From Carcharhinus amblyrhynchos (lineage: Eukaryota): a DNA stretch of 64,000 nucleotides. A program made the translations under genes and the position numbers. The notes under the pieces are model-generated. The model was not told the origin of the DNA, ran no database searches, and saw only the letters and a list, made by a program, of their open reading frames with translations. Location: NCBI GenBank assembly GCA_965287045.1, contig OZ336882.1, forward strand, positions 18,538,001-18,602,000. Reading direction: 5' to 3'. Positions 1 through 64,000 of the stretch are shown here, one piece after another (position 1 is the first letter of the stretch; every line of letters starts with the position of its first letter).

Positions 1-199
1 TCCGACTGCTTTGCCTGATCTTCTCCTACTTCCTGCTGTATGTTAAGCATCCTGTGTAGGACCAGTCCCAGAGGCTTGTTATCTGACTCGGACTTTGCAT
101 GGGTTTCTTCCCGTGATGTCATCTGAGTGTCAGCCAGCTTGGCTCTCAATGTCTCCCCCTGGTGCTGAACTATGTCCACGCGGTGACCACCAGAGTGTG

Positions 200-731
200 A
201 AAACCTGCCTGAACCCTATGATTAACCTTCTCTCCACGCACGTTGTCTACACCTTTAAGACTTCATTACCTGTAAAAGACTCGCATTCCGACCATTATCT
301 TGTAAATTGAGATTGTGTCTATGTATGCCCTGTTTGTGAACACAACTCCTCACTTACCTGAAGAAGGAACGACACTTCAGATGGAGATGGCTAGCACGAG
401 GGGACATTGCTTTAAATTGAGGGATGATAGATATAGGACAGATGTCAGAAGCAGGTTCTTTACTCAGAGAGTAGTAAGAGTGTGGAATGCCCTGCCTGCA
501 ACAGTGTGGACTCACCAACATTAAGGGCATTTAAATAGTAATTGGAGAAACATTTGGACGATATTGGAATAGTGTAGGTTAGATGGGCTTTAGATTGGTT
601 TCACAGGTCGGTGCAACATTGAAGTCCGAAGGGCCTGTACTGTGCTGTTATGTTCTATGTTCTACTCCAAAAGCTTGTCCTCAAATAAATCTGTTGGACT
701 TTAACCTGGGTATTGTGCAATTTCTTACTGA
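200..731 (+). mobile_element. Penelope-like element 3' terminal region, interrupted by a CR1 fragment at ~380-662
   Basis: cacttacctgaagaaggaacgacac...ccaaaagcttg...aaataaatctgttggactttaacctgg...tttcttactg matches the terminus also present at 34985-35041, 51160-51258 and (reverse) 55878-55970. Confidence 0.7.
380..662 (+). mobile_element. CR1 (HER1-like) LINE 3' end fragment
   Basis: Encodes TRGHCFKLRDDRYRTDVRSRFFTQRVVRVWNALP (CR1 ORF2 C-terminus) and ends in a (tatgttc)n tail. Confidence 0.9.
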
Positions 732-1057
732 CTCCATGATGTCCAGAAAATGCTGGAAGTTCATTTGAGATTGTCTTTATCCTGAAACAAATGTTTGAAG
801 CAAGGTTTTGTAAGGGAGTAAAATTCAATCTTGGCAGAGGCTTGGAACACTTAGTGTGCTGGATGAGTATTAGGATGAGTCGGGCACTGATCTGTGGTTG
901 TCCATTTTGCAACATCAATTTGTTCCCTTATGTCTCTTTATATTTTATTGTTGTGTATTGAAGAATTTATTTTGATTGTTTAACTGAGGTGGAAGTGGAA
1001 AATGTTGGTAAGGAAACTGTGAACTGTAAGGGAGATTCATTCAAAATGTACACTTGC

Positions 1058-1222
1058 AGTCCAAAGATGCATTGGACACAATAAAATTGTCCATTTGTGT
1101 CAGGGATATTAGTAGGGTAAATATATGGGGTTACAGGGATACAGCCTGGGTGGGACTGTTGTCGGTGCTGGCTCGATTGTCCAAATGGCCTCCGTCAGCA
1201 CTGTAGGGATTCTATGATTCTA
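1058..1222 (+). mobile_element. HE1-like V-SINE, 3' part
   Basis: cagtccaaagatg...ggggttacagggat...cctgggtggga...ctgtagggattctatg, as in the full copy at 23012-23318. Confidence 0.75.
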
Positions 1223-1667
1223 TTCCATCTGATTCTATCATTTTCCCTTTGTTTGTTCTGACAACTATTCGAGTTCATACCTGGCTAAAGTGTTTAAGAC
1301 TGCAAATTCAACACTTAAAACCAGAGTTCATTATCTGTCCAACCTTACTGTCAGTCACACAGTCTCCAAATCAATTTCCATTATCTCAGATGAGTTAATT
1401 TTGCTTTACGTTTGTGCCACACATTTATAATGCTTTGGCCTTAGAACAGTCCTTTCATTCTCCTTTTAACAAACAGCAGGTAACCAGGGAATGCCGTATT
1501 CTCATCTGCTCCTGTTGGCTTCATGTGCAGTTTCTCATTGTCAACTTCTGTCCATCCAGAGTACACAGTGATGAGTAGAAAAAAGATCAGCTCCATGTCA
1601 GGTTACATGATACAATGTGTAATAACACCTCGGCTAGCCTGTGAGAAAACACTTCTTTTCAGTGTGT

Positions 1668-2782
1668 TAAGTTAAAGTTTATTCGCAAGTTGGCTTACAT
1701 TAACACTGCAGTGAAGTTACTGGAAATCCTCTAGTTGCCACACTACCTGTTAGGGTACACTGAGTTACAGTTTAGCATAGCCAATGCACCTAACCAGCAC
1801 ATCTTTTGGACTGTGGGAGGGAATCAGAGCAACCGAAGGAAACCCATGCAGACATGTGGAGAACGTGCAGGCACTGCACAGACAGAACATAAGAACATAA
1901 GAAATAGGAGCAGGAGTAGGCCATCTAGCCCTTCGAGCCTGCCCCGCCATTCAATAAGATCATGGCTGATCTGTCGCTGCTCAGTTCCACATTCCCGCCC
2001 TCTCCCCATAACCCTTAATCCCCTCTCTTATCAAAAACCCATCAACCCGCGTCTTAAAAATATTTAGCGAGGCAGCCTCCACCACTTCAACGGGCATAGA
2101 ATTCCAGAGATTCACCACCCTTTGAGTGAAGAAGTTCCTCCTCAACTCCGTTCTAAACCGCCCCCCTTTTATCTTGAGGCTGTGCCCCCTAGTCCTACTG
2201 TCTTTTTTGAGCGGGAAGAGTCTTTCCACCTCTATCCTATCCATCCCATTCATCATCTTATATGTCTCAATGAGATCTCCCCTCATTCTTCTAAACTCTA
2301 ACGAGTACAAGCCCAGTTTATTCAGCCTCTCCTCATAGCTCAACCCCCTCAACTCCGGTATCAGCCTAGTAAACCTCCTCTGCACTCCCTCCAAGGCCAA
2401 AATATCTTTGCGCAGGTGCGGCGCCCAAAACTGCACACAGTACTCCAGCTGCGGCCTCACCAATGCCCTATACAGCTGCAGCAAGACCTCCCTACTTTTA
2501 TATTCAATCCCCCTCGCTATGAAGGCCAGCATCCCATTCGCCTTCCTGACCACCCGCTGCACGTGCAAGCTGGGTTTTTGCGACTCATGCACAAGGACCC
2601 CGAGGTCCCTCTGCACCGTCGCCTGCTGCAGTTTTTCGCCCCGTAAGTAATAGTCCTTCCTACCATTCTTCCTACCAAAGTGGACCACCTCACACTTGCC
2701 AACATTAAATTCCATTTTGACCCAAGCTAGGTCTTGAGCTTGGATCCCTGACACTGTGAGATAGTAGTGCTAACAGTGCCAC
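1668..2782 (-). mobile_element. V-SINE with alternative tail (tail B), split by a young CR1 insertion
   Basis: Tail and core at 1668-1885, tRNA-like head at 2718-2782; cacagacag|tgacccaagc rejoins once the CR1 is removed. Confidence 0.8.
1884..2717 (-). mobile_element. Young 5'-truncated CR1 LINE (ORF2 C-terminal part still open)
   Basis: ORF 1981..2754 (MEFNVGKCEVVHFG...RPQLEYCVQFWAP...TRGHSLKI); CpG-rich; near-identical to 42447-43096 and 48071-49260; (ttatgttc)n tail. Confidence 0.95.
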
Positions 2783-2822
2783 CTATAAAGAAGTCTCTGT
2801 TAAGCCGTATGAAAATTGCACA

Positions 2823-3160
2823 GAATCAAAGAATCCCTGCAATGCAGAAGGAGGCCGTTAAACCCATTGAGTCTGCATTGACTCTCTGAGAGCGTCCCAC
2901 CCTGTCCCATAACCCCACATATTTATTTACCCTGCTAATTTCCCTGACCTATCCATCTCTGGACACTAAGGGACAACTTAGCATGGCCCATCCACCTAAC
3001 CTACACATCTGTAGACTGTGGGAGGAACCCAGAGCACCCGGAGGAAACGCATGCAGACAAGGGGAGACTGTGCAACTCCACATAGACAGTCACGCCAAGG
3101 CTGGAATTGAACCTGAGTCCCTGGCACTGTGAGGCAGCAAAGCTAACCGCTGTGCCACTG
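2823..3160 (-). mobile_element. HE1-like V-SINE, full length
   Basis: tRNA-like head, V-core (ggtttcctccgggtgctc...cctcccacagtc) and CR1-like tail. Confidence 0.9.
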
Positions 3161-5396
3161 TACTGCTCTAGTATTGTATCCAAGAAGAATGAGTCAGTGT
3201 GCCTAACCTGGTGAATACTGTTTATCCCCATTTGCTACAAAACAGCTTAACAGGAAAGCCTTAGGATTACAAGATCACAGTGTGACTTAAGAGTGAACTA
3301 AAATGTCTGAAGTACTGAAAATGTATAAGAGACCACGATCCAGTCAGTAAGGTGGGATAATGAATGAATATTGGCTTTAAGCGCAGAATGAGACACGGTC
3401 CAGTGTACGGTGCAGATATATTACAATAATGACAATTTAGTGCAGATAGGTTTAACTGTACTCAGAACAAATTAATGTCTCTCCTCACAGAGAATCTCAC
3501 AGCAAAGCTACACTGCTGGGCTTGGTTTGATTAGACCTAAAAGGGTTGCTGACACCTTGGTTGCTTTTCACTATCCCAGGGCGACATCATTGTTAAATTT
3601 CAATTAATTTAATTTATTGCAGAAATTGTTAGGAGTTTAAGTGTATTTTTCTTTTAGCCTCGAGCTGTTGGTGCAAGAAATAGCTCTCGCGATCGTGGCA
3701 TTTATTAATATTATTTTTGAATACTATTGCAGTTTTCAAACAGAATGAATCAGGAGTCCCAAGAGGGATTAATAAATAAATCTATTTGCATTCTAATGAG
3801 AACAAATGTTTGGGGTGCATTGTCAAAATGTTAAAATGACTTGTATGTAATTATTTCTCAGCTTATTTTCAGAGAACTCATTCCCTGAACTCTTCTCAAA
3901 TTTCCAAGGAGCTCGAGTGTTTAGGATTCTGGAGAAAATGTCATTAGTGTAATTTGAACTCTTTACCACTAACTTCAACAGAAATGTTGCCGTAACACCC
4001 ACTCTGTAGTTTTTTTCTCTTTTTCTTCCTTCTTTATCTCCTCAGCAGTCGCTTTGATGTGTCCCTCAAGACGTTTTGGTGAAATCTTTCAATTTGCGCC
4101 TACTCCTTTTTAGTATTGGCTAATCACTTTGTAATTCCAAGTCAGGGTCAATTTAGGCACCTTTAGGGGACTGTTTGCATTTCTGTATGCACATCAAATA
4201 GTAGCCCTCTGCTGTTACTCATACTTCTACCCATTTATTCAGTGTGCAAAAGCAAACATTTGTTTCGCTGTGAATGTTATTGCCCAGCATGGGATTTATC
4301 TGTGCAAGTGAAGTTTTTCATTAGTAATTCCATGTTGTTAATGGACTAGGCAGTCTTTCCTTTGGTGAAGCAACAGACCGTCTTACTCAGAACAGCAGAT
4401 TTGCTGGTTGCTTGCAGGACACCAGCCTTCAAGGCAAATATGACGAGATCTGTGGCTTTCTCTAAATTATCAAAAATAGGTCATCATTCATTGTTTTTTT
4501 TAATGATATTGATGCTTGATCATGAGGGAAAACCCACCCAAAAGTGAACTGAAGAAGGCAAAGAAGTTGGTTTAAAAAAAAGTCACTTCAGAGATTAAGT
4601 AATTTTAAATCTTGGAAATCTGAAAAGGAAATGAAAAATCCTGGGAGTACACAGAATAAAACATCTTTTATATTGTCTTCTTCCACATATTGATCATTAC
4701 AGTTTGCTTATCAGTGTTATAAGTCGATGAATGATGCTGTTCTGACCTTGGTCATCTGACCAACTGCACACAGATAGTTTAGGCAACCATATTTGTGTGA
4801 CCTTTGTTGATTTTTCTTCAGCTTTTAACCATTCAACCTTATTGAGGATCTGAAATATCTTGATGTCAGTCTTACTTCCGGATTTTGGATCAGTGGTTTC
4901 CTTCTTAAGAGAACTCAATGGGTGTTAATTTCTGGGGTTAACTTGGAGCCCGTGTTAACGGAGACTGGATCTCCTTGGAGTTGTGTATTGTCACATCTAC
5001 TTTTCATCGTCTAGATGAATGATTGGAGAGCAGAGCTCAATGACATAACTATCCAAAATATGCTGATGGAATGGTACTTGTGGGTCTCTTAAGGAAGCAA
5101 TAGGGACTCTGGAAAAATCCGTAAAATGGCACAATGGCACCATTAGTACAGATCTTAGGAAAAAGCCAGTTAATGATACTGTTCTGGTGAAAATGTATGA
5201 TGTGGGCATTGAAGAAATCAGCGCCGCAAGTATTTAAGTATTAAAGTAGATGATGAATTGAATTGGAAGAAATAGTGTACAAATGTCCTCGCCAAAGGTC
5301 ATACAAAATTTGGAAATAATTATACTACCTCAGAAAATTAAAACCTTTTTGAATAATTCCCACAATAATGAAACTCTTTTATAAAGCTTGATGCAG

Positions 5397-5535
5397 AGGT
5401 GGTGGTGTAGTGGTATTGTCAATGGATTTGTAATCCAGATACGCAAATGCTCTGGGGCACCCAGGTCCAAATCCCACCATTCAATAAAAATCTGAAATTT
5501 AAAGGTTGAACGTTGACCATGAAACCATTGTTCCT
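5397..5535 (+). mobile_element. Partial tRNA-like head of the family seen at 59571
   Basis: ggtggtgtagtggtattgtc...taatccaga...ccaggtccaaatcccacca...gaccatgaaaccattg. Confidence 0.7.
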
Positions 5536-5632
5536 GAATCAGGTCGGAAGGGTATTTGATGAAATTTGCTCTTGAGGACTTTTGATGAATGTAAGGAGTA
5601 TCATGAACAATGATAACCACTCTTTGTCTCAG

Positions 5633-5676
5633 AATTACTATTGGGTGCCTTCGGGGAAATGGATGTAATCCCTCAG
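5633..5676 (+). CDS. Weak candidate internal exon (LLLGAFGEMDVIPQ)
   Basis: ctctttgtctcag acceptor and cag|gtacag donor; ends in phase 0, compatible with 8278-8361; no homology recognised. Confidence 0.15.
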
Positions 5677-5788
5677 GTACAGGGCAACTCGGTTTCTAAA
5701 CTTGTTTGTGCTCTTCTCAGCAAAAGCTTTTTACAGGAGTTTGATGGATGCATGAGGATATGCACTCAAAATGTGACTGACTATTTTC

Positions 5789-6047
5789 TTGATTTGACTT
5801 ATTATTGTCACATGTATTAATATACAGTGAAAAGTATTGTTCCTTGCATGCTATATGGACAAAGCATACCGTACATAGAGGAGGAAACGAGAGAGTGCAG
5901 AGAGTAGTGTTACAATCATAGGTAGGGTGTAGAGAAAGATCAATTTAATGCAAGGTAGGTTCATTCAGAAGCCTGATGGCAGCAGGGAAGCAGCTGTTCT
6001 TGAGTCAGCCGGTACATAACCTCAGACTTTTGTGTCTTTTTCCCTGA
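5789..6047 (-). mobile_element. Rex1/Babar-like LINE 3' end
   Basis: (aaatc)n-type tail and NSCFPAAIRLLN-like ORF end shared with 21150-21563, 29324-29813 and 36378-36763. Confidence 0.8.
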
Positions 6048-6879
6048 TTTTAATGTATTTGAATAGTTTATAATACATTCCAAGTAAACCTAGACCTCTG
6101 TGATGGGGTAATTTTCTCTTTTTTTCTGTTATTATTCATTTATATGTAATTATTGAATGAACGAGCAATGCATTTAAATGAATTTTCATATGGGCAATGA
6201 AGTGAAATTGAAATCAAAACAACTTATCATTTGTAAAAAGAAAAAGAATGATCCTGATGGAAGGTTTGTACTCAGAACAACAACATTACTGTCTTTTCTC
6301 TTTACAAATGACCTGTTATGCATTACTTGTTTTAATCCCACTTGGTAAATAGACAGGGTGAGGTTACGGCATTTTCTTGAACTGTTGGGTTTGGCAACAT
6401 TAAGTTTGCCTCCATGTGGCTAAAGACAATTTTCAAATCCCATTGCTATTATTGTAATCCCCTACTATCAGTATCCTTGTCCCAGGAAAATGGGGTGCAG
6501 ATGGTGCCAAACACTATGGCCCACGGCTCGCGAGAACCTAGAACTAGTCGGGGTGGGGGGTGGCACTAATGAGGGCCTGAAGTTTTTATTCTAAACATTG
6601 CTGTACCCCAGCCTGAACAGCCAGAGACTGAGCTTCAGATCTAAAAGACTGGCCTTTAAAATGGACTGGAACCTTTAGGCTGAGTTTTTTTTTTATAGAG
6701 CTTGTCTGTCAGGTCAATTTCACGAGTTGCTGTGCTGCTGCTTCCGACCTTTGGGTAGATTCATGGTTCTGATTTTTGGTTACAAGCCTACCAGAAATCA
6801 CAAAGCTGCCTGAGGTCAGCAGCACAGAACTAAGAGGGTTCGTGCTTGATGAATGCTGTCAAATCTCTGTTTTAGAGCC

Positions 6880-7190
6880 AATTGATGCTAGGATGTTGGG
6901 GAGATGGTCGCAGGGACGGTTGAGGTGTGATGGAGTGGTGGGGTAGATTTGAGTGTACTCGAGTGGTGAGGACATGTTGGTGGTGTTGGATGGGTATGAG
7001 CAGCTTGGAGAGTGCTTGAGGGTGAGGGCAGTGAAGGGTAGTTTGGGGGTAGTTGGAGGTGTGAGAGAGTTTTGCTGTATTTTGGAGGGTGAGAGATGTT
7101 GGGGTGTGCTAGAGGGTTTAGGGAGATTAGGGATGGCAGAGGAGTGGAGGGGTGGGTGAGACTGGGGGGGTATTAGAACAATGGGGGAGA
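6880..7190. repeat. G-rich low-complexity tract
   Basis: Many ggg/gag/gtg runs; produces spurious Pro-rich and Gly-rich ORFs. Confidence 0.7.
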
Positions 7191-8277
7191 ATTTTTTTTT
7201 ATTCAATCATTGGACATGGACATCGCTGGCTGGCCAGTGTTTATTGACCATCCTTCGATTAGGGGTTGTTGACAGCTGGATGGTAGAGGTGGCTTGGCGA
7301 GTGGTTATGAGGTGTGCGGCAGGGATAGAAGGTACAGCACTCTTTTTGATGCTAAGATTTCTTATTTATTGCTTACATTTTACCATTTTATGCTACAAAG
7401 TCACAATACAAAACAGAAATCTGGGGGAAGGAGAAACAACACACTTCTTGAGTAAAGGCCATACTACATTTATGTACTTTCTATCATTCTTCTCTGAAGA
7501 AATCAATCAGCAATTCAACCTGCTGTTCATTTTTCCAAAGTTGCTGTTAGATGTCTGATTGGCAATTCCTAGTATCATTATCATAAAAGGAACAGATACC
7601 ATTTATGATGTATTTTGGGTTGGCAACAGATAAATCAGAATGGTCAGGTTGTATTAGCTACAGAGCTAAACTATTTTGTAAATGTAGTGATCTTTTTGTA
7701 GCCACTCCCCTAACATGAGTTGATTATTCTGTGATAACTTATCCTTCGAGCCTTAGCATTGGGCTTCCAATTTCACCATTGTGACAATCTATCTGCTTAC
7801 TGCATGCATGAAAGAAAGACGAAACCTACATCCATATGGCACCTTTTGTGATGCCTCAACTCATTTTATAGCTAATTCTTTGAGTCACAATCCCTGCTAT
7901 AATGTGGGTAATGGTATCTAATGGGTTGAGCAGGTTATAGGAGTTGAATGTCTTATCCCGAATTAGTATGTAATTCTGGATGGATGAAATGAGCTGGGTT
8001 ATAAAGCTTTTGCCATCCATAATGAACTTGTGAACATAAGGTGGAATCATGGCTGGAGTTCTATTTATTTTATTGCCAATGGATGTTTACTGTGAGCAGG
8101 TTTTGTGGAGTGAAATTGACAGGGCAGGGATGTGTAATAGGCTCATTGTGAATCAGTGAATTGATTTTATCCTGCATATAATTCTCAAGAGTCTTTTCCA
8201 TTGACTTCAATCTTGTCCTTTTGTTTACTTATCTATTATTCCACTCTAACTTGGTGCATTTATGAGTCTTTTTTTAG

Positions 8278-8361
8278 GAATTGAGATATGATAGTGCTGT
8301 ATTGCAGATATTGAGAGTATATTTTAGTGAGGAAAAGCAATCGACAGAATCCTCAAACCTG
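8278..8361 (+). CDS. Candidate internal exon (ELRYDSAVLQILRVYFSEEKQSTESSNL) of an unidentified gene
   Basis: Branch-like ctctaac at 8244-8250, tctttttttag acceptor, CTG|gtaagc donor; 84 nt, open in phase 0-0, in non-repetitive sequence. Confidence 0.35.
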
Positions 8362-9012
8362 GTAAGCAGTCTGTGTCCTCTGGCCTCTTAGATTTGTGTT
8401 GCACAGAGATACCTGAGGACTCCAGTGCTTCTCACTGACAATTATTCCACATAGTTGCTCAGAAGTCATTTGATCTTTCTACACTGTGAAATTATTGATA
8501 AAATGGAAGCCATTTTAGTCTCTTCGATGACATAATTATATTGAATAATGAAATGCACCCAGGCAGGAGAAAGTATTTTCATTCTTCTACAAAATGGAAA
8601 ATATCTTGTGCAGTTTATTTGGATTACTCCTTCTCATAAATATGAATTTAATGTTACCATGCTCATATGGTGCAATGTGCAAACATATTAATGAGGGCTA
8701 AGGAAGTAATCAAAATCTATGTTAATGTATGCACAACACAAATCTGTGTTATTGTCTACACATAAGTAACCAATGGATTATTTTCCTGTCAAATTGATAA
8801 TATTACATAATGTTAAAGGAAAATTTATACTCTTTGGCTTGTTTCACTTATCGGACACAAACTAACATTGCATTTTAATATCACTGTTCTTAACATTCAT
8901 AAGCCATGCTCTATAAAACATGGACAATATTGCCAACTCAATGGACGTCATCATTTTGCTTTCTGTGATTGTTGAAATCCTTTAATCATAGAATCCTCCA
9001 TTAACTGACTCA

Positions 9013-9142
9013 TTGGGTGAGATTTTCTGGCCACACTCGCCTCAAGACGCTAAAATCCCGCCTGAGGTCAATGGACTTTTTCAACAGCTCGTCCCACCCA
9101 TTACAATTCCCAATACGGGTGGGATAGGGAAATTCCACCCAT
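9013..9142. mobile_element. Short MITE-like element with imperfect terminal inverted repeats (possibly PIF/Harbinger-derived)
   Basis: gggtgagatttt...aaattccaccc ends; related copy in opposite orientation at 36907-37031 and a similar element at 26775-26885. Confidence 0.55.
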
Positions 9143-9755
9143 TGTTACGAGTCGGTTACAATATTCTCTTGCTGACACCGAACAATTACATGCCTCCTAT
9201 CCCTCACACAATCTGTCTGAATTTGGGAATTAACTGGTTTGGTTATCGCTTCTACAAAACTCAGATCATGTTGCAGTTAAATGCACAGATGGGTTTTGTT
9301 TTAGCTGTCCCTAATGGTATGAGATGTGGCCAGTCCCATGATGGTGATCTCTGGTAATCTCAATGCAAATTAAGGATGGTTGTTAAAAGGCATAAATTAT
9401 ATCAATATTGTCACTTGGTCATTAGAGTAACCTTCACATGAAGTGAGCATTTATGTTAATGGTGATCAGAGTCCTGCATTAACTCAGAAACTAGTACCAA
9501 TCCGAGGATCACTGTGTAGAAATTCCACTGTTGCAATAGAGTATGATTTAGTTCCTGTACTTTATATCTCCTTACTGATTCCATTCCAAATGTTGATGTT
9601 TTAACTGTAAAAATCAATGGGAGAGGTCAGTTTAAAATGAAAAGCAAGATTTTATGAAGTACATAGGATCCTTTTCACTATTAAAGAATATTGCTGGAGG
9701 GACTGGTTGCTGCTGCAGGTGCTCCATCCGGATTTCTGTCAATTTATTTTTATAG

Positions 9756-9794
9756 GTCCCAGAGGAACTGGAGTACTCGACGAATTCAGCATGA
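9756..9794 (+). CDS. Candidate terminal coding exon (VPEELEYSTNSA*)
   Basis: aatttatttttatag acceptor; phase 0 compatible with 8278-8361; stop at 9792-9794. Confidence 0.25.
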   Translation, partial: VPEELEYSTNSA

Positions 9795-10027
9795 ACCACC
9801 TCTGCTCTGATCCCATTTCCCCCGTTCCCCATCTTGACATCAAACTCCTGGTCCAGAAGCTGTCAGGTCACCATGCTTGGCCGTTTCTCTGTCCGCAGCC
9901 CACCAAACAAATGCAAATGAAGCTCAACCCACAGACTGGACAGAACCTCCTGTTGGAAACATTGAGAAAGCACCTGCCCTATCCCACCTACCCTGAAGTT
10001 CACACCAGGGAATATCTTTATCTATTT

Positions 10028-10372
10028 AGAATCATAGAATCCTTACGATGCAGAAGGACGTCATCGAATCTGCACTCACTCTCTAACAGAGTGTCTGCCC
10101 CAGGCCCTCTCCCCCACCCAAACCCATAACCTCTGCACATTCACCACGACTAATCCATCTAACTTGCACATCTTGGGGCACTAAGGGGCAATTTAGCGAG
10201 GCCAATCCACTTAACCTGTGCATGTTTGGACTGTGGGAAGAAACCGGAGCAACGAGAGAAATCCCACACAGACATGGGAAAAGTGTGCAAACACTACACA
10301 GTCACTCAAGGCTGGAATTGACCCTGGGTCCCAGGTGCTGTAAGGTAGCAGTGCTAACCACTGTGCCACCAT
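10028..10372 (-). mobile_element. HE1-like V-SINE
   Basis: Head, V-core and CR1-like tail ending gattctatgattct. Confidence 0.9.
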
Positions 10373-11346
10373 GCCATCAGATCTACCCCAATGAGTCTAG
10401 GAAGCAGTGCTGGATGCTGCATTATTTTCTCCACCTCCTCTTGGGCTTTTGGCAGTCACACTATACTGTCGAACTTAATTCAAATGTAAAATCTCCACTG
10501 GAGCTGCAGTTTAACATTGTCCTTGTGCCTGTTTCTTTTTCCACCATCTTTCGCACCATTCTTGTCACCATCTCTGGCCGACTGTGACGTCCTTATTTGA
10601 AACAGGTACAGCACGGTTCACTGTTCCAATGTTATGTAGCTTTTACTGATACTAAAACCAATGGCTGCATGCAGCCACTCAAGATACAGAATGAAGTGTT
10701 GCTAGGATGTTAAGTCCTCAGTAAAAGATCGTGATCAGAGTAGAATTACAGGAGCTGCTGGCATTTAACCCAGGCTGATATGTCTTCACCGCTATTACAG
10801 GAGCTGCCAGTTACACCTGAATATTTAATGACAATCCAAAATGTCTGTTTGATGCTGCTGTAGGTGAGATACTCGACTTGACAAATGGGTAAAACATCAG
10901 TCACTGCAGCCAGGGCTTTTTTGCTAGCATGCTGGTCTGCCCACCGTCCCCTACCATTCATGGGCTAACGAGCACTCAGCAGGAAACCACAACGTGCTTC
11001 TTATGCTTGTCAAACTCTTCTTCATATAGTGTTGTCATCTGGAACACTGTAGTGTGTGTGCGGCGTTATCTGACAGTTACTGAACCAGGTCACTGGAGCA
11101 TTCATTCAGCCGCACTGACTATCCTTGATGGATTGGCACAGATTTTCCAGGTGTTTCTTATGCTCTCCGCAGGGCTGAGTCGCTGCAATATACACCTTTG
11201 TTAGAGATCATTGGGTGCACCCTGTTATGCTACTGTACATTTTTCTATTTCAATAAATACAGAGACATTGGATTATTGTTAAAGAACAGTGATTGCCATT
11301 GACGCCTCTTGAAACCCTGGTATGCTTAAAAATATTGATTGTATGT

Positions 11347-11684
11347 AGAATCATAGAACCTTACAGTGCAGAAAGAGACCCATCGAGTCTGCATCAAATA
11401 CAATCCCACCCAGGCCTACCCCTATATCCCTACATATCTAATCCCCACTAATCCTTCTCGTTTCCATTACCCTGGACGCTAAGGGGCAATTTCTTAGCAT
11501 GGCTGATCAACCTAATCCGCACATCTTTGGACTGTGAGAGGAAACCGGAGTACCTGGAGGAAACCCACGCAGACATGAGGAGAATGTGCAAACTCCACAC
11601 AGACAGTGACCCGAGCCAAGAATCGAACCCAGGACACTGGAGCTGCGAAGCAGCAGTGCTAACCACTGTGCTACCGTGCCGCCC
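11347..11684 (-). mobile_element. HE1-like V-SINE, full length
   Basis: Minus strand begins gggcggcacggtagcacagtggttagcactgctg; has B-box ggttcgattc, V-core and tail. Confidence 0.92.
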
Positions 11685-12167
11685 ATGATATCTGGCGCAT
11701 CATCTTTCGTTGATGTTGATGGAACTTGCTCAGAGGGATTTTCTGCTGGCTTTTGCCACAAGTGAAAATGGTGGGGCCGACAAAAAACCCCGTGAGACTG
11801 CGGGAACAAGAAGTTCGGCAGCAAAATCTTATTATGAGATTTTCCCTGCCCCTCCCCCTCACATGCACATTATTTGACTTCATTTAAATAAATTTAAATG
11901 TATTTAATGAGCTTTCCCGCCATATGATTCCACCTACCTCCCTCCTGCCCCCGCTGTGGGCAGGGAATTCCTCTCTTTTCCCAATGTGATGTAAAGTTGA
12001 CGAGGTTTATGGCATTGAAAAGCGGGAAGTAATTGAAGAGAAATTGCTGTCAATGCAATGGTTCAGTGGGTGGGGAGAGAGGGACATCTCCAGGTACTGC
12101 CCCGACACTGCCCCCAGCACTCATGTGCACCCTCTCTAGGGAGCCCCATTGAGTGGGTTGCCATTAT

Positions 12168-12275
12168 TTTGCCTCAATGCTTGTTGGGAGGGTTTGCCCC
12201 AGTACTTCAATGCTTGTGGATCCTCGGGGGAGGGGTGGTGTTGCCTCAATGCTTGTTGAGTGGTTTGCCCCACTG
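12168..12275. repeat. Short diverged tandem repeat (tcaatgcttgt three times)
   Basis: ttgcctcaatgcttgttg...gtttgcccca occurs twice, with a partial copy in between. Confidence 0.6.
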
Positions 12276-12712
12276 AGTCCCCTGTGTCCATGATAAAGAG
12301 GTAGCATTGTTCAATATTGGAGATCAGTTGGAGATGGTTTTGCTGACTCTATCAGGCCCCATTCCTCTGGCAGGAAGATGGCAGAAACCATGCATCTAGA
12401 TTTTCTGTGCACAGAGTGCCAGAGAATCTGGACAGAAAACTCAGCTGTGCAGCTGGAGAGCTGCACGTCAACCTTCCAGCCCCAATCCGTGCAAAGCACA
12501 TAAAAATCATCACATTCCACCAGTGACAAAGGCTTGCATCGTTATTGCGAAGAATTACCATTTCACTTTGCATGTCAGATCCTGTCCAAAAGTAATCAGC
12601 TGTATTGTAAAAACAAAAAGTATCACTTTTAAAATGTATTCCATGTATAATGGCTCCTTTCACTTAGTAAAATAAGAAAAACTTATCATTTTTAACTTTT
12701 TTTTAATCCTTT

Positions 12713-13045
12713 CATAGGATGTGAGTGTTGTTGACTAGGCCAGCATTTATTGCACATCCCTAATTGCTCTTGAGAATGTGCTATTCAACTGCCTTCTTGA
12801 ACTACTGCAGTCCCATGTGGTGTCATTCCATCCACAATGCTGTTAGAGAGTCACAGGATTTTGTCCCAGCGACCATAAAGGAACGACAATATAGTTCGAA
12901 ATCAGGATGGTGTGTGGCTTGCACGGTGAGTTGCAGATGGTTGTGGCTGTTCCCATGAACCTGGTGCCCTTGTCCTTCGAGGTGGAAGAAGTCAAATATT
13001 TGGAAGGTGCTGTCAAAGGAGGCTTGACAAGTTGCTGTGGTGCAC
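12713..13045 (-). mobile_element. 3' end of the CR1-group LINE family with the tRNA-like head
   Basis: Minus-strand tail agagcaattagggatgtgcaataaatgctggcc...cacatcctatgaa, shared with 39770-40390 and 47585-47660. Confidence 0.8.
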
Positions 13046-13464
13046 CTCTACTGTATGTGGCTCAACGACTAAGTGGAACAGCTTCTGTGTGTCCTGAGCT
13101 AGTCAACCGAAGAGTTAGTATCAGTGTTGGGGAGGCAAATACATTGAACGATTTCTGCCTTTAATGTTCGTGGGTGGAGAATAACCAACAGTGAAGGTTA
13201 CATCCCTGAAAATCTATAAACTTCAAAAGCAGTGGAGATGTTTTCAGAAAATGCTTAGCGAGACCTAACACCCTGCAAATGAATAAGAGCTAGGGCTGAG
13301 TGTTTTGGAATGCTTTGACATCCAGTGTGTGGGACAGATATAATTGCTGAGATCTTGAGGTCTCGTAATCAATAAAAAGGCTGCAACAAAGCTCAGTATT
13401 GCTAAACTAATGTTATTAACTTGGAAGATGACACTTGACTGGTACACTGCTTGTGGTTGATCAT

Positions 13465-14358
13465 AGAACAAAGAAAATTACAGCACAGGAACAGACTCTT
13501 TGGCCCTCTAAACCTGCATCGACCATGCTGCCCCACTGAACTAAAACCCCGTACCCTTCCAGGGATCATATCCCTCCACTCCCATCCTATTCATTTATTT
13601 GTCAAGACGCCCCGTAAAAGTCACTATCATACCTGTTTCCATGACCTTCCCTGGCAGCGAGTTCCAGACACTTACCATCCTCTGTGTAAAAACCTATCCT
13701 CATACATCTCCTTTAAACATTGCTCCTCACACCTTAAACCTGTGCCCCTTACTTATTGACTCTTCCACCCTGGGAAAAAGCTTCTGACTATCCACTCTAT
13801 CCATGCCCCTCATAATCTTGAAGACTTTTATTACGTCGCCCCTCAACCTCTGTCATTCCAGTGAGAACAAACCAAGTTTCTTCTACCTCTCTTCATAGCT
13901 AATGCCCTCCATACAAGGCAACATCCTGGTAAATCTTTCCTGTACTCTCTCCAAAGCCTCCATATCCTTCTGGTAGTGTGGCGACCAGAATTGAACACTA
14001 TATTCCAAGTGCAGCCTAACTAAGGTTCTATAAAGTTGCAACATGACTTGCCAACTTTTAAACTCAATGTCCTGGCCGATGAAGGCAGGCATGCCTGATG
14101 CTTTCTTGAGTACCTTCTCCATCTGCGCTGCACTTTCAGTGACTGCGTACCTGTATACCCAGATCCCTCTGCCTATCAATACTCCTAAGGGTTCTGCCAT
14201 TTACTGAATATTTCCTATCTCTGTTTGACCTTCCAAAATGCATTACCTCACATTTGTCCAGATTAAACTCCATTTGCCATCTCTCTGCCCAGGTCTCCAA
14301 CCAATCTATATCCTGTTATATCCTCTGAAGGTCCTCATCACTAGCTGCAAATCCACCA
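13465..14358 (-). mobile_element. CR1 LINE 3' fragment (older subfamily, tttctttgttct tail)
   Basis: ORF 13883..14200 (MLQLYRTLVRLHLEYSVQFWSP...ERVQERFTRMLP). Confidence 0.9.
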
Positions 14359-14619
14359 CCATCTATTACTACTTCCATTTTCTGAAACATCATCCTCCAC
14401 AAATACTATTGGACAGAGTTACAGTCCAAAGCAACTTTCTTAAATGGATAAAATTCTGTAGGGAATAACTGTGTGAATAAAGCTTTTCCAAATTAATCAG
14501 AAGCTAAGTCCTTTGTACAGTGCAAGTATTAAACAGAGCACTATAATCACCTCAGTGTTCAGATATTTTACTCCCCAATGCCAGCTGCAGCAGTTCTGTC
14601 CATCCTTCAACTTGTACCA

Positions 14620-14816
14620 CATACTTACCCTGCTAATCCCCTGACACTAAGGGATCATTTAGCATGGCCAATCCACCTAACCTGCACATCTTTGGATTGT
14701 GGCAGAAAACCAGAGCACCCGGAGGAAACCCATGCAAACTCTGCACAGACTGTGATCAGAGGTTGGAATTGAACCTGGATCCTTGGCACTGTAAAGCAGC
14801 AACGCTAACCACTGTT
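14620..14816 (-). mobile_element. HE1-like V-SINE, partial
   Basis: V-core and head motifs. Confidence 0.8.
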
Positions 14817-15984
14817 CGACCATTCCACCCACTTACGTTGCATGTTCAATCTTGAATGCAGTCCTTGAAAGCAGTAGGTAATTTCCAACAGGGCTCCATG
14901 AATGGAGTGACTTTATTGATGACTGTACTGTAGCGTGTTTGGAGCATCCAGCAATTTTCCCCCTCTCTCTGTTAACCTGAATATACTGAAACCCAAATTC
15001 AAAAAATCCCCAGCATCCAGTCATGTGAATTGGCTGGTTGTGTACAAACACCTGTGTTCCCTAGATAGAAACCTAAATAGAATATATTATGCTCGTTTCA
15101 GGGCCGGTATATCCCTTACCTACTCATGGCCCGTCAACAATTTCCAACAGCAAATATTGGCCCTACAGTCTGCATGCTAGTCCTTTTCACGAAGAGGTGC
15201 CTCTAATTATTTCAATTGTAGCAATCGGTTTATTGAATTCAGCATAATCTTCAGCCATGATACCAAATTCCTTCGTGATGGCAGATACACAGAAAAGAAA
15301 TTCACAGATGAAAACAACTAACAATCTTATCTATCCTTATATCTTTCATTCTCAAATAAAGTGTGATAGTCTCAATGACTTGAATGAACAAAGCTCTGGT
15401 TTTGTAGCAGCAATACAGGATAGTTATATCCTTGCACAGTACGAGCTAATCCCTTAAACATAGAAAGACATCAGAATCTCTTGTTCATCAGATTATAAAC
15501 TAGCCCCTGGCTTCAATAATGCAATCATTTCCCAACCTTGTCATTTTTGTCCGTTATTCCCTGTATGTTCAGAAGTTGGTCCAGTTTCGAATTCCTGTTT
15601 TTAACCCTTCAGGTGTCAAATATTGCACAATCCTTAGCAATGTTGATGTACGGTTTCCCAGACCAGCTTCAACATTGTTTCATGCATGCAAACAATTAAT
15701 CTTCGTACTTAAATGCAAATGCTAAATGTCCTGGAAAACATGTCCACTTTACATGTTTTCATCAAACACAAAAAAATTATACAATGAGCCAACCAGTTCT
15801 TACACATGAAAGGAAAAATTTGCTAATTACATCAAGGAAATAAGCCAATTTAATCGTTGAGTAAATTAGGCAAGCAATTTAAACTTTGCTGCTGTCGGAT
15901 GTAATTATTTCATTGTCAAAAGGATTTAAACATTATGGGTTAATGTGATATTTTCCTCCCTCCCTCAGAAACAAACAAGATGCA

Positions 15985-16293
15985 GAAGGGGTTTGAGAAA
16001 ACTAGAACACAGGATCACAAACTCAGGATAAAGGATTCATTATTTAGGACTGAGATGAGGAGGATTTTCTTCACTCAAATAGCTGTGAACCTTTGGCCTT
16101 CTCTACCCCAATGCATTGCAGGTGCTCTATTGTTGGGTGTTTGGGACACTGAGATAACTAGATCTCTGATCGCTCAGGAATTAATGGGAGTGGGTGGGAA
16201 AGCAGATTGAGATAGTTGATCAGCCAATGATTATTTTGAATGCTGGGGCAGGCTTAAGGTACCATATTGTCTATTATTCTTATTATGTTCTTG
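15985..16293 (+). mobile_element. Old CR1 3' end
   Basis: TRTQDHKLRIKDSLFRTEMRRIFFTQIAVNLW plus a ttatgttct tail. Confidence 0.8.
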
Positions 16294-16609
16294 TGTAAGC
16301 TTCTTAATATTCTCAATGTAGGTAAAAATAGATTGCATTGAAAATGATTAAATAGCTATAGTACAAAGTATCCCATAACATGCAATTATTTAGAATCAAA
16401 AATGTAGACTCAAAGGGTACAATCTTCTCGGCTGTTCAGACCCTGCTGCTGCTTCAGTGAGGACAGAGAATTTGGTACCAAATGAAAACTCTGTTCACTG
16501 CAGCAGGATGAGAAAATCCTGCTGGCCTGAGCAACTGTAAGATTCCAGTCAAGTTTTTTTTTAACTTTTTTCACTCCAAAATATCTCTCGTCTTGGTATT
16601 GATTCCCTA

Positions 16610-16772
16610 GCTGATCTTTCTCTATGACTGTAACATAATATTCTGCACCCCCTCCTTTCCTTCTCCTCTATGCATTCTATGTATGGCATGTTTCGCCTGT
16701 ACAGTGTGTAAGAAATAATACTTTTCACTGTATCCTAATACATGTGATAGTAATAAATCAAATCAAATCAAA
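16610..16772 (+). mobile_element. Rex1/Babar-like LINE 3' UTR
   Basis: ...cttttcactgtatcctaatacatgtgatagtaataaatcaaatcaaatc tail. Confidence 0.75.
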
Positions 16773-17282
16773 GCTGGGGCATAGTTCGATGGACAGTGAC
16801 TATTCTCTTTTTCTCACCTGTGCCTTCGTCCAGACAAAGTTCAGAGGCTGCCCAACTGTTTATGATATCAAAGAGGTGTGAAATCTTCTACAACTGATCT
16901 GCTTCTTAACACATTTGTCTCGCCTTCATGCAGAGTCCCCACAAAAGCACTTCTAACAATCAAGCAATCAGGGACAAGATCACTCTGTCTGCTCTATTCT
17001 TCCTTCGCCTGACTGAGGGGAACTATTCGTGTGGTTCCTCACTGAAGTATCATCATAAATGGTTCCTGGGTGCGTTTAGCAGAAATTACTGGAAACAAGG
17101 CCTCCAGGAATTTTTAACTATTTATTAAGTATGTACAGCCATGCGAGGTGGATAAGCATGAGGCTCCTTTCAAGAACAATCTTTCTCTGAGTTCCAGTGA
17201 CGCTTGATCTGACATCACTGATACTGTATATTAGATTTTAGCATAATAGCTACTATTTCTTTATATCATATCTGTCCCCACT

Positions 17283-17310
17283 CCCCCCCCCCCCCCCCCC
17301 CCCCCCCCCC
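17283..17310. repeat. Poly-C homopolymer (28 nt)
   Basis: Read directly. Confidence 0.95.
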
Positions 17311-17594
17311 ATGTCTTTGATGCCGGGTTTACCAGTGTGCTGCTTTGGATTTGGGTAGAGGGAGGAATTTTTCCATGATCGTCTGTTGTTTTTAACACAA
17401 CGTCTTGGGCTCCATTTGCGTTCTGATTCCCTGCCGCCGTTGTTCTCTGGCTGCCGTCTATTCAATGGCTTTCATTTCTCACCAGCAGCAGTTTCAGCAG
17501 CGAAAATTCAACAAACACTGAAAGGAAATCTGTTGAGAACTCGCATGCTTCACCGTCTTTACACTTTGGGCTGTTTGATATATTTACCATTTAG

Positions 17595-18537
17595 TGGGGT
17601 GGCGCGGTGCCTGACAGCGCCAGGGACCTGGGTTTGATTCCCACCTTGAGTCACTGTCTATGTGGAGTTTGCACATTCTTCCCATGTCTGTGTGGGTTTC
17701 CTCTGGGTGTTCCAGTTTCTTTCACAAAGAACAAAGAAAATTACAGCAAAGGAACAGGCCCTTTGGCCCTCCAAGCCTGTACCAACCATGCTGCCCAGCT
17801 TAACTAAAACCTCCTACCCTTCCAGGGACCAGATCCCGCTATTCCCATCCTATTCATGTATTTGTCACCAATCTGCCATGAGGGACCTTGTCAAAAGCCT
17901 TACTGAAGTCCACGTAGACAACATCCACTGCCCTACCCTCATCAATCATCTTCGTCACTTCCTCAAAAATCTCGAACAAGTTTGTGAGACACGACCTCCT
18001 GTTCACAAAACCATGGTGCCTTTCACCAATATGTCCACTTATTTCCAAGTGGGAATAAATCCTGTCTCGAAGAACCCTCTCCAATAATTTCCCTACCACT
18101 GATGTAAGGTTCACTGGCTTGTAATTACCTGGATTATTCTTGCTACTCTTGTTAAACAAAGGAACAACACTGGCTATTCTCCAATCCTCTGGGACCTTCC
18201 CTGTAGCCAGTGAGGATACAAAGATTTCTCTCAAGGCCCCAGCAATTTCCTCCTTTGCCTCTCTTACTATTCTGGGATATATCCCATCAGGCCCTGGAGA
18301 CTTGTCCACCTTGATGTTTCTTAAGAACTCCAATACCTCCTTTTTGATCTCAATATGATTCAAACTATTTATACATCCTTTCCCAGTCCAAAGATGTGCA
18401 GGTTACGTGCATTGGCCATGCTAAATTTTCCTTCAGTGTACCCAAACAATCGCCAGAGTCTGATGACTGAAGGATTTTCACAGAAACTTCATTGCATTGT
18501 TAATGTAAGCCTACTTGTGACTAATAAATAAACTTTA
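17595..18537 (+). mobile_element. V-SINE with tail B, split by a CR1 insertion
   Basis: Head/core at 17595-17723; resumes at 18383 (cagtccaaagatgtg) and ends gtaagcctacttgtgactaataaataaacttt. Confidence 0.8.
17724..18383 (-). mobile_element. Internally deleted CR1 fragment (tether/RT N-terminus joined to the 3' UTR)
   Basis: ORF 17854..18363 (KSPGPDGIYPRI...EDWRIASVVPLF...VDFSKAFDKVPHGRL) runs directly into the 3' UTR/tail at ~17724-17866. Confidence 0.85.
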
Positions 18538-19071
18538 AACCACAGCATAAAGCGCCATAGTTTTTGAGGATATTCAGCAAAGACAACTGGAAAACAAGTC
18601 CTGCGGGAACTTGAAAAAAATGTATTAATTTTATATAACCATGCACAGGGATGAATAAGCATGGGGCTCCTTGAAGAACTGTCTCTGTTTGAGTTCCAGT
18701 GAAACATAATCTGATATCAGTTAGTTACTTGCATATTAGCTATTAACCTTTATAGTGCACGCACAAATGAGTGACCTTCAGCAATGGCCTTTACTTTCTT
18801 TGTTATCTGGAACTTAGCCTTCAACTAAATGGTATAAGTACCCAAGGCTTTTCTGTGATTAATCAAATTTTGCATTTAGAATGAGGTTGGCCCTCAATCA
18901 GTCCTGCTCCGCAGGTGTACTTCGTGTTGGGACTGGTACCAAAGACCTCCTTGGAATCGGCCCAAAGTGTAAAGACAGTGGAGCGTACGAGTTCTTCATT
19001 GAGTTTCCTTCAGCGTTTGTAGAATTTAGATTTTCTGAAGCTGAGCATCCAGTGGTCCTATCAATTAGACT

Positions 19072-19122
19072 GGCGGGGCTTCTGATTGGTCATTGTGCAA
19101 TCTACGATAAGTTATGTAAATG
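19072..19122 (-). promoter_or_regulatory. Candidate promoter/enhancer motif cluster
   Basis: Within ~50 bp of unique sequence: GC box ggcggggc (19072), CCAAT box on minus (ctgattggtc, 19082), C/EBP-like attgtgcaat (19092), gataag (19106) and ttatgtaa (19112). Confidence 0.35.
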
Positions 19123-19294
19123 AGCATGTGGGACAGAGTCTGCAGGCTGGTACAGTGCACAAATAGATGGTTTTATCATGTAAATGTATCAATTAAATGT
19201 GGTATGTCTGCATAGAAAATGATCTGAAAATAATTTGAATCTATACAAGTAAATGAGTTTGGGGAGTACTTTCTATGCAGTGAAAGGAGGGGGC

Positions 19295-19660
19295 ATATAA
19301 GTACATAAGAGATAGGAGCAGGAGAAGGCTTGATGGCCCATCGAGCCGGCTCTGACATTCAGTGTGATCATGGCTGACCTTGGGCCCCAGCTCCACTTTC
19401 CTATCCCTTCCCCATCACCTTTGATTCCACGAGAAATCAAAAACCTGTTGATAACCGCCTCAAATGCATTTAAATGATGATGTGTCCACAACCCTCATTA
19501 GGGAAGGAATTCAAAAAATTCATAACTCTTTGAGTGAAAAGAATCCCTCTCATCGCAGTCCTCAATGGTTGGCCCCTCATCCTGAAACCAATCCCCTTTT
19601 TCCTGGTCCCCTCAAAAGAGGAAACAACTGCTCAGTACCTACCTTGTCAAACCCCCTTCG
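19295..19660 (-). mobile_element. Old CR1 3' end
   Basis: CR1 3' UTR (ataggagcagga...ggcccatcgagcc) and degenerate ORF2 end. Confidence 0.8.
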
Positions 19661-19667
19661 GAATAAT

Positions 19668-19952
19668 TTGATTTGATTTATTATTGTCACATGTATTGGT
19701 ATGCAGTGAGAAGTATTGTTTCTTGAATCCTGAACAGACAAAGCATACCATTCATAGGGAAGGAAAGGAGAGAGTGCAGAATGCGGTGTTACAGTCGTAG
19801 CTAGGATGTAGGGAAACATCAGCTTAGTGCGAGGTGGGTCCATTCAAAGTCTGATGGCAACCGGGAAGAAGCTGAGTCATTTGGTGCCTAACTGCAGAAT
19901 TTTGTATCTTTTTCCTGATGGAAGAAGGTGGAAAAGAATATGTCCAGGGTGC
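19668..19952 (-). mobile_element. Rex1/Babar-like LINE 3' end
   Basis: tttgatttgatttattattgtcacatg reverse tail, same family as 5789-6047. Confidence 0.8.
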
Positions 19953-19969
19953 ATTGTTTATTTCAATGA

Positions 19970-20275
19970 TAGAATGCAGAAGGAGGCCATTCGACCCATC
20001 GATTCTGCATTGACAACAATCCCACCCAGGCCTTATCCCCATAACCCTGCATATTTATCCCACTAATCCCTCTGATCTTTGAATGCTGAGACTCTCATGG
20101 GCAATTTAATATGGCTGATCAACCTAACCTGTACATTTTTGGACTGTGGGAGGAAATCCACGCAGACACGGGGAGAATGTGCAAACTCCCCACAGATAGT
20201 GACCCAAGCTGGGAATCGAACCCAGGTTGCTGGAGTTATGAGGCAGCAGTGTTTGACCATTGTGCCACCGTGCTA
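19970..20275 (-). mobile_element. HE1-like V-SINE
   Basis: Head, core and tail motifs. Confidence 0.85.
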
Positions 20276-20880
20276 CCCCTGTTGCATTGCAATGTGTATA
20301 GCATCAATTATGGCACAGAAGTTCCCCAGCTGCAATACCTTGAGAAGGGGCAATTCCTGGATCTGCAAACACTGTCAGGATGTCAACAGCTCTGCTTCAG
20401 TTGAAGATATTCTTGGGATAGGTCAGGTCTGACATTAGTCAGCTTAATGATGGCCAAGTTTTGAAATATCATCACAGCTTTCAGAGAGTAGGGTCAGGAA
20501 AGCTAAATGACCAAACTGGTATAGTGTCAGAATTTTGCAACAGTTGACACTTGCAGGAATACAAATGTTTTCAATTCCATTAACCTCAATCACAGGCAGC
20601 CAACTATCCATCACTGAGAAAGGACTAGCAGCACAAGTTTATGATGAATATTTCTGCTATCCTCCAGAAAGATTTGGACAGTCACTTTATATATATGTAT
20701 AAAGAACTAAATGCAGCATTTTGCATTGTGCACTTAATCCCAGCTGTAGAATGATATAGCTCAAAGTTACAGTGAGAGTAAGCCAAAACAAGTAAATTGG
20801 TTCAATACTTGCTAGAGTTCAGGAGAATGGGAGGTGACCTGATTGACACAGGTAAGATTCTGAAGGGTTTGTCAGAGAGA

Positions 20881-21107
20881 AAGGAAAAATTGTGTGGATG
20901 CTGGAATCTCAGAAAAAAAAACAAAAAAGGCTGGGGAAACTCAGCAGGTCTGAGAGTATCTGTGGAGAGAGAATAGAGCCAATGTTTCGAGTCTGGATGA
21001 CCTTTCTTCAAAACTGCTCTGAAGAAGTGTCACCTAGACTCGAAACATTGGGTCTATTCTGTCTCCCAATTTGCTGTCAGCTTGCTGATTTTCCAAAGTA
21101 TTTTCTG
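20881..21107. mobile_element. Palindromic Penelope-like terminal mini-element (family 2) with a hammerhead-like core
   Basis: Arms ~20922-21014 and 21017-21107 are reverse complements; the right arm has ctgaaga...cgaaacatt. Confidence 0.7.
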
Positions 21108-21149
21108 TCGATAATTGAGTGGTTGTTTTCAATCACTGGTGAATCTACA

Positions 21150-21563
21150 AGAAACTACAATAGGTCATGAATGTCGCCCAATCCATCACACAAATCAGCC
21201 TCTGATTCATTGACTCTGTCCACATGTCCCACTGCCTCAGAAAAGCAGCCAGCATAATTAAGGACCCCATGCACCCCGGACATTCTCTCTTCCATCTTCT
21301 TCTGTCAGGAAGAGATACAAAAGTCTGAAGCTGCGTACCGACTAACGCAAGAACAGCTTCTTCCCTGCTGCCATCAGACTTTTGAGTGGACCTACCTCAC
21401 ACTAAGTTGACCTTTCTCTACACCCTAGCCATAACTGTAACACTACATTCTGCACTCTCTCCTTTCTTTCTCTATAAACGGTATGCTTTTTCTGTATAGC
21501 ACGCAAGAAACAATACTTTTTACATATATGAATACACGTGACATAATAAATCAAATCAAATCA
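21150..21563 (+). mobile_element. Rex1/Babar-like LINE 3' end
   Basis: HPGHSLFHLLLSGRDTK...KNSFFPAAIRLL-like reading and (aaatc)n tail. Confidence 0.85.
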
Positions 21564-22077
21564 ACAAAGAGGGCACAATCTCAGAAAAGATGGGTTGAAT
21601 ATTTAAGAGTGAAATGAGGAGAAATTTCTTCATTCAAATGATTGTGAACTTTTGAAATTCTCTACCCCAGAGGGTTCTGGGTGAAGCATGTTCAAAGCTG
21701 CGGTAGATTTTTGGTCTGTCAGTGAATCAAAGGAGATGAGAAGTGGGTATGAAAGGAGGGAAGTGAGCCACAATCATATTGAACGGTGGAGCAGACTCAA
21801 GGGGCTGAGTTGTCCTGCCCTCCTCCTATTTTAAATGTTCTTAACAGCAATTGATGTTTTGTGCCAAGGATCTGAATGCAGGTGAATGAAATGTGGGCCG
21901 GAATTTAATGTAGGCAATGGAGGCCCCATTCATTGGCTGTTAAAACTGGTGTGAACCCTACTGTGTTTTTCTCTGGGAGACCCAAGGTTGTTCCAATCGG
22001 GCACTCACTGGGCTAAGTTTGGTCCGTCTATCAAATTAAGCCCCAGGCGGCACAGAAATTATGTTCCGAGAACTGAC

Positions 22078-22345
22078 CATAGAATACCTACAGTGCAGAA
22101 GGAAGCCATTCGGCCCATCAAGTCTGCACCAGCTCTCTAACAGAGTGTCTTACCCAGATCCTAACCCTGTAAATCCACACATGCACCATAGCTAACCCGC
22201 CGAGCCTATATATCTTTGGTCACTAAGGGGCAATTCAACTTGACCGATCCACCGAATCTACAGACCTTTGGACTGTGGGAGGAAACTGGAGCGCCTGGAG
22301 AAAACCCACACAGACATGGCAAGGCGGTGCAAACTCCACACAGAA
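22078..22345 (-). mobile_element. HE1-like V-SINE, 5'-truncated
   Basis: V-core and CR1-like tail. Confidence 0.8.
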
Positions 22346-23011
22346 ATTGTAAATGTAATACATTTATTCAAGAAAGACTCTATGGTGGATTTGGGGGACA
22401 GCAGTGGGGTGGGGAGGGGTTTGATGAGAATTCCATGGAATCTGCTTTGGTGGTATCTGAGATTCATATTGAGTTGTTGTACATCTGACCACTGTTCGCC
22501 ACTTACCCAGAATATTAGAGTATATAAGATAATGTAAACTGTGTTAGCATTCTGAATTTGTGTATCTCTCTAAAGGTACGGTTAGGGTGAAGTGATTTGA
22601 ATTATTTACTGCCGATCGTATTGAGATCTTTCCAACCTTTTTGTTTAATGTAAATATTATTCATTTTTCTTGTTTAGTAAATACTTTATTCTTTGTGTTA
22701 AAAGTACATTCCCTGAAGCCTGTGTATGTGCTCAGTAACAACCCTCCACACTTTCAGAAAAAATAATAAAGGTTAGCATCTATTGAGCAATGTTTCACTC
22801 TGGGATCTGATTTGTCCAGTTGTAACATCAGCTGGGATTACAACAAGATCATTCATAACAAGGTCTTACTGACTGGCAGAACAAGCCCGAGGGGCTGAAT
22901 AGCCTACTCTATTTCTATTTTCTTATGTTTTGCAGCAGATGTGGTCAGGATTATCTGACGATGTTACTAAGATGAAAATAGGTGACAAGTGGTCATGGTG
23001 ATTACGTGTTA

Positions 23012-23318
23012 GGGCGGCACGGTGGCACAGTGGTTAGCACTGCTGCTTCACAGTGTCAGGGACCCGGGTTCGATTCCTGGCTTGCGTCACTGTCTGTGTG
23101 GAGTTTGCACATTCTCCCCGTGTCTGCATGGGTTTCATCTGGGCAGTCCAAAGATGTGCTGGCTAGGTGGATTGACCATGATAAATTGTCCCTTAGTGTC
23201 AGAGGGACTCTAGTTAGGGTAAATGCATGGGGTTTTGGGGGTAGGGCTTAGGTGGGATTGTGGTTGGTATTAGACACAATGGGCTGTGTGCTTCCCTTCT
23301 GCACTGTAGGATTCTATG
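23012..23318 (+). mobile_element. HE1-like V-SINE, full length
   Basis: gggcggcacggtggcacagtggttagc (A box), gggttcgattcc (B box), V-core, tail ctgtaggattctatg. Confidence 0.92.
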
Positions 23319-23456
23319 CGGATATGTCACAGATTAAACAAATTGATCTGGACTATATATGATTGTAGGTGTTCTGTTAACATACCAATCTGATCTAAAT
23401 CATACCAGAGGAGTTTCAACAAATTAAATCAGAATATACTTATTTACAGTTGTTAT

Positions 23457-24060
23457 AATTCTGGCTGACCAGCATTTATTAGCCACCTCTAATTAAAAGG
23501 GTAGTACTTAACCATCTTGAACCACTAAAGTCAATGTCTTGTCAGGGAGGAGCACCAGATGGGAAGCTGTGTGTTTGTGAGATGCAGTTGAAAAGCATGA
23601 GTGATTTCTACCATCTAGCTTGTAGATAGTATAGACTGCAGCAATGGTAAGGAAGTGCTGGAGACTGTGAAGGTTTTCGTTGGCAGATGAGGTGTCAGTT
23701 AAAGAGTTACTTTGTTCTGGATGCTGTCGATCTTCGTGAGTGTTGCTGGAGCTGCACTCATCCAGACACGTGAAGAGCATTACGTAATTATCTGTGCCTT
23801 ATTGGTTGGTGAAGACACTCTGGGGAGTCGGGGGCTGAGTTACTTGCTGCAGAATATTCAGCGTCTGATGTACTCTTGCAACCATGGTTTTATGTGGTCC
23901 GTCAGTTAAGTTTCCGGTCAATGATGACCCCAAGGATGGTAGGGGAGCATGAGTTGATCGCTGTTTGATTAATTATTCTTAGAGTCGAGCAATTGTAATG
24001 CAATTAAATGTCAAGTGTGGTTAGAATGCTTCTTCTCGGTATGGTCATTACCTCATACTT
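23457..24060 (-). mobile_element. Degenerate 3' region of the tRNA-headed CR1-group LINE family
   Basis: Aligns by eye with 47585-48068 and 40044-40390 (gagtgttgctggagctgcactcatccag). Confidence 0.7.
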
Positions 24061-24399
24061 GAGGTGTGGCACATATGTCTTTTACAAAGTTTTAGCTCAA
24101 ACTTGAACCTCACCTCTCATCAATCAATCTCATTGCTGATTTCTGCGTAGCGACCTGTGATGCCCCCACCCCCCATTGCTCATGTAGCAATGGCAGATGA
24201 AAATAGGATCAAGTTTGTTCTCTATGCCCTCTCCCCAGTTTAATGAACAACCTGCCACTTGTTTTTGAATCTACACATAGAAACAAGTCGGGATTCTTAT
24301 TTATTTTGTGAATGCAATGTTCCTAAGCCAAGTAGTTTCTGCCTGTCTTCTGTGTTGAATGTGGGCATTCTTCTGTGATGCGGTGCACAGTTTGCTCTC

Positions 24400-25530
24400 T
24401 CCCATAGGGTGCTGGCACTAATATCCCATCTGTGAAGAATGGCTAAGCAGGGGCCATGTCTGTAGCCTGAACCTGTTGAGGGTGGGCTACTCTTTCCTTG
24501 GAAGGTTGAAACCAGACATTCTGTTGGGATGGGTGTGAGACCTTGTACTTGTTTGTCATGTCCAATGATTCACATTCATTTCTCCGGGTGGAATTTGTGT
24601 TGAAGGCCTGTGTGAAAAGGTTTTCCAAGATTGGCCTTCTTGATGGGAGTCATACCTTGGATGAACTGAATAGGTCAGCCTGAAGGAACATGTGATGGGC
24701 ATTACAAACATTTTCTGTCATTTTGTGGCTTGTTGCAAGTCATGTGATATGTGGAGGAGTGATGCTTGCCAGGACTGGGAGCCAATGGGTTGGTGTTGAG
24801 CATCATGTTCCAGTGATATATGTGGTAGCACTCAGCTGGATCTCCACTCGTGCATGTGTCCTTGTGTTGCGCTGGGTGATTTGGTGATCAAGTTGTTTTC
24901 TGGACTTTACCTTGGCTGCCACTGCTGTTAGATGCATCCAGAAGGTCAGTTTCTGACCTAGGGTCACTCTGTGGTATCTTGGTGCTGAATGTTGCTTTAA
25001 CTTGTAGCCACTACTGGAACGCACAGGCCAATGTGAACGACAAAGGGCAGTGTTGTCTGAGAAGGAATTCATCTAACTCTGTGCAGGATGGGGAGTCCCA
25101 GGGAGAGAACTACCCTAGCACAGGTCAGGGGGGTATTCCCTATACCATATGACTGAATGGAATGTTCATCGCTGTTTGGGGTTGTGTATATGTATCAGAT
25201 CATTTATGGGTGCCTGCTCTGCAAGTGCTTCACCATCACTGGATATCCCCAGTCTGAATGGTCACTGTGGATTTGCCCCAGATAGATGGCAGGTGGAGGA
25301 AGGAGCTTGGAGGCTTGTAGACATTGGCTTTGTGGAACCACCAATTGCTAGCATGTCGGAAAAAGTGGTCATTGCCAGATGATTTGCTTGACCAATGTCG
25401 GTTCAATCATAGATGGCAAAGCCATGTGTGGCATGACGGTGATAGCACAGAAGGTGCTATCCATCAGACTTAATGGTTAAACAGCCTGCTTCTTCTGCTC
25501 TGATGTGGGTTTCTTGCAGGCAGACGATCA
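24400..25530 (-). mobile_element. Vingi/Ingi-like LINE fossil (endonuclease plus RT C-terminal remnants, internally deleted)
   Basis: Minus-strand remnants IVCLQETH, ANVYKPPS, GEALAE...HNPKQR*TFHS, APRYHRVTLGQKLTF..HL...AAKVKSR and PTHWLPVLASITPPHI. Confidence 0.7.
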
Positions 25531-26244
25531 GAAGCTAATGACTACCCATGGAACTGTACCTCAGAAGGTAAAATGGGAAAGGAGACAGTTGGTCAGGGGA
25601 AAGAGCTCCATGTAGAGCTTGTTTGTATCAACAAGGAGATGTATGTTCACAATAGAAATTGGAAACTTTTGCAATTACCATTGTCCAGCATCCACGTCCA
25701 GTCCTAAAGATCTGGCATCCAACTGTAGGCTAAGATTTCTTTCACTGCAGCAGATGCATAACAAAATCTTAGTTCTAGAAAAGTTCTAAATGATGTGAGC
25801 TTTCTATATTTTTACATCAATGATTCCTGTGGCTTTTGTGTTAAATTGATCATTTGCAAAACTGTAGGCTGTTTGGTATTGCACCTTGATGCTTTTTCGG
25901 ATAAAGCAATGTCCAGATACAGTTTCACTAAGACTGTGCCATTAAAAGAAACTCCACTCTGCTCTAACCCAAACATGCTTAGCCTTAGAAGAGTTCCAAA
26001 TTAGGGCCGCTTTGTGCTTTGGGCCTTATTGATTTTTAAATGGGTGAGAAAACAGGAATCATCAGAGAAGGTGTCCCTTTTAGGATGTGATTGATGCTGG
26101 TGTTTATCAGACATATTCAGCTTCTTATTAATTTCTAAATCTACACCAAGATATTAAGCCTCTTAATTAATCAACTGTCTAACATTAAGCAATATATGAG
26201 GAAGAGACAGGTTTTTTGCTGAAATGTAGGCCTAAAGTTTGAAA

Positions 26245-26695
26245 TAAGAACATAAGAACTAAGAGCAAGAATAGGCCATCTGGCTCCGCCATTCAATAAG
26301 ATCATGGCTGATCTTTTTGTGGACTCAGCTCCACTTACCCGCCTGCTCAGCATAACCTTTAATTACTTTGTTGTTCAAAAAATCTATCTATTTTTGCCTT
26401 AAAAACATTCAATGAGGTGGCCTCAACTATTTTACTAGGCGGGGAATTCTACAGATTCACAACCCTTTGGGTGAAGAAGTTCCTCCTCCACTCAATCTGC
26501 TCCCCCCTATTTTGAGGCTATGCCCCCTGTTCTAATTTCACCCGCCAGTGGAAACAACTTCCCTGCTTCTATCTTAACCATTCCCTTCATAATTTTATAT
26601 GTTTCTATAAGATCCCCCCTCATTCTTTTAAATTCCAATCAGTATAGTCTCACTCTATTCAGTCTCTCCACATAAGCCAACCCTCTCAACTCTCT
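26245..26695 (-). mobile_element. CR1 3' end
   Basis: aagaacataagaac reverse tail and ORF2 C-terminal region similar to 1884-2350. Confidence 0.85.
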
Positions 26696-27706
26696 GATAG
26701 TTTACTAACACAATTCTTAAGTGGCTTAATATTTTTGCAGGGGGATTAGAAATTAAGGAGAGAAACTGAAGTGCTGGAATTTTACTGCCTTGTCCGTAAG
26801 ATTCCTCCCGAGGCCAACGGAGAATGCCATTCTGCGAGCATCGCCCACCCACCTCTGAGATGAGCAAGGCAGTAAAACTCACCCAATATGCCTCATCAGT
26901 ACAAGTTAGCAATCAAATTAGTGATTTGTGATGTGCCTTGTGCTCCAGCCTTTCTGGGAATGTGTTACAGATCATTGGATGAGAAGGAACAAGTTTGTTT
27001 CGAATTGTTCCAGCATTGAAGGAGGCTGAGAGGAAAGGGGTGGATGCAAACTAGGGATGGTCTCAATCAGGAACAAGATTTTATCAGAATGCTGAACCTG
27101 GGTTTGGATAATCTTTCGGATGTAGAACTCATCAAAGGGCTGGAGATCTAAAAGGGAGGAATATACATCGGGAGCAAGTGAGTATAACATTGTTCATCAA
27201 TATTCTGAGAGGATTCAACTTATGACAGAACAGACTTTCAATTTCTGAAGGAAGCAGAAGGAATTCAATTGGGAAATGTTTCAACTAAATGGTTGTAGAC
27301 TTCTGTTGAAAATCAAAGGCTATCAACAAGATGAAATATGTCCACCAACCCCATTCTCAAACAGATTAAAAAAGTGGAAAATGTTTTTGTAAGTACAAAA
27401 TTAACTTACTTCCAATGGGCAATATCATCTTTACAAAATTGCCTGGAAAGTTCTCTTATGGGGTGCTATTATTATTTTTCTTGTTAATTGTGTACTTCAA
27501 GGTAGGATTTCTGCTTTGGGCACAACATAGTTCGAATGGGAGATTTCAATTTCCGTAATGTAACGCGAGATTCTCTAGCCTCCCCTTGGCATTTTTCTTG
27601 GCAACGGAAGGTGGCGCGCTGTTTGCTGGCGATGGAATCATCCAGTCCCACTGCTGTCAATAGGTGGTCCCAGTGAAGCCACCTTATGTCACCGAGCAAC
27701 ACGCAC

Positions 27707-27708
<2 letters not shown>

Positions 27709-27770
<62 letters not shown>
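27709..27770. repeat. (AC)31 microsatellite
   Basis: Read directly. Confidence 0.97.
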
Positions 27771-27772
<2 letters not shown>

Positions 27773-28403
27773 AAAATGCCTCTTGTGTCCCAAGATGTGG
27801 AGGTAAGATGGGATTAGCCACGGTTAATGTGTGGGTTTACATAGGGTCGAGGTAAAATGCTCTGTCAAAGAGTTGGTCCAGACTTGATGGGCCAAATGGC
27901 CTCTTCTGCACGGTAAGGATTCTATAATCCTCTTCTAAAGAGGCGGGACAAGTGATCAAATGTCAGGGGGAGAAATATTTTTCCCAAACACTTGAACATA
28001 ATTGCATGTGTAAAAGGAAGCGCGGGTGTACCAATAATTCTGGAGGATCACAATCATCTCTTGTGTAAGTGCAGTGATGATACTATTAACGGAGATGGGA
28101 AAGTCGTAGATGGGGAGGAATAAATTAGATGACTAAGGATTAAATCACTTCAGTGATAAGAGAGGATATAATGGGAGGTAAGTAGACATTGTACAATTTA
28201 TGGGTAGAATTAAGAAATAGAACAGGAATTAAGACTGTAGTGGGAGTTGTGACAAGCTCCCCTGTGCGGGAACAGCCGTGAAGCTGTAGATGTTATAAAT
28301 ACAGAACTTAGGCAAGCACGTAGCCATGACAGAGTGGTTTTAATCGGGGGTTTTGGCTTTCACATAGACTGGGGTAGGCAGACAAGCGCATGTTCCAATT
28401 TTT

Positions 28404-28538
28404 TGTGTGTGTGCGTGTGTGTGTGCATTTGTTTGTGTGCATGTGTATGTGTGCATCTGTGGATGCATGTGTATGCCTGTGTGCGACTGTGTGTGTACGT
28501 CTGTTTGTACGCGTGTGTGTGTGTGTGTGTGTGTGTGT
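28404..28538. repeat. Imperfect (TG)n microsatellite
   Basis: Read directly; accounts for the HT/CV-repeat ORFs here. Confidence 0.9.
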
Positions 28539-29323
28539 TCGGGATAATTTTCTGCAGTAATATGTCCTACACCCAACAAGCCGGCAAGCCATTTTAGATT
28601 TAGTAGTGTTCATGAGCCAGTTAAAAGCCTAATGGCCGGTGAAGATGTATTGAATATCAACCGTAATATGATTGAGCTCATTGTGGGTTTTGAAAGGGAG
28701 AAACATGAAATTTCTATTATGATTCTATATTCAGTTGAGGCTGAATTGAATGGGATGAGAAAGAAACTGGGCAAATCTGTGAACTATTAAAAGGACAAGA
28801 TGAGTTGAAAAAGCTATTCACTGGAATATCGAAGCAGTTTAGACTCTGAAGGGACAAGGTCTCGATTTGCCAAAGAAAAGAATCAGCTGTGGACAACTCA
28901 CCAGATAAGAGACAGCATCAAACTTAAAAAGCTTCCAAAAATTTTTTTAAAAAGCACATTTTTTGTGACTAAAAGCAAAGCGTAACAGTACAGATAGTAA
29001 GAGCTGCAGAAAGGGAGAATGAAAAATTTTTGCTCGGCATATCAAAGCTAGCACAAAAGATTTTACAATTATATTATGAAACAGGCTGAACAGGAGCGTT
29101 GAAGGGGTCCTTAAAAATTGATAGCAGTAAAAATTGTCAATGAAATTGAGAAAATAGCATTCATGCTGAGTAATTACTTTTGATCAGTATTCACTGTAGT
29201 GGAAGATGATAGCATGCTAAATATTTAAAGGAGAATGATATTGAGTTTGGGCATGTGTGGCTTCTATCGTATTACCAAAGTTGTTACTAAATTTAGTGAA
29301 AAGTTGAGGCCCCAACATCTCCT

Positions 29324-29813
29324 CCATGATCATCCTCAACACTGGTGCCTCCAGTTACTTACTGCACTCCTTATACATCTTGTATGGTTCCTGTTTTGTC
29401 CAAGACTGCAAGAAACTACAAAAGGTCCTGAACAAAGCTCAATCCATCACACAGCCTCCCAGCCATTGACTCTGTCTACACTTCCTGCTGCCTTGGAAAA
29501 GTAGCCAGCATAATCAAGAACCCCATATACCCCAGACGTACTCTCTTCCACCTTCTGTCAGGAAAAAAATACATAAGTCTGAGGACATGTACCAACTGAC
29601 TCGACAACAGCTTCTTCCCTGCTGCTGTCAGACTTTTGAATGGACCTACCAGATATTAAGTTGATCTTTCTCTACACTCAGCAATGACTGTATCATTACA
29701 CTCTGCAGTTTCTCCTTTCCTTCTCTAAGTACGATGTGCTTTGTCTGTATAGCACAAAGAACAGTACTTTTCACTGTGTACTAATATATGTGACATTGAT
29801 AAATCAAATCAAA
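29324..29813 (+). mobile_element. Rex1/Babar-like LINE 3' fragment with internal deletion
   Basis: IILNTGA-like start, then QDCKKLQK...NSFFPAAVRLLN and (aaatc)n tail. Confidence 0.8.
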
Positions 29814-29939
29814 TTAATGTAAACAAAGTTACGACAATGAAGAAAATAGAAGCAACAAGAATGGTAAATCCCCAGGACAAGATGGTTTCTATCCCAGGGT
29901 TTGAAGAACAGTCAGTGACAGAATTGTAAATCATACATA

Positions 29940-30268
29940 GTATCTGGAATTAAGAAGCTACTGATGACCATGAACCCATTGTCGATTGTCAAAAAAACCC
30001 ATGATCATCCTCAACACTGGTGGCCCCAGTTACTTACTCCTTATACATCTTGGTATGGCTCCTGCTCTGTCCAAGACTGCAAAAAACTACAAAGGGTCTG
30101 GTTCACTAATGTTCTTTCAGGAAAGAAATCTGCTGTCCTTACCCGGTCTGACCTACCTGTGACTGCAGAGCCACAGCAATTTGTTTGATTCTCAACTGCC
30201 CTCCAAGGGCAACTAGGAATAGGCAATAAACACTGGTCAGTCAATGATGCCCATGTTCCATGAATAAA
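29940..30268 (+). mobile_element. Short derivative (5' body + LINE tail) of the tRNA-headed LINE family, containing a 100 bp insert
   Basis: tctggaattaagaag...aaaaacccat|insert|ctggttcactaatg...tgccctccaagggcaactagg...cccatgttccatgaataaa. Confidence 0.75.
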
Positions 30269-30778
30269 TAGTAATAAAATGTCCGAAATAACTTCCAAAG
30301 TTTGCTTGATTCAAAAATGTTCAATTGGATTGGAAAATTGAAAATGCAACTCTATTATTTAAGAAAAATGACAGAGGTACACCAGGGAATGATAAATCAG
30401 TTAACCTAAGGTATTTATTATTTGGAAATTACTAAAATCTACAATTAAGGTTAGGGAATACCTTGAAAATTTTCCATTGACCGGAGGGATCCAGCATAGA
30501 TATGTAAAGTGTAGATTTTCGTAATTTCCGAATAATAAATATCTTAGGTTAACTGATTTATCATTCCCTGGTGTGACTCTGTCATTTTTCTTAAATAATA
30601 GAGTTGCATTTTTAATTTTCCAATCCAATTGAACATTTTTGAATCAAGCAATCTTTGGAAGTTATTTCGGACATTTTATTACTATTTATTCATGGAACAT
30701 GGGCATCACTGACTGACCAGCGTTTATTGCCCATTCCTAATTGCCCTTGGAGGGCAGTTGAGAATATGTAAAGTGTAG
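30188..30778. repeat. Local inverted duplication (arms 30188-30443 and 30510-30765) with a flanking 15 bp direct repeat
   Basis: Arms are reverse complements with about 11 mismatches by eye; atatgtaaagtgtag at 30500-30514 and 30764-30778. Confidence 0.95.
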
Positions 30779-33700
30779 GACATGCCTGAAAAGTTGACGA
30801 AAGTAGTGACCAGCGGATGTGTATGGATGTTTCATATATGGACTTTAGGAAAGCATTTGATCAAAGCTATCAGCTAAAGGTCATGGAAATGAAGACAAAG
30901 TGTTGACCGGGTTAAGAAGTTAGTTGAGTGGAAGGAGATGAAGATGGGTTAATGGACAGAAGCTCTAATTCGAAGGATATTACTCGTGGTATCCTGCAGG
31001 GATCTGTTGGGGCCTCAACTGTTCATGGATTTAGTAACAACTTTGATAATAGGGTAGAAGCCACACATCCAGATTGCTGATGATGTACAAATAAGCAAAC
31101 AGTGTGGACGGAAGCATGATGTTACAATGCACTATTTATAGATTAAAGATGGGTTTTCCAGCTTCACCTGCTGACAGCATCATCCAATCCTGCTGAAGTT
31201 CATAGGGATTTAAATGGATCACCAGATCCACTGTGGGAAAATCCGCCACACTGAATCTGGAAAGTCTCAGCGTCAGTGTATGAACTAAATTGTTGCAATA
31301 GATTTCACAGTAGGTGAGTATTTGGTCTTCCATTTTATATCTAAGGGGGTAGAGCAGGATCGTTTCTGAATGGTGACAAAGGAGCCACATTTCGAAAAGT
31401 GCATCTCAACTGAAAACATTGGAGGAGATAGATATCAGGGATGGGATTCTCCCAACCCTCCCCTGGCAGGCTTCATGGTGGCTGGGAACAGTGAATTTAG
31501 CAGCAGGCCAAAAGCCAGAAAACCACCAGGATAAAACCACTTTGCAATTCTCCCAAAGGCAGGTTAATGGTGAGTCAATTATCTCACTACCCAGTGATTA
31601 TCACTTCATTCACATCCTTTGAATGCTTGCCAGAACCTTCTCGCGGTTTCCAATCTTCCGTCACATCGGCAGGAAATTACGTCGGCCTCAAACCCGTTTG
31701 AGAATGAGTGGCGCGCACGCAAGTCAGACCTCAGCTTTCTCATGACTCTGAGGTAAAGCAACATACATAGCCTACCTGCCAAAGCACTGCACCACTCTTG
31801 TTGTGACCTTCTTCTTGGGGCTGGACAATAAATCTATCGTTATTATTATTACTTATTATTTGTGTCGCAAGTAGGCTTACGTTAACACTGCTATGAAGTT
31901 ACTATCAAAACCTGCATGAGCCCTGAAGACAAATAGGCTGGAGAGACGGAGATGTAAGCGTTAGACTGGCGATTAAATAGGGTGTCTAGACCTTTGACCC
32001 CAACAGTTGAGAGCAGGTAGTTGAATCAGCCCTTGACCCACCAGATGGTTTGACCTGATAGTCATCTGTGTATAATTAATGAACTTCCAAGCATAGAATT
32101 GGGTGTGAATCTCACTATTCCAGCCAGCACAGTGGATGCTGCTGAAACTGCCCACCGCCACACTTATGCTCATAAATGGAAAATTCCACCAGCGGACTCT
32201 GAAGAGGAAATTTAAGGAGAAAATTCATCTGTATTCATAGTCCTTTCCCTGATCCGTCCAGCTCAGGGGCAAGAAGTGTGGCAATGTTTGTGCACATCCG
32301 GCATCTGCATAAACAATAGTGATGGATATGATCAGGGAGCAGGTTCTGAGAATGACACATGATGCATGAAATACAGCCAGGAACAACTCAAAGCCGCTGA
32401 AAAACTTGCAGCACATTCTTTTAATAAGGCAAATAAAACAAAATGCCCTAAAGCAGTTTTTGCCAAGTAATCTCAGGACGCAAGCATTTTATTTTGAGCT
32501 GGGTTGAAATGAGAGTAACGCAGTGGTTGAAATTTTCAAAGAATCTTGGGGGACTGGGTTGCGTAGTCAGTTCAGTTTGAACGTGGTCCACAAATGGAAT
32601 GAAAGCCTTCTTTTTATCAGCTGTCAGGGTCTTATGTAAAATGGGTCTTGTGCATTGTTAACCTAATTCCTACTGGGTGCAATTAAATAGCCTATAATTC
32701 TGCAGTAATTGGCACTAAATTGTCAATCTTGCAGAGAGAAGTCACAAGATTGACTAATGCAGGAAATAGTAATGCTGCCCCAGTGCAGCGGGAGAGTTGA
32801 GGCATACTATTAGACTAGTGAACGGAGGCTTTACTTTGTGTCAGGGAATGCTTGAACCTAACAATTAAAATGAAAATATGCTCTATTCCCCAGGTTTAAA
32901 TGCTCTCACTTGAGCTAGGACAAAAAAAAATCACCGGAAGCAATAAACAGAAGGCTTTAAACATCCGAATGCTGACATCCCCCACAAAAAAAACAGTAAA
33001 CATAATAGGGAGTAAGATTTCCACCAGTTGATATCTTCTCGTCTTTATCACAAGGACAGGGATTTGCTTGATCGACATTTCTAGCTCGTAAACACAAACA
33101 CTTCATAACTTCCCTTTTGACTTTAATACCGGCAGCAAAATGGAAGAAGTCTACGCACTGGCTTCACCATGTTGCTCACACACATGAGAATTCTTCACCC
33201 TCAGGATGAAATTCTGCTTTTAGTGGAAAATGGGAGAACAAACATTTTTATTTCTGCTTTGATTAGATAATTAATAAATAAAAATGCACTGTTTTGTGCA
33301 ACATAGGAGTGCAATATGGAACAATGATTAAATGCTGACAAAATAGGAAATTTAGAAAAGATGCCCTGTTTTTAGTCCTTTGATTACCGTGGGGGATGTT
33401 TGCACAACAGTCTTCTGTGAAATCCTAAACAGCATCTGTGTCCCAGTTTGGGGTTAATTGTAGTGATGGCCATTTACTAGGAGCGCTTTGTTTGATTTCT
33501 TCATGGATCAGGTATAAAGGTGTGTAATGACAACGACTGCCTTTATGTTTAAAGGACTCAACTTTAAAATACTCATCCTTCTGCTCAAAATACTTCACGG
33601 CCTCATCTCTCCCCATCTGCCTAGCCTCTTCCAGGATTGTAACCTTCTGAAATCTCTACACTCCTCCCATTCTGGCTGGCGTTATGCCGCCAGTTGCTTG

Positions 33701-34344
33701 AATCTGCATGATAGAGGGAGATTGCAGCATTTCTTTGGGACAAATGTCGTTGGGAAAATACTGCAGCTCTCTGAGAGCAGCTGGCAGCCTGCGGGGAGCT
33801 CTTTGGAAAGGCCCTTCTGCACCTTCACTTCTTTCACAGCCGGCCTTCCTGGCAGCGCTTATCCTTTCAGAGCAATTGTTTGATGCTGGCTAGCTGTTAA
33901 TCTCCAGGGGCCGATTGCAGACGGAAATGCATTTTGTGCCTGCCTCTGGGCCCACCAAGTGTGCATGTCCGATGGGTGAAAGATTCAGGTCCATATTACA
34001 TTCAGGAGTGCTAACTTAATGCTGCTTTGTTATCACAGCTGGAAGTGGGATTTAACAACCAAGTAGTATTTTTAATCAGAATAGCTCGTACTCAGTTTTT
34101 AATTAGCTGAAAATGATATTTACTGTGCAGAACAATATCTAGTTACGCTGGTGTACTGTGCTTAATGATACTCATAAAGCAAAGGATATATCAGTCCGTG
34201 ATGTGAGAAATTGTGATTGAGTACAGTTTTCTAGACCCCGTGAAGTCTCATGGCATCAACTCCAACACGGGCAAGGAAATCACCTACTCCTTACCACCTG
34301 CTGCCATTTTTTAGCTGTTATATCAGTTCACTTTCACGTTGAAA

Positions 34345-34565
34345 GTTTAAAGTTTATTTATTAGTGTCATAAGCAGGCTTACATTAACACTGCAATGAAG
34401 TTCCTGTGAAGATCCCCCTGTTGCCACACTCCGACGCCCGTTCGGGTACACTGAGGGAGAATTTAGCACAGCCAATGCACTCAACCAGTATGTCTTTCAG
34501 ACTGTGGAAGAAAACCGGAGCACCCAGAGGAAACCCACGCAGACACAGGGAAAATGTGCAGACTC
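34345..34565 (-). mobile_element. V-SINE with tail B, 5'-truncated
   Basis: aaagtttatttattagtgtc...gcttacattaacactgcaatgaagtt reverse tail plus V-core. Confidence 0.85.
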
Positions 34566-34888
34566 CTTTGAAAGAGGACACTGATGGTAATGAGGTCACA
34601 GAATGCACTCTGAGTCAGGGATTTCAATGCATATCATAGCACCATGACTGGCAAAGTCCTGAAGGACATAATTGCAAGATTATAGCTGCAGCAGGTGGTG
34701 AGATAACCAACAAGACGGGAAAACCTACTTGACCTCACCCTCACCAATCTAGTCTCAGATCCATTTGTCCATGATAATATTGGGAGATAAAGACAAACCT
34801 TCACTTTAAGGATACTGTCCATTTTGTTGTTTTGCACCACCACTGTTTTAAATGGCATAGACTCAGAACAGCTCTGGCAGCTCAAAAC

Positions 34889-35041
34889 ATGATGTGGAGA
34901 TGCTGGTGCTGGACTGGGATAAACACACTAAGAAATCTCACAACACCAGATTAAAGTCCAGCAGGTTTATTGGCAGTAAATGGCATTTGCTACCAAATAA
35001 ACCTGTTGGACTTTAACCTTGTATCGTGAGACTTCTTACTG
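34889..35041. mobile_element. Palindromic Penelope-like terminal mini-element (family 1) with a 10 bp TSD
   Basis: Arms ~34927-34982 and 34984-35041; agctcaaaac at 34879-34888 and 35042-35051. Confidence 0.85.
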
Positions 35042-35126
35042 AGCTCAAAACTTGCCATCCACGACGTGCTGTGGGCCGGCATATTCCTCACTCTGTACGA
35101 TTAACACCAAGCCAGCAAATGGATCA

Positions 35127-35610
35127 AAGAACAAAGAAAATTATAGCACAGGAACAGGCCTTCAGCCCTCCAAGCCTGCACCGACCATGCTGCCTGACTT
35201 AACTAAAACCCCCTACCCTTCCAGGGACCATATCCCTCTATTTCTATTCTATTCATGTATTCGTCAAGATGACCCTGAGAAGTCACTACCATATCTGCTT
35301 CCACTACCTTCCCCAGCAATAACTTCCAGGCACCCACCACCCTCTGTGTAAAAAATCTGCCTCATACATCGCCTTTAAATCTTGCTCCTCACACCTTAAA
35401 CCTGTGCCCCCTAGTAATTGACTCTTCCACCCTAGGAAAAAGCTTCTGACTATCCACTCTGTCCATGCCTCTCATAATCTTGTAGACTTCTATCACTCCT
35501 CAACCTGTGCTGTTTCAGTGAGTACAAACCAAGTTTCTCCTCATAGCTTGCAACCATACCAGGCAACACCCTGGTAAATATTTTCTGCACCCTCTCCAAA
35601 GCCTCCACAT
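35127..35610 (-). mobile_element. CR1 3' end (same subfamily as 13465-14358)
   Basis: aagaacaaagaaaattatagcacaggaacaggcc reverse tail. Confidence 0.88.
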
Positions 35611-36142
35611 CAATTCTGCTTCAATGTAGAATGTAACAGAGCATGTCAGGAGCAGCATTAGGCACATCTAAAAATAAAATAGCTACCTGTATTGTCATCC
35701 ACAATATTTTCCCTCCCTGTTGGGTAATTAGTGGGGTGGTAGTGTCAGGACCTCCAGGCTTCTTATCAGACCATTGAATCACGCAATGACCAAGGTTTCT
35801 ATTCTCAACGAGCCATGGTGTAGTATTTGAACCTGGAGCATCTAGTCCAGAGATAATGATCTTACCACTGCATCACTGGTGAAGCGACAATACAGGACTA
35901 CATGCCTGTTAACTGCAGAACAACATGCTATAAACAGAGTTAAGAAATCAAAGCTGTACAATCCTGCCACATCCTGAGGTTAATGGTAATGGACAACTAA
36001 TCAAGGGAAGTGGGTCCAAACACATCCCCATTATCAATGATGGGGAGCCTAGCACATCAGTGCAAAAGACAAGGCCAAAGCATTTACAACCACCTTCAAC
36101 TAAAAGTGCACAATCGATGATCCATTAGGACAGCTACCTCAT

Positions 36143-36780
36143 AGCGCCGGGGACCCAGGTTCAATTCCTGGCTTGGACCACTGTCTGTGCGGAGTTTGCA
36201 CATTCTCCCTGTGTCTACATGGGTTTCCACTGGCTGCCCTGGTTTCCTCCCACAGTCCAAAAGACATGCTGGTCAGGTGCATTGGCCATACTAAAAACTC
36301 CCTTGGTGTACCCAAACAGGTGTCAGAATGTGGCAATGAGGAGGTTTTCACAGTAACGTCATTGCACTGTTAATATAATCTTCCAATCCATCACGCAAGC
36401 CAGCCTCCCATCCATTGACTCTGCCTACACTTCCCGCTGCCTCGGCAAAGCAACCAGCATAATTAAGGACCCCACACAGCCCGGACATTCTCTCTTCCAC
36501 CTTCTTCTTTGGGAAAAAGATACAAAAGTCTGAGGTCACATACCAACCGACTCGAGAAAAATTTGTCTCTGCTGCTGTCAGACTTTTCAATGGACTTAAC
36601 TTGCATTAAGTTGATCTTTCTCTATACCCTAGCTATGATTGTGGCAATACATTCTGCACTCTCTCGTTTCCTTCTCTATGAATGGTATACTTTGTCTGGA
36701 CACACGCAAGAAACAATAATTTTCACTATGTTAATACACGTGACAATAATAAATCAAATCAAATAATAAATAAGCTTTAA
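36143..36780 (+). mobile_element. V-SINE with tail B, with a Rex1-like 3' end (36378-36763) inserted in its tail
   Basis: SINE runs to ...ttgcactgttaat, then Rex-like GKRYKSLRSHTNRLEK and (aaatc)n, then aataataaataagcttt. Confidence 0.8.
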
Positions 36781-36906
36781 TTTTAACTTTATTTCTGCCT
36801 TGTCCTGCGGCCTGTACCGCTACAGAAGCGAGTCTTCATCCAATTTGATTTGTTCTATGTGATATCAAGAAATGGCTGAAGGCACTGGACACAGCGAAGG
36901 CTCTGA

Positions 36907-37031
36907 GGGGAATTTTCCCATCCCGCCTGCCATGGGAATTGTAGCGGGCAGGGGTGGATCATGCAAAAGGTCCTTTGACCACGAGTGGGATTTTTCAGTT
37001 TCAGGCGAGCACAGCTGGGAAATCCTGCCCC
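36907..37031. mobile_element. MITE-like element related to 9013-9142
   Basis: ggggaattttccca...tgggaaatcctgcccc imperfect terminal inverted repeats. Confidence 0.55.
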
Positions 37032-37573
37032 ATGTGTCCTGCCAACAGCTTATGCTTCAGAGCTAGCTGTTTCGTGGAAAGGGTCGGGTCCATTGCAATG
37101 TTTTTCAAACTTGAGTAAAATATCAAAAGGAACAAAAAAAGGAGATGTAATTTTTGCAAGAAAAGCCTTAATCTTTTGCACAGGATTGGCTGGTTTTGGG
37201 TGAATTACATTGGAAATACTAGAGCGACCTAGAGGAATCGTCAGGCCAATATGTCTATTGTCCAACCAGTGTGTCGCTTACCGTGAAGACACCCCCAAGT
37301 GTGCCGTGAAAAATATATTCAAGATGATTCAAAATTCACATAGTTAAACTAAAACTAACCTTTTTCTTCAGTTCTGCGGTTGTCTGATGAATCTTGGGCT
37401 TCTCATACATGCCTTGACTGGGAAAAAGTTGCACACGTGTGGCTTAGGTTTTTTTATGTTGGTCAGGCCTATGCACAGAACCGACGATACTTGGGGGTGA
37501 GGGCAAAATTCTAATGTGCCTGCACAAAAAGAAAGAACTCAAAAAGGGTGCAGAAACCCTGGGAAGAGTAAGA

Positions 37574-38182
37574 GAGACAAGTTTCGCAAGAGAGATATAA
37601 CTTTATAGATAATTTTGGCAGTCCATGCATATTAATAGTGAAATTTGTCTCATATTTCTGTGAAGATTCACTCGATTATGATTACGAGATCAGGCACAGT
37701 GACACAATGGTTAAGCACTGCGGCAGGGACTCGGGTTCAATTCTGGGCTTGGGTCACTGTGTGGAGTTTGCACGTTCTCCCCAGTGATTCTCTACGCAGT
37801 AGATCAAGGGTTCCCAACATTTTAAAAAGGCGTGAGAGGACAGAGAAAAGTTATAAACTAAGTTCCCAAGATGGGAAGGTGACTGAAAAAAATAGGAGAT
37901 GGCCTTAAAGTTTTTTAATACAGAGATATATAAAATGTTGGGAGCCCTTGATCTACTGTATAGAGAATCATAGGGGAGAACGTGCAAACTCCACACAGTG
38001 ACCCAAGCCCAGAATTGAATCCGAGTCCCTGCCACAGTGCTTAACCATTGTGCCACTGTGCCTGTCCTCGTAATTGTAATCGAGTGAATCTTCACAGAAA
38101 TGTGAGACAAATTTCACTATTGATATGCATGGGCTGCCAATATTATCTATAAAGTTATACCTCTCTGGCTAAACTTGTTTCC
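37574..38182. repeat. Local inverted duplication (arms ~37574-37824 and 37931-38182) of unique DNA plus a partial V-SINE
   Basis: Arms are reverse complements with about 17 mismatches over ~233 nt by eye; mirror ORFs 37645..37908(+) and 37754..38110(-). Confidence 0.95.
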
Positions 38183-38734
38183 ATTACCTGTGAAGCTACT
38201 CTCAAAATCTCACGACAGGGGGATGTTAAAAATGTAGCAGAGATGGATGAGGTGACAAGAGGTGATAAACAATCAGGGTATTATTTTACTGCTTGAAGTG
38301 GAACTGTGGAGATTTTGCCTTTTTAATATCAGACGTTAGTGTTGATGGATCCTTTCTACTAGTAAAGGTCAGTATTTGTGTTTCAAGCAAGTGGGAGCAC
38401 TTTGAGAGCAGAGAGTTATTGCAGTAAGTAGCTTCAAATTACCTTTTGTTTCTCAGGGTGGTTGGATTGAGGTGTAAGTGTGGCTTATGGAAGCAAAATA
38501 AAAGAAGCCGAGATTGAAGCAAGAAGAAGGTGGAAAATATGGTCTTGGGTCGGAGAACAGGATGATAATGGCATCAGTGGGGAGGAAGAAAGGTCAGTTT
38601 TAATTAGTGTGACAGGTAAGGATAAGAATGAGCAAAAATGATCTGGAAGAATTGTCTAGAGAATCGTAATTGAGGAAGGAGATGAAGAACTAATGCACTC
38701 TTTTTTGAGATATTGGAAGTATACTAAAATAGAG

Positions 38735-39680
38735 AACATAAGAACACAAGAAATAGAAGCAGGAGTAGGCCACCTGCCCCTTCAGGCCTGCCTGCTATTC
38801 AATGCAATCATGGCTAATCTATGCCTTCCTTAACTCCTTTTCTGTGCCATTTCCCCATAGCCGTCTACTCCTCGATCTATCAAATATTTATCCACCGCCA
38901 CTTTAAATACTTCTCATGATCCTACCTTCACCAGTCTTCAGGGCAGAGAATTCCAAAGATTCATCACCCTCTATGAACCTCACTCTTAAATGACCAGCCC
39001 TTTACCTTGTAGCTATGCCCCCCTGCTCAAGTCTCTCCCACCAGTGAAAACATCTCACCATCTACCCTGTCAAACCCCTTGGGATCTTATATGTTTGAAT
39101 AAGGTCACCCTTCATTCTTGTAAATTCCATGGAATACAGCCTTAGACTATTCGTCTTTCTGGATAGGTCAACTTTCTCAACCCAGGAATTAGCCCAGTGA
39201 ATCTCCTTCTCAACTATTTGTTGGACCTATCTGCTAGCTTTGTGTGATTCATGCGTCAGGACACCTCGATCTCTCTGTGCTTCATTCACTTGTAATCTCT
39301 CTCCATTTAGATAATAATCTGCCTTTTCGTTGCTGCTACCAAAGTGCATTCCCTCACACTTCCCCACATGAAACTCCATTTGCCAGGTTTTCACCCAGTC
39401 ACACAATCTATATATAACCCGTTGCAGAATCACAATATCCTCATCACAACATGCCATGCCCTTCCACCTATCTTCACATCAACAGCAAATTTGGAAGCCT
39501 TACATTCTGTTCCTTCCTCCAGGTCATGAATATAAATAGTGAACAATTGTGGGCCAAAAACTAAGCCCTGTGGTACTCAACTAGTTACATCTTTCCTCTC
39601 TGAAAAGGACTCATTTATTCCACCTCTTTATTTTTTAATGTGAGAATCAGTTTTCAATCCACGCTGACACACTTCCTTCG
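38735..39680 (-). mobile_element. Old CR1 3' fragment
   Basis: LQRVIYRLCDWVKTWQMEFHVGKC (ORF 39227..39457) and the tail. Confidence 0.85.
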
Positions 39681-39769
39681 CACTATCAGCATTTTTGCAA
39701 TTTCTTCCTTTGCACGATCGGGACATCAGGAACTTCATTCTATCATACCTTTTTATTTTTTTTTACAGG

Positions 39770-40390
39770 TCTGGGTGTAGCTGACCAGGCCAGCATTTAT
39801 TGCCCATCCCTCTTTGCCTTTGAAGAGGTGGTGGTGAGCTGCCTTCTTGAACCGCTGTACTCCCTGAGGCAAAGGCACACCCATAATGCTATTAGGGAGT
39901 TCCAGAATTTTGACCTAGCGACAGTGAAGGAACGGTGATATATTTCCATGTCAGGATAGTGAGTGACTTGGAGGAGAACCTCCAGATGGTGGTGTTCCCA
40001 GGTATCTAAGTTTCTACTGTCTTATCCTTCTAGATGGTAGTTGTCATGGGTTTGTAAGGTGCAGCTTAAGGAGCCTTGCTGATTTCCTGCAGTGCATCTT
40101 GTAAATGGTACACATCCCTACCTTTGTTGTCGGTGGTGGAGGAATTGGATGTTGGCGGAAAGTGTAACAATGAAATAGGCTGCTTTGTCCTGGATGGTGC
40201 CAAGCCTCTTGAGTGTTGTTGGAGCTGCACTCATCCAGGCAATTGGCAAGTATTCCGTTACACTCCTGCATTCCTGATGGTGGACATATTTTGAGAAGCG
40301 AGGAGGTCAGTTACTCACTGCAGTATTCCTAGCCTTTGACCTGCTCTGGTAGCCATGCATTTATATAGCTAGTCCAGTTCCGTTTCTGTT
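39770..40390 (-). mobile_element. 3' end of the tRNA-headed LINE family
   Basis: ggccagcatttattgcccatccc reverse tail; CTIYKMHCRKSARLLKLHL remnant. Confidence 0.85.
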
Positions 40391-41217
40391 CTGTAAGTCT
40401 ATTCCATTTACCAGCCTCCATCCCTTGATATGCTTACCTAACTATAAAATCCATGGATCTCAGTGTTTTGTCCCAAATATGTTAGTGGTGGGTTTAAAAA
40501 AATAAAAAAAGTTGTGGCTTGCACATGTTGATTCTGACAACAACAGATTCATTGTAGGAACTATTGTATGTACAGAGTCGAAAATGAAACTAAAACAGGA
40601 GCCTGTGCCAAACCCCACCATCACCATCTAATCACAACGTCTGCTCTTAAAGCAATCATGCAATCATTTAAATATATAACACCCAGTTTTAGGAATCCCA
40701 ATTGTTCTGACATCCAGAATATTTAGGGGAGAGAATTCAAAATTTATACAACTCTTTGTATGAAAAATTGCTTCTTGATTATGCCCCTTAATGATTTGAT
40801 TTTAATTTTGAGATTTATAATTCCCCCATCAAAGGAAATGGTTTTCTTCAAGAATCCCTATCCAATCCTTTTAGAATTTTAAACACTACAAAAGTTACGC
40901 ATCGACAATATTCTGTTGGCTGTGAAATACTTGAGGTTTCTGAAAGAGTACGAAAAAATTACAAACTATTCAATTTTTAAGAGACTATGCGCTCCATGAA
41001 GAAAATAACAATGGTTTCTGCTGTTGAAAAGAAATTTATTCTAATATTAAACTCTGAGGCTCACGCTGCACTGGGCATCTCAACTTCATTTAAAGTCTGT
41101 TGCTTAGCTTTGAGGCCAGGGAATTTCTGATTCCATTTGGCTATTAGACTGTGGCTGTCACTTTCTCTTTAGTCCCAGGCCATTAACCTCATCGATCATC
41201 CTTATTTTCTTTCAATT

Positions 41218-41492
41218 TATTTATTACTGTCACAAGTAGGCTTACATTAACACTGCAGAGAAGTTACTGTGAAAATCTCCGAGTCGCCCACTCTACCACT
41301 TGTTTGGGTACACTGGGAGAGAATTTATTTTGGCCAATGCACCTAACCAACACACCTTTGGGACTGTGGGAGGAAAACGGAGCACCCAAAGAAAACACAT
41401 GGAGAATGTGCACTCTACACAGACAGTCACCCTAGCTGGGAATTGAACCTGGGTCCCTGGTACTTTGAGGCAACAATGCTAACAACTGCACA
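41218..41492 (-). mobile_element. V-SINE with tail B
   Basis: Reverse tail B, V-core and head. Confidence 0.85.
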
Positions 41493-41785
41493 GTCCCCAG
41501 CATTCCCTGATGGTCATTGGGGTCAGATTCTGTATGTGCCGCGTTATCTAGAGTGGAGGAAGAATGGAAAGAACTTGGGGATGCAGGGTTCAATATCCTT
41601 GGCCATTGGCCAGCATTGCACAATTATAGCACAAGGTGTGGTGTTACAGCAGATCTGGCTCGTGATCAGGAATAGAGTGAATTCCCACCGAGGAGTGGAA
41701 CAGACTAATGCAACAGTTCAGCTTATAAAAGCCATGATGTTCAGAGGCGCCAGATGAGTGACACTATCAGGAACATCAACCAGCA

Positions 41786-42062
41786 GCATGGTGGCGCAAT
41801 GGGCATTTCTGCCTCACTGTGCCAGGGACCTGGGTTCGATTCCCAGCTTGGGTCACTCTCTGCATGTTCTCCCTATGTCTGCGTGGATTTCCTCCGGGTG
41901 CTCCAGTTTCCTCCCACAGTCCAAACGATGTACTGGTTAGGTGCATTGGCCATGCTAGATTCTCCCTCAGTGTGCCTGAACAGGCGCCAGAGTGTGGCGA
42001 CTGGAGAATTTTCGCAGTAACTTCGTTGCAGTGTTAATGTAATGTGACAAAAATAAACTTTA
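41786..42062 (+). mobile_element. V-SINE with tail B
   Basis: Head with gggttcgattccc, V-core, tail ...gtgtggcgactggagaattttcgcagtaacttcgttgcagtgttaatg. Confidence 0.88.
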
Positions 42063-42446
42063 GACTCAAAAAATAGGAGAAAATTAACCAATTGGATATG
42101 AGGGATGAAAAAATAATGAATTCCATTTATGTAGTGCTATTCATGAATGAATGTAAGATGGCCACTAAGAAATTCAGATCTGAGTAGGAAGTTGAGCAGA
42201 AAACCCCTTACTCAGTGAGTGGTTAGAATGTAGAACCCACTGTTGCAAGACGTTGCTAAAGAAAATAATATGGTTAAATTCAAGGGGAAATTAGATAAGG
42301 ACTGGTAGGAGCAAGAAATTTAAGGTTATGCTAGTAGTGTTACATGAAAAGGGATGGAAGGAGTATAATGTGGATCATAAAAATCAGGATAAAGCACTTG
42401 GACAAAGTGGCCTGTAATATTTAGTAATACAGATATTTCGTGTTTA

Positions 42447-43096
42447 ACATAAGAACATAAGAAATAGGAGCAGGAGTAGGCCATCTCGCCCTTCGAGCCT
42501 GCCCCGCCATTCAATAAGATCATGGCTGATCTGTCGTGGCTCAGTTCCACATTCCCGCCCTCTCCCCATAACCCTTAATCCCCTCTCTTATCAAAAACCC
42601 ATCAACCCGCGTCTTAAGAATATGTAGCGAGGCAGCCTCCACCACCTCAATGGGCAGAGAATCCCAGAGATTCACCACCCTTTGAGTGAAGAAGTTCCTC
42701 CTCAACTCTGTTCTAAACCGCCCCCCCTTTATCTTGAGGCTGTGCCCCCTAGTCCTACTGTCCTTTCTGAGCGGGAAGAGTCTCTCCACCTCTATCCTAT
42801 CCATCCCATTCATCATCTTATACGTCTCAATGAGATCTCCCCTCATTCTTCTAAACTCTAACGAGTACAAGCCTAGTTTATTCAGCCTCTCCTCATAGCT
42901 CAAGCTCTTCATAGCTCAAGCCCCTCAACTCCGGTATCAGCCTAGTAAACCTCCTCTGCATTCCCTCCAAGGCCAAAATATCCTTGCGTAAGTACGGCGA
43001 CCAAAACTGCACACAGTACTCCAGCTGCGGCCTCACCAATGCCCTATATAGCCGCAGCAAGACCTCCCTACTTTTATATTCAATCCCCCTCGCTAT
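42447..43096 (-). mobile_element. Young 5'-truncated CR1
   Basis: Near-identical to 1884-2520; small internal duplication tcatagctcaag at ~42893-42920. Confidence 0.95.
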
Positions 43097-43545
43097 AACG
43101 GTTCAGCTGAGTTCGTTAAAAGCGTAATTTTAAGCAAAACAATGTTAAGCCAATCATATTTTCCCATTGAATCAATGTATAAATTGCAGTTAAGGTTCTT
43201 CTGGAAGCTGGAATACAGTATGACACATGTACAGTACTACATATTCTTAAATTAAATAGCTTTGTAAAAAAGATGAAATCCTAAATACAAGATAGACATA
43301 AATTTAAATAAGAGAACACTCATGGCTGTGGAGCTTGGTTTTAAAGGTGGTGCAATAATGGGATGGATGGGCAAGATTAGCTATTAAAGACCTTGAAAAA
43401 TGTACCGAAAGACCATTTGGAGAGCTTATCTTTCTTCTGTGACTCAGTCTCCTCAAAAGTGTGAACACCATCATTGATTGTCCTGTTCTTTTAAACAGAA
43501 CTGTATTCTCTATTCGAATTTTTTGTCAATGAAGATTTCATAGTA

Positions 43546-43858
43546 TCATAGAATTCCTACAGTAAAAAAAAGGCCATTCGGCCCATCAAGTCTGTACCAA
43601 CCACAATCCCAGCCAGACTCTATTCCCGTAACCCTACACATGTACCCTGCTAATCCTCGTGCCACTAAGATCAGTTTGGAATGGCCAATCAACCTAACCT
43701 GCACATCTTTGGAGTGTGGGAGGAGACTGGAGCACCCGGCGGAAACTCACATTGACAGGGGGAGAATGTGCAAACTCCACACAGACAGTGACCTAAGGCT
43801 GGAATTGAACCCAGGTCCCTGGCACTGTGAAACAGCAGTGCCAACCACTGTGCCACCC
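43546..43858 (-). mobile_element. HE1-like V-SINE
   Basis: Head, core and tail. Confidence 0.9.
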
Positions 43859-43954
43859 TATTTCCATTATTTTTCATGAAGTTGCTCTTTTGACAGTCAT
43901 TTTATTGTCAATATTTAAGTGGGTGTTTTTTTTAATGGTGTGCTTTTTCTATTC

Positions 43955-44305
43955 TATTCATTCTTGGGCATAGGCACCGCTGGCTGGCCAGTATTTATTG
44001 CCCACCCCTAGTTGCCTGACGGTATTTGAGAGCCAAACACATTGCTGAGGGTCCAGAGTCACATGTAAGCCAGACCAGGTAAGGATAGTCGATTTCCTTG
44101 CCAAAAGGACGTTAGTGAATCAGATGCTTTTTTCCAACAATCAACAATGGTTTTGTGATCATCAGTAGATTCTTAATTCCAGATTTTTTTTATTAAATTC
44201 AAATTATACCACCTGCCATGGTGGGATTTGAATTCAAGTCCCTAGAACATTAGCTGAGTTTCTGGATTAATAGTCTAGCAATAATACCTCTCAGTCATTG
44301 CCTCC
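43955..44305 (-). mobile_element. Full short derivative: tRNA-like head + 5' body + LINE tail
   Basis: Minus strand: gggaggcaatg...taatccagaaactcagctaatgttctagg...ttcaaatcccacc...ggcaactaggggtgggcaataaatactggcc...gaatgaata. Confidence 0.8.
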
Positions 44306-45675
44306 CTTTCTTGCTAAATTCATTGTTTTACTAGTTACATTAAATCCTCATTTGACAATTCTTTTCTGTGGGACTCAAGCAATTCCACCACAAAAGCCTC
44401 TTCCATCTCTTCAAAGCCAACTTCCTTTGCCAAGTTGAACTTGGTGAAAAATGTCATCAAATCCTCAGAGGTTGTTGCCGCATTCAGGCCATGCACCATT
44501 CATGCACAGTAATATAACTACATCCCACCAATCAGCAATACTATCTGTCCCCCTGAGTATATTACAAGTATGCCACAAATCCCCTGATTATTGGCTCATT
44601 TTCATTATCAGTTTCCCTGATGCTCTGGGAGAGGGTGTAATGTAATTGACAAACCATGGACATTGCTGTTGACTCCTGATCCATGGGTTTACAATGAATT
44701 CGGGTTTGGTAGCAAGAAAATCACCTTAAGATAGTCTGATATGTCATTGTGACTTAGGACATTATCGAAGATAAAGAAAATTTAAAAGTTGACATTTCCA
44801 TTGGCACAATATTCTGACTGAACAGCGATAAAATGCAGGGAAAAATTATTGAAAAAGTGTCCCTCCTTATCCAGGAAATCTTATTTGAATGCCAAATAAC
44901 ACATAGATGTTCTTTGGTATAGCTCCACAATGACCTAAGCATCTCTGACTTAATCACCACTAAGTGCTTAAACCCGAAATCTCCTGCAGTGTTAAGCAAT
45001 CTTTTGTGGACTTAAATCCTGGCAGTCATTTCCTTTTTTGGCAATATGTGGCATATTCTTTCAGTAAGACACTTTCTCAGCAAAGTTAAAGACTCATTTT
45101 TGGTGAGTAGCCACCTTCCTCAATAATCTTCTTAAAATGGGCAGGAAATTTTGCAACCCTTCACCCTTAGTTTGATGTCATGTGATTAGCAATGCCTCAT
45201 AAAATGTTCAAACTGACCATGACTAGCACTCAAACTTTCCAACTGTGCACCCTTGCCCTGTCCATTCTTTCAGCCATCAAAAAAAAGCTTTTAGCTTTTG
45301 CTTGAATAGCTATTATAGTAAAAGGTACATTGCATTGGGTTTGGTCTTCGACCCTGACATCTTTCTGCATTTTCCATGACACTGCTTCTAACACAACTTG
45401 CCTTGGTAGCACTTAAAGGGGTAATGTTTTGCATACTTTCTTTGATCTTGTCGGCATTACCACAGATTGATCTGACCATTGTAGGAGGTGGCTGTAATGG
45501 TCTCCAAATAGCAACCACTTGTTCTCTGGTATTAAAACACCTTCAAACCTTTGGTTTCATTTCTGAGTTGATAGTTTTTCTTTGTTTCTTTCAAGTACCA
45601 AAATCAATACCATCCTGAATCGAATGTTTTTGACTTCAGTTTCTAAGGAATTCTAAAGGACTGAATCACTAAATT

Positions 45676-46170
45676 AGAATCACAGAATCTTAAGTCAAAA
45701 GGAGGCCATTCAACCCATTGAGTCTGCACTGAATCTCTGACAGAGCATCTGACTCAGGCCCACACTCCGCCCAATCCCTGTAATCCCACACATTTACCTT
45801 ACTAATCCCTCTAGCCTACCCTAAGGTGCAATTTAGCATGGCCAATCTACCTAAACTAGTGGCATGATAGCACAGTGGTTGGCACTGCTGCCTCACAATG
45901 CTAGGGACCCAGGTTCAATTCTGACCTCGGGCCACTATCTGCACGTTCTCTCTATATCTGTGTGGGATTCCTCCAGGTGCTTAGGTTTCCTCCCACAGTC
46001 TACAGATGTGCACGTTAGATTGATTGGTCATGCTAAATTGACCCTTAGTGTCGAGGGGACTAGCAGAGTCAATACGTGGGGTTAGAGAGATGGGGCCTGG
46101 GTGGAATTTGCTGTTGGTGTAGGCTTGATGGGCCGAATGGCCTCCTTCTGCCCTGTAAGGATTCTATTCT
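45676..46170. mobile_element. Two abutting HE1-like SINEs in opposite orientation (tail on minus 45676-45856; full copy on plus 45860-46170)
   Basis: Reverse tail directly followed by a forward head, core and tail. Confidence 0.8.
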
Positions 46171-46347
46171 ATTCTGACCTGCATTATCATTGCCTGAACT
46201 CTGGTATCACAAGCTTCAAAGGATAGCAAGTAACTTGAAATCGCATCCCTGTGTCCACAAGATGCAAAGTGAACTATGTGATATTAAAAGGGTTTAAGCT
46301 CTCTGCTGTGTGTGCAACTTTACAATGAATCAACATTGTGAGGAATT

Positions 46348-46535
46348 ACTGTACTACACTCAGGGCATCCCAAAGCTTAGCCGAGCCAGTCAAGTACTTT
46401 GGAAGTGTGGTCATTATTTCAGTGCATGAAAGGACAATTTGTACATAGCAAAGCTCACAAACAACAATGAGACATGTGACCAGGTAATCTGCTTCAATGA
46501 TATTGTTGCTTCCTGATAATGGGGAGGACACTGAA
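46348..46535 (-). mobile_element. Old SINE 3' part, resembling AmnSINE/Deu-type SINEs with an L2-like tail
   Basis: catcccaaagc...aagtactttggaagtgtggtca...agcaaagctcacaaacaacaatgag...gaccaggtaatctg, recognised from memory only. Confidence 0.5.
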
Positions 46536-47584
46536 GGATCCAGAGTGGAAATGTGTTATGCGCAACTCAGAAGTGCACTGCACACGGCATTGGCTGGATC
46601 ACCTTCTGGTTATCCAGGCAGGGGGTCTTGCAGACGTTTTAGACTTCTTTCTACAATTGCTTTCAAGCTGACCACAGCGTGGCCACACAGACTGCATTCA
46701 GCTTTCTCAGGTGAACAGAAGCCAACCCAATAATGTCTAAAGGGACCTCTGGAAGCTGTCACCAAAAATGTAAGCAAAAGATGTAAGCAAAAAACGTAGG
46801 TGTGTAGTCAGGAGGACTCTATAATTCACCTGTGGATCATTGCTGATCTTGGCCCAAATTCACACCATTTCCAAGATTTATCCAATGTCCTTACCTGGGA
46901 TCCCAGTAGACTCATCTTCCTACGTTTGCCTCCATCTTCTCATCATCTCTAGACACATGAGGAAGGCCCTTGGCTATATGAGCGGAGTTAGCACACCCAC
47001 TTTCCTATTGATGCTTGTAGGCATGTGCGCTGTACCTGAATAAAATCCCAAGTTGGGACATAAACCTGCAGAAAATTATTCACAATGTTCCGATTGCCTT
47101 CCAAGGAAATGTTTCATTCAGTTACCCCCTGGTACTTTAATTTGAATTGTTTAAAATCAGATTGAGTGGACCAACACTCCGAGTCCTGCACCTTGAAACA
47201 TCAATAATATCTCTCTGCTGAGGCTGGGAGCTAAGCTCATAATGTTGCTAGCCGATCACAAAATAGCCCAGTCATATCAATCAGTGAGGATGCAGACAAA
47301 AGCAGCAAGACAATTCAAGTGAAAAGTTATGAGACAAAAATAGAGATAGCCGAGTTCTGCAAGTTTGTAAGGGTGGTGGTTAAGAGAAAACCTCATCAAA
47401 GCACATAAAATATTAAACTGCATAGACAAGGGAAACCCTTAGCATTGCTTTAAAGTAAAGCCAGAAAGTCCAGAGGACATCAATTTTTTAAATAATGTTA
47501 AGAGATAGTGGAGATAGCTATCATTCTGAGTGTGATATTTCTGAGTTGCTTTTCCAGACAGTGGAACAGTGACAAGATTTTATT

Positions 47585-50372
47585 TTATTCATTCACGGGA
47601 TGTGGGCAATGCTGGCTGGGCCCACATTTATTTCCCAATGCTGATTGCCCTTGAGAAGGTGGTTAGTGACCTGCTGGTTGAGCTGCTGCAGTTCCTGAGG
47701 TGTAAATACACCTTGTGACCCAGCTGCAGTGAAGGAATGGACATATATTTCCAAGTCAGGGTGGTGCATGGCTTGGAGAGAAACTTCCAGATGGTGGCGT
47801 CGCAATGTACCTGCTGACCTAGTCCTTGTCAGTGGCATTGATTGTGGGTTTCAAAGGTGCTGTCTAAGCAGCCTTAATGAGTTCCCGCAGTGCATCTTTT
47901 TGATGGTTTCTACGGCTGCCACTGTGCATTGGTGACAGAGGGAGTGAATATTTCTGGATGAGATGCCAATCAAGTGGGCTGCTATATCCTGGATGGTGTT
48001 GAGCTTTTTTTCAGTTGGAGCTGCACTCATCCAGGCAAGTGGAGAGTATTCCATCACCCTTTTGACTTCTGTTTGGCTAGATTTTCAGAAGGCGTTTGAC
48101 AAAGTACCTCACAAGAGGTTATTGCAGAAGGTCGAGGGACATGGAGTTGGGGGTAGGGTGTTAGCGTGGATAGAGGATTGGTTGTCAAATAGGAGGCAGA
48201 GAGTGGGGGTCAACGGGTGCTATTCGGATTGGCGGATGGTGACTAGTGGAGTGCCCCAGGGGTCGGTGCTGGGGCCTCAGCTTTTTACCATTTATATAGA
48301 TGATCTGGAGGAGGGAACCGAGTGTAGGGTGTCGAAATTTGCTGATGACACCAAGATTGGGGGAACGGCAAATTGTGCGGAGGGTGTGGAGAGTCTGCAG
48401 AAGGATCTAGATAGGCTGGGCGAATGGGCCAGGAAATGGCAAATGGAATTTAATGTTGGCAAGTGTGAGGTGGTCCACTTTGGTAGGAAGAATGGTAGGA
48501 AGGACTATTACTTACGGGGCGAAAAACTGCAGCAGGCGACGGTGCAGAGGGACCTCGGGGTCCTTGTGCATGAGTCGCAAAAACCCAGCTTGCAGGTGCA
48601 GCAGGTGGTCAGGAAGGCAAATGGGATGCTGGCCTTCATAGCGAGGGGGATTGAATGTAAAAGTAGGGAGGTCTTGCTGCAGCTGTATAGGGCATTGGTG
48701 AGGCCGCAGCTGGAGTACTGTGTGCAGTTTTGGGCGCCGCACCTGCGCAAAGATATTTTGGCCTTGGAGGGAGTGCAGAGGAGGTTTACTAGGCTGATAC
48801 CGGAGTTGAGGGGGTTGAGCTATGAGGAGAGGCTGAATAAACTGGGCTTGTACTCGTTAGAGTTTAGAAGAATGAGGGGAGATCTCATTGAGACGTATAA
48901 GATGATGAATGGGATGGATAGGATAGAGGTGGAGAGACTCTTCCCGCTCAGAAAAGACAGTAGGACTAGGGGGCACAGCCTCAAGATAAAAGGGGGGCGG
49001 TTTAGAACGGAGTTGAGGAGGAACTTCTTCACTCAAAGGGTGGTGAATCTCTGGAATTCTCTGCCCGTTGAAGTGGTGGAGGCTGCCTCGCTAAATATTT
49101 TTAAGACGCGGGTTGATGGGTTTTTGATAAGAGAGGGGATTAAGGGTTATGGGGGGAAAGTGGAACTGAGCCACGACAGATCAGCCATGACCTTATTGAA
49201 TGGCGGGGCAGGCTCGAAGGGCTAGATGGCCTACTCCTCCTATTTCTTATGTTCTTATGTTTGTGGACACAGGGAGTGAGTTGCTGGCCGCAGGGTACCT
49301 AGCCTCTGACCTGCGCTGTATTTATATAGCTGGTCCAGTTCAGTTTCTGATCAATGGTAATTTCCAAGTGGTTGATTTTGGAGGATCCAGCAATGTTAAT
49401 GCCATTGAATGTCAAAGGGCAATGGTTAGAATCTCGCTTGTTGAAGGTGGTCAGTGCCTGGCAATTGTATGGCGCAGATATTACTTGCCTTTTGTTCGTC
49501 CAGACTTGGATAATTTTCAGGCCTTGCTACATTTGGACACAAACTTCTCCAGTATCTGCAAAGCCACAAGTGGTGCTGAACTTTATAAGAACATAAGAAA
49601 TAGGAGCAGGAGTAGGCCATCTAGCCCTTCGAGCCTGCCCCGCATCATTATTATTATTTTATTATTATTATGCAATTATGCAAGCATCAGCAAACATTCT
49701 GCTTCTCGTCTTATGATGGAGGGAGGTAGCTGAATTGGTTGGGCCTAGGACACTATCCTGAAGAAATCCTGCTGTAATATCCTGGATTTAGATGATTGAC
49801 CTTCAACAACCACAACCATCTTCCATTGTGTCAGGTATGATTCCAATCAGCGAGCTTTTCCGCCTAATTCCCAGTTTTGCTTGGGTTCCTTGATACCACA
49901 TTCAGTCAAATGCTGCCTTGATATCAAGAATAAGCACTCTCCCCTCACCTCTGGAGTTCAGCTCTTTTGTCCATATTTGAACCAAGGCTGTAATGAGGTG
50001 ATGGATTGAGTGACCTTGACAGAATCCAAACTGAACATCAATGAGCAGCTTATGTTCTTATGTTCTAAGCAAGGGATAACGCTGTTCATGACCCCTTTGT
50101 TCACTTTACTGATGATCGAGAATAGAATGGTGGGGCAGTAGTTGGTTAGGTTGAATTTGCCTTATTTCTTGTGCACAGGACATACCTGAGCAATTTTACA
50201 CACTGCTGGCTAGATGCCAGCATTATAACTGTACTGGAACAGCTTGACTAGGGATGCGGCAACTTCTGGAGGACAAGTCTTCAGTCTTCTCGCTGGAATA
50301 TTGTCAGGGCTCATAGCCTTTGCAATATCCAGTGCCTTCAGCAGTTTGTTGATATCATAAGGAGTGAGCTTG
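47585..50372 (-). mobile_element. Long 3' portion (tether, RT, tail) of the tRNA-headed CR1-group LINE family, interrupted by young CR1 inserts
   Basis: LKALDIAKAMSPDNIPARRLKTC (ORF 50210..50407), MEYSPLAWMSAA (ORF 47851..48057), tail at 47585-47660. Confidence 0.85.
48071..49260 (+). mobile_element. Young 5'-truncated CR1 with an open partial RT (LDFQKAFD...GVPQGSVLGP...FADDTK)
   Basis: ORF 47963..49225; CpG-rich; (ttatgttc)n tail. Confidence 0.97.
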
Positions 50373-50917
50373 CATCTTGTGCGAACATCAGTGGGATGAA
50401 TGGACATGAACCTGATTCATTTGTATGCTGTTATGAGCTCAAGTGGGTAAAGCATCGAAATTTGATTCAATAAAACATGCTAATTTCTTTGAGTAATGCA
50501 AACACATTGTAGAACTGCTAATATGGACTGAGAAGCCGAACTGTTGCCAGGTAAAATCAAAGACATCGCAGCAGATACAATGAACATCTGTACTTTCATA
50601 ACTGTGCTGGAGCGATCAATGCTGATTTTCTTAATCCGTTTGCCCAGGTGTTAAACATGCACTGCATCTCTCCAGCTCCGGGATGACCCCCTCTTTCCCC
50701 AAGTCAAGAAATGGACAGTCTGAGCTGGAGTCCCAGCTCAGACTGGCCTTTGGGAGCTGCTTTGAAAATCAAAAAAGGAATTTTAGGCCGATTAGACTTG
50801 CAGCTTCATCTAAGACTTGGGTGAGGCGATAAGAGTCCTTCTGCTTGAGGGCAACGATCAACAGCCTGGTTATCCTGTTTTGCTGGCCGGTTAACTCAAA
50901 TATAACTTTTTAAAATT

Positions 50918-51575
50918 ATTTCAGGGGACGTAGATGTTGCTGGCTGGCCAACATTTATTGAAGTAGAGATGCCAGCATTAAACTGGGGTAAACGCAGTAA
51001 GAAGTCTCACAACACCAGGTTCGTGTCCAACCAGTTTATTTGATAGTAAACCCCCAAGCTTTCGGAAATGGTGTTCCTTTGTCAGGTGTGTGGAAGGTAA
51101 TTCTAATCAGTATTCTGTAAACTGTGCGTGACTTTATGTGCCCTTCTCTGATCAGAACCTTTCACACACCTGACAAGGGAACACCATTTCCGAAAGCTTG
51201 TAAGATTACTATCAAATAAACTGGTTGGACTCTAACCTGGTGTTGTGAGACTTCTTACAACACTTATTGTCCATACCTCATTGCCCAAAGGCACTTGAGA
51301 GTCAACCACGTTGCTGTGACTCTGGAGTCACATGTAGGCCAGACTAGGTAAGAACAGCAGATTTCTTTCTCGAAAGGACATTAGTGAAGCAGATGGGTTT
51401 TTTTCCAACAGTTGACAATGGTTTCGTGGCCATCAGTAGATTATTATTTCCAGATTTTTAAAATTGAGATCAAATTCCACCATCTGTCATGGCAGGATCC
51501 GAACCCGCATCCCCAGAACATTAGCTGAGTTTCCGGATTAATAAACGAGCAATAATATCACAAGGCCAGTGCCTC
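50918..51575 (-). mobile_element. Short tRNA-head + LINE-tail derivative, split by a Penelope-like hairpin
   Basis: Same layout as 43955-44305 once 50961-51258 is removed. Confidence 0.8.
50961..51258. mobile_element. Palindromic Penelope-like terminal mini-element (family 1) with an 11 bp TSD and hammerhead-like cores
   Basis: Arms 50997-51110 and 51148-51258; aacatttattg (50950-50960) and aacacttattg (51259-51269); cctgacaagggaacaccatttccgaaagctt. Confidence 0.85.
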
Positions 51576-51924
51576 CTATATGAAGCTGTCCTGAAATAAT
51601 TGGAGATCATTGCAAGCAATCCATTTCAGGAAATTTTCTCTTTTCGTTTCAGATTCTAGCATCCAAAGTAATTTGCAGTTCAGAAAAATATGTTCAGATG
51701 AGGCATATTAAATGAGAGTTGACATGGATTTACAGTAGCTGAATTATGCCTGAAAAAGTTATTTTTATTTTTCTGGGTGTCATGTTAAATGTGACTCACT
51801 GGGGTGAAGGGGTTGGATTTTGCGAGATGTTTCCTGATGTCACTCACAAGGGTGCTCAGTGGCACTGGAAAAGTTTGGAAACAAATTGAGAACAGTTGAG
51901 CTGCTGATTTTGGGTCAGCAATTG

Positions 51925-52350
51925 GGGTTTGTGGTATGAAGAGAAATTGCACAGTTTAGGCCTATATTCTCTGGAATTAAGAAGGATGAGGGGAGATCAA
52001 ATTGAGGTACACAAGATGGTAAAAGATGTGGATAACGTAGACGTGAAGTGGATGCTTCCTCTCGTAGGGCAGTCTAGAACGAGAAGTCATAGTCTTTGGA
52101 CAAGGGGGTAGCAAATTTAAAACAGCGTTGAAGAGAAATTGTTTCTCCCAAAGGGTTGTGAAATTTAAATTCACAAATTTTGTAAATTTAAGGAGGAATT
52201 AGATAGATTTTTAATTGGTAATGGGTTGAAAGGTTATAGGGAGAAGGCAGGAAAATGGGGATGAGGAGCATATCAGCTATAATCGAATGGCGGAGCAGAC
52301 TCGATAGGCTGAATGGCTCAATGCAATTTCTATATCTTATGAACTTATAA
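51925..52350 (+). mobile_element. CR1 3' end
   Basis: YEEKLHSLGLYSLELRRMRGDQIEV. Confidence 0.85.
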
Positions 52351-54862
52351 GTTCAACTTTAATCCTGTATCCTGGCATAATCTGTGATGTTCCAAATTGT
52401 ACTTGGTAAGGGAGGGAGGCCAAGCTGATCGAGCTGGTAATTAAAGTTTGAAAACCATACAAGATTAGGAGTCGGCTCCATGCAGAATAAAAATCATTAA
52501 TTTGGAGAAGGATAAGAGTTTGAGTGAAAGATGGGCAAGGGGCTTTTTAGATGTTGCAAAATGTAAGAGTTGTGCATATTGGCTTGCGCAAAAGTGGCTA
52601 GGAACACAAAATGGAGAAACACTTAAAGATAGTGGCTTTCAGAGCCACAATTAATAAGTTATTGAGCAATATGCAAAGCACAAAGCAATTAAGGAAATCT
52701 ACATAAAATAAGCATCAGTGAACCAATATTGAAAATCACAACACCCCGTTGCCTTCACAGCTCTGAATGTTTATTTTGCAAAGGTTTTTGCAGGATTTTA
52801 CTAGAAGAATTTCCACCTGTGAAGGGTCTCATGCAGTAATCATTATAGACTCACAAGGCAGGATTTTACGTTCCTTTATGGTCCCTGGCTTACCCCATTT
52901 CTTGCTAACTGTCTGAGAGGACTGTCTCACGAAACTGATGGTTACCCCAAAGCAGTTTCACTCGGTGAGTAGGTAAATTGTTTTAAAGCAAGAATTCCTT
53001 AGCTATTGGAAGTCCCGCGTTACAGAACTGTTGGCCACTCAGGAATGACGGCCATTCATGAGATTACATGCAGCCGACCAGGACTAGGAGTCCGGATAAG
53101 TCTGGGGCTGGGGATCTCAGTGAAGGGTTGACATGGTGGGGGAACAATTTGAAGAGGCTTGTGATTAGTGAAGGGTTAAAAAGGGTTGTGGGGGGTGCAG
53201 GTTGGGGAGAGATGATCTTGAAAAGGGCGCCTCCAATCAGCCAAGGGGACCTTCAAAGGACATTTCCCCCTCCCCCCACCATTCCCAAACACCCCTGCTG
53301 GACCTCCTGCAAGGTTTGGACCTCCTCCATGTGAGGTCAGATGCTGGTGAGAACTCGATGAGGCCTTTAAGCGGCCATTATTTGATCACTTAAGCACCTC
53401 AATGGGCCCAATGGGGAAACTTGACATTCCCCGCGCACCCCCTGCTCCCGTTAAATTTCAGACAGTTCAGAGATAGCAGCAAGGAGACAGGAGGACCATC
53501 TGCTGATTTTAGATAACCCTGTCTTCACACTTGCCGGCTTGGAGGCATTAAAATCCATCCCCAATTTGCTTACCAGACAAGATAACTGTCATAACATGTT
53601 GTATCAGAAATGAATTATCCACAATCTGAGCTTTGGAAATTGTTAGAATTTCCAATCGCTGGGAGCAGAGCTTGTATGGGGAAATGCGTTAAGTTTCCTG
53701 CATTCATTATTGAGGAACTAATATAATTTGAAAGAAAATAATATATTTCAGCAAAACTCAGCAGAGCAAGGTGAGTAAGGCACCTCCATTTAATTGGACT
53801 TAAAATACCGAATACAGCTCGAGGCTCTTTGTTTGCAAAAAGATGTAGATGCTCTGGAGGGAACAGGGATAAAAACTGCTAGGATGATTCCTGGGCTCTG
53901 GTCCAAGAGCAGTGAGGATAAATTAAGTAAGCATTGGTTATTCTCCTTGCACAGAAAAGGTTGGATGGAATGAAGGACATGATAGAAGTATTTAATCTGG
54001 TGAGAAGAATTGATAAAAATGGAAATGACTAAATTACTGATGAAACAAGGGCCTGATAGCGAGATTCAGAGAAGCGGCCTAACAAGGAATTTGGATGTAA
54101 TTTGTTCTCTCAAAGGACACTAGAATTAACTCCATCCAAATGTGGTTAATTCAACAATGGCAAAGCTCTGCAAAGGGGAATTGAATGAAGTTTAGTTACT
54201 GGTCGAAACATAGTGGGTGAGGCAAGGAAAGGAATTGGCATTTTCTTTGGTTAGTGTGGTTTTTAATATGGATTTTGTGTTATTCTAATTAATGTGACTT
54301 AAGTTAGTTGCAATTTTACTTTATCTGAAAAGGGACTATGTGGCACGATTAGGATGCTTAGCGCTCCCAGTACAGATTTCCTCTGGGATAATTGCGGGTG
54401 CACAGCCCATGAATTTCTGACTGTTATGCATTCCTCTGTGCACTGGTTCCCATTGTTGGGAATGCTAAATTATGAAAACGTTAATATAATTTCTTTTTGA
54501 AAATGACTCGTATCGCTCAGAGGAAAACTGTTTGTTTATGCCTGCTGAGAAAATGTTAGCTGGCTGCTTTTAAACAGGGAATGTGATACAATAAGATGTC
54601 ATTGAATTAAAATTCCTGCTAATAGCTAGGGTGCCTGCAATAAACCCTTGGTGCAATTCAAGGAACACATGAACTGCTTAACTGGTACAAATCGCCAGAA
54701 ATTTAATGGACCCAACTGTGTAGTGGTTAATGGTTTTGTGAAATTGTCTGCATGACCAAGTAGTTAGCCCAGTTTTAGAGAATGATAAAATGATGAACGA
54801 TCTGTCACAGGAGGAGGCCATTCAGCCCCTGGTGCTGCGTTCAAGTTTCCCTTTCCAAATAA

Positions 54863-55152
54863 GGGTGGCACAGTAGTTGCACTGCTGCCTCACAGCACCA
54901 GGGACCCAGGTTCAACTCCAGCCTCAGGTGACTGTTTAGGTGGAGATTGCATGTTCTCCCATGTCTGCATGGGTTTCCTCGCACACTCCAAAGATGTGTG
55001 GGCTAGGTTGAGTGGCTATGGTCAGTTGTGTCAGGGGGATTAGTAGCATAAATACATGGGGTTACGGGGATAGGGCCTTGGTGGGATTGTTATCATTATA
55101 GGCTTGATGGGCCAAATGGCCTCTTTTTGCACTGTAGAGATGCTCTGATTCT
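54863..55152 (+). mobile_element. HE1-like V-SINE, inserted in an old minus-strand CR1 end (~54800-55410)
   Basis: Head, core and tail motifs. Confidence 0.85.
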
Positions 55153-55877
55153 AATTATCTAATTCCTTTTGAAAGTTGTGAGTTAATTTGCTTCCAACAC
55201 CTCTTCAGACAGTTCACTTCAGATTAGCATAGACCACTGCACAATTTTTTTCTTTCACCACCTTTATTTTTGCCATTTACCTTCAATCTGTATCCCTTAT
55301 TTCTCAACACTTCTGTCACAAGAACCAGTTTCTCCTCAGTACCGTAACAAGATGCTTATATGTTTTGAATGCATCTCTCAAACCTCCTCTTAATGTTCTC
55401 TGCTTTAAGTAGTCATTTAGGGAACTCTAGTCTTAAATGCCCTGTTTTTCTCCTTTGTGGGAATGTGACTCACCCAAAACAGCCCCTCTTTTCGTAGATT
55501 CGCATTGCTCACTGAAGGTTTTACCAGTCATTAAAATTAAGACTGCAGTTCAATATTTTCACGTTTCAGCTTTTTCTTTCACAATTAGATTAAACTGAGT
55601 GATATTATGATCATTATTTTCTAAATGTCCTCGCACTTCTTATCCACAACAGCATAAGGCACTGATTTCTTCCTCATTGAGCTGAAGATGTGAAAACTAA
55701 AGAATAAATCTCTTTTAAATGTATTTCTGGAATTCCTCCCCCCCTGTTCCCTTTAGACCACTATTTTCTCAATCTAAGTTAGAAGTCTCCAATCTTCACC
55801 ACACCAAACCTCTTGCATCTTTCTGCAATTTGCATGCAAATTTGCTCCACTACCTTCTTCCTGTTGTTTGATGACCT

Positions 55878-55970
55878 GTAAGAAGTCTCACAACACGAGG
55901 TTAAAGTCCAGCAGGTTTATTTGGAATCATGAGCTTTCAGAGCGCTCGCTGCTCCCTCATCAGGTGAGTG
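55878..55970 (-). mobile_element. Penelope-like terminus with a minimal hammerhead-like motif
   Basis: Minus strand: cactcacCTGATGAgggagcagcgagcgctctGAAAgctcatgattccaaataaacc. Confidence 0.75.
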
Positions 55971-56843
55971 AAGGTTTTGGAGGCCAGATAGAGAGGCACA
56001 AAGGGGGATTATGATCTTTAAGGTTGAGTCTCTTCACTGTGCACAGGAACACAGAGGTTTATTCCCTCTTCTTGCTGCCTTTTTATCAACCTGGGTGAAA
56101 AATGGCCTTCCCACTCTCATCATGGATTAATTGGCCAATAATTGGCCACTTTTCAGAATCAATATGTCACAGGGTGGGTTGGCTACTTTGGCGAGCAGGT
56201 CAGGGGTGAGTAGAATGGCAGTGGGTTAGCCACTTGACAGATTGTACATGGTCAACTTTCCCATGATGGCAGGGAGCCATAAATCCAACCCAAAATCTCA
56301 AGTGCTATTGGTGCCTACAGCCCACTAGCCTTACTAATCACTTGTTAATTTGTTGTTTATTCCCCCATCTGATCCCTCCAATTTCTGGCTTACTCTTCAT
56401 TCAATGCTGTTTCTCTCACCCAGGCTTCTGTAAATCATGAATCTTCCCTCTGCACCAGTCAAACTGGTTGAATTTTACTGACTGCCTGATGGATTATGTA
56501 ACATAGAAATATTGATCTACTTGAAAGTGGACACCTTTAAAAAGCCCATGAAGACAAGACACATGTGAACACATGTAGCAGAGTGCTACTTGGTGTCTTA
56601 CTCTCAAGAGAGCTACAAGGTAGTCTAAAAGAAATACCATGGCTTGAGAAAGAGCCCAAAGATAGGACTAGAATATTACTGTAAACTTGCACATGGCACA
56701 CATATGAATGGAGGGAAAGTTGGACAGAAAATGGTGGACTGAAATAGAAATGTTGAGGATATAGCAAGTGTAATATATACAGTAATGTGTACACTATAAC
56801 CTATCTTGCATTCAGAATTTCTCTTGTTTTCAGTGCAAAAGAA

Positions 56844-57187
56844 TGGTGGCACAGTGGTTAGCACTGTTGCCTCACAGTGCCAGGGGCCTGGGTTCAATTC
56901 CAGCTTTGGGTGACTGTGTGGAATTTGCATGTTCTCCCTGTATCTGCGTGGATTTCTTCCAGGTCCTCTGGTTTCCTCCCACAGTCTGAAAATGTACAGG
57001 TTCGGTGGATTGGCCACACTAAGTTGGCCCTTCATGTTCCAAGATGTGTAAATTAGATGGATTAGCCACAGACAATGTGTGGGATTATGGGGATATGGTG
57101 AGGTAGAGAATAGATATGTTCTGTCAGAGAGTTGGTGCAGATTTGATGGACTGAATGGCCTCTTCTGCACTGTAGGGCTCCTATGAT
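56844..57187 (+). mobile_element. HE1-like V-SINE
   Basis: Head, core and tail. Confidence 0.9.
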
Positions 57188-57332
57188 AAGGCAACTTTCC
57201 AGACAAGATTGTCTATATCCAATGATGGATAGACCCTAATATATGCATTTTTATGCAGGAGGTATTTGTAACATTTGCCACTGTATATTACAGCACAATT
57301 CCAACATTCCCCACATCACAGCAGAAAACAGA

Positions 57333-57638
57333 TCATAGAATTCCTGCAGTGAAGGAGATAATTTAGCCCATCAAGCCCGCACCACCAGCAATCCCACCCA
57401 GGCCTACACTGTAAGCTCACATATTTACCCTATAAATCCTCCTGACACTAAGGGACAATTTAGCATGACCAATCAACCTAACCTGCCAATCTTTGGACTG
57501 TGGGAGGAAACCGGAGCACTAGGAGGAAACACACACAGACATGGGGAGAATGTGCAAACTCCACACAGACAGTGACCCGAGGCCAGAATTGAACCTCGGT
57601 CCCCAGTGCTGTGAGGCAGCAGTGCCACTGTGCCACCC
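57333..57638 (-). mobile_element. HE1-like V-SINE
   Basis: Head, core and tail; tail-to-tail with 56844-57187. Confidence 0.9.
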
Positions 57639-58505
57639 TAATAACAGTAGGGACAGACACATTTTGGAAGAGACTAAGTTATTAGAGGCTTAAAGCAAAT
57701 CAAAGTTTTGGAGAAGAAAGCAAAATAGACGTGAAGTTGAATAGTCACTGTAGAATTACAAGGGGTTAATCAGGCAGATCACTCAGACAAATCCCTTTCG
57801 GGTTCCTTTTGAAATGTATTGCACAGGAAGAACATTAAAAAAAACCTTTCTCCTCAACAAAAGCAAAAGACAGTCTTTGTAAGAATTACAACTAAGCTCA
57901 CAAAGCCTAATTTGCCTTGGTGCACAGTGTGAAGATCAGCGAAACAACTGATGCACCAAGCTTGTTTCTTGATCCACTCCTGATCCCTTTATGAAATATT
58001 TGCAGCTTTGGAAGTTGCCTGGACAATGCCACATTATTTCCAAGCTGTAAGCAGGAGGATCGTGTATTTGCACAGGCCCTGTCTGTTGACCAACATGCGT
58101 ACACGTTGGGTAGCTTTTGTACTTTTGACGTAATTCAAAATAAAGATTGTCACACGTTTCATTTGCACCTGGTTTCAAATAAGCAAGCGGAATTTTATTT
58201 TCTGATCAAATGCAAACAGCCTTCTTCCAGAAAAAAAATCCTAATAAATTTAATCTATCAGCAATTTTATTTCTTTTTCATTTTTGTTTCTTGAAATAGA
58301 TATCTGTGATGGCATGACCTTCATTTTGAGTCTGGTGCTGTTTACAACCAGATAAAAACATTGCATTGCTTCAGGATGGGTGTATAAAGTATTCCTTCAC
58401 TTGCTGTTATCATTAGGAAATGCGCATGATTTCTTTATGGATTTGACTGTAAATTGCACATGAATGGAATGATAACCCTTCTTCTTTTTCACTTAACTAC
58501 TTACT

Positions 58506-58778
58506 TTGATTCCGGGTCTCAGAGCCTATTCTGACAGGCACTGGATGTTAGGCAGAGTATACCCAGGATGGGAAGCCAGCCGATCGCAGGACAAACACTC
58601 ACATACATACACACTGAGGGGCAATTTACCCAAACAGCTTTGGACTGTGGGAGGAAACTTGAGAACCCACACAGGCACAGGGAGAACGTACAAACTCCCC
58701 ATGGGCGGACACCCAAGGCTGGAATCGAACCTGGGTCCCTGGAGTTGTGTTGCAGCAGCGCTAACCACTGTGCCACTG
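58506..58778 (-). mobile_element. V-SINE with a third tail type (tail C)
   Basis: V-SINE head/core followed by gtgtgtatgtatgtgagtg...cctgcgatcggctggcttcccatcctgggtatactctgcc...ataggctctgagaccc. Confidence 0.8.
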
Positions 58779-59570
58779 TACTGCACACACTTCCTATTTG
58801 AAAAAAGAGATGGAATTCTTGCACAAAAGTCTGCATGCGATGAAGTGCTGCCTTTTGTGACTCCCTCGTTCATATATTTGCTTACTCATGCTTGGTATTT
58901 CGAACGCTGCATCGGCCATCACCTGAACAATGTGGGCTTATTTGCATTTTCTTTTCCCGAGGAAATGGCAGCCATGATTGAGCAGACAGCTTGACACATT
59001 TTAACAGGGAGATGGTGTTGACTTCTCTGGAAATGAATTTGTTCCATTAGTCCTGGCTGTAACATTTAATACCCTTTCCTTAAGCACCTTTCCAATACGT
59101 GTGAGGAGCAGTGACTGGATTGGTTGCATCTGACGTACAGCCCAAGTGGAGAGATTAAGCTGAAAATGGTTGAATCTTTCAGTCCAGAGCTGCAGTAATG
59201 ACTCTGTTCAATTTTGAAATGTTCACCAATTTTGTCTGCCAGTTTTGAGGTGATTCTTTTTTCACTTCTGAGTCTTGTATCACTCAGAGGCTCCCCCTGT
59301 CTGTTGTATACTGTGCCATAATTTGCCGTGGAGTAAACTGCATGGACTAGTCCTGCCCTCATTTACGAAAAATGATCTAATTGACTCACAGTGAAAAGCA
59401 TGTTGATGGTTCATGATCTTGCTGTTTGCAAGGTTTTGTGGGAACGTAACCCGAGGGAATGGCAGAACTTTATTATATGTACACTGATGTCCCTCAGCAA
59501 TGAAGGTGACCCCAATCTTGGTTACTGCTATCAATGAATGTAATGGGGTCTGTGGTGAAACAGAGGGAGC

Positions 59571-60478
59571 GGGTGGTGGCGCAGTGGTATTGTCACTGGA
59601 ATGATAATTCAGAGACCCAGCGTAATCCTCTGGGGACCCAGGTTCAAATCCCACCACAGCAGAAATGGAATTTTAAAAACTAAATAAAAATCAGAAATTG
59701 AAAGTCTAACGATGATCATGGAGCCATTGTTAGCTGTCATAAAAACATAAGTTGTCCATTATTGTCCTTTAGGTCTGGCTTACATATGACTCCAGACCTA
59801 CAGAAATGTGGTTGCTCTTAGATGCCCTCTGAAATAAACCACTCAGTTCTATTCAATCACTACCGCCTGGCATCAATCTGGGCATCACAAACAACAGCAG
59901 TAAACCCAGCCCTATTAACCCTGCCATGTCTGCGTTTCTAACATCTGGAACTTGTGCCAAAATTGGGAGAGCCCACAGAATCATACCTTACAGGTAATGT
60001 CCCAGACACCATCATCACTATTCCTGGAAATGTCCTGTCCCCCAGCAGGACAGACCCAGGAGAACTGGCAGCACAGTGATAAACAACCAGGAGGAAGGTG
60101 CTCTTGGAATCATCGACATCAACTCTGGACCTCATCACGTCTCATAGCACCAGGTCAAACATGGGCAACAAAATCTCCTGTTGATTACCATGTGCTGTCC
60201 TCCCTCAGTTGATGAATCGGTACTCCTCCATTTTGAACACCACTTGGAGGAAGCAGTACAGTGGCAAGGGTGTAGAATGTACTCTGGGTTGGGGGGCTTC
60301 AATGTTCATCACCAAAAGTGGCTCAAAAATACCACCACAGACTGAGTTGGCTGGGTCCTAAAGGGCATAGCAGCTCAACTGGGAATGCAGCAGGTGGTGA
60401 GGAGACTAACAAGAGGGAAAAACATGCTTGACCTCACCCTCACCAACCCAGCCTGCCACAGCTGCATCTGTCCATGAT
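59571..60478 (+). mobile_element. 5' end of a CR1-group LINE: tRNA-like head followed directly by degenerate APE endonuclease sequence
   Basis: A box tggcgcagtgg (59577-59587), B box ggttcaaatcc (59641-59651); from ~59940 NIW..VPKLGE..TESYL, ..GGFNVHHQKWL and QQVVRRLTRGKNMLDLTLTN remnants. Confidence 0.8.
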
Positions 60479-60752
60479 GGTGGTGGCACAGTGGTTAGCA
60501 CTGTTACCTCACAGCACCAGGATCCTGGCCTGGGTCACTGTCTGTGTAGGGCCTGCACGTTCTCCCCGTGTCTGCATGGGTTTCCTCCAGGTGCTCCAGT
60601 TTCCTCCCACGGTCCAAAAGACATGCTCGTGAGATGCATTGACCATGCTAAATTATCCTTCAATGCATTTGAACAGAGTGTGGCAACTAGGGGATTTTTG
60701 CAGTAAATTAATTGCAGTGTTAATGTAAGCCTACTTGTGACATGAATAAATA
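60479..60752 (+). mobile_element. V-SINE with tail B
   Basis: ggtggcacagtggttagc head; tail gtaagcctacttgtgacatgaataaataaa. Confidence 0.85.
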
Positions 60753-62985
60753 AATTGCCTGAAACTTGAGTTTGTTCTGTGAGTACTGCACCTTGAATGC
60801 TGGAGCCATTCTCTTCTGCTTCACGAGGGGATAATTAGTTGTTACAATTTTTGACTATGCACTCAAACTTACTTTAGATTCACTATCAGTCATCTCTACC
60901 ATAAATCAATCCTACCTTCCTTAACAATTGGGATTTATTTTTACTACCCAATAACTGCCCATACAATAGTGCAACTTCAGTGTGCTAGCAGTGAATCCCC
61001 TCAATGTGTGTCCTGGATACTTTAATTTTATGCATGAACCCCCCCCGCCCCCCCCATCCCAGCCCCATGCATAACTGCTAGAAGGCAGACAAATGTGCAT
61101 TCTGGTGAGGTGAAACCCAGGGATTGGCCACTTGAGCTGTCAATCAAACTTGCTAATGACCTCCTCTGTGTATTCCTGGCAGCTGGCCCTTGTGGAGCTA
61201 AGTGGAATGAATCCAGTCCAACATATTAGATATGAATGTTACCAGAATGTTTTAATGAATCCCTATGTTTCAAATTGACATGGTATTAGCTACCCAACTG
61301 CAAATCTATATTTCAGCTACATTTAATCAGTGTTCCGAAGAGCCGGGTGCATTGTATGGACTTAATCATTTATGATCTGAATATAATTTAACAGCATATC
61401 CCTCAAATGAATTAATCCAGAAACTCTCTTTAGAAAAACAACTTGCTGGATTTTCATCCTTGAGGCTGGGATTGCGGGACTTCCCGACTTAGCTCAACTG
61501 CCTCGGGAAAATGCTAGGAAAGGTGGGATTTTCATTATGTGAGGGCAGTGGGTACAGTCCGGCTTGCCAATCTTGGGAAAAGATCAGAGGCAGCGACAGG
61601 AGTTGCCAGGGGCTGGCAGGATGCTGTGGGACTTTGTTCCAGGTATAATGAAAAAGGTAAGGCCTTGTAACCGTCAGAATCTCTCAGCTCCCACATGAAT
61701 GACCATTTCATTCCACCTCATGTCCCTATCCACTCATTATAAACCCTCAAGCCTTCCATGCCAGGTATGCCTCAACCCACTCCCTATAGCCCATAATGTC
61801 CCCATGCCAAGCCAAGCCTTTTCCATGCCCATTCTTCACTCACCATGCAATGTATATTAACCAAACCTCTTTAAGCGCTCTTGACTGAGAGTCCATTAGA
61901 GACATCTGAGCCATGCTGCTTGATTAATAGCCCTGGTACTTTGCTATCTTCTATCAAATGCACAGTGCTTATGTGCGCAAGATAAAGAGGATTCGAGTGT
62001 TTGCTATTTCAGCTACTGATACTTAAAAAGGGTCTGGGTGGTTGACACTTTTCAGTAAGCAAAATATTTTTCTAAGAAAGCAACAAGCTTATTTTTACAC
62101 ATTTTATTGTTGTTTTCACTGGTTATATACAGTGTATAGTGGATAAATAGGCATGCAAATGGCATAGCCTAGTATGGCGGGTGTGGGCATGAGGAGGATC
62201 TTTTGAAGTTACTTTTCAAAGGGTTCCCTCATGCAGGCTATGGTTCACAACACTTCTCTGATGCCGTGAACCGCAATTCATTGAAAAGCTGTCCAGGCTG
62301 CATGAACTGAATTCTTCGGGTGGTGGGGGCTTGATGACATCACCACATTCCTCGAATGCCAGCAGCCATTTTAGGCTCAAATGTGCGTTGACTGGCAGCA
62401 GATGGGACTTTGCCCTCACTTGCAAGGTAGTCTCGTTTTGGAGAGCTACAGGCCGACAGCTCTCCAGCCCATCCAGAAACAGTGCTGCAGTGGCCGGAAG
62501 AGGCACTACAGAGACCTGCCTGGTGTTGGGACATGGAGGCCAGGTAAACGGTAGGGATCATGGGGTTGGAGGACATAGGACTGCTGGGGAGATTGTGATA
62601 AGGGCAATTGGGTTATCGGGTGAGAGGCACAGGGATGGGTGTGTGGGGAGGGGAGCAAGGTGAGTTGTCCTGCCCTTGAATGAGGATGCCCCCAGTCAGA
62701 AGGGGACTACCAATGGAGGCATCCCACCCCTAACCTCTCACCCGAGGTCGAAGATAGAAAATATTTCTGTTTTGCACTCTGAGTAGTCTGTTCACCTAAA
62801 AATTGAGGCATAGCATGAAAAGTCCCTTCGATATTCATTAAGTGGTCAATTAACTGGGGCAAGGGTGGAATTTCCATTTGAGGTTTCTGCCCGGCCGGTA
62901 AAATCACATCTGGGTCAGGGCAAGCGGGTTCATCCATACTCAACATCTGTCAGGGGGTGAGTGTAAAATTCAGGCTTATGAAAGT

Positions 62986-63280
62986 CTTTTTTTTGTTTAT
63001 ATCCAATCAAAGTCCAACTCAAAATCTCAACATTCCAGATCCAAGCTGACAAAACAGGCTGGCCACTTCCTGTCTTGGGCTTGATCTCCATGATCAAAGT
63101 TGATTGGAACACGATTGCATTTCCTCCAAGGCTTGATCTTATTTGCATCTTAGCCAAAAGGCCGAAATGCTGCTCTAAAAAAATTGCTTCAAATAAAGCC
63201 TCGGTGTAACCTCATGACTTCGACCAAGTGCAGGACAACAAAACTACACTTGATCTTAGCCAACACAGGCCTAAGAAAAT
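62986..63280 (-). other. Short element headed by U2 snRNA nt ~1-37, with a second internal U2 5' motif and an A-rich end
   Basis: Minus strand ttggctaagatcaagtgtagt (63243-63263) is identical to U2 nt 17-37; tcggccttttggctaagat (63147-63165) is identical to U2 nt 9-27; A-rich tract at 62986-63000. Confidence 0.7.
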
Positions 63281-64000
63281 TACAAAGGACAAGAGCATGC
63301 CTATCCAGACCAGAGAGGGAGTGCAGTGTGCAGGGGCCTGCACCCTTCAAAGGCACTGTTATAAATTGGAAACCCTGAGAATTGGGTCAAGAATTCCGTC
63401 ATCAGGTCCCAGCCGACATTTTCACCCCTCCAAAGTGTCTCCCAACTTCTTGAGAATCCAGCCAAATACCTGAAAACATGAAGTTGGTGGCTGTTTGTCA
63501 GGTGTTCCCCGTTCCATCTCGTTTACTCTTATTATTAATATGAAGACGTCCTGACGTCTGCGCCTTTATTCAGTTGGCTAATTCAAACTGTAATGATTAG
63601 CAGATGAGAATCCTTTGCAGAACTTTTTGCCTACCTAAGCCACTGCCCTTCAATTCAAATGTGAAGCTCCTGCAATGTTTTCTTATGAACAGATGCTATT
63701 TTAATGCTATCAGGAAGGGCATCTTAGTCCATAATCAATCTCTGCAGCCCTGTGGCAGTATGTGTTGTGGCGAGAGCTGCAAACATGACTGACTGTCAAC
63801 ACTTGGAATATTGTGTGACTACCAGTTCAAATCTTTTGGCAGGTTAGGAGGCTTCGATAGATGAACTCATGTTCAGAAGTAATAATTCAGCATTATTATT
63901 ATCTGTTTCTGAAGTAATGTTGCAGGTTCAACACTCTCCAATTAAATCATTCTTGTTTTTGTTTGAAAGAAGTGCACTCAACCATAGTCATGGAAGCCAG

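Follow-up and report, generated by a model that had tools for sequence, protein, structure and literature searches.

LINEs are held to be transcribed by Pol II and SINEs to be unable to encode protein (Kojima 2018, PMC5786205, in its available sections). The locus described here raises the question of whether a single retrotransposon can stand on both sides of this division. Near the end of the window, i.e., the whole 64,000-nt stretch of DNA that was analysed, a tRNA-like head runs through a non-coding body into the remnants of an APE endonuclease. A preliminary description took this to be one autonomous LINE using a tRNA-derived internal promoter, and took the short, SINE-like copies nearby to be its internal-deletion derivatives. 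The genome around the window spans 2.9 Gb and is rich in shark-type repeats, and the named matches in protein searches came exclusively from sharks and rays. Here, we ask whether head and ORF form one element, which polymerase would transcribe it and how its short forms arose. Statements on published work refer to the available parts of the cited papers.

Results

The window copy and its relatives

The head of the window copy carries the A box (TGGCGCAGTGG, 59577-59587) and the B box (GGTTCAAATCC, 59641-59651) that had been reported, and head and body continue, again as described, into endonuclease remnants (from ~59925) with no tail or poly-A in between. The endonuclease frame retains the motifs GFNVHH and LDLTLTN and contains three stops, and the corresponding stretch of a stop-free copy matches Pfam Exo_endo_phos_2 (PF14529). 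At 59 of 67 diagnostic sites the window copy is in the state of subfamily B, to whose majority it is 85% identical; it is truncated and decayed, lies amid dense repeats, and its continuation past 60477 was found neither in the window nor in the next 6 kb. All the short elements and LINE pieces that the preliminary description had named align to the family majority sequence and form one family with it (Table 1).

Table 1. Members of the element family in the window and the features of the copy at 59,571
Feature	Position	Strand	Basis or remark
tRNA-Ser-like head with long variable arm; 5' end of the LINE	59571..59662	+	A and B boxes, ARAGORN on family heads, alignment
Non-coding body; 26- and 8-nt deletions in window copy	59663..59848	+	Strong conservation between subfamilies
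LINE-only link; 33-nt deletion in window copy	59849..59924	+	In the family Arg/Lys-rich and open in the endonuclease frame
Decayed APE endonuclease, start of the single ORF; the copy stops at the end	59925..60477	+	Subfamily B
Short form in which head and body meet the terminal ~65 nt of the LINE; head and tail both of A type	43952..44306	-	Alignment to family majority
Short form, A-type head; palindromic insert ~50960-51260 splits the tail	50918..51576	-	Alignment to family majority
Headless short form, body and tail; 94-nt insert 30003-30096	29921..30280	+	Alignment to family majority
RT-to-tail part of the LINE; a younger CR1-like insertion lies within it, ~48071-49260	47579..50367	-	Alignment to family majority
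Endonuclease-to-RT fragments of the LINE, several inserts between	34230..36901	+	Alignment to family majority
3' fragment of the LINE with tail	39772..40391	-	Alignment to family majority
3' fragment of the LINE with tail	12697..13047	-	Alignment to family majority
Internal 3'-half fragment of the LINE	23619..23938	-	Alignment to family majority; absent from the preliminary description
Isolated family head fragment	5396..5532	+	Alignment to family majority; absent from the preliminary description

Several other repeats were observed around these copies. A very abundant tRNA-headed repeat, which we take to resemble HE1/V-SINE, occupies 60481-60760, where the window copy ends, and many other places. 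An inverted repeat of 259 nt (30188-30446 and 30507-30765; arms 95% complementary and separated by 60 nt) takes in the headless short form's tail together with its unique flank, and is therefore a local fold-back duplication that followed insertion. A second large palindrome (37568-37824 and 37931-38187, arms of 257 nt, 91%, 106 nt apart) likewise comprises repeat plus flank. The palindrome at 50997-51098 and 51157-51258 (102-nt arms, 92%) is a dispersed element that sits within the tails or bodies of other repeats and has relatives at 34890-35042, 55877-55979 and 682-731. Finally, a young CR1-like LINE family with long open frames (48071-49260, 1886-2717, 42446-43096 and loci L079-L083; 93-99% between copies) served as a control for T-runs.

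Head, ORF and tail as one unit across the genome

A search with the link and the start of the endonuclease returned 2617 candidates, of which 40 were scored, and the 39 non-self matches represent 38 regions, one of them (L030) a duplicate of another (L015). Among these endonuclease-selected loci 15 of 38 extend into the initial 30 nt of the head, 21 reach the first 130 nt, seven are complete from head to tail, and 29 reach the body, of which the query itself included 53 nt, its top alignments falling nearly all in the endonuclease part. Heads occur four times in the 64-kb window as against none in 141,696 unselected bases. When the junction of one copy (L017) was used as the query and 40 of 6544 candidates were scored, all 39 other matches spanned the ~350-nt passage from body to endonuclease at 82-86% identity, with the head start reached in 26 and both head and tail present in 14. 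The same junction is thus found genome-wide, and the window locus is not the unique case that would have pointed to an accident of insertion.

Seven copies align in a single piece of 3125-3261 nt. The 5' boundary is sharp, similarity stopping at the first bases of the head, and the flanks of 58 loci showed no alternative shared 5' end, which speaks for the preliminary description on its second check, that full-length copies might have another 5' UTR and an ORF1. Similarity up to the element start was seen in two flank pairs of the 58 (L006/L022 and L021/L129; three of the four loci are headed), and by eye the flank shared by L006 and L022 looks like the 3' end of the young CR1-like repeat. No consistent target-site duplication was present among 14 full-length copies. 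Head, body, one ORF and a ~60-nt 3' end with an A-tail constitute one unit of ~3.25 kb. As a separate observation, the full-length copy L006 (G000:C9:98200000-98209900) contains an internal inverted duplication of 310 nt of the endonuclease region.

A single ORF in two subfamilies

From the start of the head to the endonuclease motif there are ~445 nt with no long frame, so that the space for an ORF1 is indeed lacking. The single frame encodes, in order, an Arg/Lys-rich stretch, the APE endonuclease, the RT and a C-terminal part, and ends ~60 nt 5' of the A-tail; the RT stretch of one copy (L010) matches L1 ORF2p. It is free of stops over 796 codons in both subfamily majorities, and its last ~170 codons do not fall in one clear frame. 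In full-length copies the A-run is terminal and follows ATGAAT; one AATAAA lies ~45 nt upstream of it and another at +118 in both subfamilies.

The body had been put at ~290 nt, but measures ~220 nt in the family and is followed by ~125 nt of link, which are Arg/Lys-rich, open in the endonuclease frame and most likely encode a basic N-terminal extension; pN/pS in this frame is 0.59 as against 3.3 and 4.5 in the others, on seven changes only. No in-frame AUG precedes the endonuclease, whose motif stands at codon 40, the first Met being codon 171. At each codon before the motif an in-frame ATG is found in at most two of 69 copies, and an out-of-frame ATG is kept in 60 of 70.

Of 79 aligned copies, 56 belong to subfamily A, 22 (the window copy included) to subfamily B and one to neither, and head alleles are linked with ORF alleles across the subfamilies. 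At non-CpG sites copies have diverged by 7.9% and 13.5% from the majority of their respective subfamilies. Over 756 codons the A and B majorities differ by 89.5 synonymous and 67.5 non-synonymous changes (pN/pS 0.23), third codon positions holding 92 of 157 changes, and the B majority was aligned via an A-like reference, which may shrink differences everywhere. At least two subfamilies have therefore amplified with the ORF under purifying selection. Since the ORF was selected while the head was carried, the element was autonomous, and the claim that one such element joins head, endonuclease, RT and tail is borne out by the seven single-alignment copies. Eleven large internal deletions with unlike breakpoints were found among the LINE copies.

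Pieces of the LINE ORF also occur in predicted shark and ray host proteins (P0002, P0163-P0165 and P0167; aldo-keto reductase, FERM, cystathionine beta-synthase and anoctamin). These are probably annotation errors, exonisation being the alternative.

The tRNA-derived head and the conserved body

The head is ~95 nt long. Its tRNA identity rests on an alignment and on four better-kept family heads, which ARAGORN called as tRNAs of 89-92 nt; it called no tRNA gene in the 64-kb window, and Rfam gave no tRNA match for one head. Among true tRNAs of this genome, in a sample without Leu, Tyr, Sec and other Ser types, the best match was tRNA-Ser(GCT), with a score of 46 against a shuffle maximum of 29. 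With one mismatch at most to what we take to be the box patterns, the A box was found in 28 and the B box in 32 of 36 copies. ARAGORN called no tRNA head in 35 tested of 80 metagenome loci holding relatives, most of which are without a known 5' end.

The body is under constraint, since the two subfamilies differ at only nine of its 219 sites as against 17% of synonymous sites (p = 4e-7). Its predicted folding is not unusual (z = -0.46 and -0.79), z was never below -2 for head, body, link or tail, and Rfam gave no support for a ribozyme.

Genuine tRNA genes were noted in a dense cluster of tRNA-Lys(TTT), tRNA-Val(TAC) and tRNA-Thr on the window's chromosome (G000:C13:77.10-77.71 Mb, L088-L112), with further clusters on C39 and C27.

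Identity with elasmobranch Zenon

Stuart et al. 2026 (PMC13343379, in the parts available) reported Zenon from five elasmobranchs, coelacanth and hagfish, and defined it as lacking ORF1 and ending in poly-A; in Table S3 the copies of spiny dogfish look youngest. By sequence match the element is the elasmobranch Zenon LINE of those published consensuses: it lacks an ORF1, has a poly-A tail and carries one ORF with APE endonuclease and RT. The absence of ORF1, which had been put forward as unusual, is therefore no anomaly, as Zenon elements lack it. Compared by eye over their first 400 nt, CarCar_Zenon-1, RhiTyp_Zenon-1, ScyCan_Zenon-1, HypSab_Zenon-1 and SquAca_Zenon-1, -2 and -3 match the head, body and link described here, subfamily B being like CarCar and ScyCan and subfamily A like RhiTyp. 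All seven shark and ray consensuses thus begin with the tRNA head and body, whereas over the same stretch, again by eye, two hagfish consensuses and one from coelacanth have no tRNA head and show T-runs. The elasmobranch consensuses are mostly about 3.2-3.3 kb long with one ORF, no ORF1 and an A-tail, as here, and no structural difference was found in the material available. The available text and supplement of PMC13343379 make no mention of tRNA, Pol III, T-run loss, a missing AUG or a short form.

In a quick RT tree with unlabelled references the element stood apart from the other LINEs of the genome (32-37% identity) and near proteins at 47-49%. It does not agree with a canonical vertebrate CR1, having no ORF1 and an RT outside the clade of those elements of the genome that we take to be CR1-like from their motifs.

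Depletion of oligo-T on the sense strand

Pol III terminates at runs of T4 or longer and at TCTTT (PMC9599045, in the parts available), so a Pol III RNA of 3.25 kb must lack both. The sense strand of both majorities contains no T4 and no TCTTT but 14 runs of A4, and a plain majority has one T4, at a site of CpG decay. Runs of TTT number five and four in the majorities compared with about 22 in shuffles; overall, five are seen where 16-28 are expected. Of all 64 trimers TTT shows the strongest depletion in both subfamilies, with a base null as well as with a dinucleotide null, and within the ORF a codon-aware null gives three against 16.1 and two against 15.0 expected.

This depletion was not seen in the other elements compared. 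Among 64 related ORFs (drawn from 80 metagenome loci by requiring a frame of at least 1500 nt, and mostly T-richer than the element) the median TTT ratio is 1.03 and the minimum 0.75, and each has at least two T4. In all 15 frames from other LINEs of the genome, controls that amount to about two families, T4 is present and TTT exceeds TTC, with 12 of the 15 at or above the shuffled T4 count. Real decayed copies (165 kb, counted with no majority step and with insertions dropped) hold 97 T4 compared with 323 after shuffling, and 851 A4 compared with 939.

The absence of T4 alone does not reach significance against dinucleotide shuffles (p = 0.13), and T4 p-values are also low for two of the nine controls from this genome and for several among the 64 metagenome ORFs; the oligo-T case therefore rests on TTT. 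Set against other two-fold codons, the TTT:TTC ratio gives only p = 0.05 and 0.09. Contigs assembled from four runs cover all bins of the element, and carry no information on start, strand or polymerase. The purging of terminators from the sense strand suggests that the LINE is probably transcribed in full by Pol III from its tRNA-derived head.

Short forms built from the two ends of the LINE

With the head as query, 40 of 3971 candidates were scored and gave 39 loci; 39 alignments were classed, as 32 short forms, one LINE and six others. Following the 3' flanks of head matches had been expected to lead into the endonuclease at many loci; two do enter the ORF and one the link, but most are short. 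In most of these loci the body passes straight into the terminal 60-75 nt of the LINE, which agrees with the composition first proposed, but at least four junction types exist and not one. All of them nest inside the longest form, of which they could be deletions. The short form has a tRNA-derived head with boxes, a 3' tail shared with the LINE and no coding capacity, and it is composed of LINE ends only, its head and body being the LINE's own 5' end.

Both ends could be typed in 14 of 38 short copies, the remaining 24 not being callable at both, and gave six A/A, eight B/B and no mixed combination (p = 0.0003). A tree of 53 heads, for which 14 LINE A rows were chosen randomly out of 37, grouped the A-type short heads with LINE A at 100/98, with a bootstrap that had not settled. 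Three short copies (L046, L053 and L069) have heads intermediate between A and B, one of them with an A-typical junction. The short form follows the LINE subfamilies at head and tail, as expected of the internal-deletion derivative that the preliminary description had proposed, and one deletion per LINE subfamily explains this concordance and grouping best.

In two loci (L049 and L068) short copies are stacked or nested, three within 4.3 kb, which hints at insertion into copies of their own kind.

Discussion

We favour, with a probability of roughly 0.6, the reading that this is an autonomous elasmobranch Zenon whose 5' end has been swapped for a type-2 Pol III promoter derived from tRNA-Ser. 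TFIIIC would then probably bind the A and B boxes and Pol III would read the whole element, transcription ending, as for Alu, at a T-run in the flanking DNA. The uncapped RNA might, at even odds, be translated with no 5' in-frame AUG, the conserved body acting as an initiation or RNP element; a start at the out-of-frame AUG followed by a frameshift would be an alternative. CR1-group LINEs encode a protein that binds their RNA at its 3' end and inserts it by target-primed reverse transcription, and insertion here may proceed in the same way. With an internal promoter located right at the 5' end, a working SINE would result from any deletion sparing head and tail. For this reason, and because the short forms track the LINE subfamilies, we consider it likely that the LINE gave rise to the tRNA-headed short form, probably on more than one occasion.

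That a SINE came by chance to lie beside a LINE fragment, or that a single dead chimera was copied in trans, could be argued from the window copy by itself, truncated, 85% identical to its majority and set among dense repeats. It is hardly credible once the identical junction at dozens of loci, their sharp common 5' boundary, the purifying selection in two subfamilies and the same 5' end in the consensuses of five species are considered; the repeated junction, the selection and the published consensuses refute it. Transcription by Pol II is a more serious rival, although we hold it to be unlikely. It is the rule for LINEs and for bipartite derivatives (PMC5786205, as available), the AATAAA ~45 nt before the A-tail would suit it, a Pol III RNA would be capless while no structured initiation element was detected, and the T4 loss does not stand out from dinucleotide shuffles. 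However, the loss is specific to TTT and to one strand and continues through an ORF that the short form lacks, and LINE copies retain the boxes in either subfamily, as do the elements of sharks and a ray. The AATAAA that the two subfamilies share at +118 would fit poorly with a Pol II RNA, and a first in-frame AUG at codon 171 is unexpected in a capped, scanned mRNA.

The order of events admits another account, which is compatible with the use of Pol III by the LINE. A tRNA SINE with a Zenon tail would have come first as a lineage of its own and given head and body to a 5'-truncated Zenon, and later template switching would have swapped modules, so that today's short forms descend from the SINE and not from LINE deletions. 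Every short-form junction can be derived as a deletion of the longest form, three heads are intermediate, and short forms dominate the head-selected loci (32 of 39 alignments); such nested junctions and intermediate heads could also result if the LINE and a SINE lineage had exchanged parts, and module exchange among SINEs is documented (PMC5499810, in the parts available). Non-shark Zenon consensuses have no tRNA head, which implies that the head was acquired, a tail-sharing SINE being the likeliest donor. We nevertheless regard this account as doubtful, given that short copies of type A agree with LINE A in head as well as tail and would call for two exchanges per subfamily in place of one deletion, that lepidopteran Zenon repeatedly yields deletion derivatives (PMC6740152, in the parts available), and that the LINE copies themselves show 11 large deletions with unlike breakpoints. 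Origin of the short forms from the LINE remains our preferred reading, while the head may initially have been captured from a SINE.

A close known system is lepidopteran Zenon with its SIDE Persaeus (Wang et al. 2019, PMC6740152, as far as available): a single-ORF element of ~3.3 kb with high-copy internal-deletion derivatives of several independent origins. Persaeus has neither tRNA homology nor a Pol III promoter, whereas here both LINE and derivative are tRNA-headed. HE1/HER1, SINE2-1_CM and SacSINE1 (PMC3747384, PMC5499810) share with the short form a tRNA head with boxes, a body and a LINE-derived tail, but these SINE2 of cartilaginous fishes have only the tail in common with their LINE (HER1, L2-2_CM), and here the whole SINE lies inside the LINE. 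By their published descriptions, they have tRNA-Ala-type heads and CORE or Deu bodies. Bov-tA and the bipartite RTE- or Vingi-derived SINEs combine 5' and 3' LINE parts, as here, but there the RNA head sits on the non-autonomous derivative and the LINE is headless, whereas here the autonomous LINE is headed (Kojima 2018, PMC5786205, as available).

A further parallel is R2, which has a single ORF, an RNA that does not come from Pol II and translation without a normal capped AUG start. R2 uses the Pol I rRNA transcript, from which a ribozyme frees it, whereas the element here would carry a Pol III promoter of its own.

The Zenon family, its single ORF, its missing ORF1 and its tendency to form deletion derivatives are already known. 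What appears not to have been reported in print is that the LINE itself begins with the tRNA-Ser head, that one strand has lost its oligo-T throughout the ORF, that the AUG is missing and that a SINE lies wholly within its LINE; the openly accessible papers that we searched yielded no tRNA-headed or Pol III-transcribed autonomous LINE. The fullest form of the proposal, which we find evenly poised, is that the element has been transcribed end to end by Pol III since before sharks and rays split, with a 2.9-kb frame purged of oligo-T in an uncapped RNA with no 5' AUG, i.e., a protein-coding SINE with a one-deletion route from LINE to SINE.

If true, this would break the division between coding LINEs of Pol II and non-coding SINEs of Pol III (PMC5786205, as available), and would provide a natural and long-lived case of a protein of ~1000 residues made from a Pol III RNA, in which the conserved element of ~220 nt may serve as a cap-independent initiator of a new kind. 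It also explains simply how a SINE family can originate, and cautions that annotations of shark repeats break up a single element into a 'SINE' and a 'LINE'. With the T-run signature the Pol III idea can be tested, and searched for across repeat libraries.
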